DNA of 51,819 bases from Acidimicrobiales bacterium (GTDB lineage: Bacteria; Actinomycetota; Acidimicrobiia; Acidimicrobiales; VFJN01): contig JBPPMN010000009.1 in assembly GCA_051306055.1 (NCBI GenBank), positions 1 to 51,819 of the forward strand, in the 5' to 3' direction. The position numbers and the translations under genes are program-made. Positions 1 to 51,819 of this stretch are shown piece by piece. The notes beneath the pieces were generated by a model that saw nothing but the letters and a program-made list of their open reading frames with translations, did not search any database and was not told where the DNA came from. Numbering within the stretch: the first letter of the stretch is position 1; the number at the start of each line of letters is the position of its first letter.

Positions 1-887
1 GCGCCCTTGCGGTCGACGCCGATGATCTGGGCCACGCCCGCCTCGAGGAGGATCTTGCTGATGGCCACGCCGGCTGCGCCCACGCCGGCGATCACGACCT
101 TGAGCGAGCTCATCGGCTTGTCGACGATGCGGAGCGCGTTCTCGAGCGCCGCCAGGGTGACCACCGCAGTGCCGTGCTGGTCGTCGTGGAACACGGGGAT
201 GTCGAGCAGCTCCTTGAGCCGGTCCTCGATCTCGAAGCAGGCCGGGGCCGCGATGTCTTCGAGGTTGATGCCGCCGAAGACGGGGGCGATGCGCACCACC
301 GTCTCGATGATCTCCTCGGGGGTGGTGACGTCGAGGCAGATGGGGAAGCCGTCGACACCGGCGAAGGCCTTGAACAGGAGCGCCTTGCCCTCCATCACCG
401 GCAGCGCGCCGGCGGGGCCGATGTCGCCGAGGCCCAGCACCGCGGTGCCGTCGGACACGATGGCCACGGTGTTCTTCTTGATGGTGAGCTCGTGGGCCAG
501 CGCCGGTGTCTGCTGGATGGCCGTGCACACGCGGGCCACGCCCGGCGTGTAGGCCATCGACAGGTCGTCGCGGTCGGCCACCGGCATGCGGGCCAGCACC
601 TCGATCTTGCCGCCCTGGTGCATCTCGAAGGTGCGGTCGAGCACCTCCACCACCTCGACGCCGTCGACGGCGCGCACCGCCGCCGTGACCTTCTGGATGT
701 GGTCCTCCGAGGAGCAGTTGACCAGCACGTCTTCGTCGAGGTGGCTGCCGCGCACGTCGAACCCGCCGATGGCGGTGATGTTGCCCCCTACCTCGCCGAT
801 GGCGGTGGCCAGCCGGCCGAGCGTGCCGGGACGGTTGTCGAGCCGGACCCGGAGGCGGATGGAGTAGGCAGCGGTGTTGGTCGCCAT
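1..887 (-). CDS. NAD(P)-dependent malic enzyme with an N-terminal ACT-like domain (5' part only; the C-terminus lies beyond the left edge)
   Basis: Absent from the ORF track because it runs off the window edge. My reverse-complement translation from ATG (887-885) gives MATNTAAYSIRLRVRLDNRPGTLGRLATAIGEVGGNITAIGGFDV..., which looks like an ACT fold. It continues LSMAYTPGVARVC, VAIVSDGTAVLGLGDIGPAGALPVMEGKALLFKAFAGVD, FGGINLEDIAAPACFEIE, VFHDDQHGTAVV and KVVIAGVGAAGVAI. These are canonical malic-enzyme N-terminal and NAD(P)-binding motifs. Confidence 0.85.
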   Translation of the reverse strand, partial: MATNTAAYSIRLRVRLDNRPGTLGRLATAIGEVGGNITAIGGFDVRGSHLDEDVLVNCSSEDHIQKVTAAVRAVDGVEVVEVLDRTFEMHQGGKIEVLARMPVADRDDLSMAYTPGVARVCTAIQQTPALAHELTIKKNTVAIVSDGTAVLGLGDIGPAGALPVMEGKALLFKAFAGVDGFPICLDVTTPEEIIETVVRIAPVFGGINLEDIAAPACFEIEDRLKELLDIPVFHDDQHGTAVVTLAALENALRIVDKPMSSLKVVIAGVGAAGVAISKILLEAGVAQIIGVDRKG

Positions 888-1008
888 GGTCGTCCTGTCG
901 GTGGGAACGGTGGGCGGGCGGGCCCGCCGCACGAGAGGGACGACGGTACCTGACGGCCCCTCAGGCGGGAAAAGCGCGTGCCCGGCTGACGGAACGCGGC
1001 CGGGACGC

Positions 1009-1042
1009 GCCACGACGCCCGGGGCGGACCGGGCGTCGTGGC
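1009..1042 (-). terminator. Stem-loop downstream of the bldC-like gene (14-bp perfect stem, 6-nt loop)
   Basis: GCCACGACGCCCGG (1009-1022), loop GGCGGA, CCGGGCGTCGTGGC (1029-1042). It lies 28 nt beyond the stop at 1070 on the minus strand. There is no adjacent U-tract, which is common for GC-rich actinobacterial terminators. Confidence 0.4.
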
Positions 1043-1069
1043 GAACCTTGGAGATGTGGTGGCGGAGCC

Positions 1070-1276
1070 TCAGCCGGGCTCGTGCGACATCTCCTCGAGG
1101 CAGCGCCGGATCTCGGAGGCCTTGAACCGACGGTGCCCGCCGAGCGTCCGGATCGCGGTGAGCTTCCCGGCGCGCGCCCAGCGGGTCACCGTCTTGGGGT
1201 TGACACGGAACAGGGCGGCCACCTCACTGGGGGTGAGCAGGGCCTCGGGTGCGTCGATGTCGTCGTGCTGCGTCAT
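1070..1276 (-). CDS. bldC: Small MerR/excisionase-type HTH DNA-binding protein, BldC-like
   Basis: The 68-aa product is MTQHDDIDAPEALLTPSEVAALFRVNPKTVTRWARAGKLTAIRTLGGHRRFKASEIRRCL. Its length and the core LLTP.EVA..FRV.PKTVTRWA.AGKL..IRTLGGHRR match the Streptomyces BldC family. GAGGA lies 7 nt upstream of the ATG. Confidence 0.8.
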   Translation of the reverse strand: MTQHDDIDAPEALLTPSEVAALFRVNPKTVTRWARAGKLTAIRTLGGHRRFKASEIRRCLEEMSHEPG

Positions 1277-1371
1277 GGTGCGTCCTCGATGGTGCGGTTC
1301 CGGCGACCACGCTCAGAGGTGGCGTGTTGTCCGTTTCAGCCATAAACGTAGGGAGTCGGGTGCCTTCGGCC

Positions 1372-1391
1372 AATGGCCCGATCGGGCCATT
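1372..1391. promoter_or_regulatory. 20-bp perfect palindrome in the divergent bldC-like / dehydrogenase intergenic region (candidate operator)
   Basis: AATGGCCCGA|TCGGGCCATT is its own reverse complement. It sits in a locally lower-GC 189-bp intergenic region, 75 nt upstream of ATG 1466 and 96 nt upstream of ATG 1276. Confidence 0.4.
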
Positions 1392-1450
1392 TGGGGCTGG
1401 ATGGGTGACTAGTCATGGTTCACACCCGGGCTGGGGAGGGGCCTCATGGG

Positions 1451-1456
1451 TAGGTT
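1451..1456 (+). promoter_or_regulatory. Putative -10 element (TAGGTT, TAnnnT class) 9 nt before ATG 1466
   Basis: GGGTAGGTT followed by ggcccaggg and then ATG. There is no Shine-Dalgarno in between, which is consistent with a leaderless or near-leaderless transcript. Confidence 0.3.
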
Positions 1457-1465
1457 GGCCCAGGG

Positions 1466-2527
1466 ATGACCGGACCGATGGCGATCATGGAAGCCGACGG
1501 CTTCGAAGAGGTGGTCTACGGCCACGACCAGGCCACGGGGCTGCGGGCCATCATCGCCGTCCACTCGACCGTGCTCGGGCCCGGCCTCGGCGGCACCCGC
1601 TTCTACCCCTTCGCCGACGAGGGTGCGGCGCTGATCGACGTGTGCCGCCTGGCCAAGGGGATGACCTACAAGCACGCGGCCGCCGGGCTCGACCAGGGCG
1701 GCGGCAAGGCCGTGATCCTCGGCGACCCCGCCGTCACCCGCACCGATGCGCTGATCATCGCCTACGCCCGCATCGTCGACAGCCTCTCGGGCCGCTACGT
1801 GACGGCCGAGGACGTCGGCACCACCCAGGCCGACATGGACCTCATCCGCACGATCACCCCCCACGTGACCGGCGTGAGCGAGCACCTCGGCGGGTCGGGC
1901 GACCCCTCGCCGGCCACCGCCCTCGGCGTGCTGGCCGCCATGGAGGCGGTGGCCGAGCGGCTCTGGGGCTCCTCCCTGGCCGATCGGCACGTGTGCATCG
2001 CGGGGGTGGGCAAGGTGGGAGCGGCGCTGGCCGACCACCTCCACGCCGCGGGGGCCCGCCTCACGGTGGCCGACGTCCGACCCGAGGCCGCCGCCGTGGT
2101 CGCAGAGCGCACGGGCGCCGCGGTGGTCGACCCGGCGGAGGCCCACCGCGTCGCCTGCGACATCTATGCGCCGTGCGCCATGGGCGGGGCGCTCTCTGAG
2201 CGCTCCATCCCGGAGCTGGGCTGTACGGCAGTGGTCGGATCGGCCAACAACCAGCTGGCAACCGAGCAGGATGACCAGCGGATGGCCACATCCGGTGTGC
2301 TCTACGCGCCCGACTACGTGGTGAACGCCGGCGGAGTGATCAACATCGCCCACGAACGAGGCGGCTACGATCGCTCACGTGCCGAGGAGCGCATCCGGGG
2401 GATCCGCCACACCGTCCTCCAGGTGCTCGACCTGGCCGAGGCCGAAGGGGTCACCACCGCAGAGGCGGCCGACCTCCTCGCCGAGCGTCGGATCGAGGCG
2501 GCACGAGCGGAGCGGGCGGGCACCTAG
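1466..2527 (+). CDS. Leucine/valine dehydrogenase (Glu/Leu/Phe/Val dehydrogenase family)
   Basis: Motifs: ATGLRAIIAVHSTVLGPGLGGTRFYPF, KGMTYKHAAAGLDQGGGKAVILGDP, and the Rossmann motif IAGVGKVGAALADHL. The start could instead be the in-frame ATG at 1478 or 1487. Confidence 0.9.
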   Translation: MTGPMAIMEADGFEEVVYGHDQATGLRAIIAVHSTVLGPGLGGTRFYPFADEGAALIDVCRLAKGMTYKHAAAGLDQGGGKAVILGDPAVTRTDALIIAYARIVDSLSGRYVTAEDVGTTQADMDLIRTITPHVTGVSEHLGGSGDPSPATALGVLAAMEAVAERLWGSSLADRHVCIAGVGKVGAALADHLHAAGARLTVADVRPEAAAVVAERTGAAVVDPAEAHRVACDIYAPCAMGGALSERSIPELGCTAVVGSANNQLATEQDDQRMATSGVLYAPDYVVNAGGVINIAHERGGYDRSRAEERIRGIRHTVLQVLDLAEAEGVTTAEAADLLAERRIEAARAERAGT

Positions 2528-2554
2528 CCAACGACCGAACAGGGGGGCCATCGG

Positions 2555-4738
2555 ATGGCCGGCACCGACGTAGAGGCGACGGACGAGACCACCGGCGAGG
2601 CGGCTGTCCCACCGGACGTCGAACCGGCCCGTCCCAGCGGAGGCCCCGTGCCGACGGGCGACGACCTCTCGGTGCTCCACCTCCACGACCGCCACTCCGA
2701 TCTCGGCCTCACCGCCGACGACCTGCTGGGGATGTACCGCACCATCCTCACCGCTCGCCTGCTCGACAAGAAGGTGTGGAGCCTGAACCGCATGGGCAAG
2801 GCCGCCTTCGTGGTGTCGGGCCAGGGCCACGAGGGGGCGCAGGTGGGCTCGGCCTGGGCCCTGCGGGCCGGCCACGACATCGCCCTGCCCTACTACCGCG
2901 ACACCGGCGTGATGCTCACCCTCGGCATGTCGGTCGAGCAGATCCTCCTGGCCGTGCTGGCCCGGGCCGACGACCCGAACAGCGGCGGCCGCCAGATGCC
3001 CAACCACTGGGGCTGGGCCGAGGGCAACGTCATCACCGGGTCGTCTCCGATCGCCACCCACCTTCCCCACGCCGCCGGGCTGGCCTACGCAGCCAAGCTC
3101 CGCAAGGAAGACCGTGTGGCGGTGAGCTGGTTCGGGGAGGGCGCCACCTCCAAGGGCGACTTCCACGAGGCCCTCAACTTCGCCGGCATCCACCAGCTCC
3201 CGATGGTGTTCGTGTGCGAGAACAACGGCTACGCCATCTCGGTGCCGATGCGCAACGAATCGGCCGTCGACGACGTGGCCGACCGAGCCCACAGCTACGG
3301 CTTCGGTGGGGTGATCGTCGACGGCAACGACCCGCTCGACACCTACGCCGCCGTGCACTCCGCCGTGCGGCGAGCCCGCCGGGGCGACGGGCCCACCCTC
3401 GTCGAGTGCAAGACCTACCGCTACCTGGCCCACACCTCCGACGACGACGACCGCACCTACCGGACTCCCCAGGAGGTCGAGGCCTGGCGGAAGAAGGACC
3501 CGCTGCGGCGCATCACGCAGTACCTGATCGAGCAGCGCCTGCTGTCGGAGGCGGAGGAAGACCGCATCGAGACCGAGGTGAAGGAGGAGGTCGACCGGGC
3601 GGCCAAGGCCGCGGAGGCGGCCGCGGTGCCCGAGGCCCGCACCGCCTACACCAAGGTGTTCGCCCGCCCCATCCACCGCACGCCGGGGGCACCCGACGAC
3701 CTCGACGAGGAGCGCACCGCGCCCATCGCCGCGCCCGTCCCCGAGGGCGGCACCGACCGCAACATCGTCGACACCATCCGCTGGACCCAGCAGCAGCTCC
3801 TCGCCGGCGACGAGCGCGTGGTGCTGCTCGGCGAGGACGTGGGCCCGCGCGGCGGCGTCTTCCGGGCCACCGACGGCCTGGCCGAGGAGTTCGGCGAGGG
3901 TCGGGTGTTCGACACGCCGCTGGCCGAGAGCTCGATCATCGGCATCGGCATCGGCCTGGCCCTGGCCGGTCTCCGGCCCATCGCCGAGATCCAGTTCGCC
4001 GACTTCATCCACTCCGGCTTCGACCAGCTCGTCTCGGAGGCCGCCCGCATCCACTACCGCTCCGACGGCGACTTCGCCGTGCCCTTGGTGGTGCGAGCCC
4101 CGTGGGGCGGCGGGGTGCACGGGGCGCTCTACCACTCGCAGTCGATCGAGGCGACCTACGCCCACATCCCGGGACTGAAGGTGGTGGTGCCCTCCACGCC
4201 GGCCGACGTGTGCGGCCTGCTGCGCTCCGCCATCGACGACCCCGACCCGGTGCTGTTCCTCGAGCACAAGAAGACCTACCGCCTGATCACCGGCCCCGTC
4301 CCCGACGACGCCGGATGGCGGGTGCCGATCGGCCTGGCCGAGGTGGCGCGGGCGGGCGACGACCTCACCGTGGTCACCTACGGCCTCCACCGCCACCTCT
4401 GCCTCGAGGCGGCCCAGCACCTGGCCGACGAAGCCGGAGCGTCGATCGAGGTGGTCGACCTGCGCACGATCAGCCCGCTCGATCGCGCCACGGTGCTCAC
4501 CAGCGTGGCCAAGACAGGCCGCTGCCTGGTGGTGCACGAGGACAACGTGAGCTTCGGCGTGGGCGCCGAGGTGGCGGCCGTCGTCGCCGAGGAGGCCTTC
4601 TGGGACCTCGACGCTCCCGTGCGCCGGCTGGCCACCGCCGACGTCCCCAGCTACCCCTTCGCGGCACCGCTGGAGGCCGAGCTCTTCGTCGACACCCCCA
4701 AGATCGTGGCGGCCATGCAGGCCATGCTCGAGCTCTGA
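2555..4738 (+). CDS. Fused E1 alpha + E1 beta component of a (branched-chain) 2-oxoacid dehydrogenase, TPP-dependent
   Basis: The N-terminal half has E1-alpha motifs: GQGHEGAQVG, YYRDTGVML, GEGATSKGDFHEALNFAGIHQLPMVFVCENNGYAIS, YRYLAHTSDDDD. After a Pro/Asp-rich linker come E1-beta motifs: VVLLGEDVGPRGGVFRATDGLAEEFGEGRVFDTPLAESSIIG, EIQFADFI, VVRAPWGGGVHGALYHSQS, VVDLRTISPLD. All of this is a single 727-aa ORF. Confidence 0.85.
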   Translation: MAGTDVEATDETTGEAAVPPDVEPARPSGGPVPTGDDLSVLHLHDRHSDLGLTADDLLGMYRTILTARLLDKKVWSLNRMGKAAFVVSGQGHEGAQVGSAWALRAGHDIALPYYRDTGVMLTLGMSVEQILLAVLARADDPNSGGRQMPNHWGWAEGNVITGSSPIATHLPHAAGLAYAAKLRKEDRVAVSWFGEGATSKGDFHEALNFAGIHQLPMVFVCENNGYAISVPMRNESAVDDVADRAHSYGFGGVIVDGNDPLDTYAAVHSAVRRARRGDGPTLVECKTYRYLAHTSDDDDRTYRTPQEVEAWRKKDPLRRITQYLIEQRLLSEAEEDRIETEVKEEVDRAAKAAEAAAVPEARTAYTKVFARPIHRTPGAPDDLDEERTAPIAAPVPEGGTDRNIVDTIRWTQQQLLAGDERVVLLGEDVGPRGGVFRATDGLAEEFGEGRVFDTPLAESSIIGIGIGLALAGLRPIAEIQFADFIHSGFDQLVSEAARIHYRSDGDFAVPLVVRAPWGGGVHGALYHSQSIEATYAHIPGLKVVVPSTPADVCGLLRSAIDDPDPVLFLEHKKTYRLITGPVPDDAGWRVPIGLAEVARAGDDLTVVTYGLHRHLCLEAAQHLADEAGASIEVVDLRTISPLDRATVLTSVAKTGRCLVVHEDNVSFGVGAEVAAVVAEEAFWDLDAPVRRLATADVPSYPFAAPLEAELFVDTPKIVAAMQAMLEL

Positions 4739-4743
4739 ACCCC

Positions 4744-5292
4744 TCAGCCCTCGTAGCCGAAGCCGAGGTCGGGGGCGGTCACGAGGGCCATGAGCGGCAG
4801 GTCGTGCTCGGCCGCCATGGCTGCCACGGTGCCGCCGCGATCGACCACGGGGAGGAGCAGGACCGGCTCGGCGCCGGCCTCCCGCACGACCTGGGCGGCC
4901 TCGAGCATCGACACCCCCCGGGTGACGGCGTCTTCGGTGATGACCACCTTGTCGCCCGGCTCGAGGGCCCCGGCGATGCGGCCGCCCCCGCCGTGGCCCT
5001 TCACCTCCTTGCGTACGCTGAAGCTGCGCAGGTCGCGGCCGCGTGTGGCGGCGATGGCCGCGATCCCGAAGGCCACCGCGTCGGCGCCCATCGTGAGGCC
5101 GCCGATGGCGGTGACGTCGGGGGGGATCACGGCGAGGGCGGCGTCGGCCACGAGCAGCATCCCGTCGGGCCGGCAGGTGGTCTGCTTGGCGTCGATGAAC
5201 CAGCTGCTGCGCTTGCCGCTCTTCAGGGTGAACTCGCCTCGGCGGACGCTGTGCTCGAGGAGGTGGGCGACGAGTGGGGACGGATCGGTCAT
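4744..5292 (-). CDS. pyrE: Orotate phosphoribosyltransferase
   Basis: MTDPSPLVAHLLEHSVRRGEFTLKSGKRSSWFIDAK..., the PRPP loop KVVITEDAVTRGVS, and VLLLPVVDRG. I trimmed the track ORF (4744..5556) to the ATG at 5292, which forms an ATGA overlap with the upstream stop. Confidence 0.9.
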   Translation of the reverse strand: MTDPSPLVAHLLEHSVRRGEFTLKSGKRSSWFIDAKQTTCRPDGMLLVADAALAVIPPDVTAIGGLTMGADAVAFGIAAIAATRGRDLRSFSVRKEVKGHGGGGRIAGALEPGDKVVITEDAVTRGVSMLEAAQVVREAGAEPVLLLPVVDRGGTVAAMAAEHDLPLMALVTAPDLGFGYEG

Positions 5293-5774
5293 GCGGGCTC
5301 CCGGTGGGGGTGCAGGGACAGGGCGGTGGCCACCGCCAGCACGAGGGCGGCGGCGGTGGTGAGCACGACGTTGCGCTGGACGAGACGGCGACGGCCGGGG
5401 TCGTCGATGCCGCTGGTCACGGCCTCGAACTGGGCCTCCGACAGCAGCTGCTGGCCGCCGTTGGGGCTGCGGTCGTCGACGAAGACGGGCCGCGCGCCGC
5501 GCTGGGACACCGACACCTGGATCGTCCCGCCCTCCACCGCGGCGAAGGCCTGCCACACAGGCGTGCGCTGTCCCCCGCGCGGCTCGTAGCTGCTGGCCAG
5601 CGGATCGGGAGCCACCGTGGCCGGCACCCCGGCGCCCGCGAGCGCTCGAGCCACCGCATCGGCCGCCTCCTCAGCGGTGACGGGCGGCGGGTCCTCCCAC
5701 CAGGCCACGGCGACGCACCCGATGGCCACGGCGGCGACGACCAGGAGGCCGGCGCCGACGGCCCGGCGCCTCAC
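5289..5774 (-). CDS. Hypothetical membrane protein (N- and C-terminal hydrophobic segments)
   Basis: 161 aa with two hydrophobic helices, AVGAGLLVVAAVAIGCVAVAWW and VVLTTAAALVLAVATALSL. It has 4-nt overlaps with both neighbours, the receiver stop and the pyrE start. I recognise no family. Confidence 0.5.
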   Translation of the reverse strand: MRRRAVGAGLLVVAAVAIGCVAVAWWEDPPPVTAEEAADAVARALAGAGVPATVAPDPLASSYEPRGGQRTPVWQAFAAVEGGTIQVSVSQRGARPVFVDDRSPNGGQQLLSEAQFEAVTSGIDDPGRRRLVQRNVVLTTAAALVLAVATALSLHPHREPA

Positions 5775-6190
5775 GATCGACGGGCTCGCGCCAGGCGGCC
5801 CTGCCGGTACTGCTCGCGCTCGTCGACGTCGACCAGGAGGACGGCGTCGACCAGGCGGATCAGCCAGCCGGGATCGAAGGGCTTGGGGATGACGTCGAGG
5901 GCGCCGAGCTCGAGCAGCTCCACCACATGGCGGTCGTCGTCGCTCGACATGGCGGTGATCACCACCACCGGCGGCGCCTCCGCGAGGTCGAGCGCCTGCA
6001 GCACGCCACGCCCGTCGAGCACCGGCATCATGATGTCGAGCAGCACGAGATCGGGTGGTGCCGCCTCGATGGCGGCGAGGGCGGCTGCACCGTCGCCGGC
6101 CTCGCTGATCTGATGGCCCTCCACCGACAGCTCGAGGCGGAGGAGGAGCCGGATGTCGGGGTCGTCGTCGACCACCAGGAGGTGCGCCAT
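5771..6190 (-). CDS. Single-domain response regulator (CheY-like receiver, no output domain)
   Basis: HLLVVDDDPDIRLLL, the phospho-acceptor context DLVLLDIMMPVLDG, VVVITAMS and VIPKPFD. Confidence 0.85.
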   Translation of the reverse strand: MAHLLVVDDDPDIRLLLRLELSVEGHQISEAGDGAAALAAIEAAPPDLVLLDIMMPVLDGRGVLQALDLAEAPPVVVITAMSSDDDRHVVELLELGALDVIPKPFDPGWLIRLVDAVLLVDVDEREQYRQGRLARARRS

Positions 6191-6196
6191 AGGGGG

Positions 6197-7228
6197 CTAC
6201 TCGAAGCGGACCTGACCGTGTCCGGGCACGACCTGGCCGATCTCGCTGGCCCGGTGGCCGTCGGCCCGCAGCAGGTCGAGGGTGCGGTGCGCCTCCTCCT
6301 GCGCCACGACCACCACCATCCCCACGCCGAGGTTGAACACCTTGCGCATCTCGTCGTCGGTGACGCCGCCCAGGCGCTGGATCTCACCGAAGATGCGGGG
6401 CGCCTCCCAAGTGCTCGGGTCGACGACGGCATCGGCGTCCTCGGGCAGCACCCGCACCAGGTTGCCGGGCAGGCCGCCGCCGGTGATGTGGGCGATGGCG
6501 CGCACGTCGACGTGGCGGAGCAGCTCGGCGATGGCGGGTGCGTAGACCACCGACGGCACCAGCAGCTCCTCACCCAGGCTGTGCGGCGCCCCGGCCCAGG
6601 CGGGCTCGTCGAGGGCTCGCCCTGCGTCCTCGAGCAGCACCTTGCGGGCCAGCGAGTAGCCGTTGGAGCGCAGTCCGGGCGAGGGCAGCGCGATGAGCAC
6701 ATCGCCGGTGCCCACGTGCTCGCCGGTGATGAGGCGATCGCGCTCGGCCACGCCCACTGCGAAGCCCACGAGGTCGAACTCGCCCGGCTCCATGGCCCCG
6801 GGGTGCTCCGCCATCTCCCCGCCGATCAGGGCGCAACCGGCCTGGCGGCAACCGTGGGCCACGCCCTCCACCAGCTGCTCGATGTGGTCGGGGTCGAGCT
6901 TGCCGACAGCGATGTAGTCGAGGAAGAAGAGGGGCTCGGCCCCCTGGCACACCAGGTCGTCGACGCACATGGCCACGAGGTCGATCCCGATGGTGTCGAA
7001 GCGGCCGATGGCCTGGGCCACCAGTGCCTTGGTGCCGACCCCGTCGGTGGACGACACCAGCACCGGGTGGGTGTAGCGGTGGCTGGCGAACTCGAACAGG
7101 CCACCGAAGCCACCGATGTCGCCGATCACCTCGGGCCGGAACGTGGAGCGCACCTTGGCCTTGATGCGCTCGACGGCCTCCTCGCCGGCGGAGATGCTGA
7201 CGCCCGCGTCTTCGTAGCTGGTGCCCAC
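6197..7228 (-). CDS. purM: Phosphoribosylformylglycinamidine cyclo-ligase (AIR synthetase)
   Basis: VGTSYEDAGVSISAGEEAVERIK, IGGFGGLFEF, LVSSTDGVGTK, DLVAMCVDDLVCQGAEPLFFLDY, GCALIGGEMAEHPG. The track ORF (6197..8122) runs through purF in another frame. I trimmed it to the in-frame GTG at 7228, 12 nt after the purF stop. Confidence 0.9.
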   Translation of the reverse strand: MGTSYEDAGVSISAGEEAVERIKAKVRSTFRPEVIGDIGGFGGLFEFASHRYTHPVLVSSTDGVGTKALVAQAIGRFDTIGIDLVAMCVDDLVCQGAEPLFFLDYIAVGKLDPDHIEQLVEGVAHGCRQAGCALIGGEMAEHPGAMEPGEFDLVGFAVGVAERDRLITGEHVGTGDVLIALPSPGLRSNGYSLARKVLLEDAGRALDEPAWAGAPHSLGEELLVPSVVYAPAIAELLRHVDVRAIAHITGGGLPGNLVRVLPEDADAVVDPSTWEAPRIFGEIQRLGGVTDDEMRKVFNLGVGMVVVVAQEEAHRTLDLLRADGHRASEIGQVVPGHGQVRFE

Positions 7229-7239
7229 GGCCCCTGTTC

Positions 7240-8745
7240 CTAGTCGATGACGGTCTGGACGGGGGTGCCCGCCGGCGCCGGCGCCGGGCCCTCGAGCACG
7301 TGCTTGCGCAAGGTGACGGGCACGGCGACGGGGTAGTTGCCGGTGAAGCAGGCGTCGCAGAACCCGGCACCGGGGGCACCGGTGGAGGGGATCAGGCGGT
7401 CGAGCTGCACGTAGGCCAGCGTGTCGACGTTGAGGTAGTCGCGGATCTCGTCGATGGTGAGCGACGAGGCGAGCAGCTCGGTGCGGTCGCCGGTGTCGAT
7501 GCCGTAGAAGCACGACCACTTCACCGGCGGCGAGGTGATGCGCAGGTGCACTTCGGTGGCCCCAGCCTCCCGGAGCATCTTGGTGAGCTGCTTCTGGGTG
7601 GTGCCCCGCACGATCGAGTCGTCGACGACCACCAGGCGCTTGCCGGCGACGTTCTCGCGCAGCGGGTTGAGCTTCATGCGCACCGCCCGGGCCCGCAGCT
7701 CCTGGCTCGGGGCGATGAAGCTGCGGCCGATGTAGCGGTTCTTCACCACGCCCTGGCCGAAGGGGATGCCGCTGCGACGGGCGAAGCCCTCGGCGGCCGG
7801 CACGCCCGACTCGGGGACGCCCATCACCATGTCGGCCTCGACCGGCGCCTGGTCGGCCAGCTCCTCGCCGATGCGGATGCGGGCCTGGTGCACGCTCTGG
7901 TTGTAGAGGCGGGTGTCGGGCCGGGCGAAGTACACGAACTCGAACAGGCAGAGCTTGGGGTCGACCCGGGCGTCGGGGAAGGGGCGCAACGACCGGGGTC
8001 CGGAGGCGTCGATCACCACCATCTCGCCCGGCTCGATCTCGCGCACGAAGTGGGCGCCCACGACGTCGAGCGCCGGGCTCTCCGAGGCCAGCACCCAGCC
8101 CTGCTCCAGCTTGCCCAGGCACAACGGCCGGAAGCCGTTGGGGTCGCGCACGCCGATGATGCGTCCCTCGTCCATCATCACGAGAGAGAAGGCGCCCTCG
8201 AGCCGGGGCAGGACCTCGATGAGACCTCGCTCGATGTCGCGCTCGTCGCTGTGGCCCTCGGGGACCTTCTCCAGCTCAGCGGCCACCAGCTCGGCGACGA
8301 GGTCGGTGTCGCTGGTGACCGTGCCCGGCAGCATGCCGGCGTCGGCGGCCAGGGCCTCGGTGTTGGTGAGGTTGCCGTTGTGGCCGAGAGCGAAGTGGTG
8401 CGGACCGGCGCTGCGGTAGGCGGGCTGCGCGTTGCGCCAGGTGGACGAGCCGGTGGTGGAGTAGCGGCAGTGCCCGATGGCCAGGTGACCGTCGAGGCCG
8501 GCGAGGGTTCGGTCGTCGAACACCGAGGCCACCAGGCCCTGGTCCTTCACGACGAAGACCTCTCGGCCGTCGCTGACCGCCATGCCGGCGGACTCCTGGC
8601 CCCGGTGCTGGAGGGCGAACAGCCCGAGGTAGGTGAGGTGGGCGACGGGCTGGCCCGGGGCGTACACCCCGAACACCCCGCAGGCCTCCTTCAGGGAGTC
8701 GTCGACGTCGGGAGGCGGCACAACGGGCGGCTCACCGGCGGGCAT
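7240..8745 (-). CDS. purF: Amidophosphoribosyltransferase
   Basis: The N-terminal nucleophile context EACGVFGV, then QHRGQESAGMA, IGHCRYSTTG, GHNGNLTN, and the PRTase motif LVVVDDSIVRGTT. Confidence 0.95.
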   Translation of the reverse strand: MPAGEPPVVPPPDVDDSLKEACGVFGVYAPGQPVAHLTYLGLFALQHRGQESAGMAVSDGREVFVVKDQGLVASVFDDRTLAGLDGHLAIGHCRYSTTGSSTWRNAQPAYRSAGPHHFALGHNGNLTNTEALAADAGMLPGTVTSDTDLVAELVAAELEKVPEGHSDERDIERGLIEVLPRLEGAFSLVMMDEGRIIGVRDPNGFRPLCLGKLEQGWVLASESPALDVVGAHFVREIEPGEMVVIDASGPRSLRPFPDARVDPKLCLFEFVYFARPDTRLYNQSVHQARIRIGEELADQAPVEADMVMGVPESGVPAAEGFARRSGIPFGQGVVKNRYIGRSFIAPSQELRARAVRMKLNPLRENVAGKRLVVVDDSIVRGTTQKQLTKMLREAGATEVHLRITSPPVKWSCFYGIDTGDRTELLASSLTIDEIRDYLNVDTLAYVQLDRLIPSTGAPGAGFCDACFTGNYPVAVPVTLRKHVLEGPAPAPAGTPVQTVID

Positions 8746-8784
8746 GGACCCAGTCTGGCAGGAGTGGACAGCGATCCGACTACT

Positions 8785-9453
8785 TCAGGGGCGGGACGAG
8801 GGCGTCAGGGGGCGGCTCTCGACGCGATCGGCTCGGCGACGGCTGGCGGACAAGAGGGCGCGTCCGATCAGGAAGAGGGCCAGGGCGACGGCCAGCAGCA
8901 GGCCGACGTAGATGCCGGTGCGGGGGAGCGAGCCCCCGCCGACGTCGCCGCCACCCTGGCCCTGCGCGCTGCCGAGGACATCGAAGAGCCCGTCGGGATC
9001 GGGTCCGCAGCGGAGCGTGAAGTCGGCGCCGACGGCGGTGACGAGGTAGCGACCGGGGGTGAGGTCGGGCACGGTGAACGCGATGTCGAGGGTGGTGGTG
9101 GTGGCCTGGGCGGCCAGCACCTGCCCGCCGAAGGCCACCGGCGCGTCGGCGGACTGGCCCTGCAGAGGAGCGGTGCCTCGGGCCACCTCGGACCCACCGA
9201 GGAGGATGCGGACCGTGGCGCCGAAGGGCACGTTGGTGACCCGCACGCTGGCCGCCGCGCCCGGGGCCCCGGCGGTGAGGCTGAGGGCACAGGCGGGCTC
9301 GAGCTCGGGCGGCGCGGTGGTGGTCGTGGTGGTGGTGCCGCCGTAGGGATCCTGCGCGGCCGCGGGCCCGACGGTGCCGACCAGGGCGAGGCAGCAGGCC
9401 GCGAAGACGGCGCCGATGGCGGCTCGTCGTCGCACTGTGGACCTTGCCGTCAT
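8785..9453 (-). CDS. Secreted surface protein with an LPXTG-type sortase sorting signal and a poly-Thr tract
   Basis: Signal peptide MTARSTVRRRAAIGAVFAACCLALVGTVGPAAA|QD. A TTTTTTT run sits directly after the predicted cleavage site. The C-terminus has LPRTG, the hydrophobic IYVGLLLAVALALFLIG and the basic tail RALLSASRRR. GGGAG lies 8 nt upstream of the ATG. Confidence 0.7.
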   Translation of the reverse strand: MTARSTVRRRAAIGAVFAACCLALVGTVGPAAAQDPYGGTTTTTTTAPPELEPACALSLTAGAPGAAASVRVTNVPFGATVRILLGGSEVARGTAPLQGQSADAPVAFGGQVLAAQATTTTLDIAFTVPDLTPGRYLVTAVGADFTLRCGPDPDGLFDVLGSAQGQGGGDVGGGSLPRTGIYVGLLLAVALALFLIGRALLSASRRRADRVESRPLTPSSRP

Positions 9454-9520
9454 CTGCTCTGCTCCCGCCGGAGTCGTACCTCGAACTCCGCGAACTCTAC
9501 CAAACCACCCATACGCTACG

Positions 9521-11392
9521 TCATCGGAACACCGGGCCCACCGCGGCCGTCGGCTCGGTGGCCGGGGCGAGCACCCACTGCCGATCGAGTTCGACGCTTC
9601 CCTGCACGGCTCCTGCCTCGGTGGTCAGGTCGACCGCGACGCTGGTGGGCCGGATCCGCGGGGACGGGATCAGGACCACCTCGTAGTCGCCCGGGGGGCG
9701 GGGGGCCAGCTGCAGGGAGAGCGCCACCGTGCGGGCCTCCCCCGCCGCCAGGTCCACGATGAACGACGCGTAGGGTCGGCCCGCCTCGGTCCCGCTCGAC
9801 ACCGGTTCGACGGTGACGTCGCCTCCTGAGCCCTGGAGGCTGGCGCCCACCGGGAGGTAGAGCGTCACCAGGCTGCGGAGCGTGCCCGCCGGCAGCTGGG
9901 CCTCACCGGGGCCGGGGCCGAAGATGTAGGCGGGGACGGTGACATCGGCGGGGGCGGTGTTGGTGAGGGTGATCTCGGCCTCCACCTCCCCGAGGGCGCC
10001 GGCGGCACGGTCGCCGCTGAGGCGGAGCTCGGTGTCGAGGTAGTAGTCGAGCTTGTTGCCAGCCAGGTTCTGGGCGGTCAGCGCGAACGCGTCGCTGGCC
10101 CCGTCGACCTCCTCGACCGGCGGGTAGGCACCGTCGGCACCGAAGGCCTCTATGGCGGACTGCGCCCCCGACCGGTCGGCCCACATGAGCAGGTGGCGAC
10201 CGTCGACAGCGTCGACCAGCGCTTCGGCGAGGGGTCGCAGGCTGGGGAAGTCGCCATCGACGAGACGACGGAAGGCGGCTTCCGCCACGTCGCCCAGCAC
10301 GTCGGTGCGGGCTTCGACATCGGGGAAGAGGAAGTAGGCCTCGTTGAGCGTGAGGTCGACGACGTTGTCGGAGCGCACCTCGCCCAGCTCCGGCACCACC
10401 ACCGGTCCCACCCCCGCCAGGATGGCCGCCAGACCATCGGGGTCGACCTGGAGGACCCCGTTCACGGGTAGGCCCGAAGCTGAGGTGTAGAGCGCCTCGA
10501 GCACCGGAGCGACCACGGTGAAGTCGCCCGCGAGGTTGGCCTGCCGGAACCGCGACAGCGCATCGAACCCACCCCAGCGGGCCAGGTAGTCGTCGGGGAG
10601 GAGCTCGGTGCTCACCGGGCCCGGCACGGCCAGCTCGTCGATGTCGCCGAACTCCACGAGATCGATGACGCCGTCGCGGCCCTCCAGCACGCCGTAGTTG
10701 AGGATCATGCCGCCGGAGCCGCGCATCTCGGCCGTGTTGGCGACGGCGATGAGGTACCGGCGGGGACCGTCGGCGCCCGCCAGGTGGCCGAGGAGGTCGA
10801 GCCCACGGTTGAGCACCCCGAGCTGCTGCTCGCGCCCGGCGGCCTCGCCCAGCACTGCGTCGCGGGCCTCGGCCACCGGCGGCAGAAGAAGGCCCGACGA
10901 CGCCGACCGCCGCGCCTCGGACAGCTGGATGAGCAGGTGTGAGATCTCCCGCTGGGCACCGGTCACCGCGTCGATCGGGACGGTGCCGTCGGAGAGGCTC
11001 ACCTCAAGGGTCCCCTGGTCGGACTGCAGCGGCTCCGAGAGGTCGAGGATCCGCAGCCCGCCGTGGATCACCACCGCGGCGAGGTCGACCGACTCCTGCA
11101 GGCTGTGCAGGTTGGCTCCCGCGCCGGGCACCATCCGCAGGAGCCCGAGCCCGATGGAGCTGCGCAGCGTCTCGTTGGAGCTGAAGACGAGGTCTTGGGC
11201 TTCCCCGAGGGCGGCGGTGGCGTCGGCCAGGCGACCGTCGCGCAGCGCGACGGCGGCCTCGTCGACCAGGTCGTTGGCGTCCTGCAGGTCGGCGGAGACG
11301 CCCGCCACCTGGAGGCCGGTGACCACGATCAGGCTGCCCAGCAGCACGAGCGCGCCGGTGGCGACCAGCAGGCGCCGCATGCGTCGGCTCAT
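9521..11392 (-). CDS. DUF4012-family envelope protein (N-terminal TM anchor, large extracytoplasmic domain)
   Basis: MSRRMRRLLVATGALVLLGSLIVVTGL is the TM anchor. The family-typical core is YLIAVANTAEMRGSGGMILNYGVLEGRDG. I trimmed the track ORF 9521..12073 to the ATG at 11392, which forms an ATGA overlap with the upstream stop. Confidence 0.75.
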   Translation of the reverse strand: MSRRMRRLLVATGALVLLGSLIVVTGLQVAGVSADLQDANDLVDEAAVALRDGRLADATAALGEAQDLVFSSNETLRSSIGLGLLRMVPGAGANLHSLQESVDLAAVVIHGGLRILDLSEPLQSDQGTLEVSLSDGTVPIDAVTGAQREISHLLIQLSEARRSASSGLLLPPVAEARDAVLGEAAGREQQLGVLNRGLDLLGHLAGADGPRRYLIAVANTAEMRGSGGMILNYGVLEGRDGVIDLVEFGDIDELAVPGPVSTELLPDDYLARWGGFDALSRFRQANLAGDFTVVAPVLEALYTSASGLPVNGVLQVDPDGLAAILAGVGPVVVPELGEVRSDNVVDLTLNEAYFLFPDVEARTDVLGDVAEAAFRRLVDGDFPSLRPLAEALVDAVDGRHLLMWADRSGAQSAIEAFGADGAYPPVEEVDGASDAFALTAQNLAGNKLDYYLDTELRLSGDRAAGALGEVEAEITLTNTAPADVTVPAYIFGPGPGEAQLPAGTLRSLVTLYLPVGASLQGSGGDVTVEPVSSGTEAGRPYASFIVDLAAGEARTVALSLQLAPRPPGDYEVVLIPSPRIRPTSVAVDLTTEAGAVQGSVELDRQWVLAPATEPTAAVGPVFR

Positions 11393-12129
11393 GGCGCGGC
11401 CGGGTCCTGGGCGGCGCCGGCGCGGTCCTTGCTCTGGGCCAGGCTGAGGCCACCGCGCAGGAAGCGGAGCAGGACGTAGGTGAAGTAGACGGCGACCACG
11501 CCGGCCCCCACCTCGACCACGACGGCATCGTCGAGCAGGGCCCACAGCACTGGGACGCCGAAGAGGAAGGCGTGCTCGACGTCGATGCGCACCGGCGCTG
11601 GCACGAGCCGGTGCCGGGCCATCCACGCCACGTAGCGGCCGGGCATGGCGTCGGACGCCCGCCACATGGTGCCCTGCATCTCGGTGCTCAGCCGCACGGC
11701 CATGTGGGCGAGGAAGGCCACGACCGGCCCCAGCGCCAGGAGGGCGGGGGTCTCCGCCGTCCACAGGAGCCACAGGCCGAGACCCAGGAAGTTGGCCGCG
11801 GTGACGAGGTAGTCGCCCACGAAGTCGGCGTAGGCGCCGGCGGCCGAGGTGGTGCCGCGGCGCCGGGCCAGCTTGCCGTCCATGCAGTCGAGCACGAAGC
11901 GGATCTCGTAGAGCACGGCGGCCGCCAGCAGGTGGCCGAACGCGAAGAGCACGGCGGTGACCAGCCCGAGTCCGTGGGCCACCACTGTGAGCCGCATGGG
12001 GGTGACCCACCTCCACGGGTCGACGATCCGCACGAGGCGCACCGCGAACGGATCGACGGCCAGCACGGTCCACCAGGCGTCGAGTCGGTGGAGCTCGTCG
12101 TGCGGCGCCTCCGACGCGGGAGCGGTCAC
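11389..12129 (-). CDS. CDP-alcohol phosphotransferase family membrane protein (paralog A)
   Basis: The signature D-G-x2-A-R-x8-G-x3-D-x3-D is seen as DCMDGKLARRRGTTSAAGAYADFVGD. The protein has multiple hydrophobic helices. The start is GTG 12129, overlapping the upstream stop (GTGA). Confidence 0.75.
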   Translation of the reverse strand: MTAPASEAPHDELHRLDAWWTVLAVDPFAVRLVRIVDPWRWVTPMRLTVVAHGLGLVTAVLFAFGHLLAAAVLYEIRFVLDCMDGKLARRRGTTSAAGAYADFVGDYLVTAANFLGLGLWLLWTAETPALLALGPVVAFLAHMAVRLSTEMQGTMWRASDAMPGRYVAWMARHRLVPAPVRIDVEHAFLFGVPVLWALLDDAVVVEVGAGVVAVYFTYVLLRFLRGGLSLAQSKDRAGAAQDPAAP

Positions 12130-12824
12130 GCGGCGGCTGGCCGGGCGACAGCCACCAGCCCCCGGGCGTACTGGGGGAGCCGCTCGGCGATCAGGCCCGA
12201 TGCGTAGCCCATCGGGCCCCTGAGCGCCTGGCGCCAGTGGAGCGGCCGGGTGCGGTAGAAGCCGATCTCGACGGGCTCGAGGCCGCTCATGGTGAACAGC
12301 CGGGTGAGCGTGCTGGCCGAGTAGTAGGCGACGTGCTCCGGGTGCACGTTCTCGGTGCGGCCGGCCAACCGGGCCACCACCGAGAGGTTGAAGGCGTTGG
12401 GCACCGTGACCACGATCGAGCCGCCGGGGTCGAGCAGGGTGGCCAGCGACCGCAGCGCCGCGCCGGGGCACGGGAGGTGCTCCAGCACCTCGCCCAGCAC
12501 CACGTGATCGCAGCGCACGTCGGCCAACGCCGCCGGCCAGGAGGCAACAGGGGCCGTGATGTCGGCGTTGTGGTAGTCGGCCTCGATCTGGGTGCGGAAG
12601 GCGGCGATGGCGGCGTCGGAGATGTCGATGAACGTGGTGTGGGCGGCGACCCGGGCCAGGCGGGCGGAGAACGTGCCGCTCAGATCGGTGGCGTCGGTGA
12701 CGTTGAAGGAGTAGGTGGTGTCGTGTGTCTGGCCGCCGAGCCCGATGCTCACCACTCGAGTCCCCGCCACGCGATCGATCACGAACGAGGTGCGGTCGTG
12801 GAGCGCGGCGCGCTCGAGCCTCAC
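12126..12824 (-). CDS. Class I SAM-dependent methyltransferase
   Basis: VVSIGLGG is motif-I-like. DHVVLGEVLEHLPCPGAALRSLATLLDPGGSIVVTVPN is typical of the Methyltransf_11/23 type. The start is GTG 12824, with GGAGG 5 nt upstream. Confidence 0.75.
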   Translation of the reverse strand: MRLERAALHDRTSFVIDRVAGTRVVSIGLGGQTHDTTYSFNVTDATDLSGTFSARLARVAAHTTFIDISDAAIAAFRTQIEADYHNADITAPVASWPAALADVRCDHVVLGEVLEHLPCPGAALRSLATLLDPGGSIVVTVPNAFNLSVVARLAGRTENVHPEHVAYYSASTLTRLFTMSGLEPVEIGFYRTRPLHWRQALRGPMGYASGLIAERLPQYARGLVAVARPAAA

Positions 12825-12852
12825 CCGATCCTCCCCATCCCCATCGGGGCGA

Positions 12853-13977
12853 TCATAGGGACCGCCTCGGGCTCGGCCCGGAGCGGGCCAGGGCGAGGTA
12901 GCGGCGCGCCACCTCGGCGTGGTCGAACCCGGCGGCCAGCCGCTGGGCGCCAGCGCCGAGCTCGGTTCGGCGGTCGGGATCGGCGATGAGCGAGCGGATG
13001 GCCTTCGCCAGGCCGGCGGCATCGCCCACCTCGTGGAACAGCGCCTGGTCGCCGAGCGCCTCGCGATGGGCCGGGATGTCGGACACCACAAGGGGCCGGC
13101 CCGCCGCCATCGCCTCGAGCACCACCATCGAGAACGCCTCCCACAGCGACGGCTGCACCACGACGTCGGCCGCTCGCAGTGCGGCACCGACCTCCTCGGG
13201 GGAGACGTTCCCGACCATGGTGACTCGGTTCGCCAGACCGGTGTCGTCCACCTGCCGGGACAGCTCGGTGCGGAGGTCTCCTTCGCCGAGGATGGCGAGG
13301 TCGACCTCTGGGAGCTCGACCATCGCGGCGAGGAGCGTGCGGTGGTCCTTCTGCTCGGCCAGCCGACCGACCGCGACCACCAGCGGCCGGGTGGGGTCGG
13401 AGCGCGGGTCGCTCGCCCACCCACCGCTGTCAGCGTGGGCCGGCGCGCTCACGTCGATCCCGTTGTGGATCACGACCGCACCTCGCCGCGCCGCGGGGCC
13501 GTAGCTGTCGAGCGTGGACTGCGACACGTACACGTGGACCCCGACCAGGGGTGTGCGGCGCACGACCCGCAGCACGGCCCGTCGGAGCGGACTCTCGAAG
13601 TCGGCCACTACGTGGTGCACGGCGATGCGGCGCGGCACGCCGGCCAGCAGACCGGCCAGGGAGGCCACCACGATGGCGTGGAAGGTGTGGGCGATCAGGG
13701 CGGTCGGACGCTGGCGACGCAGGAGACGGCTCAGCCGAGCGACGAGGGCGAGGGTGCCGAACGGCCCGGGTCGGTCGGGCCGCAGATCGACGTAGCCCTC
13801 GTCGGCGAAGGCATCGGCCCGGCGGTAGAGGAACACGACCTCGCTCTCGACGCCGTCGGCTCGAAGGGCCTGGCACAGCTGGTGCGCCACCCGCTGGGCC
13901 CCCGCCGGCTCTCGTTGGGTGACCACCTGCACGATGCGCTCGGGGCCCGCTGCTCGTCGGGGTCGGCGCTCAGGCAT
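12853..13977 (-). CDS. GT4-family (GT-B) glycosyltransferase
   Basis: N-terminal IVQVVTQREPAGAQRVAHQL. The C-terminal donor-binding region reads LVVAVGRLAEQKDHRTLL...VVQPSLWEAFSMVVLEAMAAGRPLVVSD, an E-x7-E-like motif. Confidence 0.85.
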   Translation of the reverse strand: MPERRPRRAAGPERIVQVVTQREPAGAQRVAHQLCQALRADGVESEVVFLYRRADAFADEGYVDLRPDRPGPFGTLALVARLSRLLRRQRPTALIAHTFHAIVVASLAGLLAGVPRRIAVHHVVADFESPLRRAVLRVVRRTPLVGVHVYVSQSTLDSYGPAARRGAVVIHNGIDVSAPAHADSGGWASDPRSDPTRPLVVAVGRLAEQKDHRTLLAAMVELPEVDLAILGEGDLRTELSRQVDDTGLANRVTMVGNVSPEEVGAALRAADVVVQPSLWEAFSMVVLEAMAAGRPLVVSDIPAHREALGDQALFHEVGDAAGLAKAIRSLIADPDRRTELGAGAQRLAAGFDHAEVARRYLALARSGPSPRRSL

Positions 13978-14731
13978 CGGCGTCGGAGTGGGGACGCACC
14001 CGGTCGGCCTGGGCCGCCGCCCGCAGGGCCGACACCCCGAAGCGGAGGCCCTGGAGGGCGAAGTACACCGCCGACGCCGCGAGGCCGACCGCCACCAGGT
14101 CGGCGACGCCCGCCACGGCCAGCAGCGGGATCACGAACAGGGCGCCGTGCTCCACCTCGATGGTGGTCACCGTGGGGTAGATCCGGCGGCGGCGCAGCCG
14201 CCCCGCCACCCCGTGGAGCGACACCCGCTCGATCGGCTTGCGCAGGTCCAGCTCGGCGAACAGCGCGTCGCGCTGCTCCCTGAAGGCGAACTGCAGGGGG
14301 TAGGCGGCGGCGAGCGCCACCGCCAGCCACGGACGATCGATCGACGCTCCCAGCGCGACGAAGCTGGCCAGGACGACCACCTTGTCGGCGTTGGAGTCGA
14401 GCACGGCCCCGAACCGGGAGGTCTGCCCGCGGAGGCGGGCCAGCTTGCCGTCGAGGCAGTCGACGAAGAACCGGAGCTCGAACAGCAGCGCCCCCAGCAG
14501 CAGATGGTCGAGAGCGAAGGCCACCGCCGCCCCCACCCCGGCCAGCTGCGCGGCGACGGTGAGGCGGATCGGCGTGACGGCGCGCACGGGAGCGAGCCAG
14601 GCCAGGACCCGCACGCCGAGCGGGTCGATGAGCAGGACGGTCCAGGCGCTGTCGAGGGGCTTGAGCAGGGTGGCCCGCTGTTCGGCGGTGAGGGACCGGC
14701 GCTTGCCGTGGTCGGCGCGTCGGCCGCTCAA
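13970..14731 (-). CDS. CDP-alcohol phosphotransferase family membrane protein (paralog B)
   Basis: DCLDGKLARLRGQTSRFGAVLDSNAD, in a polytopic protein. It is collinear with paralog A (LDSAWTVLLIDPLGVRVL versus LDAWWTVLAVDPFAVRLV). The only in-frame start after the upstream stop is TTG 14731, which forms a TTGA overlap, so the start is uncertain. Confidence 0.7.
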   Translation of the reverse strand: MSGRRADHGKRRSLTAEQRATLLKPLDSAWTVLLIDPLGVRVLAWLAPVRAVTPIRLTVAAQLAGVGAAVAFALDHLLLGALLFELRFFVDCLDGKLARLRGQTSRFGAVLDSNADKVVVLASFVALGASIDRPWLAVALAAAYPLQFAFREQRDALFAELDLRKPIERVSLHGVAGRLRRRRIYPTVTTIEVEHGALFVIPLLAVAGVADLVAVGLAASAVYFALQGLRFGVSALRAAAQADRVRPHSDADA

Positions 14732-16242
14732 CTCGATCCACCGCGACGCGCTGCCCTGGAGGGATCCGCCACCGGGGGCGGGTCGGGGCGCGCCTCCAGG
14801 ACCGGCACCTGACCGGCTCGGTGTGCGTCGCGAAGGGCGATCGACACCGCCGTGACGAGGTAGAGCCCGCCGAAGCCCATGGTGGGCTCGGCCATCGCGT
14901 CGGAGGCGAGGCCGTTCATCCCGAGGACGGCCAGGAGCCCCACCAGGGCGATGCCATCGGGACGGGCCCGGATCACCTGCACCACGGTGAGGTTCCGCAC
15001 GACGGTGAACACGATGGCCAGGAGCAGGATCACCGCCACGATGCCGCCGCTGACCAACCACGAGAGGATGGAGTTGTGGGCGTTGCGGGCCCACGGTCCG
15101 ACGTCGAGGAACATCGTGCGAGCCACCCCGTAGCCGAGGCCGAACGTCCAGTCGAACAGCGTGTCGAGCGCTCGGGCGCCGACCGACCAGAGACCGAGCC
15201 GACCGTTGCCGGTGGCCAGCGACTCGGAGTCGTCGTCGCGCAGGAGGTACTCCCCGATCCGGGCGCCCCAGAACGTGTAGGCGGCGAAGCCCACCATGGC
15301 CACCAGCGGGGCGCCCACCGAGCGCAGGAGCGGGCGGAGGCGACCGGCCAGCGCGAAGGTGAGGGAGGCACCGCACACCAGCTCGAGCCACGACATGCGG
15401 GAGTGGTTGGCGTAGAGCGCCGCCACCATGGTCACCACGGCCATCGCCCGCGACACCGGAGAGAGGCGCAGGACCGAGCCCGGCGCGGTGAGGGCAACGA
15501 TCAGCGCGGCGGCCAGCACCAGCCCAGAGGCGTTGGGGTGGGCGCCCATCCACGTGAACCGCTCGAGGTTGGCGCCGCCAGCGGGGACGAAGATCGGACC
15601 GAGGGCCAGCCCGACGAAGACCAGCCCGACGGCCAGGCGCACCAACCATCGCAGGTAGGTGCCGATGAGCACGTCGAGCACCTCACGGTGCTCGCGGGCG
15701 GCCGCCACCGTGGCCCAGGCCAGGACGGCGATGATCAGCATCTGGAGCCCACGAGCGAAGGCGTAGGGCCCGAACGGGCTCCACGTGGCCGACGCCATGG
15801 CCCACACCGGAAGGGCCAGCAGCAGGATCGGGGGGCGGGCCACCTGCAGACCGGGTTCGAAGCGACCGATGACGGTGACCGCGAAGGCGGCCACGACGAG
15901 GAAGTAGCTCAGCTCGATGGCCGGCTCGACGCCAACCTCCGACACCGCCACCGTGGTGGGCCGGATGATGAAGCTGTGGAGCGGCAGGATGGTGACCACC
16001 AGCCACGACGCGGCGAGGGGACCCGCCACGGCCCGCTCAGCCGAGACGCCACCGCGGCGCAGGGCGATGGCTCGGCGCACGACGAGCAGGTTCCCCACGA
16101 CCAGCATCGCGAAGAGCGCCATGGTCACGAAGAAGCCCAGCGAACCGGCCTGGGAGAGGACGGCGAGGCTGAGCACGACGAGACCGCCCACCAGCACCTG
16201 CATGCACCGCACGGTAGTGCTCGGAGGGGGCACAAGGTCCAT
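14728..16242 (-). CDS. O-antigen ligase / polymerase-like polytopic membrane protein (Wzy_C domain)
   Basis: At least 10 hydrophobic segments. WMGAHPNASGLVLAAALIV and NAHNSILSWLVSGGIVAVILL are typical of the Wzy_C (RfaL/Wzy/PglL) family. The alternative start ATG 16203 (MQVLVGG) is preceded by TACCGT at a 7-nt distance. Confidence 0.75.
   Translation of the reverse strand: MDLVPPPSTTVRCMQVLVGGLVVLSLAVLSQAGSLGFFVTMALFAMLVVGNLLVVRRAIALRRGGVSAERAVAGPLAASWLVVTILPLHSFIIRPTTVAVSEVGVEPAIELSYFLVVAAFAVTVIGRFEPGLQVARPPILLLALPVWAMASATWSPFGPYAFARGLQMLIIAVLAWATVAAAREHREVLDVLIGTYLRWLVRLAVGLVFVGLALGPIFVPAGGANLERFTWMGAHPNASGLVLAAALIVALTAPGSVLRLSPVSRAMAVVTMVAALYANHSRMSWLELVCGASLTFALAGRLRPLLRSVGAPLVAMVGFAAYTFWGARIGEYLLRDDDSESLATGNGRLGLWSVGARALDTLFDWTFGLGYGVARTMFLDVGPWARNAHNSILSWLVSGGIVAVILLLAIVFTVVRNLTVVQVIRARPDGIALVGLLAVLGMNGLASDAMAEPTMGFGGLYLVTAVSIALRDAHRAGQVPVLEARPDPPPVADPSRAARRGGSS
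16211..16216 (-). promoter_or_regulatory. Putative -10 element (TACCGT on the minus strand) 7 nt before the alternative ATG 16203 of the Wzy_C gene
   Basis: The minus strand reads CACTACCGT GCGGTGC ATG. If this element is used, the gene is leaderless and starts at 16203. Confidence 0.2.
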
Positions 16243-16306
16243 AAGGGTCAGCGGCGGGAGGCGATCCAGGGGTCGGCGGCGAACTCGAACCCGAGGTGCC
16301 TCCGGC

Positions 16307-16312
16307 TAGGTT
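16307..16312 (+). promoter_or_regulatory. Putative -10 element (TAGGTT within GGCTAGGTT) upstream of the BY-kinase gene
   Basis: The 9-mer GGCTAGGTT (16304-16312) is identical to the one at 25011-25019. It lies 33 nt upstream of GTG 16346. Confidence 0.25.
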
Positions 16313-16345
16313 GAGGCGCCGCCCGAGCGACGGATCGAGCCCTGC

Positions 16346-17899
16346 GTGCTGACCACCCAACTCACCCTGCGCGAGTACCTGGACGTGTTGCGTCGGCGGC
16401 GCTGGGTCGTCCTGTTCGTCCTGGGCGTCACCGTGCTCCTGGGCGTGCTCCCCGTCGCGCTGGGCGACGCGACCTATGCGTCCACGGCATCGCTGCAGGT
16501 CACGTCCGAGGAGGCCAGCCCCTTCGACGACCCCGACCCCAACGTCCAGGGTCAGGTCCGCTCGGTGCTGACCGACGTCGAGCGGCTCAAGACCAGCGGC
16601 CTCCGGGCGCTGGTCAGCGAGCAGCTCGGACCCGACGCCGAGCCGTTCGACACCGTGAGCGCAACGCTGATCGGGTTCAGCGAGGTCATCGAGGTCACCG
16701 TGACCGCCGGGTCCCCCGCAGCGGCGGCCGACGCGGCCAACGCCTACGCCGACGTCTTCGTGGAGGAGCGGCGCCGCGAGTCCAACGAGGCGCTGGTGTC
16801 GCAGTCGGACGAGCTCCGAGGCCGGGCCGAGTCAGCGCAGGACCGGGTCACCGAGATCGATCGGCAGCTGGCCGACCCCGCCACCGACCCCGCCTCGCTC
16901 GAAGGGCTGCGCCTCGAGCGCAGCAGCGTCGCGCTGCAGGTCTCCGACTTCGGTCGGCGCGCCGACCAGCTCGAGGTCGAGGCCGCGCTGCGCGAGGGCG
17001 GGATCCAGGTGCTGTCGCGCGCCACCCTGGAGCTCGACCCCGTCGGCACCAGCCCGATCCGGGCCGGCTTCGTCGCCGGCGTGCTCGGGCTGCTGGCGGG
17101 CCTGGCGGTGGCGGTGATCCTCGACATCGTCCAAGACCGCCTCTCCAGCCGAGACGACCTCGACGCGGTGGCGCCCGATCTCAGCGTGCTGGCGTCGATC
17201 CCGCACATGCCCGACGTGGCCCACCCCACACCGGAGGCGATCGAGGCCTACCGCTACCTGAGCACCACGTTGGAGTTCAGCCGGATGCGCAACCCGTTCC
17301 GATCCGTGGTGATCACCAGCGCGGTGAGCTCGGAGGGCAAGACCACCACCGCGGTGCACCTGGCCAAGGCCATGGCGGAGATGGACCAGCGGGTGGTGCT
17401 CGTCGATGCCGACATCCGTCGCACCGGCGTGCACCGCGAGCTGGGGCTCGACAACCGGCTCGGCCTCAGCTCGGTGCTGACCGGCGAGACCGACGTGGAG
17501 TCGGCCATCCACTACGTGGAGCCGCGGTTGGCTGTCCTCACCGCGGGGCCCGCCTCGGCGGTGGCCAACGAGCTGGTGGGCAGCGACGAGTTCGCGGCGC
17601 TCGTGCAGGAGCTGGCCGCCCAGTGCGACCTGCTGATCGTCGACGCACCGCCGGTGCTGCCCGTGGCCGACCCCCTGCTGGTCGCCCGCGCCGTCGACGT
17701 GGCCATCGTGGTGTCGCGCATCGGGGTCGTGCGCCGCCGAGAGGTGCGAGCCACCATCCGGCGCTTCCGCGAGGCCTCGCTGCCCCTCGTCGGCCTCGTG
17801 GCCAACGACGCCGAGCCCGAGAAGGGCTACGTGGCCTACCACGCCAACCCGGGCGGCGACCGTGGCGCCGATGCCAAGATCGCCTCGACCAGCGGCTGA
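16346..17899 (+). CDS. Polysaccharide co-polymerase fused to a BY-type tyrosine autokinase (Wzz domain plus CpsD/CapB-like ATPase)
   Basis: The N-terminus is LREYLDVLRRRRWVVLFVLGVTVLLGV (Wzz-type TM1), followed by a coiled periplasmic region and a second TM segment, GFVAGVLGLLAGLAVAVIL. Kinase motifs: Walker A VVITSAVSSEGKTTTAVHLA, Walker A' VVLVDADIRR, and DLLIVDAPP. The C-terminal tail has only two Tyr (GYVAYH). Confidence 0.85.
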   Translation: MLTTQLTLREYLDVLRRRRWVVLFVLGVTVLLGVLPVALGDATYASTASLQVTSEEASPFDDPDPNVQGQVRSVLTDVERLKTSGLRALVSEQLGPDAEPFDTVSATLIGFSEVIEVTVTAGSPAAAADAANAYADVFVEERRRESNEALVSQSDELRGRAESAQDRVTEIDRQLADPATDPASLEGLRLERSSVALQVSDFGRRADQLEVEAALREGGIQVLSRATLELDPVGTSPIRAGFVAGVLGLLAGLAVAVILDIVQDRLSSRDDLDAVAPDLSVLASIPHMPDVAHPTPEAIEAYRYLSTTLEFSRMRNPFRSVVITSAVSSEGKTTTAVHLAKAMAEMDQRVVLVDADIRRTGVHRELGLDNRLGLSSVLTGETDVESAIHYVEPRLAVLTAGPASAVANELVGSDEFAALVQELAAQCDLLIVDAPPVLPVADPLLVARAVDVAIVVSRIGVVRRREVRATIRRFREASLPLVGLVANDAEPEKGYVAYHANPGGDRGADAKIASTSG

Positions 17900-17911
17900 C
17901 CCCGACTGGGC

Positions 17912-18685
17912 TCAGGCGGTGCGGACCGGGCGGCGGCGAGCGACCCGCCAGAGGAACCGCGGGTTCCCGACGAGGTAGCGACGGGCCAGCCGTCGAGGCT
18001 CCTGCGCGAAGCGCACCACCCACTCGAGGCCGGCGCGGCGCACCCACACCGGGGCCCGGCGACGCCGGCCGACGAAGTACTCGAACACCGCCCCCACGCA
18101 CCACCACACCCGGGGCTCCCCTTCGGCCGACCACCGCTCGGCCCGCTCCTCCTGCAGCGGGGCGCCCATCCCGAGCAGCACCAGCCCGGGATCGAGCGCC
18201 GCGATCGAGCGCAGCACCTCTCGCTCGCCCGCCTCGTCGAGGTACCCCGAGGCGGTCAGGACCACGTCGAGCTGCGGGCACGCTCGACGCATCACCGTGG
18301 CGAAGCCCTCGGCGTCCCCCGGCCGGCCACCGACCAGCGCCACCGACACCCCACGGGCCGCGACCGCGCCCAGCACATCGCTCACCACGTCGGTCACGTT
18401 GACGCGCTCCGGCAGTGGCTGGGCCAGGTGACGAGCGGCCCAGACGATCGACTGGCCGTCGGCCACGAGGCAGTCGAAGCGGGCCAGGCGCTCGGCGAAC
18501 CCACCGTCGGACGCCGCCAGGTCGACCGTGGCCGCGTTGACGTAGCCCACCAGCGTCGGCCGCTCGGACCCAGCGCTGGCCTCGGCCATCCACCGGCCGA
18601 ACCCGGCGCAGTCGAAGGCGTGGACGGGGAGGCCGAGCAGGTCGCGCACCACCACCGCCGCATGGGCCGGCCCGTGCTCAGGCAC
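17912..18685 (-). CDS. WecG/TagA/CpsF-family glycosyltransferase
   Basis: GYVNAATVDLA, CLVADGQSIVWAAR, VALVGGRPGDAEG, LVLLGMGAPLQE, WWCVGAVFEYFVG. The start is GTG 18685, overlapping the upstream stop. GTGs a few codons downstream are also possible. Confidence 0.8.
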   Translation of the reverse strand: MPEHGPAHAAVVVRDLLGLPVHAFDCAGFGRWMAEASAGSERPTLVGYVNAATVDLAASDGGFAERLARFDCLVADGQSIVWAARHLAQPLPERVNVTDVVSDVLGAVAARGVSVALVGGRPGDAEGFATVMRRACPQLDVVLTASGYLDEAGEREVLRSIAALDPGLVLLGMGAPLQEERAERWSAEGEPRVWWCVGAVFEYFVGRRRRAPVWVRRAGLEWVVRFAQEPRRLARRYLVGNPRFLWRVARRRPVRTA

Positions 18686-19427
18686 CCAGCGCCCTCGCCG
18701 CAGCCAGGTCGGTCTCGTCGTCGATCTCGACCCACTCGCTCGAGGGCACCGCCACGGCCCGGTAGGGGGCACCGCCGACGAGGTGCTCCTGGATGGCGTG
18801 CTCGTACCAGTGGTCGGACCGGTGCGGCTGCTCGACGAACGCCCTCAGCTCCGCGGCCAGCCCCCGCGCCGCGAGGCGGTCGAACCAGGCCAGGCCCACG
18901 TACTCGCCGTCGGGATCAGGGATCCCCACCTTGCCGATCGCGGTGACCCCGCCGTCGCTCCCAACGGCCACCTTCATTGCCTCGTCGGTGCGGCCGCGGG
19001 CATGGTCGACGGCCAGCCCCGCCCCTGAGCCGAGCGAGGTGATCGAGCTGAGCAGGGCGCTGAACCAGGCGGGCGACGCGTAGAGATCGGAGTTGACGAC
19101 CACGACGTCGCCCCCCGGGCCGCTGCCGCCGTCGTCGCAGCTCTCCAGACCGAGCAGCAGGGAGTACCAGTTGTTGCGGTCGGCCGCCCGCGGGTTGGGC
19201 ACAACCTCGATGGCCAGCCGGGTGCGCCAAGGGGCGAGCACCCGCTCGATGGCGTCGGCACCGGGGCCCACCACCACATGGGTGCGGTCGATGCCCGACC
19301 GCTCGAAGGCAGCCAGCTGCGCCTGCGCGGGGCAGGTGGCCTGCACGGGGGTGAGCCACTTCGGCAGCGCGGTGACCTGCGCCAGACGGCGACCGAGCCC
19401 GGCCGCCAGCACCACGACCGCCGTCAT
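18678..19427 (-). CDS. NTP-transferase-fold nucleotidyltransferase (probable polyol-/sugar-phosphate cytidylyltransferase)
   Basis: MTAVVVLAAGLGRRL is the nucleotide-binding G-loop. NRNNWYSLLLGLE, VVVNSDLY and EYVGLAWF follow. The ATG at 19427 forms an ATGA overlap with the upstream stop. I cannot read substrate specificity from the sequence. Confidence 0.75.
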   Translation of the reverse strand: MTAVVVLAAGLGRRLAQVTALPKWLTPVQATCPAQAQLAAFERSGIDRTHVVVGPGADAIERVLAPWRTRLAIEVVPNPRAADRNNWYSLLLGLESCDDGGSGPGGDVVVVNSDLYASPAWFSALLSSITSLGSGAGLAVDHARGRTDEAMKVAVGSDGGVTAIGKVGIPDPDGEYVGLAWFDRLAARGLAAELRAFVEQPHRSDHWYEHAIQEHLVGGAPYRAVAVPSSEWVEIDDETDLAAARALGA

Positions 19428-20485
19428 CCGAGAGCTGAGCGGATCAGGGCCCGGAGCTCGTCGCCGGAGTGCTCGACCTCGTCGAGCACGGTACGGCGAC
19501 CCGGACGGGTGCCGGGCCCCCTCCGGACGGCCTCCACCAGGAGGTCCTCCTCGATGCGCCACCCCTCGACGGAGGAGGGCAGACCGATGCGGGTGAAGAG
19601 GCGGCGCACCTGGTCGAGGTGCGGGCTCCCCTGCAGGGCGGAGGTGATCAGCACCCCGATGGCCACGTGCTCGCCGTGGAGCAGGGCCTGGTCGCCACAG
19701 AGCTGGTCCAGGGCGTGGCTGATGAGGTGCTCGGCGCCGGAGCAGGGCCGGCTGCTGCCTGCCACCTCCATGGCCAGCCCGCTCATCACCAGGCCGCGGG
19801 CCACCGCCGCCACGTCGTCGTCGCGCAGGGGCCACGCGACGTCGAGGGCGGCCTGGGCGCTCAGCACCGCGATGGCCGCCGCGAACTCGTCGAAGGGCTC
19901 AGCCCCTCGGGCGTGGGCCGCCCGCCAGTCGTCGACCGCGGTGAGGTTGCTGGTGAGGTCGCCGATCCCGGCTCGCACGTAGCGATCGGGCGCGGCCGCC
20001 ACCACGTCGACGTCGATCACCACACCGGTCGGCATCTGGGCACCGATGCTGCGCCGCACGCCGTCGGCACCCGTGAGCGAGGCGACCGGCGACGCCATGC
20101 CGTCGTGGGAGAGCACGGTGGGCACGGCGACGAGGTCGACCCCGGCCCGACAGGCGGCCAGCTTGGCGACGTCGATGGGCTGCCCACCGCCGATCCCCAC
20201 GACGAGCGAGGCGGGCGCCTCGTCGAGGCAGCTGAGCAGCGCGGCCGCATCGGCCAACGAGCCGACCAGGCCGGAGCGCACCTCCACCTCGGCACCCACC
20301 GTCGCGAGGTCCTTGGCCAGACCCTCACCGAGGGCTCGCGACACGTCGCCGCCCGTCGCCACGAGGACGCGGCCCAGCTCGAAGTGCTCCCGGAGGTCGC
20401 CGGCCAGGTCGTGGAGCGCGCCGGGCTCCACCCGCAGCAGGCGCGGGACGTCGATCGTGCGCGCTCCCCTGGCTCCACGCTGCAC
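19424..20485 (-). CDS. sn-Glycerol-1-phosphate dehydrogenase-like enzyme (EgsA/AraM branch of the Fe-ADH/DHQS-like superfamily)
   Basis: GIGGGQPIDVAKLAA, PTVLSHDGMASPVASL, GIGDLTSNLTAVDDW, SGAEHLISHALD, LHGEHVAIGVL. This pattern is characteristic of G1P dehydrogenases. The start is GTG. Confidence 0.7.
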   Translation of the reverse strand: MQRGARGARTIDVPRLLRVEPGALHDLAGDLREHFELGRVLVATGGDVSRALGEGLAKDLATVGAEVEVRSGLVGSLADAAALLSCLDEAPASLVVGIGGGQPIDVAKLAACRAGVDLVAVPTVLSHDGMASPVASLTGADGVRRSIGAQMPTGVVIDVDVVAAAPDRYVRAGIGDLTSNLTAVDDWRAAHARGAEPFDEFAAAIAVLSAQAALDVAWPLRDDDVAAVARGLVMSGLAMEVAGSSRPCSGAEHLISHALDQLCGDQALLHGEHVAIGVLITSALQGSPHLDQVRRLFTRIGLPSSVEGWRIEEDLLVEAVRRGPGTRPGRRTVLDEVEHSGDELRALIRSALG

Positions 20486-20555
20486 GGCTACCGGCCCCCC
20501 TGCCGGGGCGCGGCAGAGCCGAGGTCCCAGCGCTCGATCATGGCCTCACGCTACG

Positions 20556-21578
20556 TCACAACCCGCTGTGGGTGGTGTCCGGGCGCACCTGCCCGGTCAC
20601 CCGCCACTTCACCTGCCGCAGCACGTCGGCGGCGCGCCGGGCACCGGCCGGCTGCACGCCCATCATCCTTCGCAGCCACCGGTGGTAGGTCGGCCCGGGA
20701 GGGGGCAGGGGCTTCTCCGCCGCGAGGTGGGCCACCAGGTTCGGGAAGCCGATCTCCTTCTCGATGGGGAGGTGCCAGGCGATCAGGTCGTCGTGCATCC
20801 GCTCGCGCGTGCCCCAGACGCCCGGCAGGGTGCGGATGCGCTGCAGGTGGGGATGGGCACGGCTCGAACGCTCCCGGCGCTGCCAGAGCACGGCGTTGAT
20901 CACGTGCTCCTCGCTGTTGTGGTGCGCCCGCCCGGCCGCGTGGCGCCGCAGCATCTCCTTCCACATGGACTCCACCGCGGCGGCGAAGGCCGGCACCTCC
21001 GAGCCGAGCATCCCGTAGAACTCTCCACCGAAGTGGCGGGGCACGGTGCCGTCGAGATCGGTCCCGGTCAGCTCCTGGAGGATGGCGGCCTGATCGCGCC
21101 GGCTGAGATCGCACATCGGCAGGTCCTCGTCGACGACCAGCTCGTAGGCCACGATCCCACCGGCTTCGATCTCCTCCACCAGCGGACCGTAGGGCGCTCC
21201 CCACACCACGTCGGGATCGATGAACATCACCACGTCGTCGGGGCCGACCCAGCCGGCGGCGTCCTGCAGGGCGTCGAGCAGGTAGAGCGACCCGAGGTAG
21301 CGGTCGTAGAAGCCCTCGGGGGGACGGTGGTCGAACGGCACGACGCGGACCGTGACCCCGGCGTCGTCGAGCACCGGTCGCAGCCAGGCCGGCGGTCCGC
21401 TCCCGGCGCACACCACGAACTCCAACGGTGTGTCGGCCACGTGCCGCATCGTGGCCGCGTTGGCCGCGATGCAGGTCCAGTAGGTGTCGTCGCGCCGTCC
21501 GGCGGGTCCGCTCCGCGGGTGCTCGGAGTGCTCACGGAAGTAGCTCACGACCGCCACCACGCGCCGCCCCTGTGTCAT
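20556..21578 (-). CDS. Hypothetical cytoplasmic protein, possibly a GT-A-like transferase (DxD motif)
   Basis: 340 aa with no hydrophobic segments. VVAVVSYFRE ... VVMFIDPDVVWG resembles an N-terminal Rossmann-like beta strand plus a DxD motif. I recognise no family with confidence. The start is ATG 21578, or GTG 21584 with a GTGA overlap. Confidence 0.5.
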   Translation of the reverse strand: MTQGRRVVAVVSYFREHSEHPRSGPAGRRDDTYWTCIAANAATMRHVADTPLEFVVCAGSGPPAWLRPVLDDAGVTVRVVPFDHRPPEGFYDRYLGSLYLLDALQDAAGWVGPDDVVMFIDPDVVWGAPYGPLVEEIEAGGIVAYELVVDEDLPMCDLSRRDQAAILQELTGTDLDGTVPRHFGGEFYGMLGSEVPAFAAAVESMWKEMLRRHAAGRAHHNSEEHVINAVLWQRRERSSRAHPHLQRIRTLPGVWGTRERMHDDLIAWHLPIEKEIGFPNLVAHLAAEKPLPPPGPTYHRWLRRMMGVQPAGARRAADVLRQVKWRVTGQVRPDTTHSGL

Positions 21579-21580
21579 CG

Positions 21581-22543
21581 TCACACCACCAGCGACCGGT
21601 AGCGGACCGACGTGATCGCGAACCAGACCGTCTCGTACACGTAGGCCACGAAGTGCAGAGCGCTGTACCCCACGCGCGCCGCCAGGCCGAAGGGCCGATC
21701 GCGGGTGCGGTAGGCGTTGCGCCCCACCCAGGCGGCCACCACGGCCACCGGCGGCCACCACACGCCAACGATCGCCGAGGCGACCGCCACGGGGACCAAC
21801 GACCAGACAACCAGGTGCACGCCTCGCAGCACGAACCCCCAGCGCAACAAGCCGCGCGCCGCCGGGCGCACCCGCACCAGCTCGACCACCTCGGCGTAGC
21901 GCCGGCGCTGGCGCAGGTAGTCGCCGAAGGTGCAGGGCCACACGTGGTGCTCCGCGATCCCGTCGGGTGCGAAGGCGGTCACGGTGCCGCCGGCCACCGC
22001 TCGCAGCCCCAGGTCGGTGTCCTCACCCATGGCGATGCGGAACTGCTCGTTGAACCCGTCGTGCTCCTCGAGGACCGATCGAGCGATGAGCAGGTTGCAG
22101 GTCTCGTAGCGCCCCGACCACTGGTCGATCTGCTGGCTGCGGTCGAACCAGCCCCGCCGCCTCCACGCAGGGAGCTCTCGCGCCACGGTGCGGCCCTGGA
22201 TGAACTGCGCCTCGCCGGCCACCGCCAGCAGGCCTTCCAACCAGGTGGGCCGCGGGATGCAGTCGTCGTCGGTGAAGGCCACCCAGGGTGCGCCGATCGA
22301 CCGCCAGGCCAGGTTCCGGGCGCGCGCCGGCCCACGGTTGCCCTCGAGGCGCAGCACCGTGAACCGCGAGTCGCCCGAAGTGAGGCGAAGCAGCACCTCG
22401 TGGGTGTCGTCGCGGCTGCCGTTGTCGACCAGGACCGCCTCGAAGTCGGTCACCGTCTGGGCCTGCAGCGCAGCGACGAGGTCGGCCAGCAGGGACGAGC
22501 GGTCGTAGGCCGACACCACCACGCCCACCCGAGCGGAGGTCAC
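21581..22543 (-). CDS. GT2-family glycosyltransferase with C-terminal TM segments
   Basis: VGVVVSAYDRSSLLADLVAALQAQT, VLVDNGSRDDT, NRGPARARNLAW and FTDDDCIP form the GT-A DxD region. The C-terminal hydrophobic stretch is HLVVWSLVPVAVASAIVGVWWPPVAVVAAWV. Confidence 0.85.
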   Translation of the reverse strand: MTSARVGVVVSAYDRSSLLADLVAALQAQTVTDFEAVLVDNGSRDDTHEVLLRLTSGDSRFTVLRLEGNRGPARARNLAWRSIGAPWVAFTDDDCIPRPTWLEGLLAVAGEAQFIQGRTVARELPAWRRRGWFDRSQQIDQWSGRYETCNLLIARSVLEEHDGFNEQFRIAMGEDTDLGLRAVAGGTVTAFAPDGIAEHHVWPCTFGDYLRQRRRYAEVVELVRVRPAARGLLRWGFVLRGVHLVVWSLVPVAVASAIVGVWWPPVAVVAAWVGRNAYRTRDRPFGLAARVGYSALHFVAYVYETVWFAITSVRYRSLVV

Positions 22544-23616
22544 CGCCGGCGCCCCGGGCCGTAGAGGTCCTCGAGCAGGGGTGCGATCCCGGTGTCCCAG
22601 TCGTAGGGCTCGGCGGAGGCGCGGCAGGCCGCCGCGGTGGACGGATCGGCCGCCAGGTCGAAGGCTCGCAGGAGGGCGTCGGCGAGCGAGGCGGCGTCGC
22701 CTGCCTTCGCCACCACGCCGGTGGTCGGTGAGACCAGCTCCTGCAGCGCTCCGTCGTCGGTGGTGACGATCGGAGTGCCGCAGGCCAACGACTCCAGCAT
22801 CACCATCCCGAAGGACTCCCGCACCGAGGGCTGAGCGGTGACCCAGGCCCGGCCGTAGCGCTGCGGCTGGTCGGCCGGCTCCCCGAGCGGGAGGATCTCG
22901 GTGCGCTCACGGGCGGCCTCGGGCGCCGCCGCCAACAGCTTCGAGCCGTCGCCCGGGCCGCTCAACCAGAGGCGCACGTCGGGGCGCTGCTCGGCCACCA
23001 GCGCCAGCGCGTCGAGCAGCCCGGCCACCCCCTTGAAGGGCACGTCGAAGGCGCCGGAGAACAGCACGGTGGGCGAGGTCTCTCGCGCGGCGGCCGGCGT
23101 GAACTCGGTCAGGCGCACGCCGCCGGGCAGCCGCACGCCCGGGCGATCGCTGTGGGCTCGGAGGGCGGCGAGGGCGTACTGCGACATGCAGGCGTAGACG
23201 TCGACCCGGTCGACCACCATGGCCCTCGCGGCGCCGTCGCGCAGGCGGTCCCACACCAGCCAGGGAACACCCATCTCGTCGTAGAGGGTGCGGTGCCCGC
23301 CGAGGCGACGGGTGCGCACGGCGGCCAGGGCGTCGTGGGGCATGAACGAGTGGGTGGCGTCGAACCGGCCGGCCACCAGGTGCGGCGCCACCCGCCATCC
23401 GAACCACCGCTCGTGCATCCAGTCGCGACGGAAACGGCGGCGGAACCGCACCGTCCGCACCCCCCCGTCGATCACGGTGCTCGACGAGCTCCCCGCCGAG
23501 AAGATCGTGACGTCGTGACCTCGGCCGGCGAGGGCGCGAGCCGTCTCCACGATGATCCGCTCGGCCCCTCGCCGCACCTCGGGCCAAGAGTACGGATGGG
23601 TCAAAGCGATCTTCAC
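22540..23616 (-). CDS. GT4-family glycosyltransferase
   Basis: MKIALTHPYSWPEVRRGAERIIVETARALAGRGHDVTIF ... VTAQPSVRESFGMVMLESLACGTPIVTTD. The start is GTG. Confidence 0.85.
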   Translation of the reverse strand: MKIALTHPYSWPEVRRGAERIIVETARALAGRGHDVTIFSAGSSSSTVIDGGVRTVRFRRRFRRDWMHERWFGWRVAPHLVAGRFDATHSFMPHDALAAVRTRRLGGHRTLYDEMGVPWLVWDRLRDGAARAMVVDRVDVYACMSQYALAALRAHSDRPGVRLPGGVRLTEFTPAAARETSPTVLFSGAFDVPFKGVAGLLDALALVAEQRPDVRLWLSGPGDGSKLLAAAPEAARERTEILPLGEPADQPQRYGRAWVTAQPSVRESFGMVMLESLACGTPIVTTDDGALQELVSPTTGVVAKAGDAASLADALLRAFDLAADPSTAAACRASAEPYDWDTGIAPLLEDLYGPGRRR

Positions 23617-23624
23617 GGAGGTCT

Positions 23625-23630
23625 ACGCTA
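23625..23630 (-). promoter_or_regulatory. Putative -10 element (TAGCGT on the minus strand) 8 nt before GTG 23616
   Basis: The minus strand reads GTTAGCGT AGACCTCC GTG. It overlaps a plus-strand TACGCT (23624-23629) inside the 51-bp divergent intergenic region. Confidence 0.25.
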
Positions 23631-23667
23631 ACGACCTGCGCCAGGCCGTCGATCGCTAGGGGGGTCC

Positions 23668-24966
23668 ATGACGCGGGTGCTGTGCGTCACCAGCTGGTAC
23701 CCACCCCACCACTTCGGGGGCTACGAGCTCTCCTGCCACGACGTGATGACCCGGCTGGCCGAGCGGGGCCACCACGTGGAGGTGCTCACCAGCGACCACC
23801 GCCACGACGCCACCCCCGATGGGTCCCCGGAGCCGGTCGCCGCTGTGCACCGCGACCTGCAGCTCTACTTCCGCGACGGCGCCCTGTGGGCTCCCTCCAT
23901 GGCGCAGCGGCTCCGCACCGAGCGTCACAACCAGCGGGCGCTGACCGCCGCGCTCGACGCGTGCCGGCCCGACGTGGTGTCGGTGTGGCACGTGGGGGCG
24001 ATGTCGCTCGGCCTGCTCACCACGCTCGTGGAGCGGGGGACGCCCATCGTCTATGCAGTCTCCGACGACTGGCCGATCTACGCCCGCCAGCTCGACCCGT
24101 GGACGAAGGCGCTCGGACGCGTGCCGGGGGCCGCCCGGCTGGCGGAGGCCGTCCTGCGCACCCCGGGTCGGCTCCCGGAGATCGACCGCTCCGGCGCCTT
24201 CTGCTTCATCAGCGAGGTGACGCGTCGCCGCTGCCGCCGGTCGTCGCCTTGGACCTTCCCGACGAGCACCATCGTCTACAGCGGGATCGACGGGCGGCTC
24301 TTCGGCGACGAGCGCGATCCGTCGACCGAGCGTCGGGCGCCGACGGCGGAGCGGCCGCTCGAGCTCCTCTACGTGGGCCGCATCGACGAGCGCAAGGGCA
24401 TCGAGGCGGTCGTGCGGGCGCTGGCCCTCCTCCCCGACGCCCACCTGGTCATCGACGGCCGAGCCAGCGCCGACGACAGGCAGAAGCTCCAGCGGTGGGC
24501 CGACGACGCCGACGTCTCCGACCGCATCACGATCCAGTGCTCCGAGCGGGGGGCGCTCCCCGACACCTACCGGGCCGCCGACGTGTGCGTGTTCGCCAGC
24601 GAGTGGGAGGAGCCCTTCGGCCTCGTCCCCCTGGAGGCCATGGCCTGTGGCACCCCGGTGGTGGCGACGGGGGTGGGGGGCTCGGGCGAGTTCCTCGTCG
24701 ACGGGGGCAACTGCGTGCTCTTCGAGGCCGGCGACGCTCACTCGCTCGCGGCCGCGGTGGGCCGCCTGCGCGACGACGAGGGCCTGCGCTCCCACATCGC
24801 GCGGCACGGGGGGGCCACCGCCGAGTTCTTCGACGTCGACCACCTCACCGACGCCTTCGAGGCCTGGCACGAGTCGATGGCGACCAGAGCCGGCGAGCTG
24901 CCGCCCGATCGGCGGCCGCCTCCGCCTCCGGCTGCGGCCGGTGACAGCCCGGACGAGGCGGCCTGA
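23668..24966 (+). CDS. GT4-family glycosyltransferase
   Basis: VLCVTSWYPPHHFGGYELSCHDVMTRLAERGHHVEVLT ... LLYVGRIDERKGI ... VCVFASEWEEPFGLVPLEAMACGTPVVATGVGGSGEF. The G-rich stretch GGGGGG lies upstream. Confidence 0.85.
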   Translation: MTRVLCVTSWYPPHHFGGYELSCHDVMTRLAERGHHVEVLTSDHRHDATPDGSPEPVAAVHRDLQLYFRDGALWAPSMAQRLRTERHNQRALTAALDACRPDVVSVWHVGAMSLGLLTTLVERGTPIVYAVSDDWPIYARQLDPWTKALGRVPGAARLAEAVLRTPGRLPEIDRSGAFCFISEVTRRRCRRSSPWTFPTSTIVYSGIDGRLFGDERDPSTERRAPTAERPLELLYVGRIDERKGIEAVVRALALLPDAHLVIDGRASADDRQKLQRWADDADVSDRITIQCSERGALPDTYRAADVCVFASEWEEPFGLVPLEAMACGTPVVATGVGGSGEFLVDGGNCVLFEAGDAHSLAAAVGRLRDDEGLRSHIARHGGATAEFFDVDHLTDAFEAWHESMATRAGELPPDRRPPPPPAAAGDSPDEAA

Positions 24967-25013
24967 ACCCACCGCCCGAGGGACAATTTGCCTGAAGCGG
25001 ACGACGGTCGGGC

Positions 25014-25019
25014 TAGGTT
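25014..25019 (+). promoter_or_regulatory. Putative -10 element (TAGGTT within GGCTAGGTT) 8 nt before GTG 25028
   Basis: GGCTAGGTT ccctcgct GTG, with no Shine-Dalgarno in between. Confidence 0.3.
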
Positions 25020-25027
25020 CCCTCGCT

Positions 25028-25876
25028 GTGTCTGAGCACCCGACAGGCGACGACCCCCAGGCCGTCCAACGCCAACTCGACGACCTCGCCTGGTACCACT
25101 CGATCGATGTTGCGCCGGGAGTGGCCACCAAGGGCTGGTTCGACCTACGCCACGCGCTCGATCTCATGCCCCTGCCCGACGTGCGGGGCAAGCGGTGCCT
25201 CGACGTCGGCACCTGGGACGGGTTCTACGCCTACGAGATGGAGCGACGTGGCGCCAGCGAGGTCGTGGCCGTCGATGTGGCCGACCTGGCCGACGTCGAC
25301 TACCCGCCCGAGGTGCGCTCCGATCCCAGCTTCGACCCCAGCCACACCGCGGCCCAACCGCGGCCGGCGGGCTTCCATCTGCTGCACGACCTGCTGCACT
25401 CCAAGGTGCAGTGGCGCGCGGGCAACATCTACGACCTCGACCCGGCCGAGCTGGGCACCTTCGACGTGGTCGTGGTGGGGAGCCTCCTGATCCACCTGCG
25501 CGACCCGGTGCGAGCGCTCGACGCCGTCCGCAAGGTCACTAGCGGCTCCTTCCTCTCGGTCGACTACGTGCACCCGCCCGTCGACCTGCTGGCCCGCCGA
25601 GGCCGACCGCTCTTCCAGCTGCGCGGCGAGGGCAGCGACTTCCAGTGGTGGCTGGCCAGCGATGCGGGGCTGCGCCAGCTGCTCCATGTGGGGGGCTTCG
25701 CCATCGACGAGGTGTCGAAGTACTTCTTGCTGCGCCCGGGCGCGCGTGGGAGCACGAACGCAACCGACCGTGGCCTGCGCGGTCGCGTCAAGCACCTCAG
25801 CACCCGCGCCCTGGCTGGCGACAGCACACCCGGCGGACATCTCCACCGCGCCTACCTCACCCACCCACGCTTCTAG
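25028..25876 (+). CDS. Class I SAM-dependent methyltransferase, 'WYH' (DUF1698/CmoB-like) type, paralog 1
   Basis: DDLAWYHSIDVAPGVATKGWFDLRHALDLMPLPDVRGKRCLDVGTWDGFYAYEMERRGASEVVAVDV and FDVVVVGSLLIHLRDPVRAL. I trimmed the track ORF 24647..25876; its upstream part overlaps the GT4 gene in another frame. Confidence 0.75.
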   Translation: MSEHPTGDDPQAVQRQLDDLAWYHSIDVAPGVATKGWFDLRHALDLMPLPDVRGKRCLDVGTWDGFYAYEMERRGASEVVAVDVADLADVDYPPEVRSDPSFDPSHTAAQPRPAGFHLLHDLLHSKVQWRAGNIYDLDPAELGTFDVVVVGSLLIHLRDPVRALDAVRKVTSGSFLSVDYVHPPVDLLARRGRPLFQLRGEGSDFQWWLASDAGLRQLLHVGGFAIDEVSKYFLLRPGARGSTNATDRGLRGRVKHLSTRALAGDSTPGGHLHRAYLTHPRF

Positions 25877-25881
25877 GTCGG

Positions 25882-26670
25882 CTACGACCCAGCCCGCAGG
25901 GAGATGCGGCGACGCAGCGCCGCCACCTCGGTGCGCAGAGCCGCTAGCTCCTCGACCACCTCACGGGACATCCCATCAGCGGTTCGCGATGGACGGCGGG
26001 CCACCGCCGCCTTGACCTCTGCCAGCTCATCGAGCACGGCGTCGAGGCTGGGCATCTCCTCGCGCAGCGCAGTGATCTCCTCCATCAGCGGAGCCAGGGT
26101 GCCGAGCCGTGGCGTGGCGCCCGGAGCGGCGGTGCCAAAGTCGTCGAGCTTGCCGACGACGTCGGTCATGTCGGCCCGCAGCGCCGCGATGTCGGAGCTC
26201 ACCCGTTCGAGCTCGGGCCACTCGAGCACCACCCGTCGGAGCCCCGTGACATCGCTGCGGAGCTCGTCGACGGCTGATCGGAGCTGCCGCAGCTGCACCC
26301 GTTCGCCGAGGTCCTCCACGGTCTGGCGCAGTGCGGTGAGCTCCGTGCGCACCTCGGCCAGGTCGGCGCCCAGGTCGTCGTGGACGGAGCGGAGGCGGTG
26401 CAGGATCCGATCGGCCAGGCGGTCGTAGGCGTCGACGACGGCACGACGCAGGCCCGAGCCGCTGTCGGCTGCGTCGGAGCGCTCGAGGGTGGACACCAGC
26501 GACCCATCCACCACCTCGGGCCCCGTGCGGGCCTCGTCGCCGAGCGGCTCGGACGAGGGCTCGCCGGTGGGGTCGGCTGCTCCGGCCCTCGGAGAGCCAG
26601 GCCGGCTGGGCCAGCTGAGCCGCACCCTGGGCGCTGGCGCGCTGCTCGTGTTCGGTTCGGGTGTGCGCAC
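25882..26670 (-). CDS. Coiled-coil repeat protein with a Pro/Ser-rich N-terminus (hypothetical)
   Basis: The C-terminal ~200 aa carry a recurring E(L/I)xALRxx(V/M) motif: EVRTELTALRQTV, VDELRSDVTGLRRVV, SSDIAALRADMTDVV, MEEITALREEM, VEELAALRTEVAALRRRI. The start is uncertain. GTG 26670 has AGGGAG 4 nt upstream. GTG 26514, 26511 or 26496 would give a shorter protein. Confidence 0.5.
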   Translation of the reverse strand: MRTPEPNTSSAPAPRVRLSWPSRPGSPRAGAADPTGEPSSEPLGDEARTGPEVVDGSLVSTLERSDAADSGSGLRRAVVDAYDRLADRILHRLRSVHDDLGADLAEVRTELTALRQTVEDLGERVQLRQLRSAVDELRSDVTGLRRVVLEWPELERVSSDIAALRADMTDVVGKLDDFGTAAPGATPRLGTLAPLMEEITALREEMPSLDAVLDELAEVKAAVARRPSRTADGMSREVVEELAALRTEVAALRRRISLRAGS

Positions 26671-26812
26671 GGTGCTCCCTTGCTGCCGGCCCCAGGACGC
26701 CTCGCCCAACCCTACCCAGCCAACCCGACCTGCTCCGACGCAGGCATTCGGCTCCCACGGGTCGAATGGACACAGGTCGATGACGGTCGGTGGACAGCCG
26801 CCTGTCACGCGC

Positions 26813-26835
26813 GGCCAGGTCCGTCGGACCTGGCC
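26813..26835. promoter_or_regulatory. Perfect 10-bp inverted repeat with a 3-nt spacer, 32 nt upstream of the dehydratase ATG
   Basis: GGCCAGGTCC GTC GGACCTGGCC. It could be an operator or a 5'-UTR hairpin. Confidence 0.3.
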
Positions 26836-26866
26836 ATCCGGTACCGACGACCTCCGCGGAGCGCAG

Positions 26867-27865
26867 ATGACAGCCTGGACGCCTGATCCCTCCCTGTGGC
26901 GTGACCGACCGGTCGCCGTCACCGGCGCCACCGGGTTCCTCGGATCCCACCTCGTCGCCCACCTCGTCGACCTCGGCGCACACGTGACCATCCTCGTGCG
27001 CGACGACATCCCCTCGACCGCGATCAGCGCCCCCTGGTGGGCCAGGGTGCGGGTCGTGCGCGGCGCCGTGGAGGACCAGGCCCTCGTCGAGCGCCTGCTC
27101 GGCGAGTACGAGACCCGCACGCTGTTCCACCTCGCCGCCCAGAGCCAGGTGGGAGCGGCCAACCGCAACCCGGTGGCCACCTATGAGGCCAACATCCGCG
27201 GCACCTGGAGCCTCCTCGAGGCGGCCCACCGCTCCGACCGCATCGAGCAGGTGGTCACGGCCAGCAGCGACAAGGCCTACGGCGCCCAACCCCACCTCCC
27301 CTACGACGAGGACATGCCGCTCCTGGCCGTCAACCCCTACGACGTCTCGAAGGCCTGCTCCGACCTGCTGGCGCAGAGCTACCAGCAGACCTACGGCGTG
27401 CCGGTGTGCATCACGCGCTGCGGCAACTTCTTCGGCCCCGGCGACCAGAACTGGGAGCGCCTCGTGCCGGGCACGATCCGCTCGCTGATCCGCGGCGAGC
27501 GCCCGATCATCCGCTCCGACGGCACGATGGTGCGCGACTACCTCCACGTCGTCGACGGCGCCCTCGCCTACCTGCAGCTGGCCGAGGCCATGGCGGCCGA
27601 CCCGTCCCTGGCCGGCGAGGCGTTCAACTTCTCCACCGAGGTGCCCATGACCGTGCTGGAGCTCGTGGCCAAGCTCCAGGAGGCCGCCGGCACCGACCTC
27701 GAGCCCGAAATCCTCGGCACCGCCTCCCACGAGATCGACAGCCAGTACCTCTCCGCGGCCAAGGCCAGGAAGGTGCTCGGCTGGGCCCCGACCATGTCCA
27801 CCGAGGAGGCGCTGGGCCACACGGTCGAGTGGTACCGGGCCCATCTCTCCGATGCCGGGAGCTGA
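26867..27865 (+). CDS. CDP-glucose 4,6-dehydratase-like extended SDR
   Basis: LWRDRPVAVTGATGFLGSHLVAHL, TASSDKAYG, the YxxxK motif in NPYDVSKACSDLL, RCGNFFGPGDQNWERLVPGTI, and RDYLHVVD. GGAG lies 6 nt upstream of ATG 26867. I trimmed the track ORF 26489..27865. Confidence 0.8.
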   Translation: MTAWTPDPSLWRDRPVAVTGATGFLGSHLVAHLVDLGAHVTILVRDDIPSTAISAPWWARVRVVRGAVEDQALVERLLGEYETRTLFHLAAQSQVGAANRNPVATYEANIRGTWSLLEAAHRSDRIEQVVTASSDKAYGAQPHLPYDEDMPLLAVNPYDVSKACSDLLAQSYQQTYGVPVCITRCGNFFGPGDQNWERLVPGTIRSLIRGERPIIRSDGTMVRDYLHVVDGALAYLQLAEAMAADPSLAGEAFNFSTEVPMTVLELVAKLQEAAGTDLEPEILGTASHEIDSQYLSAAKARKVLGWAPTMSTEEALGHTVEWYRAHLSDAGS

Positions 27866-28814
27866 CCAGCCCGGACCCATCGTGGTCACGGGCGCGGCGG
27901 GCTACCTCGGCGGGCGGGTGGCCAGCCTGCTGGGCGATGACGCACAAGCGCTCGTCCGGACGCCGGTGCCGTGGCTGCCCAGACGGTCCCAGGAGGTGTG
28001 CGACCTCCTCGGCCCCCCCGATGCGCTGGCCGCCGCCATCGACGGGGCGTCCGTCGTCGTCCACCTCGCCGGTCACAACGAGGTGGTCGCCGCTCGCGAG
28101 CCCGACCGAGCCGTCGCAGAGACCGTCGCCATGGCCGAGCGAGTGCGAGACGGGGCCAGGACGGTCGGCGCTCGGCGCGTCGTCTACGTCTCGACCGTCC
28201 ACGTCTACGGGGCGCAGCTCCAGCCGGGGATGCGCATCGACGAAGCCACCCGCGTCGAGCCCACGTCGCGGTACGCGCAGGCACGGCTCGAGTGCGAGCA
28301 GGTCTTCGCCGACGCCGCTGACCTGGAGGTCGTCGTGCTGCGGCTCACCAACGCTGTCGGCGCTCCGGCCGACCCGTCTGTGGACCGGTGGACGCTGGTG
28401 GCCAGCGACCTCTGCCGGCAGGCCGTCATCGGCCGCACCATGGAGCTCCGCTCCGATGGGCTGCAGTGGCGCGACTTCATCCCGCTCGATGATGCAGCCC
28501 GGCTGACCATCGGCTCGGCCGTAGGCTCGGGCGTGCCGGCCGGCACCTACAACCTGGGCTCCGGCACCTCGACCACGGTCCGGAAGGTGGCGGGGCTCGT
28601 GCAGGAGAGGGTCGAGCGGACCTGCGGCTACCGCCCCAGCCTGGTGGCCCCTCCGGTCACTCGGCCGCCCGAAGAGCCGTATGAGGTCGTGGTCGACAAG
28701 CTGGCTCGTTGCGGCCTGCGCGCAACGCTCTCCTTGGAGGCGGCCATCGACGAGATCGTCGACCACTGCGTCAAGCACGAGTCACTGCTGCGGACCGACC
28801 CGGCAGGAGCCTGA
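27852..28814 (+). CDS. NAD-dependent sugar epimerase/reductase (extended SDR) with an atypical Y-x3-R active-site motif
   Basis: IVVTGAAGYLGGRV is the GxxGxxG motif, followed by VYVSTVHVYG. At the position of the canonical P.spYg.sK..aE it reads PTSRYAQARLECE, with Arg in place of Lys. It overlaps the upstream gene by 14 nt. Confidence 0.8.
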   Translation: MPGADQPGPIVVTGAAGYLGGRVASLLGDDAQALVRTPVPWLPRRSQEVCDLLGPPDALAAAIDGASVVVHLAGHNEVVAAREPDRAVAETVAMAERVRDGARTVGARRVVYVSTVHVYGAQLQPGMRIDEATRVEPTSRYAQARLECEQVFADAADLEVVVLRLTNAVGAPADPSVDRWTLVASDLCRQAVIGRTMELRSDGLQWRDFIPLDDAARLTIGSAVGSGVPAGTYNLGSGTSTTVRKVAGLVQERVERTCGYRPSLVAPPVTRPPEEPYEVVVDKLARCGLRATLSLEAAIDEIVDHCVKHESLLRTDPAGA

Positions 28815-28886
28815 CGCACCGCCGCTCCGTGCTCGGGCCGCACGCCCGGCGGGCGAGAGCGCCACGACCAAGCTCGGTCAGGGAGG

Positions 28887-29657
28887 TCAGTGCCGCACCA
28901 CCGCGAGTCGACCGGTCCAGTCGATGCGGTGCAGGAACGGCGGAGCGGGAAGGGCATCGAGGTACTCGTCGACGGCGTCGCGCGCCCCCGTGAACTGCCC
29001 GTAATCGTCGATGATGAGGATGGCGCCCTCGACCAGGCGCGGGTACAGGTGCGACAGCTCATGGGCGGTGGACTCGTACCAGTCGGTGTCGAGCCTGAGC
29101 AGAGCGATCTGGTCGGGGGTCTCGCCGGGGATCGTCTCCTCGACCATCCCGGCCACGAAGTGCAGCCGCTCAGGCGGGTATCCGGTGCTCTCGAGGAGCA
29201 TCCGCACCTCATCGAGGGGCAGGTAGCGGTAGCCGTCGGTGTCGTGGGGGTCGACGGGACCCTCGAAGTACGACGACGCGTGCCGACCCCAGATGTCGAA
29301 GTCTCGCTCCCCGGGTGGAGGCATCCTGGTGAACGTGTCGTAGAGCCAGAGATCGCGGGTGGTGTCGCCCTCCTCGAGGAGCGTGCGGGCCACCGCCAAC
29401 ATGCTGCCACCCCTCCAAACACCGCACTCGGCGATGGCCCCCGCAAGGCCAGACCGGCTCAGGTGGCGGACGGACTCCACCAGTGCGGCGATCCGCTCAG
29501 GCCCGGTGAGCGTGTAGTCGCGAACGGCGCGGCAGGTCGCGATCATCTTCTCATCGAAGTCGTGGGGCCACGTGTCCCCGTCGGCCCGTCGTACGAGATC
29601 GAACCCGAGCCGACCCACGCCTGCCATCACAAGGCGCGACACGGCTGGCTTGATCAC
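28887..29657 (-). CDS. TylF/MycF-family sugar O-methyltransferase (macrocin-O-methyltransferase-like)
   Basis: AIAECGVWRGGS, WLYDTF, and ALLRLDTDWYESTAHELSHLYPRLVEGAILIIDDY are hallmark TylF-family motifs. The start is GTG 29657, with a GTGA overlap. Confidence 0.8.
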   Translation of the reverse strand: MIKPAVSRLVMAGVGRLGFDLVRRADGDTWPHDFDEKMIATCRAVRDYTLTGPERIAALVESVRHLSRSGLAGAIAECGVWRGGSMLAVARTLLEEGDTTRDLWLYDTFTRMPPPGERDFDIWGRHASSYFEGPVDPHDTDGYRYLPLDEVRMLLESTGYPPERLHFVAGMVEETIPGETPDQIALLRLDTDWYESTAHELSHLYPRLVEGAILIIDDYGQFTGARDAVDEYLDALPAPPFLHRIDWTGRLAVVRH

Positions 29658-30319
29658 GATGCTCCCCGACCCGCCCGCCGACGGGCTGCCGCGACCGTCT
29701 CGCGCGCCGCCAGCGCCCAGAGCTGGCGAAGGGTCATGCGGATGGGACCGAGGTCGACCGGTGCCGACCCGCCCCAAGCACCCACCCGTGCCCGGGTGCG
29801 CGGGAGACGATCGAGGGTGAGCTCCTCCAAGGGGGCCTTCACCCCGAGTCCGAGCACCGTCTCGGGAAGGTGCTCCCAGCCGTGGGAGATCACGAGCCGA
29901 GAGTCGAACGGGGCCAAGAGCTGCTCGAACCCCTCCGGGGTGAAGCGCCAGAAGTCCCACGGGTGAGCATGGATCACGAAGAACATGACCGAGGTGATCG
30001 CCACCGTCCCCCCCGGCTTCAGCACCCGGTGGATCTCCTGCAGCGCCCGTATGGGATCGGCGACGTGCTCCAAGGTGTCGGCCGCCAGGACCGAGCCCAC
30101 CGAACCGTCGGCGAACGAGAGGGCGTGGACGTCCTCGACCCGGTCGACGCCGGGGCCGGGCTGGATGTCACACCCGATGTACTCCCGGCCCGGGAAGAGT
30201 GATCGGAGGTCCGTCTGGTCCTCTTGTCCCTCCGCCGGGCGAGCGCCGATCTCGACGATGGGCTCCAGCAGGGGCAGCTCGGCGACGTCGGCCATGAAGC
30301 CGCGCACGACGGGCCTCAA
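29654..30319 (-). CDS. Class I SAM-dependent methyltransferase (Methyltransf_11-like)
   Basis: IVEIGARPAEG, SVGSVLAADTLEHVADPIRALQEIHRVLKPGGTVAI. Confidence 0.75.
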   Translation of the reverse strand: MRPVVRGFMADVAELPLLEPIVEIGARPAEGQEDQTDLRSLFPGREYIGCDIQPGPGVDRVEDVHALSFADGSVGSVLAADTLEHVADPIRALQEIHRVLKPGGTVAITSVMFFVIHAHPWDFWRFTPEGFEQLLAPFDSRLVISHGWEHLPETVLGLGVKAPLEELTLDRLPRTRARVGAWGGSAPVDLGPIRMTLRQLWALAARETVAAARRRAGRGAS

Positions 30320-30945
30320 GGGGTCCGCTCCGCCCGCACGATGAACTGCAGGGTCCCGAGGTCGCCCATGAACGGCGCCAGGCGGTTCCAGCGCGACCCG
30401 TGACGAAGGGTGAGCAGGCTGTGTCGCCGGACGGCCACGATCTCGAAGGGCGTGCCCGCGACCAGGTCGTCGAGGTTGCTGCGGGCGAAGAAGCGCAGGT
30501 GGGTGCGGTCGAAGATGCCGATGGCGTCGTAGGGCCAGCGCCGGTGACGAGCCAGCGACCAGAAGGTCTTCGCATGCCGCACGTTCGGCAGCGACATGAC
30601 GAGGCTCCCTCCCGGAGCGACGCGCTCAGCACCCCAGCGGACGACGGTCCACGGGTCTCGAAGGTGCTCGAGCACATCGGCGAACACCACGCAGTCATAC
30701 GTCTGGTCCGACAGCTCCTGGCCCACCGCCATGCGCTCCACGTCGCCCTCCACGACCTCATCGAGCAAGGCGCGCGCCATGGCAGCGAGCTCCGGGTCGA
30801 CCTCGATGCCGGTGACGTGGTGCCCGCGGGCCCGTAGCGCCGCACCCATCACACCGGCACTGCAGCCGACATCGAGGACCCGTCGCGCCTGCGAGGGGAT
30901 CAGCACCGTGACCTCGGTCCGCGGGTTGGCGTACGCCGGGTGCAC
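30316..30945 (-). CDS. Class I SAM-dependent methyltransferase
   Basis: RRVLDVGCSAGVMGAAL, HVTGIEVD, YDCVVFADVLEHLRDPWTVV, GGSLVMSLPN. The start is GTG 30945. An upstream in-frame GTG near 31011 cannot be excluded. Confidence 0.7.
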   Translation of the reverse strand: MHPAYANPRTEVTVLIPSQARRVLDVGCSAGVMGAALRARGHHVTGIEVDPELAAMARALLDEVVEGDVERMAVGQELSDQTYDCVVFADVLEHLRDPWTVVRWGAERVAPGGSLVMSLPNVRHAKTFWSLARHRRWPYDAIGIFDRTHLRFFARSNLDDLVAGTPFEIVAVRRHSLLTLRHGSRWNRLAPFMGDLGTLQFIVRAERTP

Positions 30946-31061
30946 GGTTCCATCGAGCCGCGGTGGTCGCAGGTCGGTGGGAGCTGGTGCCGCCGAGGGG
31001 CGTTGGCCCACTGCAGCCGGGCTGCTGGGGCTACGGCCGCCGGTGCGAGCGGAATCCGGGC

Positions 31062-32114
31062 TCACAGGACCACCCGCCGGTGGCGCACGGTGCCGCGCGC
31101 CATGGCACCCAGCGCAACGGCGTCCGACCAGGCCAGGCGCCCGAGCAGCGCTGCCGCGCTCCGACGACCTCGCGCCAGATGGCGGGCAGCTCGCCATCGG
31201 TGGCGAAGCCACGGCGCCGCGGCGCCCAAGAGCCACCACTGGCGGGTGACGGCTGTCGCGGCGAGCCCGAGGAGGGCGAGGTCGAACAGCTCCGAGCGCC
31301 TGTCGAGGAAAACCCCCCGGTGGAGCCAGGTGGCGACCAGCGGGGACCGGCGAGCCAGGCCGGGGAACCCCGCCAGCTCACGCTGATCAGCCAGCCAGCG
31401 ACCGAAGTCCGACGGGATGCAGCGGTGGTGCACGAGAGCCTGCGAATCGAAGGCGGCGACGCCGCCGGCCCGCTGCACCTCCCACGCAAGGCAGGCGTCC
31501 TCGCCGAAGGCGCGCCCACTGGCCGGGTGGAGCAGCGGGTCGTCCTCGTCGAAGCCTCCGGCCCGACGGAACGACTCGACCCGGTAGGCCACGTTGCAGG
31601 TCTCGAAGAAGGGCGTCGGTCGCTTGATCCACTTCGTGTGATCCCACGGCCCCATCGAGGCGACCGTCGCAGGGTCGGCGTGCACCGCTCCCTGCACGAC
31701 AGCGACCTCGGGCGCCGCATCGAACGAGCGTCGGAGATGGCGCAGCCACCCAGGGGTGGGAAGGCAGTCGTCATCCGTGATGGCGATGATCGGGGCACGG
31801 ACGGCGGCGGCGCCCGCGTTCCGGCCGGGTCCAGGACCGCGGTTCTGGTCGACGCGGATGGCCAGTGCCCGCAGCCGGGTGGTGGAGACCAGGCCCTCCA
31901 GGACGGACCAGGTGTCATCGTTCGACCCGTTGTCGACGATGACGACCTCGTAGTCGCCCGGACGCAGGTCCTGCGACTCGAGTGCCGCCCACAGCCCCTG
32001 CAAGTACTGCGGGCGCCCGTAGGTGGCGACCAGCACGGCGATCGACGGCGGTGGGCCGGCCCAAGTCGAGCTGGCGGAGCGCCCGATGACCATCGATGGT
32101 CGTCGGGTGCTCAC
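31062..32114 (-). CDS. GT2-family glycosyltransferase
   Basis: IAVLVATYGRPQYLQGLWAALESQ, VVIVDNGSNDDT, NRGPGPGRNAGA, ITDDDCLP and GEDACLAW. The start is GTG 32114 (GTGA overlap) or ATG 32093. Confidence 0.8.
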   Translation of the reverse strand: MSTRRPSMVIGRSASSTWAGPPPSIAVLVATYGRPQYLQGLWAALESQDLRPGDYEVVIVDNGSNDDTWSVLEGLVSTTRLRALAIRVDQNRGPGPGRNAGAAAVRAPIIAITDDDCLPTPGWLRHLRRSFDAAPEVAVVQGAVHADPATVASMGPWDHTKWIKRPTPFFETCNVAYRVESFRRAGGFDEDDPLLHPASGRAFGEDACLAWEVQRAGGVAAFDSQALVHHRCIPSDFGRWLADQRELAGFPGLARRSPLVATWLHRGVFLDRRSELFDLALLGLAATAVTRQWWLLGAAAPWLRHRWRAARHLARGRRSAAALLGRLAWSDAVALGAMARGTVRHRRVVL

Positions 32115-32935
32115 GCCGGTGCCGGGTGGGCGAGCGCCCACGCGGTGGCGCCACCAAAGCGCCTCGTGCATGTCCAGAACACCAATTCCCGGGGCGTGCG
32201 AGGGAGGCGGCGAGGCCAGCGAGCCATCCGATCACCGAAGGACTGGAAGAGGGGACCGCCCGTGGCGTCGATGTCCCACCCACCGGCGTGGAGCAGGCGT
32301 CGGTGGCCGGCCATGTTCGGCGTCCACCACTGAGCATGGTCCTCGTGCCACAGCTGGGCGGTGGGGGTGCGGGGGCGCAGCAGCGTCATCGGCATCGAGA
32401 TGGCCTCGAAGGAGAGCAGGGTGCCTTCCGGTCTCGTGACCCCCCGCAGCGCTCGGAGGGCCCGACCGGGGTCGGCCAGATGGAGCAAGATGTTCCCGAG
32501 GAACACGAAGTCGAAGGTGCCGAGGCGGGCGGGGTCGAGGTCGTAGAGGGAGAGATCGACGCGCTCGACGTCGAGGCCGAGGGCGTCGCGCACCAGCTCG
32601 AACGCCGTCTCGGCGCGCCCGGTGCCGCGCGACTGCTTGGTCGGCTCGCTGGGGCGACGCTGCCAGTCCTGCTGGCTGGCGTCGGCCAGGTCGACGCTCA
32701 CCACCGCGGCCGCCCCTCGCCGGGCCAGCTCGAAGGCGAAGAAGCCATCGGATGAGGCCGCGTCGAGGCACCGGAGGCCGGACAGCGACTGCGGGATCGG
32801 CAGCTTGTGGACGACCTCGCGGTGATCGAAGAGCCCGGGGGTGACGATGCCGCCAGGCAGCTCGAACGTGTGGTACCAGTCGAGGTCGTCGACCCGCTGT
32901 CGCAGGTCGGCCGCCGGTGGTGTGCCTCCGGCCAT
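32111..32935 (-). CDS. Class I SAM-dependent methyltransferase, 'WYH' type, paralog 2
   Basis: DDLDWYHTFELPGGIVTPGLFDHREVVHKLPIPQSLSGLRCLDAASSDGFFAFELARRGAAAVVSVDL and FDFVFLGNILLHLADPGRAL. Its ATG shares one base with the upstream stop (TGATG). Confidence 0.75.
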   Translation of the reverse strand: MAGGTPPAADLRQRVDDLDWYHTFELPGGIVTPGLFDHREVVHKLPIPQSLSGLRCLDAASSDGFFAFELARRGAAAVVSVDLADASQQDWQRRPSEPTKQSRGTGRAETAFELVRDALGLDVERVDLSLYDLDPARLGTFDFVFLGNILLHLADPGRALRALRGVTRPEGTLLSFEAISMPMTLLRPRTPTAQLWHEDHAQWWTPNMAGHRRLLHAGGWDIDATGGPLFQSFGDRMARWPRRLPRTPRELVFWTCTRRFGGATAWALAHPAPA

Positions 32936-33750
32936 CACACGCGGGGGCGCGCCAGCACGGCGCGGTGGAGGACACCCGGCTCGGTGGAGCCGGTGAGCAT
33001 CCGCAGGCCCAGACGACGGACCTGCTGGCGGGGACCCCGCCCTGGCTTCGGGTGGTGGTTGAAGCGAACGGTGTACGGCCGCGAGGTGTCCTCGATGGCG
33101 AACCCGGCGGCGTACAGCAGTCGCTCGTGGCCGCTGGCGTTGAAGTTGAACCACTGGCACTCTCCGCCGCTGCCGTTGAGCGTGAAGAGGGGCCGGCCTC
33201 GTCCGAACGCCGTCATCCACAGCTCGATCTGCTCGGACGACAGCAGGACGCCGTCGGTGACGCTGCGGACCGCCTCCAGCGCACGGAGCGGGTCGCGAAG
33301 GTGGAGCATGAGGCTGCCGCAGACGACCACGTCGAAGGTCCCCACCTCCTCTGGCGAGAGCTCGTAGATGCTGAGCGGGCGCCAATCGACCTTCGAATCC
33401 AGCAGCTCGGCGGCCAATCGGAACCCGGCTCCCTTCGGAGGCCCTGAGAAGCCGGGATCTCGAGCCAGCCCTGCCGAGCGGTAGTCGGGAGGCCAGTCCC
33501 ACAGGAGATGGTCCTCGACGTCGACCGCCACCACCTCAGAGGCGCCGCGCCGTTCGAGCTCGAAGGCGAGGTAGCCGTCGAAGGTGCCGATGTCGAGGCA
33601 CCGCTTGCCCCGCACGTCGGGCCAGGGCATCTGGTCGACGATGGGTCGTAGGTCGAACCAGCCCTCGGTGGCCACCCCCGGAGCCACGTCGAGGGTGTGG
33701 TACCAGAACGGGTGGGCGTCGACCGCGCGCTGCATCTCGCGGGCCGTCAT
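32935..33750 (-). CDS. Class I SAM-dependent methyltransferase, 'WYH' type, paralog 3
   Basis: HPFWYHTLDVAPGVATEGWFDLRPIVDQMPWPDVRGKRCLDIGTFDGYLAFELERRGASEVVAVDV and FDVVVCGSLMLHLRDPLRAL. AGGAG lies 7 nt upstream of ATG 33750. Confidence 0.8.
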   Translation of the reverse strand: MTAREMQRAVDAHPFWYHTLDVAPGVATEGWFDLRPIVDQMPWPDVRGKRCLDIGTFDGYLAFELERRGASEVVAVDVEDHLLWDWPPDYRSAGLARDPGFSGPPKGAGFRLAAELLDSKVDWRPLSIYELSPEEVGTFDVVVCGSLMLHLRDPLRALEAVRSVTDGVLLSSEQIELWMTAFGRGRPLFTLNGSGGECQWFNFNASGHERLLYAAGFAIEDTSRPYTVRFNHHPKPGRGPRQQVRRLGLRMLTGSTEPGVLHRAVLARPRV

Positions 33751-33930
33751 GGGGAGCTCCTGGCTGTTGGCCACCGGTGGGAGTTCGGCGCCCGCCGCGC
33801 CGTTCCCTCCCCGTCGCCACCACATTCGAGCCCAACTGGCTCGCTTGGCAGGGTTCGGTGGGGCCCAGCCAGAACCAAGCCAGTCCAACGGTGGTGCACC
33901 GTTCGACCGGCGACGAGCACGGAGGAGATC

Positions 33931-34386
33931 ATGACGGAGATCGAGGGCATCCGGATCACCCCGCTGCGACGCATCCCCGACGAGCGGGGGGCCGTGCTCC
34001 ACATGCTCCGAGAGGACGATGAGGGCTTCGACCGCTTCGGCGAGATCTACTTCTCCACCGTGCACCCTGGCGCCATCAAGGCCTGGCACCTCCACACGGA
34101 GATGACCCTCAACTACGCCGTCCCCGTCGGCTCGATCAAGCTCGTCTGCCACGACGACCGGGAGGGTTCCGCCACCCGCGGCAGCACCGTCGAGCTGCAC
34201 ATCGGCGACCTCAACTATGCCCGGGTGACCATCCCGCCGCTGGTGTGGAACGGCTTCAAGGGCACCGGCACGACCACCGCCCTCGTGGCCAACTGCGCCA
34301 CGGTCGCCCATCGCCCGGACGAGATCGTCCGGGCCGACCCGTTCGACCACGTGAGCGGCTACGACTGGTCGATCCGGCATGGGTGA
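33931..34386 (+). CDS. RmlC-like cupin sugar-nucleotide epimerase/isomerase
   Basis: IPDERGAVLHML ... EIYFSTVHPGAIKAWHLHTEMTLNYAVPVGSIKLVCHDDR fits the pattern of the dTDP-4-dehydrorhamnose 3,5-epimerase-related family. GGAGGAG lies 4 nt upstream of the ATG. Confidence 0.7.
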   Translation: MTEIEGIRITPLRRIPDERGAVLHMLREDDEGFDRFGEIYFSTVHPGAIKAWHLHTEMTLNYAVPVGSIKLVCHDDREGSATRGSTVELHIGDLNYARVTIPPLVWNGFKGTGTTTALVANCATVAHRPDEIVRADPFDHVSGYDWSIRHG

Positions 34387-35227
34387 CCAAGGCCGTCCGC
34401 AGGTCGGCGGAGCGAACGCCATCCTGAACCTCGGTCCCGAGCCCGGCGCGTTCAGGCCCTGGGCCCGAGCGGTCCTCGACCATCGCCAGGTGCTGATGGT
34501 CCTGGCGGCCAAGGACTTCAAGGTGCGTTACAAGCGGGCCACCTTCGGCGTCCTGTGGGCCGTCGCCCTGCCCCTGCTCCAGTCAGCGGTGATGATCGTG
34601 GTCTTCAGCCGTGTCGGGCGCTTCAGCGCCGAGGGCTTCGACTACGCCGGCTACGTGCTCGCCGGCATGGTGGGGTGGGGCTACGTGGCCAGCACGGTCC
34701 CGAGCGCCGCCACGGCGATCGTCGACGCGGCCTCGCTCACCGACAAGGTGTGGTTCCCACGTGCACTGCTCGTCCTCTCACCCGTCCTCGCCAACCTGAT
34801 CGGCCTCGGCATCACGGCCTCCCTCGTCGCCGGAATCGCGCTCTTCCGAGAGGGCCTCGACCTCGGGGTCCTGCTCCTCCTCCCGGCTGCGGCCCTCCTC
34901 GTCGCGCTGATCTCGGGCCTTTGCCTGGTGGCCGCCGCCCTGCACGTGGTGTTCCGCGACATCCGCTTCATCGTCCAGGCCGGGCTCCTGGTGCTCTTCT
35001 ACGCCACCCCGGTGCTCTACCCCATCCGCCTCCTCGAAGACCTCGAGACAGCGGCCAGCGTCGTCAACCCGTTGGTCGGGGTCGTCGGCCTCTTCCAGGC
35101 CGCCCTCACGGATGCTCCCGTACGAGCGACCGCCCTCATGGCCAGCACCGTTTGGGCCGCCGCCCTGCTTCTTGTGGCCGTGCGCCTGCACCACCGCCGC
35201 GACCGCCTCTTCGTGGACCTGCTGTGA
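34379..35227 (+). CDS. ABC-2 type polysaccharide/teichoic-acid export permease (Wzm/TagG-like)
   Basis: LAAKDFKVRYKRATFGVLWAVALPLLQSAVMIVVFS plus six hydrophobic segments. It overlaps the upstream gene by 8 nt. Confidence 0.85.
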   Translation: MGDQGRPQVGGANAILNLGPEPGAFRPWARAVLDHRQVLMVLAAKDFKVRYKRATFGVLWAVALPLLQSAVMIVVFSRVGRFSAEGFDYAGYVLAGMVGWGYVASTVPSAATAIVDAASLTDKVWFPRALLVLSPVLANLIGLGITASLVAGIALFREGLDLGVLLLLPAAALLVALISGLCLVAAALHVVFRDIRFIVQAGLLVLFYATPVLYPIRLLEDLETAASVVNPLVGVVGLFQAALTDAPVRATALMASTVWAAALLLVAVRLHHRRDRLFVDLL

Positions 35228-36444
35228 GCAGTCCGCCCGCCGTCGAGCTGGTCGATGTCGACAAGGCGTACCTCCGCCAGACCGAGCAGCGCAGCATCTT
35301 GTCGACCCTCGTCCCTGGCCGCACGAAGGGGGTGGAGCATCTCGCTGTGCGCGACCTCGACCTGCGGCTCGAGCAGGGTGAGACGGTCGGCGTGCTGGGC
35401 CACAACGGGGCTGGCAAGACGACGCTCCTCCGGCTCCTTGCCGGGGTCACCCAGCCCTCGCGCGGACGGGTGAGGGTCGCCGGCCGGATCGCACCGCTCC
35501 TCAGCGTGGGCGTGGGGTTCCACCAGGAGATGACCGGGCGGGAGAACGTGCTGCTCAACGGCATGCTGCTGGGCCGGAGCAGAGCGGAGGTGCTGCGTGA
35601 CCTGGAGGCCATCGTGCAGTTCTCCGGGCTGCACGACGTCCTGGACACTCCGGTGAAGTTCTATTCGAGCGGGATGCTCATGCGACTGGGCTTCTCGGTG
35701 GCCATGTTCTCCCGCCCGAACGTCCTGCTCGTCGACGAGGTCCTGGCCGTCGGCGACGCGGCGTTCCAGCTGAAGTGCATCGAACGGATGCAGCAGCTGC
35801 AGGCCGAGGGAACCACCCTGATCCTCGTGAGCCACTCCGTGCACGTGGCGCGCCTGATGTGCCCGCGGGCCATCGTCATGCACCACGGCAGGAAGGTGTT
35901 CGACGGGCCATCGGAGGAGGCGGTGGCGGTGCACAACCGGCTCCTCACCACCCCCCTCCTCGAGAGCGATGCCGAGGAGTCCAGGCAGCTCGAGGTGCTC
36001 GGTCGCAGCTTGCTCGACGAGCGAGGCCAGGAGCCCACAGAGCTGGAGCTCGGAGGGCGCTACACGCTCCGGTATCGGCTCCGGTTCCGGGAAGAGGTCG
36101 AGAGCCCCCACGTGAAGATCAGCGCCACCAGCACCGAGGGCGTGCTCACCTACCTGCTCATCTCTACCCTCAACACCCCGTATCGTCACTTCGCCGCCGG
36201 CGAGGAGGTCGACCTCGAGGTCGCCTTCGTCGCGAACATGGGCGGGGGCACCTATCGGCTGGCGGTAGAGATCCACACGATGGATGAGTCGAAGCCACTA
36301 TGGATGGATGGGGACGGCACGCTCGTCTACCGCCCTCCCGCGCTCGGCACCTACGGCGTCGCCGACCTCGATGCCTCGATCTCGCTCGGCGGTCACGAGA
36401 TCCACCGTCACCCCTCCTTGATGCTCGGCGACGCGGAGAGCTGA
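35224..36444 (+). CDS. ABC exporter ATP-binding protein (Wzt/TagH-like) with a C-terminal Wzt_C-like extension
   Basis: Walker A GHNGAGKTTLL, signature YSSGMLMRLGF, Walker B VLLVDEVLAVGD and the H-loop LVSHS. A further ~165 aa follow the ATPase core (…GGRYTLRYRLRF…VDLEVAFVANMGGGTYRLAVEIH…), with the beta-rich pattern of Wzt carbohydrate-binding domains. The start is GTG 35224, with a GTGA overlap. Confidence 0.9.
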   Translation: MSSPPAVELVDVDKAYLRQTEQRSILSTLVPGRTKGVEHLAVRDLDLRLEQGETVGVLGHNGAGKTTLLRLLAGVTQPSRGRVRVAGRIAPLLSVGVGFHQEMTGRENVLLNGMLLGRSRAEVLRDLEAIVQFSGLHDVLDTPVKFYSSGMLMRLGFSVAMFSRPNVLLVDEVLAVGDAAFQLKCIERMQQLQAEGTTLILVSHSVHVARLMCPRAIVMHHGRKVFDGPSEEAVAVHNRLLTTPLLESDAEESRQLEVLGRSLLDERGQEPTELELGGRYTLRYRLRFREEVESPHVKISATSTEGVLTYLLISTLNTPYRHFAAGEEVDLEVAFVANMGGGTYRLAVEIHTMDESKPLWMDGDGTLVYRPPALGTYGVADLDASISLGGHEIHRHPSLMLGDAES

Positions 36445-36496
36445 TCGGGGACGGTCCCCCCGGCGCATCCGTCGTGCGCTGCAATACTCGGCCTTC

Positions 36497-37177
36497 ATGT
36501 TTGGCCTCGAAGGCAGCGTCCGGAGCGTCATCGATCGCCTCCGGCGCCGCCGCGCTGGCGTCGGACCCGTGCACTATCGCCACGGCATCCCGAACCGCGC
36601 CGACCAGCTGCTGGCAGCTCATCCGCACGCGCAGGGCTGGATCGATTCCGGTGTCCTCTCGATGGGTGACTACTCCTACGCCACGCCGTTGGTGCAGGTG
36701 TTCCCCGGCGACAAGGCGAGGGCGAGGGTCGGGCGGTTCACGTCGATGGGACCGGGCGTGCAGCTCTTCGTCGGTGGCGCCCACCCGACCGACTGGGTCA
36801 CGACCTATCCGTTGCGCGCCGGCTTCTACCTTCCGGGGGCCTTCGAGGACGGCAACCCGACCTCGAACGGCGACGTCGAGATCGGGAGCGACTGCTGGCT
36901 GGCCAGTGAGGCGATGGTGCTCTCGGGGGTGACGATCGGCGATGGGGCCGTGGTCGGTGCACGGGCCGTCGTGACCTCCGATGTGCGGCCCTACGCCATC
37001 GTGGCTGGGAACCCCGCTCGAGAGGTTCGCCGCCGCTTCAGCGACGAGCAGGTCGACGCTTTGCTCCGCATCGCCTGGTGGAACTGGCCCATCGACCAGG
37101 TCCTCGAGCACGTGGCGCTCCTGAGCAACCCTGACATCGACGGCTTCATCGAGCGGTTCGACCGGGGCGCCCTCTAG
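36497..37177 (+). CDS. Hexapeptide-repeat (LbH) acetyltransferase, Vat/CatB-like
   Basis: VGGAHPTDWVTTYP, IGSDCWLASEAMVLSGVTIGDGAVVGARAVVTSDVRPYAIVAGNPAREVRRRF and WWNWP. AATACT lies 8 nt upstream of the ATG. Confidence 0.8.
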   Translation: MFGLEGSVRSVIDRLRRRRAGVGPVHYRHGIPNRADQLLAAHPHAQGWIDSGVLSMGDYSYATPLVQVFPGDKARARVGRFTSMGPGVQLFVGGAHPTDWVTTYPLRAGFYLPGAFEDGNPTSNGDVEIGSDCWLASEAMVLSGVTIGDGAVVGARAVVTSDVRPYAIVAGNPAREVRRRFSDEQVDALLRIAWWNWPIDQVLEHVALLSNPDIDGFIERFDRGAL

Positions 37178-38151
37178 CCCGGCGGCGTGCGCGGAGGAGC
37201 GGGTGGCCCGAGCAGCAGGGCGCGAGCGTGGATCCCGAGCTCACGTCGGCGCTGTCGCACCACCCGGCGGGCGCTCGGCGACCCGGCGACCGCCTTGGGC
37301 GCGCTGCGCAGCACCGACAGCAGGGCCCCGATGCAGCAGCCGGCGGCCACCCGCCGCGCGGCGCCCGGCGACCGGCGCTGGGCGATCACGTCGTAGGTGG
37401 CCGCCCAGTAGCGCAGGGAGCGGACGTCACCCCACGCCTGCGCGCCGGCCACGTTGCCGACGTGCTCGATCGTGACCTCGGGGATCAGCACGGTGGGCGC
37501 GCCGCGCTGGTCGAGCCGCCAGCACAGGTCGAGGTCTTCGGCGTACATGAACGAGCGCTCGCTGTAGGGCACTTCGCCCTGGAGCGCGGCGGCCCGGATC
37601 AGGTGCACCGCGCCGATGGCCCAGTCGACCCGACCGCCCGCGTGCGGCCCTGAGCCCTCGAGGAGGAGGTGGCGGCCCAGGCGGCTGCGGCGAAGGCGCG
37701 GCGTGGACAGCGTGGCCACGATCGGCACGAAGGCGCCGGGGAACCGCAGGGCCGACGGCTGCGGTCGCCCGCTCACGCCGACCAGCCTCGGCACCAGCAC
37801 GCCGGCCGCCGGGTGGCGCTCCGCAGAGCCAACGAGCTGCGCCAGCGTGCCCGGACCCGGCACGGTGTCGGGGTTCAGAGCCAGCAGGAGCGGGGCGGCC
37901 GACCCGGCCAGCGCCTGGTTCATCGCCACGGCGTAGCCCAGGTTGCGATCGTTGGCCACGACGGACACGCCGTGGCGCCGCGCCACGGCGACGCTCTCGT
38001 CGCTCGACGCGTTGTCGACCACCACCACCTCGGCGGCGACCTCTCCCAGCGCCGCCGGGAGGGCGGCCAGGCAGGCTTCGAGGTGGTCAGCGGTGTTCCA
38101 GGAGACGATCCCGACGCGCACGCACGGGGAGCGCTCGGCGCGATCGATCAC
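37174..38151 (-). CDS. GT2-family glycosyltransferase (rhamnosyltransferase-like)
   Basis: VGIVSWNTADHLEACLAAL, VVVVDNASSDES, NLGYAVAMNQAL and YAEDLDLCWR. Its stop overlaps the stop of the convergent acetyltransferase gene (37174-37177). Confidence 0.85.
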   Translation of the reverse strand: MIDRAERSPCVRVGIVSWNTADHLEACLAALPAALGEVAAEVVVVDNASSDESVAVARRHGVSVVANDRNLGYAVAMNQALAGSAAPLLLALNPDTVPGPGTLAQLVGSAERHPAAGVLVPRLVGVSGRPQPSALRFPGAFVPIVATLSTPRLRRSRLGRHLLLEGSGPHAGGRVDWAIGAVHLIRAAALQGEVPYSERSFMYAEDLDLCWRLDQRGAPTVLIPEVTIEHVGNVAGAQAWGDVRSLRYWAATYDVIAQRRSPGAARRVAAGCCIGALLSVLRSAPKAVAGSPSARRVVRQRRRELGIHARALLLGPPAPPRTPPG

Positions 38152-38180
38152 GGTGCGACGCTACGACAGGACCGCTGCGG

Positions 38181-38897
38181 TCAGGCCGGGGCGCCCGGCT
38201 CGTCGAGCCAGGGACCCGGGCCCTCGGCGCACAGGACACCGAGCTCGACGGCGTCCTTGTAGGTGTCCATCGACTTCCAGAAGCCCTGGTGCCGGAAGGC
38301 GAACAGCTCGTCGGCCGAGCCGAGGGCCGGGAGGACGTCGCGCTCGAGATCTTCACCCGGGTCAGGCCAGAGGTCGAAGGCACGCTGATCGAGCACGAAG
38401 AAGCCGGCGTTGATGAGGTGGTCGGGCAGGCGTGGCTTCTCCTTGAAGCCGTGGACGCGCCCGTCGTCGTCGAGGTCGAGGGTGCCGTACTGCGAGGGCA
38501 GCGGCACGGTGGTGAGGGTGGCCGCCCCCGGGTGGCCCCGGTGGAAGGCCTCCAGGGCCGAGAGGTCGACGTTGCCGAGGCCGTCGGCGTAGGTGAGGAA
38601 GAAGGTGTCGTCGAGCCGGTCTGCGCAGCGACGCACGCGACCGCCCGTGTTGGTGTCCTCGCCGGTGTCGACCACCTCGACGCTCCACGACCGGTCGAGC
38701 TCGGCGGCAAAGGCCTCGATCACCTCGATCTTGTAGCCCGCGGCCAGGACGAAATCGGTGAAGCCCTGGCCGGCGTAGATCTCCATGAGGTGCTCGAGCA
38801 CGGGGCGCTTGCCCACCTCGAGGAGTGGCTTCGGCACCTCGACGGTGAGCGGGTAGGCACGAGTGCCCTTCCCCCCGCACAGGATCAGCGTCCGCAT
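38181..38897 (-). CDS. rfbF: Glucose-1-phosphate cytidylyltransferase
   Basis: MRTLILCGGKGTRAYPLTVEVPKPLLEVGKRPVLEHLM, VVDTGEDTNTGGR, FLTYADGLGNVDL, NAGFFVL, GFWKSMDTYKD and PW. It is collinear with Salmonella RfbF motifs. Confidence 0.9.
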   Translation of the reverse strand: MRTLILCGGKGTRAYPLTVEVPKPLLEVGKRPVLEHLMEIYAGQGFTDFVLAAGYKIEVIEAFAAELDRSWSVEVVDTGEDTNTGGRVRRCADRLDDTFFLTYADGLGNVDLSALEAFHRGHPGAATLTTVPLPSQYGTLDLDDDGRVHGFKEKPRLPDHLINAGFFVLDQRAFDLWPDPGEDLERDVLPALGSADELFAFRHQGFWKSMDTYKDAVELGVLCAEGPGPWLDEPGAPA

Positions 38898-38905
38898 GAG
38901 CGGCG

Positions 38906-38911
38906 ATGGTA
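38906..38911 (-). promoter_or_regulatory. Putative -10 element (TACCAT on the minus strand) 8 nt before the rfbF ATG
   Basis: The minus strand reads GGCTACCAT CGCCGCTC ATG, with no Shine-Dalgarno in between. Confidence 0.3.
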
Positions 38912-39089
38912 GCCACCCGGCGAACGCCAGGTGACAGTTGCCGCATTCTTCGCATAAGGTGCGCCGCTGTTCATCCCTTCGGGGCGGGCACCGGACACGA
39001 CACAGCAGCACGCAGCACCCCACATCGCAGCAGGAACCCGCCCACCGGGCAGCGAACCACCACACGCAGGCGATGCGGGGGACCACCAC

Positions 39090-39809
39090 GTGAGCACCAG
39101 CTCCATCGATTCCATCAGGTCAGCACGGCGGCGACTCGACGCCCCCCGGATGGTCGACATCGTGGTGAGCGCCACGCTGATCGTCCTCACCCTCCCGCTG
39201 ATGGTGCTCGCGCTGGCGGGGAGCGCGGTGAGCCTCCGGGCCTGGCCCTTCTTCACCCAGGAGCGGGTCGGCCGCGACGGTGCGTCGTTCCGATTCCTCA
39301 AGGTCCGAACGCTGCCGGTGTCCACGCCCCGCTACACCGACAAGCACCAGCTGACCGCCACCGCCATCCCCCCGTTCTGCGCGCTGCTGCGCCGCCTCCA
39401 CCTCGACGAGCTGCCCCAGCTCTTCCTCGTGCTGCGAGGGCAGATGGCCATGGTCGGACCGCGACCGGAGATGGCCTGCCTCCACGACGAGATGCCGGCG
39501 TCGTTCGCCGACGCCCGCACATCGGTGCGGCCCGGCGCCACCGGGCTGTGGCAGGTGAGCGAGGCCTCGGCCGACCTCATCCACGCCTCCCCCGAGTACG
39601 ACCTCTTCTACCTCACCCACCGGTCGTTGCGCCTCGACCTCTGGGTGCTGGGGCGCACCGTGACCAAGATGCTCGGCATCGGCGGGCTGGTCACGCTGGC
39701 CGCCGTGCCGGCCTGGGCGGCGGGAGCGCGGGGCGCCGAGGACTGGATCGACCTGAGCAACGACGCCGACACCACGGCGCCGGCGTTCAGCGCCGCGGCC
39801 GGCCGCTGA
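39090..39809 (+). CDS. Priming phosphoglycosyl transferase (small 'bacterial sugar transferase' type, WbaP/EpsL C-terminal-domain-like)
   Basis: DIVVSATLIVLTLPLMVLALAGSAV is a re-entrant helix. QERVGRDGASFRFLKVRTL, LDELPQLFLVLRGQMAMVGPRP and PGATGLWQVS follow. The start is GTG, with GGGGGA upstream. Confidence 0.85.
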   Translation: MSTSSIDSIRSARRRLDAPRMVDIVVSATLIVLTLPLMVLALAGSAVSLRAWPFFTQERVGRDGASFRFLKVRTLPVSTPRYTDKHQLTATAIPPFCALLRRLHLDELPQLFLVLRGQMAMVGPRPEMACLHDEMPASFADARTSVRPGATGLWQVSEASADLIHASPEYDLFYLTHRSLRLDLWVLGRTVTKMLGIGGLVTLAAVPAWAAGARGAEDWIDLSNDADTTAPAFSAAAGR

Positions 39810-39830
39810 GCGCAGCCGCCAGCGAGCGGC

Positions 39831-42062
39831 TCAGTGCGAGGTGCCCGCCCCGAGCGCGTCGGGGAGTCGGTCGTGCCACGCTGCCGTGGCGTCGGCCACG
39901 CCGACGTCGAGCAGCCCCTCCACCACCAGGCGGTCCCCGCCGGCCCGTCCGAGGCGGGTGGCCGTCACCCCCGCTGACTGGGCGGCTCGGATCACATCAT
40001 CGCCGTGACCGTTGGTCACGCAGGCCACCACACGGCTGGGCGACTCTGCGAACAGCCAGGTGTGGTCGAGGTGCTTCCCCCGCACGTCGAAGCCCTTCCC
40101 CGATCGGACCGCCATCTCGGCCAGGGCCACCCCGATGCCATCGGCGGTGTCGTGCGCTCCGGCGAGCAGGCCCTCGCCCACGAGGTGGCGCACCAGGTCG
40201 GCCACCGCGGCGTGCTCGTCGAGGTCGAGGTCGGGGGGCGGTCCGGCGCGGTGGCCGTGGTCCCATGCCCAGCGCGAGCCCGCCACCGAGCGCGTCTCCG
40301 GGCCGAGGGCGATGAGGGTGCCGCCCTCGACGAGGCGCACCCCGGGGGGCCGGCGGTCGAGGCGGTCGACCAGCCCGAGCAGGCCCACCACAGGCGTGGG
40401 GTCGATGTTCTGGCCGCGGCTCTCGTTGTAGAGGCTGACGTTGCCGCCGACCACGGGGATGCTGAGGGCCCGGCAGGCCTCCCCCATCCCCTCGATCGAC
40501 TCCACGAGCTGCCACATCACCTCGGGGTGCTCGGGGTTGCCGAAGTTGAGGCAGTTCACCAGGCCCAGCGGCCGGGCCCCCACGCAGGCCAGGTTCATCA
40601 CGGCCTCCGCCACCACCAGGGCGGTGCCCTGGCGAGGGTCGAGGGCGCACCACCGGTGGTTCCCGTCGACGGTGAGCCCGAGGCCGCGCCCCGTATCGAC
40701 GCCGGTGTCGGGGTGCTTGAGGCGCAGGACGGTGGCATCACCACCTGGACCTTCGACCGTGTTGAGGAAGAGCTGGTGGTCGTACTGGCGATAGACCCAC
40801 AGCGGATCGGCCAGCAGCGCCAGCAGGTCGGCGGCCACGTCGTCGGGCTCGGCGAGGGCGGTGCCCTTGTCGGCCCGACGCTCGTCGCGGTCGGCCGGGG
40901 GCGAGTAGGGCCGGTCGTAGAGCGGGGCATCGTCGTCGAGCGAGCTGGCCGGCAGGTCACCCAGCACCTCGCCGTCGAGGCGGTCGAGGATGCGGAAGCG
41001 ACCAGTGCCGGTGACGGTGCCGATCACCGCGGACCGCACCTCCCACCGGTCGCAGATGGCCACGAGCTCGTCGAGGCGGGCGGGCTCGACGATGGCCAGC
41101 ATCCGCTCCTGGCTCTCGCTGATCATGATCTCGAAGGGCTCCATGCCCTCCTCGCGCACGTGGACCTCCGAGAGGTGGAGGTCCATGCCGACCCCGCCCT
41201 TGGAGGCCGTCTCGCTGGCCGCCCCGGTGATGCCGGCGGCTCCCAGGTCTTGGATGCCCACCACGAGCCCCGCGCCGATCATCTCGAGGCAGGCCTCGAT
41301 CAGCCGCTTCTCCTCGAACGGGTCGCCCACCTGCACGCTGGGGCGCTTGTCGGCGTCCTCCTCCTCGGTGCCGAACCCGGCCGAGGCCAGCACGCTGGCC
41401 CCGCCGATGCCATCGCGCCCGGTGGCCGAGCCGAACAGCACGGCCAGGTTCCCCACCCCGGAGGCCCGGGCCAGCACGAGGTTGTCGTGGTCGAGCAGGC
41501 CCACGCAGAAGACGTTGACGAGCGGGTTGTCCTGGTAGGTGTCGTCGAAGACGGTCTCGCCGCCCACGGTGGGCACGCCCACCGAGTTGCCGTAGCCGCT
41601 CACGCCGCTCACCACGCCCTCGGCGATCCATCGGCTGCGCGGGTCGGACAGCGGCCCGAACCGCAGCGGGTCCATGAGCGCGATCGGGCGGGCGCCCACG
41701 CTGAAGATGTCGCGCAGGATGCCACCCACCCCGGTGGCCGCGCCCTCGTAGGGCTCGATGGCGGAGGGGTGGTTGTGGCTCTCGATGCGGAAGGCGGCAC
41801 CGATGCCATCGCCGACGTCGACCACCCCCGCGCCCTCACCAGGGCCCACGATCACGTGTGGTGCCTCGGTGGGGAGCTTGCGCAGGTGGAGCCGCGACGA
41901 CTTGTAGGAGCAGTGCTCCGACCACATCACCGAGTACATCGCCAGCTCGAGGTGGTTGGCCGGCCGGCCCAGGATCTTCGTGATGGCCTCGGCCTCGTCG
42001 TCGGTGAGCCCGAGGCTCCGGTGCAGCGGCACCACTGGATCGGGGGAGGGCTCCTCTGCCAT
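39831..42062 (-). CDS. purL: Phosphoribosylformylglycinamidine synthase subunit II
   Basis: MWSEHCSYKSS, IESHNHPSAIEPYEGAATGVGGILRD, GYGNSVGVPTVGG, VGIQDLGAAGITGA and SESQERML. Confidence 0.95.
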   Translation of the reverse strand: MAEEPSPDPVVPLHRSLGLTDDEAEAITKILGRPANHLELAMYSVMWSEHCSYKSSRLHLRKLPTEAPHVIVGPGEGAGVVDVGDGIGAAFRIESHNHPSAIEPYEGAATGVGGILRDIFSVGARPIALMDPLRFGPLSDPRSRWIAEGVVSGVSGYGNSVGVPTVGGETVFDDTYQDNPLVNVFCVGLLDHDNLVLARASGVGNLAVLFGSATGRDGIGGASVLASAGFGTEEEDADKRPSVQVGDPFEEKRLIEACLEMIGAGLVVGIQDLGAAGITGAASETASKGGVGMDLHLSEVHVREEGMEPFEIMISESQERMLAIVEPARLDELVAICDRWEVRSAVIGTVTGTGRFRILDRLDGEVLGDLPASSLDDDAPLYDRPYSPPADRDERRADKGTALAEPDDVAADLLALLADPLWVYRQYDHQLFLNTVEGPGGDATVLRLKHPDTGVDTGRGLGLTVDGNHRWCALDPRQGTALVVAEAVMNLACVGARPLGLVNCLNFGNPEHPEVMWQLVESIEGMGEACRALSIPVVGGNVSLYNESRGQNIDPTPVVGLLGLVDRLDRRPPGVRLVEGGTLIALGPETRSVAGSRWAWDHGHRAGPPPDLDLDEHAAVADLVRHLVGEGLLAGAHDTADGIGVALAEMAVRSGKGFDVRGKHLDHTWLFAESPSRVVACVTNGHGDDVIRAAQSAGVTATRLGRAGGDRLVVEGLLDVGVADATAAWHDRLPDALGAGTSH

Positions 42063-42068
42063 CGCCGC

Positions 42069-42074
42069 AGCCTA
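42069..42074 (-). promoter_or_regulatory. Putative -10 element (TAGGCT on the minus strand) 6 nt before the purL ATG
   Basis: The minus strand reads GCGTAGGCT GCGGCG ATG, with no Shine-Dalgarno. This is consistent with a leaderless purL mRNA. Confidence 0.3.
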
Positions 42075-42141
42075 CGCAACCAACGACGGGCCCCCGACAC
42101 CCCGTGGAAGGGTCAAATGGGCGCGCCCGGGTTTGGGCAAA

Positions 42142-42147
42142 TAGACT
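42142..42147 (+). promoter_or_regulatory. Putative -10 element (TAGACT) 8 nt before ATG 42156
   Basis: gggcaaaTAGACT ggatctcc ATG, in a locally AT-richer patch and with no Shine-Dalgarno. Confidence 0.3.
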
Positions 42148-42155
42148 GGATCTCC

Positions 42156-42569
42156 ATGGCCACAAAGCGGAACCGCACACCGATGTCCGACGAGCACAAG
42201 GCTGCCCTGGCCGAAGGACGCAATCAGGGCCGGGCGGTCCGCCGATATCTTGAAGCGCTCGAGGCCCACAAGCCGAAGCGTGGGCGCAAGCGGACCACCG
42301 AGTCGGTGCAGAAGCGGTTGGTGCGCATCGAGGTGGAGCTCGAGACCGCCGACCCACTCAAGCGGCTGCAGCTCATCCAGGAGCGGCTCGACCTCCAGGC
42401 CGAGCTCGAGGCGGCCAGCGCCAAGGTCGACCTGTCGGGCCTCGAGCGCGATTTCGTCGACGCCGCCAAGGCCTACAGCACCCGCAAGGGCATCTCCTAC
42501 GCCGCCTGGCGGGAGCTGGGCGTGGAGCCGGCGGTGCTGAAGAAGGCCGGGATCAGCCGGGCGAGCTGA
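42156..42569 (+). CDS. Small basic coiled-coil protein (hypothetical)
   Basis: 137 aa: MATKRNRTPMSDEHKAALAEGRNQGRAVRRYLEALEAHKPKRGRKRTTESVQKRL... It is the only plausibly coding part of the 854-aa track ORF 40005..42569; the rest is antisense to purL. Its 3' end overlaps the convergent acyltransferase gene by 17 nt. Confidence 0.6.
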   Translation: MATKRNRTPMSDEHKAALAEGRNQGRAVRRYLEALEAHKPKRGRKRTTESVQKRLVRIEVELETADPLKRLQLIQERLDLQAELEAASAKVDLSGLERDFVDAAKAYSTRKGISYAAWRELGVEPAVLKKAGISRAS

Positions 42570-44697
42570 CGCTCCAGGTCACCGGCGCGCCGGTGCGGGG
42601 AGCCACCGAGCCGCCCGCGAGCACGGCGCGGTAGGCCGCTCCCATGGCGTCGAAGACGCCGCCGTCGGCCAGTGCGCCCATCCCTTCGGGCGACACGTGC
42701 AGGCCATCGGGCCGGACCTCCTGCGAGGCCTCCAGCTCGGCCACCACGGCGGCGTAGGGCCAGCGGGCCACCGGCGGCAGGCTGCGCAGGCCGGCCTCGT
42801 CGAGCTCCTCGAGGCGGGCCCACCGGACGGGATCGTTGAGCGACACAGGACCGCTCCCCGGCACCGCGTTGCCCAACAGACCACCGAACTCGTCGAGGTC
42901 CCACTCCGGGCGCGGCACGTCGGCCCAGAGCACCGGCACCTCGGCCGCGGACAGGGTGGCGGCTGCGGTGCGCAACCGCTCGGCGTACTCGGTGTCGACG
43001 GCGGGCTCACCGACGTGGCGCCAGCCCTCGAGCCCGGGGAACTCCCAGTCGGCCAGCTGCGACGACCCGATGAACACGACGATGGCGTCGGCGCCGATCC
43101 GCTGTGCCTCGTCGGCTGCGGCGGCGAAGAGGCGGTCGCAGCCCTTCGGCGTGAAGGTGTAGCCCTCCCGCACCCGGAACCGCGTGCCCGTGTAGGTGGA
43201 GCAACCGGGCCCGCTGACCGTGGCCACCTCGAGCCGTCCGGTCCTGGCTCCCCAGTCGCTCAGCCCGGCGCCGTTGGCCGCCGCCGTGGAGTCGCCGACG
43301 ACGACGACGCGCGGGCTGCGGGGGGCGAGCGGCTCGACCGGCCCGGCGGGCCCAGCAGGCCCGGCCCGGCCGTCGGTGGGAGGCGGCACGCCCGGATCGG
43401 GCTCAGGAGCGCCCACCGTCTCGGGCGGGGCCGACGTGGCCGGGGGCGAGGTGGCAACGGGCTGAGAGGGCACGATCACGAGTCCGTCGGCGGCGACGGG
43501 CTGGACGTCGTCCATCCGCAGGTCCGTGTGCACCACCGCCACCGCGCTCACGACCAGGACCGCAGCCACCGCCGCTGCCGTGGCGGTGAGCAGCTGCCGC
43601 CCCGTCGCCACGGTGCCCCGGCGGATCGGGAGCTCCAGCAGGTGGTACGAGGTCACGGCCAGGGCCAAGGTGACCGCCGCTCGCACCACGAAGAGGGGCC
43701 CGGTGCCGAGGGGCACCCGGTCGCCCGACAGGGCCAAGAAGACCGGGAAGTGGAACAGGTAGACGCCGTAGCTGATCTTCCCGAGGGCCACCATCGGTCG
43801 CCAGGCCAGCACGGCAGCGGTCCGTCGGCCCTCGACCGCGGCCAGCAGGAGCCCGGCCGACACCAGGGCCACCATGAGGAAGCCCCCCACGTACAGACCG
43901 GGGTTCTGCTGGCTCACGGTCATCCACAGACCGGCCACCACGACGATGGCGCCGAGCCCGGCGACGTCGACCAGCCGCCGCAGGATCGACCGTGCCCCCC
44001 CGAGGAGGCGCTGGATCGGCTGGTGGAGGACGGCGAGCAGCCCGCCCACGGCCAGCTCGGCGGCTCGGGTGTCGGTGCCGAAGTAGATGCGGTCGACGCC
44101 GCCGAGGCGCACCTGCGTGGCGACCGACCAGATCGTGACGGCCAGGAGGAGGACGCCGAGGAGGGCCCGAGACCGTCGCAGCGCCACCGCCGCCACCACC
44201 GGGAAGACCAAGTAGAACTGCTCCTCGATGGCCAGCGACCAGTAGTGCTGCACCGGCGACGGCGACAGCCCCAGGTCGGCGTAGCTGGCGCCCTCCGAGA
44301 TGAACCACCAGTTCGACACGTGGAACAGGGCGGCGCGGATGTCGCCGAGGGCGCTCACCCGCTGATCGATCGGGATGGTGGTCATCGTGACGACCAGCGC
44401 GAACCCGAGGGCCAGCAGCGAGGCCGGCAGGAGCCGCCGGGCCCGACGCGCCCAGAACGACCCGAGCGAGATGCGGCCTGATCGATCTCGCTCGGTCAGC
44501 AGGAGGCTGGTGATGAGGAACCCCGACAGCGTGAAGAAGAGCGAGACGCCGAGGAACCCGCCCTGGGCCCAGGTGAAGCCGCCGTGGAACAGGAGCACGG
44601 CCAGCACGGCCGCGCCGCGGAGCCCGTCGAGCGCGGGCCAGTAGCGGGGCAGCTCCGTCCCCGGGGTGACGGCCGCAGGGTGCGGAGAGGTCGCCAT
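42553..44697 (-). CDS. Acyltransferase-3 family membrane O-acyltransferase fused to a C-terminal SGNH-like domain (OatA/OafA-like)
   Basis: LDGLRGAAVLAVLLFHGG, GFLGVSLFFTLSGFLITSLLL, FWARRARRLLPA and about 10 TM segments. A Pro-rich linker follows. The extracytoplasmic domain has VVVVGDSTAAANG (GDS block) and DGLHVSPEG (DxxH-like block). Confidence 0.85.
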   Translation of the reverse strand: MATSPHPAAVTPGTELPRYWPALDGLRGAAVLAVLLFHGGFTWAQGGFLGVSLFFTLSGFLITSLLLTERDRSGRISLGSFWARRARRLLPASLLALGFALVVTMTTIPIDQRVSALGDIRAALFHVSNWWFISEGASYADLGLSPSPVQHYWSLAIEEQFYLVFPVVAAVALRRSRALLGVLLLAVTIWSVATQVRLGGVDRIYFGTDTRAAELAVGGLLAVLHQPIQRLLGGARSILRRLVDVAGLGAIVVVAGLWMTVSQQNPGLYVGGFLMVALVSAGLLLAAVEGRRTAAVLAWRPMVALGKISYGVYLFHFPVFLALSGDRVPLGTGPLFVVRAAVTLALAVTSYHLLELPIRRGTVATGRQLLTATAAAVAAVLVVSAVAVVHTDLRMDDVQPVAADGLVIVPSQPVATSPPATSAPPETVGAPEPDPGVPPPTDGRAGPAGPAGPVEPLAPRSPRVVVVGDSTAAANGAGLSDWGARTGRLEVATVSGPGCSTYTGTRFRVREGYTFTPKGCDRLFAAAADEAQRIGADAIVVFIGSSQLADWEFPGLEGWRHVGEPAVDTEYAERLRTAAATLSAAEVPVLWADVPRPEWDLDEFGGLLGNAVPGSGPVSLNDPVRWARLEELDEAGLRSLPPVARWPYAAVVAELEASQEVRPDGLHVSPEGMGALADGGVFDAMGAAYRAVLAGGSVAPRTGAPVTWSVSSPG

Positions 44698-44778
44698 GGT
44701 CCGGGTACGGGTTCGCCCCTCGGCGGCCCGATTCCTGTCGGTTCGGGCGGATCTGCCGGGGGCAGGGCCCGCAGGAGG

Positions 44779-45456
44779 TCAGGCCACGGGGGCGCCAGCT
44801 CGCACCAGGAGCGAGCGAAGGAGCACCGCGCCGTCGGTGGAGCCGACCAGGGGGTGGCAGGCCCGCTCGGGGTGGGGCATCAGGCCCACCACGTTGCGAC
44901 CCTCGTTGCACACCCCGGCGATGTCGTCGACGGATCCGTTGGGGTTGTCGACGTAGCGCACGACCACACGATCCTCCGCCCGCAGCATGGCGAGGGTGTC
45001 GGCGTCGCAGGTGTAGTTGCCCTCGAAGTGGTTGATCGGGATGCGCAGCACATCGCCCACCGCGGCCTCGGCCGTGAGGGCGGAGTCGGTGGTGTCGACC
45101 CGCAGCCGGGCGGTGGCGCACAGGAACTTCAGCCCGCGGTTCTTCTGCAGGGCACCAGGGAGCAGGCCAGCCTCGGTGAGCACCTGGAAGCCGTTGCAGA
45201 TGCCGACCACCGGAGCACCCGCGGCCGCCAGCTCGCGGACGGCCTCCATCACCGGGGAGAACCGGGCGATGGCGCCCGGTCGGAGGTAGTCGCCGTGGGC
45301 GAAGCCCCCGGGCAGCACCACGGCGTCGACCGAGCGGGCCGTGGCCTCGCCGTGCCACAAGAGCTCGGCCTCCGCGCCGAGGCCCTCGATGGCCTCGACG
45401 ACATCGTGCTCGCAGTTCGATCCGGGGAAGGTGACGACGCCGACCCGCGTGGCCAT
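44779..45456 (-). CDS. purQ: Phosphoribosylformylglycinamidine synthase subunit I (glutaminase)
   Basis: VGVVTFPGSNCEHD, LPGGFAHGDYLR, the catalytic Cys in GICNGFQVL, and MPHPER. Confidence 0.95.
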   Translation of the reverse strand: MATRVGVVTFPGSNCEHDVVEAIEGLGAEAELLWHGEATARSVDAVVLPGGFAHGDYLRPGAIARFSPVMEAVRELAAAGAPVVGICNGFQVLTEAGLLPGALQKNRGLKFLCATARLRVDTTDSALTAEAAVGDVLRIPINHFEGNYTCDADTLAMLRAEDRVVVRYVDNPNGSVDDIAGVCNEGRNVVGLMPHPERACHPLVGSTDGAVLLRSLLVRAGAPVA

Positions 45457-45716
45457 CAGACCGCCTCGGCGGCGGAGACCGACACGTCGGCGTCTTCGAT
45501 GACGGGGTTGATCAGGAACCGCTGGGTGACCTCATCGGCGTGGACCTGGGCGGCGTCGGCGTCGGCCGCCTCCACCTCGAAGCGGATGGCCTTGCCCACC
45601 CGCACGCCGCGGATGCCGTCGAAGCCGAGGGCCGGCAGCGAGCGCTCGATGGTGGCGCCCTGCGGATCAGCGATCCCGGGACGGAGGCGGGTCTCGACGA
45701 GGACGCGGTAGCGCAT
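45456..45716 (-). CDS. purS: Phosphoribosylformylglycinamidine synthase subunit PurS
   Basis: 86 aa: MRYRVLVETRLRPGIADPQGATIERSLPALGFDGIRGVRVGKAIRFEV. Its stop shares one base with the purQ ATG. Confidence 0.9.
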   Translation of the reverse strand: MRYRVLVETRLRPGIADPQGATIERSLPALGFDGIRGVRVGKAIRFEVEAADADAAQVHADEVTQRFLINPVIEDADVSVSAAEAV

Positions 45717-45779
45717 GGTCGGGAGCCTACTGCTGCGCCCGGAGCCGCCGATCACCCTGCCGGTCGGGCACGGCCGGGA

Positions 45780-46664
45780 TCAGGACACCCCGGGCCAGGC
45801 GCTGAAGCTGCGACCGGTGATGCGCTCGTAGGCCTCGATGTAGCGGCTGCTGGTGGCGGTGACCACGTCGGCCGGCAGCGGCGGCGGGGGCGGGGTCTTG
45901 TCCCAGTCGAGCGACTCGAGGTGGTCGCGCACCGGCTGCTTGTCGAAGCTGGGCGGCGTGCGACCCGGCTCCCACTCGTCGAGCGGCCAGAAGCGGCTGG
46001 AGTCGGGCGTGAGCACCTCGTCGCAGAGCACCAGCTCGCCGTCGACGAAGCCGAGCTCGAACTTGGTGTCGGCGACGATGATGCCGTGCTCGCGGGCGAC
46101 CTCGGCCCCTCGGCGGTAGAGCTCGAGCGAGATGGTCCTGGCCTGCTCAGCCACCTCTGCCCCCACCAGGTCGGCCGCCTGCTCGAAGGAGATGTTCTCG
46201 TCGTGGACGTCGCGCTTGATCGACGGGGTGAGCACCGGTTCAGGCAGCCGGTCGCTCTCCTGCAGACCCTCGGGCAGCCGCTGGCCGTGCATGGTGCCGC
46301 TGGTGCGGTACTCCTTCCAGGCCGAGCCCGAGAGGTAGCCGCGGACGATGCACTCGATGGGCAGCATCTCGGCCTTGCGGCACAGCATGATGCGGCCGGC
46401 CAGGTCGTCGCCGGCGGCCACCACGTCGGAGGCGAGGTCGGCGACGTCGGTCGACACGAGGTGGCTCCCGACCACGTCGCCGAGCACCTCGAACCAGAAG
46501 GCCGAGATGGCGGTGAGCACTCGGCCCTTGTGCTTGATGGGCTCGTCGAGCACCACGTCGAAGGCCGAGAGGCGGTCGGAGGCCACCAGCAGCAGCTGGT
46601 CGTCGCCCACCGCGTAGATGTCGCGGACCTTGCCGGAGAAGAGGTGGGGCAGCGGGAGCGTCAC
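45780..46664 (-). CDS. purC: Phosphoribosylaminoimidazole-succinocarboxamide synthase
   Basis: LFSGKVRDIY, ASDRLSAFD, GYLSGSAW, ADTKFELG, CDEVLTPDSSRFW, DKQPVRD. Confidence 0.95.
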   Translation of the reverse strand: MTLPLPHLFSGKVRDIYAVGDDQLLLVASDRLSAFDVVLDEPIKHKGRVLTAISAFWFEVLGDVVGSHLVSTDVADLASDVVAAGDDLAGRIMLCRKAEMLPIECIVRGYLSGSAWKEYRTSGTMHGQRLPEGLQESDRLPEPVLTPSIKRDVHDENISFEQAADLVGAEVAEQARTISLELYRRGAEVAREHGIIVADTKFELGFVDGELVLCDEVLTPDSSRFWPLDEWEPGRTPPSFDKQPVRDHLESLDWDKTPPPPPLPADVVTATSSRYIEAYERITGRSFSAWPGVS

Positions 46665-46700
46665 GGGCCCGACGTTACGCGACGTCCGGAGTGCCGCCGT

Positions 46701-48128
46701 CTAGAGGATGGCTTCGCCGCGGTAGCGGGCGGCGCCGGGGTGGCGGGCCTCCACCTCGGCCACCTGGGCCACGAAGGCCTCCACCTGGGGCACGGCCGTG
46801 CCCACGAAGCCGAGCGGCTCGCCCACCAGCGCCTCGAGGGCGGCTCGGTCGAGCGGCAGGCGATCGTCGGCGGCGAGGCGGTCGAGCAGGTCGTTGCTGG
46901 CGGCGCCCTGCTCCCGCATGGCGAGCGCCACCGCCACCGCGTGCTCCTTGATGGCCTCGTGGGCCACCTCCCGCCCCACGCCGGCCCGCACGGCCCCCAT
47001 CAGCACCTTGGTGGTGGTGAGGAAGGGGAGGTAGCGGTCGAGCTCGCGAGCGACCACGGCGGGGTAGGCCCCGAAGTCGTCGAGCACGGCGAGGAAGGTC
47101 TGGAAGAGGCCGTCGGCGGCCAGGAAGGCGTCGGGAAGGGCGACCCGACGCACCACGGAGCACGACACGTCGCCCTCGTTCCACTGGTCGCCGGCCAGCT
47201 CACCAACCATCGACAGATGGCCCCGCAGGACTACCAGTAGGCCGTTGATCCGCTCGCACGAGCGGCTGTTCATCTTGTGGGGCATGGCCGACGAGCCCAC
47301 CTGCCCGGGCTGGAAGCCCTCGGTGGCCAGCTCGAGCCCGGCCATGAGGCGGATGGTGGTGGCCAGGCTGGCCGGGCCCGAGCTGGCCTGCACCAGGGCC
47401 GACACGACGTCGAGGTCGAGGGAGCGGGGGTAGACCTGACCGACGTTGGTGAGCACCGCGTCGAAGCCGAGGTGGCCGGCCACCGCCGCCTCCAGGGCCT
47501 CCACGCGATCGGCGCCGCCGAGGAGGTCGAGCATGTCCTGCTGGGTGCCCACCGGCCCCTTCATGCCCCGCAGGGGGTAGCGCTCCAGGAGCTCCTCCAC
47601 CCGCCGCAGGGCCTGCAGGAGCTCCTCGCCGGCGTTGGCGAAGCGCTTCCCCATCGTTGTGGCCTGGGCCGCCACGTTGTGGCTGCGCCCGGCCATCACG
47701 ATGGTGGCGTGCTCGGCGGCGCGCTCCGCCAGGCGCACCAGCGCCGTGACCATGCGGTCGCGCACCAGGCCCAGGGCGGCCTTCACCTGGAGCTGCTCGA
47801 CGTTCTCGGTGAGGTCGCGCGAGGTCATGCCGGCGTGGATCAGCTCGTGGCCGGCCAGGGCGGAGAACTCCTCGATCCTGGCCTTCACGTCGTGACGGGT
47901 CACCCGCTCGCGGGCCTCGATGCTGGCCAGGTCGACCTTGTGGAGCACCGCCTCGTGGTCGGCGATGGCCTGCTCGGGGATGTCGAGGCCGAGGTCGCGC
48001 TGGGCTCGCAGCACGGCCAGCCACAGCTCCCGCTCGAGCACCACCTTGTGCTCGGGCGACCACAGCTCGGCCATCGGGCCGCTGGCGTAGCGGGCGGCCA
48101 GCACGTTGGGCAGGTGAGCTCCGGACAC
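46701..48128 (-). CDS. purB: Adenylosuccinate lyase
   Basis: LAARYAS.PMAELWSPE, VTRHDVKA, H.GMTSRDL, and the signature loop GSSAMPHKMNSRSCERI. The start is GTG, with AGGA upstream. Confidence 0.95.
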   Translation of the reverse strand: MSGAHLPNVLAARYASGPMAELWSPEHKVVLERELWLAVLRAQRDLGLDIPEQAIADHEAVLHKVDLASIEARERVTRHDVKARIEEFSALAGHELIHAGMTSRDLTENVEQLQVKAALGLVRDRMVTALVRLAERAAEHATIVMAGRSHNVAAQATTMGKRFANAGEELLQALRRVEELLERYPLRGMKGPVGTQQDMLDLLGGADRVEALEAAVAGHLGFDAVLTNVGQVYPRSLDLDVVSALVQASSGPASLATTIRLMAGLELATEGFQPGQVGSSAMPHKMNSRSCERINGLLVVLRGHLSMVGELAGDQWNEGDVSCSVVRRVALPDAFLAADGLFQTFLAVLDDFGAYPAVVARELDRYLPFLTTTKVLMGAVRAGVGREVAHEAIKEHAVAVALAMREQGAASNDLLDRLAADDRLPLDRAALEALVGEPLGFVGTAVPQVEAFVAQVAEVEARHPGAARYRGEAIL

Positions 48129-48259
48129 GACCCCATCCTCGCATCCGGCGGTCGCGTGGCGGGAGTCCGATCCGCGGGCCGTCCGGCCGTTCGCCGCAGG
48201 TCCAACGACCCGGCCTGCTCAAGACGCCAGGGCTACCGGCCGTTACCTACGGGGCACCG

Positions 48260-48273
48260 ACGGCGATCGCCGT
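48260..48273. promoter_or_regulatory. 14-bp perfect palindrome in the divergent purB / Cys-rich-protein intergenic region (candidate operator)
   Basis: ACGGCGATCGCCGT is its own reverse complement. It lies 27 nt upstream of ATG 48300 and about 130 nt upstream of the purB start. Confidence 0.3.
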
Positions 48274-48299
48274 GGTACGCGAGGAGAGGAATCGGACGA

Positions 48300-48719
48300 A
48301 TGGAGAGCTGCGAGAAGCACCCCCATGAGGTCGGCGCCGCGATCTGTCGTCGATGCGGGGGCGCCTGGTGCCGCGACTGCCTCGTCTACGCCTTCGGACC
48401 GAAGAAGCCCCCGTACTGCATGAGCTGCGCCATGGTGGCGGGCGGCGTGCGCACCGCCAGCACCCGTCCTCCGATGCCCAAGCGCGAGATGAAGGCCCGG
48501 ATGAAGGCCGCCAAGGCCGAGGCGAAGGCTGGCCGTGGGGCCCCCGTCGAGGCCGAGCCCGCCGTGAGCGAGCCCGACGCGGCCAGCCTCGAGCCTGTCT
48601 CGGTTGCGGCCGATGCGGACACGGTGGCGGAGCCCGCTACCACGGCACCGGGCGCCACAGGCGACACCGACTGGTCGACCCCCTGGTGGGAAGACCGTCA
48701 GCCCACCTTCGCCGACTGA
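48300..48719 (+). CDS. Small Cys-rich (zinc-ribbon/B-box-like) protein with a low-complexity acidic tail (hypothetical)
   Basis: MESCEKHPHEVGAAICRRCGGAWCRDCLVYAFGPKKPPYCMSCAM has a C-x2-H ... C-x2-C ... C-x2-C ... C-x2-C arrangement. A basic KREMKARMKAAKAEAK segment and an Ala/Pro/Glu-rich tail follow. GAGGAGAGGA lies upstream. It is the only plausible part of track ORF 47277..48719. Confidence 0.6.
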   Translation: MESCEKHPHEVGAAICRRCGGAWCRDCLVYAFGPKKPPYCMSCAMVAGGVRTASTRPPMPKREMKARMKAAKAEAKAGRGAPVEAEPAVSEPDAASLEPVSVAADADTVAEPATTAPGATGDTDWSTPWWEDRQPTFAD

Positions 48720-48730
48720 CGATCTGCGCG

Positions 48731-48750
48731 CGGGGCGCACGTCCGCCCCG
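48731..48750. terminator. Short GC hairpin between convergent genes (7-bp stem, 6-nt loop)
   Basis: CGGGGCG CACGTC CGCCCCG, lying between the stop at 48719 (+) and the purE stop at 48768 (-). Confidence 0.3.
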
Positions 48751-48767
48751 ACGGCTCGCTGCACCCC

Positions 48768-49283
48768 TCAGCCGGCGGCGTCGCGGACGGCTTGGCCCTT
48801 GCTCCGGGCGAGCTCGGCCAGCTCCTCGGCGTACGTGACGAGCCGGGCCCGCACCGCAGGGTCGGCCACACCGAGGATCCGAGCCGCGAGGAGGCCGGCG
48901 TTCTTGGCGTTGCCGATGGCAACCGTCGCCACCGGGATCCCGGCTGGCATCTGCACGATCGACAGCAACGAGTCGAGCCCTTCGAGGTGGGCCAGCGGCA
49001 CCGGCACCCCGATGACCGGCAGCGGCGTGACCGACGCCAGCATGCCGGGGAGCGCCGCGGCCCCTCCCGCACCGGCGATGATGACCGAGAGCCCACGATC
49101 GGCAGCACCGGAGCCGTAGTCGAGCATCTCCTGTGGCATCCGGTGCGCTGAGCGCACGTCGGCCTCCCAGCGCACGCCGAGCTCGCTGAGCACGTCGGCG
49201 GCAGCCTGCATCGTCGGCCAGTCGGAGTCGGACCCCATCACGATCCCCACCTGCGTCTGCACGCGCCCATCTTCGCTCATCAA
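48768..49283 (-). CDS. purE: N5-carboxyaminoimidazole ribonucleotide mutase
   Basis: [34 protein letters not shown] and VIGVPV. Confidence 0.95.
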
Positions 49284-50452
49284 TCGTCCTCCGGTGGTCG
49301 GCTGCCCCGCTGGAACCGAGCCGCGGCACGCCGGGCCCGCTCCAGGCAGTCATCGAGATCGTCGCCGTACGCGTTCACGTGACCGACCTTGCGGCCGGGG
49401 CGCACCTCCTTGCCGTAGAGGTGCACCCGCACCCGGGGGTCCTGCGCCAGCACCGCTGGGTAGGCGTCGTGGAGCGGTGCGACCTCCGGGGGAGGCCCGT
49501 CGAGCAGGTTGACCATCACGGTCCACGGGGCGCGAGCCGCCGTCGAACCGAGCGGGAGGTCGAGGACCGCGCGCAGGTGGTTCTCGAACTGCGAGGTCTC
49601 CGCACCGTCCTGTGTCCAGTGGCCGGTGTTGTGGGGTCGCATCGCCAGCTCGTTCACGAGCACCTGCCCATCCTCGACCTCGAAGAGCTCGACCGCGAGC
49701 ACCCCCGTCACGTCGAGCTCGTGAGCGATCCGGCGGGCCAGGGCCTGAGCCGCCTCGGCTCGCTCGGGAGCCAGGTCTGGAGCGGGTGAGATCACCTCGT
49801 GGCAGATGCCGTCGCGCTGCGTCGTGGCGACGATGGGGTAGGCCACGACCTCACCGCGTGGCGACCGTGCGACCACGGCGGCCAGCTCGCGCCGGAAGTC
49901 CACGAGCTCTTCCGCGAGGAGGGGCACACCGGCGACGACCGCCGCCGCTAGGGGCTCGGCGGCCTCGTCGAGGGAGCGGACCACCCACACCCCTCGGCCG
50001 TCGTAGCCCCCACGGGTGACCTTCAGCACGCAGGGGAGACCGAAGGCGGCGATGTCGTCGCGCTCGGCGACGACGGCCCACCGGGGTTGGCCCACGCCCA
50101 GCCGATCCATGGCCTCGCGCATCGTGCGCTTGTCCTGTGCGTGGACCAGGGCGCCGGGCCCGGGACGGCAGGCGGTGCCCGTGGCCTCCAGTGCCTCGAG
50201 GTGCTCGGTGGGGACGTGCTCGTGGTCGAAGGTCACGACGGCGCACCCCCTCGCCGAGGCCAGGAGTGCGTCGAGATCCCGGTGGTCGCCCACGACGACA
50301 TCGGGGATCACCTGCGCAGCGGACGAGTCCTCCGCCTCGACGAGGGCCCGCAGCGGCACATCGAGGGCGTTGGCCGGCTCCGCCAGCATGCGAGCGAGCT
50401 GCCCTCCACCGATGACGGCCACACGGGGTGCGGCGGGCGGTCCGACGGTCAT
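49280..50452 (-). CDS. purK: N5-carboxyaminoimidazole ribonucleotide synthase (ATP-grasp)
   Basis: [49 protein letters not shown] and GRKVGHVN. I trimmed the 842-aa track ORF to ATG 50452, which forms an ATGA overlap with the purD stop. Confidence 0.9.
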
Positions 50453-51666
50453 CCGACCTCGGCGGCGATGTCGGATCGGTGGTGCAGCCCGGGCCACGAG
50501 AGGCAGCCGACGGCGTCGTAGGCCCGGTCGCGGGCCGTGGACACATCGGGGCCGGAGCCCACGACGGCGAGGACCCGGCCCCCGGCGGTCACCAACCGGC
50601 CCTCGGTGTCGCGGGCCACGCCGGCGCTGAAGATGGTGACCCCCTCGACCGCTCCAGCGGCTTCGAGCCCGTCGATCGGATCGCCAGCGCGGACGTCGGT
50701 GGGGTAGCCGGGAGCGGCCGCCACCACGAGCACGGCGGCCTCGTCGCTGAACGTGGGCGGCGGTCCGAGGGCACCCGCGGCGGCCGAGGCCAGCAGCTCC
50801 GCCAGGTCGGAGGTCATGCGGAGCAGCACCACCTGGCTGTCGGGGTCGCCGAAGCGGACGTTGTACTCCACCAGCTTCGGACCCTCCGGGGTCAGCATGA
50901 GGCCGGTGTAGAGCACGCCGCGGTAGTCGATGCCGCGTCGACGCAGCTCGTCGACGGTGGGCTGCACGAACCGGGCGATGATGTCGTCGGCGAAGCCGTC
51001 GGGCAGCCAGGGCAGCGGCGAGTAGGCGCCCATGCCTCCCGTGTTGGGACCCGTCTCGCCGTCGCCCACCCGCTTGAAGTCCTGGGCCGGTGGGAGCGCG
51101 ACGGCGCGGGAGCCGTCGCACACGGCGAACACCGACACCTCCGGCCCGGTCATGCCCTCTTCGATCACCACGCGGGCGCCGGCGGCACCGAAGGCGGCCC
51201 CGGAGAGCTTGTCGCGCACGTCGGCCTCGGCCTCGCCGAGGTCGTGGGTGACCAGCACCCCCTTGCCGGCGGCCAGGCCGTCGGTCTTCACCACGTAGGG
51301 GGGCGGCAGGGAGCGCAGGAAGTCGAGCGCCGGCGCCTCGGTCTCGAAGGCCCCGTAGCGAGCGGTGGGCACCCCGGCGGCGGCGACCAGGTCCTTCATG
51401 AAGGCCTTCGACCCCTCGAGCTGGGCGCCGTCGGCGCCGGGGCCGAACACCAGCTTCCCCTGGGCGCGCAGCCGGTCGGCCAGCCCGTCGACGAGCGGCT
51501 GCTCGGGCCCCACCACGAAGAGGTCGGCCTCCAGCTCCTCTGGAGGCGTGGCCACAGAGTCGGCGATGCCCGGGCTGCCGGGGGTGACGACCACCTCGGC
51601 CGTGCGACCCAGCACCTCCGCCAGAGCCGCCTCCCGCGCCACCGCCCCCACCACGACGACCTTCAC
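50449..51666 (-). CDS. purD: Phosphoribosylamine-glycine ligase
   Basis: MKVVVVGAVAREAALA, VVGPEQPLVDGLAD, GPGADGAQLEGSKAF, YVVKTDGLAAGKGV, GPNTGGMGAY and VEYNVRFGDPD. The start is GTG, overlapping the purA stop. Confidence 0.95.
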   Translation of the reverse strand: MKVVVVGAVAREAALAEVLGRTAEVVVTPGSPGIADSVATPPEELEADLFVVGPEQPLVDGLADRLRAQGKLVFGPGADGAQLEGSKAFMKDLVAAAGVPTARYGAFETEAPALDFLRSLPPPYVVKTDGLAAGKGVLVTHDLGEAEADVRDKLSGAAFGAAGARVVIEEGMTGPEVSVFAVCDGSRAVALPPAQDFKRVGDGETGPNTGGMGAYSPLPWLPDGFADDIIARFVQPTVDELRRRGIDYRGVLYTGLMLTPEGPKLVEYNVRFGDPDSQVVLLRMTSDLAELLASAAAGALGPPPTFSDEAAVLVVAAAPGYPTDVRAGDPIDGLEAAGAVEGVTIFSAGVARDTEGRLVTAGGRVLAVVGSGPDVSTARDRAYDAVGCLSWPGLHHRSDIAAEVG

Positions 51667-51819
51667 GCCCGGGCCACCCCGGAGAGGTCGACGTACTGGT
51701 CGCGGCCCGGGCCGACGCCGAGCAGGCGGATGGGCACGCCCACCTGCTGCTCGAGGAACGCGACGTAGTCGTGGACCGCGCCGGGCAGGTGGCTGGGCTC
51801 GGTTGCATCGGAGAGGTCG
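51663..51819 (-). CDS. purA: Adenylosuccinate synthetase, C-terminal 51 codons (the gene continues beyond the right edge)
   Basis: My reverse-complement translation is DLSDATEPSHLPGAVHDYVAFLEQQVGVPIRLLGVGPGRDQYVDLSGVARA*. It matches the conserved PurA C-terminus pattern (LP..A..Y....E...GVPI.L...GP.R.Q). It is not in the track because it runs off the edge. Confidence 0.8.
   Translation of the reverse strand, partial: DLSDATEPSHLPGAVHDYVAFLEQQVGVPIRLLGVGPGRDQYVDLSGVARA

Follow-up and report, generated by a model that had tools for sequence, protein, structure and literature searches.

The 51,819-nucleotide stretch of DNA analysed here, hereafter called the window, comes from an uncultured Acidimicrobiia-type actinobacterium and carries a locus of the surface-glycopolymer type. 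Through a dehydrogenase (K), a cytidylyltransferase (J) and two CDP-alcohol phosphotransferases (C and F), this locus on balance probably encodes a TagD-free CDP-glycerol route that feeds a surface glycan. Because the GC content of the window is 72%, gene models were selected by their third-position GC content. All the genes that the initial annotation had placed between positions 11389 and 20485 were found at their coordinates on the minus strand. The contents of the locus were thus as described, but the unit is longer in both directions, reaching 9521 through B and 23616 through N, M and L (Table 1).

Table 1. Genes of the glycopolymer locus, with positions in the window
Gene and product	Coordinates	Strand	Remarks
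N, GT4	22540-23616	-	Pfam; upstream of K
M, GT2	21581-22543	-	Pfam; upstream of K
L, orphan	20556-21578	-	340 aa; upstream of K
K, sn-glycerol-1-phosphate dehydrogenase family	19424..20485	-	353 aa
J, LicC/IPCT-type cytidylyltransferase	18678..19427	-	249 aa
I, WecG/TagA/CpsF-family glycosyltransferase	17912..18685	-	257 aa
H, Wzz chain-length domain + BY-type tyrosine kinase fusion	16346..17899	+	divergent from G
G, polytopic Wzy_C (O-antigen polymerase/ligase family)	14728..16242	-	Pfam PF04932
F, CDP-alcohol phosphotransferase, paralogue 2	13970..14731	-	253 aa
E, GT4 glycosyltransferase between F and C	12853..13977	-	Pfam Glycos_transf_1 + Glyco_transf_4
D, SAM-dependent methyltransferase	12126..12824	-	Pfam Methyltransf_23/11/12
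C, CDP-alcohol phosphotransferase, paralogue 1	11389..12129	-	246 aa
B, DUF4012 protein	9521..11392	-	623 aa; Pfam PF13196, E 2e-29

K matched the Pfam family Fe-ADH_2 (E 1e-32) and, among the NCBIfam models, scored 258 bits with the sn-glycerol-1-phosphate (G1P) dehydrogenase model NF002022, compared to 86 bits with glycerol dehydrogenase. The 258 bits are below the equivalog cutoff of NF002022 (413), which applies to archaeal G1P dehydrogenases (G1PDHs), and the specificity of K could therefore have drifted. The best structure in the PDB was the Pyrobaculum G1PDH 5fb3 (E 9e-50), and the G1PDH 4rgq was also matched (E 2e-36). An assignment of K as a glycerol dehydrogenase or DHQ synthase was rejected, as the NCBIfam and PDB matches place it with G1PDH. 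The residues D105, K108, D128, S132, D176, D186-W187, S245-R-P-C-S-G250, H253, H257, H270, R327 and R330 are invariant across K and 30 archaeal G1PDHs. K keeps the archaeal-invariant Asp/His/His metal ligands, SRPCSG loop and Arg327/Arg330, and it has lost none of the polar residues that never vary among the archaeal G1PDHs, including three arginines, which fit a phosphorylated substrate. The Pfam, NCBIfam and PDB matches thus bear out the proposal that K is of the G1P-dehydrogenase type, with DHAP as its putative substrate.

In the first operon, the genes K, J and I overlap one another. The TGA of K and the ATG of J share the ATGA of the K/J junction (GGATGACGG), and the J/I junction (GTGCCTGA) is an 8-nt overlap; both overlaps had been noted, for a gene of the NTP-transferase fold lying between the dehydrogenase and a WecG/TagA-like gene. 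J was assigned to Pfam NTP_transf_3, and its family profile matched LicC (1e-17), IPCT (3e-16), IPCT-DIPPS and PntC in the PDB. The leading Foldseek matches of its AlphaFold model (pLDDT 94.9) were LicC, PntC and the T. maritima IPCT. The profile search and the predicted structure agree in indicating that J is a LicC/IPCT/PntC-type cytidylyltransferase. These nearest relatives all use CTP to activate small phospho- or phosphono-alcohols, and the operon coupling and partner enzymes of J suggest that its own substrate may be G1P. I belongs to the Pfam family Glyco_tran_WecG (PF03808, E 5e-49); it scored above the cutoff of NCBIfam TIGR00696, and its match to TarA was below the cutoff of that model.

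C and F, described initially as paralogous CDP-alcohol phosphotransferases, both pass the gathering cutoff (22) of Pfam CDP-OH_P_transf PF01066, with 41 and 59 bits, respectively, and are 37% identical to each other. The entire catalytic motif D-x2-DG-x2-AR-x8-G-x3-D-x3-D is present in both (DCMDGKLARRRGTTSAAGAYADFVGD in C and DCLDGKLARLRGQTSRFGAVLDSNAD in F). Neither protein reached the cutoff of any curated NCBIfam model for PgsA, PssA, PIP synthase or cardiolipin synthase, and by structure search both are closer to DIPPS, PIPS and AF2299 than to PgsA or PSS, so that no grouping with PgsA/PssA-type enzymes was seen. The AlphaFold model of F (pLDDT 92) was matched by Foldseek to IPCT-DIPPS, PIP synthases and AF2299. 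By sequence, the best PDB match of F was AF2299, a structure of which (PDB 4q7c) reportedly contains CDP-glycerol as the ligand. By family, motif and fold, both proteins are true members of the CDP-alcohol phosphotransferases, from which a donor and an acceptor may be predicted; soluble CDP-polyol donors are established for such enzymes (IPCT/DIPPS, 4mnd). Their family is rare; a search of 1.84 billion representatives at E<=1e-30 gave 166 clusters.

The second operon contains overlaps of 4 nt between G and F, 8 nt between F and E and 4 nt between D and C, an ATGA shared by C and B, and a gap of 28 nt from E to D. The announced coupling of C and F with GT4, methyltransferase, Wzy_C and DUF4012 genes is thus visible as short gene overlaps. 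G has about 11 hydrophobic segments, and H matched Wzz and P-loop ATPase families in Pfam and scored above the cutoff of NCBIfam TIGR01007. The synteny of B is kept in relatives, whereas D is a lineage-specific insertion between E and C that is not found in the syntenic relatives L001 and L085-L089. The synteny of the N-M-L block extends to L001 and L089; gene L is restricted to the closest relatives and matched no family, even at E 0.1. C and F are located outside the K-J operon, 4-7 kb off and past the divergent H, and no Wzx-type flippase was found anywhere in the window; these two observations, like the score of K under the equivalog cutoff, speak against the pathway proposed below.

The window had been said to lack TagD, TagB and TagF, and the searches agree. 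Pfam scans that covered nearly all ORFs with GC3 support in the window found neither TagD nor TagB/F, tblastn with two PF04464 proteins gave a best E of only 0.58 for TagB/F, and no TagD was found with a probe for it or by scanning for the HxGH and RTxGISTT motifs. The scope of this absence is the window itself. The Pfam scans also revealed no PcrB/GGGPS homologue in the window, and the lack of PcrB/GGGPS, TagD and TagF fits a TagD-free model. A TagD-like gene was likewise detectable in none of 86 comparison loci.

The co-occurrence of K, J and the CDP-alcohol phosphotransferases in other genomes, which the initial annotation had proposed to check, was strong from both the K side and the C/F side. 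Of 53 bacterial loci with a K homologue, 48 have J directly beside it, as against none of 30 archaeal ones, an association far beyond chance. The bacterial K-J loci come from Acidimicrobiia, Solirubrobacterales, Thermoleophilia, Gaiellaceae, Kribbellaceae, Frankiaceae, Propionibacteriaceae, Streptosporangiales, Patescibacteria and WOR-3. About 28 loci have K and J within ~2 kb of a C/F-type transferase, in many cases with J, K and the transferase in one operon in this order, and two scans found the three contiguous on one strand in 28 loci; in L083, these genes overlap within a Wzm/Wzt glycan locus. The pair of a C-type and an F-type gene is kept in Acidimicrobiia relatives. In 13 loci of other lineages, K and J are found instead beside a gene of the PF04464 family (TagB/F-family CDP-glycerol glycerophosphotransferases), which ties them to a CDP-glycerol-type donor. 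In the reverse direction, 26 loci of the C/F family were at least 7 kb long, and 15 of these had K/J within 10 kb; K/J was missing within this distance in about 40% of those with adequate flanks, as in L114, where the C/F-family gene lies among housekeeping genes. Donors or acceptors of another kind are therefore possible for the C/F family.

For the enzymes assigned above, the following substrates, acceptor and stereochemistry may be proposed. K would reduce DHAP with NAD(P)H to sn-glycerol-1-phosphate, and J would convert CTP and G1P to CDP-glycerol of the sn-1 enantiomer. At the cytoplasmic membrane surface, where their active sites would be located, C and F would move glycerophosphate from CDP-glycerol to hydroxyls of a lipid-linked glycan intermediate, with release of CMP. 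This intermediate would be built by the TagA-like I and the GT4 and GT2 transferases; D might methylate the polymer, and G (Wzy_C), H (Wzz-kinase) and B (DUF4012) might take part in its assembly or export.

It is unlikely that the genes serve a different alcohol, K reducing another ketone, J activating another polyol phosphate and C and F installing that CDP-polyol. Candidates would be a Gtp1-like route from dihydroxyacetone to glycerol and, by phosphorylation, to glycerol-2-phosphate, or another ketose phosphate. Pneumococcal Gtp1, probably a homologue of the K-type dehydrogenase, reportedly converts dihydroxyacetone to glycerol and, with a LicC-like enzyme, is reported, in work by Wang and colleagues from 2010, to make a different isomer, CDP-2-glycerol, in a pathway that uses a dehydrogenase and a nucleotidyltransferase. 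The gene names of that pathway have been published (PMC1391919). The sub-cutoff score of K and the position of the orphan gene L directly upstream of it point in the same direction, but L is confined to the closest relatives, K keeps every archaeal-G1PDH invariant polar residue, and the PF04464 family found as the alternative partner is that of the CDP-glycerol glycerophosphotransferases. Moreover, the conserved module consists of K, J and a transferase only, no kinase-like third gene being conserved beside it (L081, L082, L083, J-K-transferase operons). A lipid target is also improbable: C and/or F would act in a Kennedy-pathway-like manner, transferring glycerophosphate from CDP-glycerol to diacylglycerol or a glycolipid anchor, so that lipids of the phosphatidylglycerol type would result, or the first stage of an amphiphile resembling lipoteichoic acid. 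Lipid acceptors are usual among characterised users of soluble CDP-alcohols, such as CEPT1, which was among the structure matches, some C/F-family genes (L114) lie outside glycan loci, and K, J and a transferase are found together in Patescibacteria and WOR-3 as well. In addition, a Bacteroides vulgatus cluster of polyol-phosphate synthase, NTP transferase and CDP-alcohol phosphotransferase is predicted to make inositol lipids (PMC9246714). However, translational coupling in the window joins C and F with the genes for Wzy_C, GT4 and DUF4012 proteins, a TagA-like transferase is coupled to K and J, L083 and a Streptomyces cluster adjoin TagGH/Wzm-Wzt exporters and glycosyltransferases, and the TagB/F family of the 13 loci acts on glycopolymers.

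Synthesis of a compatible solute such as diglycerol phosphate, as by IPCT/DIPPS or for the glycerol phosphodiester solutes of Archaeoglobus, would account for the resemblance of J and C/F to IPCT and DIPPS, and the minimal J-K-transferase operons would nearly suffice for it. This is very improbable, as the module has no conserved phosphatase, the two paralogous transferases lie within an operon of polymerase, glycosyltransferase and chain-length-regulator genes, and the alternative TagB/F-family partners make polymers. Coincidental clustering, with C and F as phospholipid synthases of the ordinary sort, K as an AraM-like enzyme for ether lipid and no functional link of either to the glycan genes, is disfavoured and hardly to be expected. 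JGI labels C/F homologues as phosphatidylglycerophosphate synthase, and bacterial G1PDH is classically tied to PcrB ether lipid (PMC6431249), but C and F fail every curated PgsA, PssA, PIPS and Cls model, their family is rare, the K/J linkage recurs across phyla, and the window is devoid of PcrB/GGGPS.

The initial reading of the locus, the incorporation of CTP-activated G1P into a surface glycan, is therefore supported, and the PF04464 partners strengthen its CDP-glycerol part. In the literature searched, no biochemical study of this gene combination was found; a Streptomyces synteny survey (2026) lists an equal gene set beside tagG/tagH without studying it. Compared to the classic teichoic-acid enzymes, the proposed route differs in that its dehydrogenase is of the archaeal type, its activating enzyme is of the choline/inositol type and its transferases resemble lipid synthases, C and F being proposed for the task of the TagB/TagF family in canonical teichoic-acid synthesis. 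Its product would be a teichoic-acid-like phosphodiester glycan bearing sn-glycerol-1-phosphate, and the module of K, J and a transferase recurs in many bacteria.

At the 72% GC of the window, longest-ORF lists were unusable because of the many overlapping spurious ORFs, and gene models were picked instead by third-position GC (GC3) and frame switches. The glycan unit (genes A to N) reads on the minus strand in the order N-M-L and K-J-I, is interrupted by the divergent plus-strand gene H and continues as G-F-E-D-C-B-A on the minus strand. The genes assigned in the initial annotation to a glycerol-phosphate polymer pathway were all present, but the extent given for the unit was too short, as it runs from 9521 to about 23616. 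The overlaps on which that annotation relied are real: K and J overlap as ATGA, J and I overlap by 8 nt, and the genes of the two CDP-alcohol phosphotransferases, C and F, are coupled to their neighbours by overlaps at G/F, F/E, D/C and C/B. A scan for promoters and terminators gave nothing informative.

Features of the window and their family assignments
Feature	Coordinates	Strand	Assignment
N	22540-23616	-	GT4 glycosyltransferase (Pfam)
M	21581-22543	-	GT2 glycosyltransferase (Pfam)
L	20556-21578	-	orphan, without Pfam family
K	19424-20485	-	Fe-ADH_2
J	18678-19427	-	NTP_transf_3
I	17912-18685	-	WecG/TagA family
H	16346-17899	+	Wzz domain and tyrosine kinase
G	14728-16242	-	Wzy_C
F	13970-14731	-	CDP-OH_P_transf
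E	12853-13977	-	GT4 glycosyltransferase
D	12126-12824	-	SAM methyltransferase
C	11389-12129	-	CDP-OH_P_transf
B	9521-11392	-	DUF4012
A	8785-9453	-	no family
Purine flanks	6197-8745 and 39831-51666		one side: purD, purK, purE, purB, purC, purS, purQ, AT3-SGNH acyltransferase, purL; other side: purF, purM
Second set	23668-39809		separate glycan gene set
Second set			GT4; at least five SAM methyltransferases
Second set	28887-29960		TylF-type, one of these methyltransferases
Second set	26489-28814		GDP-mannose-4,6-dehydratase-like gene and reductase
Second set	34379-35227		Wzm
Second set	to 36444		Wzt with Wzt_C domain
Second set			hexapeptide acyltransferase, GT2s, NTP_transferase
Second set	39090-39809		Bac_transf priming transferase (PGT)
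ORF	25882-27180	-	no significant family; coding-like GC3 only over about 26011-26581

The methyltransferase gene D, located between E and C, is a lineage-specific insertion; it is missing from all syntenic relatives (loci L001 and L085-L089 of other genomes), where E adjoins C directly. Directly upstream of K, gene L codes for a soluble protein of 340 aa found in the closest relatives only. Even at E 0.1 it matched nothing in Pfam or NCBIfam; its DPD motif might indicate a GT-A-like transferase. The product of gene A, which adjoins the DUF4012 gene, combines a signal-like N-terminus and a Thr-rich stretch with a C-terminus made up of an LPRTG motif, a hydrophobic helix and an RRR tail; this C-terminus is a predicted sortase-type cell-wall anchor.

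The glycan genes form an island of roughly 31 kb (8.8-39.8 kb) that separates purL from purF/purM in a purine-biosynthesis operon, and the purF/purM flank is common to the relatives L085 and L086. From about 23.6 to 39.8 kb, the island holds a second, separate gene set whose content suggests an ABC-exported, methylated deoxyhexose polymer. The only priming enzyme of the window, the Bac_transf PGT, and its only ABC exporter, Wzm/Wzt, are both in this neighbouring set. No TagO-type PF00953 protein was found in the window and, despite the Wzy_C and Wzz-kinase genes, no Wzx/MurJ-type flippase anywhere in it; among its proteins, just G, C, F, Wzm and the AT3 acyltransferase are polytopic. The Wzy_C protein G may act as either polymerase or ligase. 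As had been claimed, TagD, TagB and TagF are absent from the window: Pfam scans detected neither TagD (PF01467, HxGH) nor TagB/F (PF04464), nor PcrB/GGGPS or MIPS, the best PF04464 tblastn match had an E of 0.58, and motif scans were negative. A TagD probe, whose sequence was only approximate, was negative as well, and the absence of TagD rests mainly on the Pfam and motif scans.

K matched Fe-ADH_2 in Pfam (PF13685, E 1e-32), and its top NCBIfam model was that of sn-glycerol-1-phosphate (G1P) dehydrogenase, G1PDH (NF002022), at 258 bits with an equivalog cutoff of 413 bits, compared with 86 bits for glycerol dehydrogenase and ~30 for DHQ synthase. Its best relatives in the PDB were the G1PDHs of Pyrobaculum calidifontis (5fb3, E 9e-50, 173 bits) and Methanocaldococcus (4rgq). 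Chains of characterised glycerol dehydrogenases scored at most 67 bits, the exception being 3ce9, labelled glycerol dehydrogenase, at 159 bits. Glycerol dehydrogenase and DHQ synthase were therefore rejected in favour of the G1PDH assignment proposed from the motifs. K is 30-37% identical to archaeal G1PDHs and, being under the equivalog cutoff, is placed in a divergent clade of bacterial family members. An alignment of 51 J-linked bacterial K homologues with 30 archaeal G1PDHs showed that all polar positions invariant in the archaeal enzymes are retained in the bacterial set. The Asp/His/His metal site of K (D176, H253/H257, H270) as well as S245-RPCSG-250, R327 and R330 show a conservation of at least 98% in both sets. 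Such retention is what would be expected if the phosphorylated substrate DHAP/G1P had been kept, and K is predicted to reduce DHAP with NAD(P)H to G1P.

J belongs to PF12804 (NTP_transf_3; COG1213-like), adopts a nucleotidyltransferase fold and carries the LAAGxGxRL signature at its N-terminus; 30 homologues all share G10, G12, R14 and K23. The single sequence was weakly recognisable, and a profile of the 30 homologues was used against the PDB. This profile matched LicC (1e-17), the IPCT of A. fulgidus (3e-16), IPCT-DIPPS (2e-15) and PntC (5e-15), all four ahead of the sugar-1-phosphate nucleotidyltransferases of the GlmU/RmlA type. Foldseek with the AlphaFold model of J (pLDDT 94.9) placed LicC, PntC and the T. 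maritima IPCT first (TM 0.77-0.80). LicC is a CTP:phosphocholine cytidylyltransferase, PntC a phosphonate cytidylyltransferase and IPCT a CTP:inositol-1-phosphate cytidylyltransferase. From its coupling to K and to CDP-glycerol-type transferases, J would use CTP and G1P.

C and F, both polytopic and 37% identical to each other, carry the complete CDP-alcohol phosphotransferase motif D-x2-D-G-x2-A-R-x8-G-x3-D-x3-D, as had been read from the sequence, and score 41 and 59 bits, respectively, against PF01066 (cutoff 22). The AlphaFold model of F (pLDDT 92) matched 4mnd, 5d92, 6h59 and 4o6m with a Foldseek probability of 1.0. Its nearest structures were IPCT-DIPPS, PIP synthases and AF2299, with PgsA and PSS weaker. 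The best NCBIfam scores of the two proteins were below every curated phospholipid-synthase cutoff (PIPS 48 bits with a cutoff of 170, PgsA 36 with 109, PssA 31 with 107, ClsA 32 with 240); on these scores and the Foldseek ranking, identification as PgsA, PssA or PIPS was rejected. The clade is rare, with 23 proteins at E<=1e-5 in an index of 5.8 billion proteins and, among 1.84 billion representatives, 166 clusters at E<=1e-30. Within Acidimicrobiia, C and F are conserved together.

The K-family alignment was scanned against one genome per species, and all ORFs of the resulting loci were searched with iterated HMMs. The nearest relatives of K are in Acidimicrobiales/Acidimicrobiia MAGs (L001, fully syntenic, at 80% identity, then L002 and L003), followed by Solirubrobacterales and Thermoleophilia at about 46% and by archaeal G1PDHs at 30-37%. 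J adjoins K in 48 of 53 bacterial loci and in none of 30 archaeal ones, a linkage that crosses phyla. A C/F-type transferase lies within about 2 kb of K/J in about 28 loci (3.9 and 6.6 kb in L001), and in 28 loci, both scans combined, a transferase is contiguous with J-K on one strand. Plain tblastn with C and F missed most of the divergent transferases beside K/J, which were recovered by motif regex and iterated HMMs; since stop-to-stop ORFs overextend N-termini, a distance of 0 here means adjacent genes rather than an exact overlap. In L083, overlapping J, K and transferase genes are found within a Wzm/Wzt, GT4 and GT2 locus. HMM matches suggest the order transferase-J-K-transferase in three Thermoleophilaceae loci (L046, L054, L069), where the regex found a perfect motif in only one of the two transferase genes.

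In 13 other loci, mainly of Solirubrobacterales and Gaiellaceae (among them L005-L011, L015, L017 and L018) but also L081 (11085-12266) and L082 (11068-12300), a PF04464 Glyphos_transf gene adjoins J-K instead. No TagD-like gene occurs in the flanks covered by any comparison locus. No conserved third gene flanks K and J in L081, L082, L083 or the J-K-transferase operons, and in L008 and L014 the pair is alone among housekeeping genes with no transferase nearby, so that it can be a stand-alone precursor module. Two non-homologous transferase families, one of them defined by its use of CDP-glycerol, thus alternate beside K and J. This alternation is the strongest available argument that K and J would supply a CDP-glycerol-type donor and that the C/F-type enzymes would functionally replace TagB/F.

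A metagenome scan with the C/F alignment gave 80 loci, 26 of them of at least 7 kb, and K/J lies within 10 kb in 15 of these 26. The co-occurrence of dehydrogenase, nucleotidyltransferase and phosphotransferase genes, which the initial annotation had proposed to check across genomes, is thus strong from both sides, although it is not obligatory. Three loci without K/J were inspected: the C/F-family gene is beside Stealth, sulfotransferase and Glyphos_transf genes in L135, beside GT2 and phosphodiesterase genes in L165, and among housekeeping genes in L114. Glycan loci are therefore the usual, though not the only, setting of the family. L135 and L149 (~8194-13202, ~18000-20348) combine a C/F-family gene with a Stealth hexose-1-phosphoryltransferase, two sulfotransferases and Glyphos_transf, with no G1PDH nearby, which suggests a different kind of locus, for a phospho- and sulfo-glycan.

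We propose that K converts DHAP to G1P, that J activates it to CDP-glycerol of predicted sn-1 configuration, and that C and F would attach glycerophosphate at two different hydroxyls of a lipid-linked acceptor glycan, itself putatively built by I and the GT4/GT2 enzymes. The C/F pair may represent a primer/extender split like that of TagB and TagF, or may act at two different sites. We regard this complete scheme as somewhat probable, and its donor half, the synthesis of CDP-glycerol by K and J, merits more confidence than the acceptor half. Synthesis of a different CDP-polyol is improbable by comparison. The precedent would be the pneumococcal CDP-2-glycerol pathway, which requires Gtp3, a glycerol-2-phosphotransferase, together with a LicD-type transferase. 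There, as proposed for the window, a dehydrogenase and a LicC-like nucleotidyltransferase (of the Gtp1-Gtp2-Gtp3 set, named in PMC1391919) supply, from a Wzy-type capsule locus, a CDP-polyol that decorates the repeat unit. However, no third kinase gene is conserved with K and J in the loci named above, and K retains the archaeal active-site residues; the associated transferase is a CDP-alcohol phosphotransferase or of the TagB/F family, and not WchX as in the CDP-2-glycerol pathway, or LicD, which with TarI/TarJ and a Wzy-type polymerase serves pneumococcal teichoic acid. The idea that gene L encodes a Gtp3-like kinase belonging to the conserved module was rejected, as the gene is present in the closest relatives only.

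On the acceptor side, Kennedy-type synthesis of phosphatidylglycerol or of a lipoteichoic-acid anchor would parallel the predicted inositol-lipid cluster of Bacteroides vulgatus (PMC9246714). A lipid may be the acceptor of some C/F-family members, but in the window C and F are translationally coupled to glycan genes, and for this locus we give a lipid acceptor a low probability. Compatible-solute synthesis is suggested by the IPCT/DIPPS enzymes of di-myo-inositol phosphate synthesis and the AF2299 family, which provide the best structural matches of J and F and follow the same logic, with a polyol-phosphate synthase, a LicC/IPCT-type cytidylyltransferase and a CDP-alcohol phosphotransferase acting on a soluble CDP-polyol. 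It is unlikely here. The polyol is inositol made by MIPS in that system and glycerol from G1PDH in the proposed one, IPCT and DIPPS are fused whereas J, C and F are separate, C and F are far below the NF041135 cutoff, and the window holds a glycopolymer locus. A coincidental clustering of ordinary phospholipid synthases is likewise unlikely. For K, an AraM/PcrB ether-lipid role was rejected, as the window has no PcrB; AraM of Bacillus subtilis and archaeal EgsA are of the same G1PDH family, but AraM/PcrB and EgsA pass G1P to a prenyltransferase, whereas K is coupled to a cytidylyltransferase.

The proposed glycan pathway resembles canonical poly(glycerol phosphate) wall teichoic acid (WTA) synthesis (TagO-TagA-TagD-TagB-TagF-TagGH) in that CDP-activated glycerol phosphate would join a lipid-linked glycan by phosphodiester bonds, the TagA/WecG-family gene I is coupled to the donor-synthesis gene J, and the K and J pair of other lineages adjoins TagB/F-family enzymes. 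It differs in its precursor, made by an archaeal-type G1PDH instead of being GpsA/GlpK-derived G3P, in the LicC/IPCT fold of J instead of the TagD HxGH fold, in polytopic CDP-alcohol phosphotransferases instead of PF04464 enzymes, in the accompanying Wzy_C protein and Wzz-kinase, and in its predicted sn-1 stereochemistry. Judged from the genes, the non-canonical precursor route and transferase class would be new, while teichoic-acid-type synthesis of phosphodiester glycopolymers is known.

Coleman et al. 2019 noted a deep clan of bacterial G1PDHs, mostly from Firmicutes and Actinobacteria, which they discussed only with respect to archaeal-like lipids, and in "lipid divide" debates these genes have been taken as evidence of a capacity for such lipids (PMC6431249). 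The only paper found that treats G1PDH and CDP-glycerol jointly contends that bacteria lack the route (PMC8262930). The view that this gene combination was uncharacterised holds for the literature searched, apart from a note on synteny: a 2026 pan-proteome synteny study lists, for the Streptomyces "araM" region, araM, a sugar-phosphate nucleotidyltransferase, a CDP-alcohol phosphatidyltransferase, GT2 and tagG/tagH as teichoic-acid related (PMC13118837). This is a synteny note, without mechanism or experiment, on the same gene set as in the window; its exporter is an ABC type, in contrast to the Wzy_C and Wzz-kinase genes of the window. Full-text searches turned up no biochemical study of a combination of G1PDH, cytidylyltransferase and CDP-alcohol phosphotransferase.

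Glycerol phosphate is added to glycans by two known classes of enzymes, the TagB/F family and LtaS/GacH-type enzymes. If the model holds, C and F would represent a third, and teichoic-acid-type chemistry would arise from an archaeal-type G1PDH, a LicC/IPCT-type cytidylyltransferase and CDP-alcohol phosphotransferases, giving bacterial G1PDH genes a cell-envelope explanation. As a more doubtful generalisation, K and J might be a widespread bacterial route to CDP-sn-1-glycerol and the real reason why "archaeal" G1PDH is frequent among Actinobacteria and occurs here and there in other phyla. With TagB/F or the new CDP-alcohol phosphotransferase clade, they might then build sn-1 poly(glycerol phosphate)-type polymers of the wall or anchored in the membrane, including the LTA-like polymers of Actinobacteria, which lack LtaS. 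The model is testable, as the same module is present in the genetically tractable Streptomyces (PMC13118837). Cot et al. 2011 raise the question of how Actinobacteria make poly(glycerol phosphate) LTA/WTA without LtaS (PMC3196553), for which this module would provide candidate genes.
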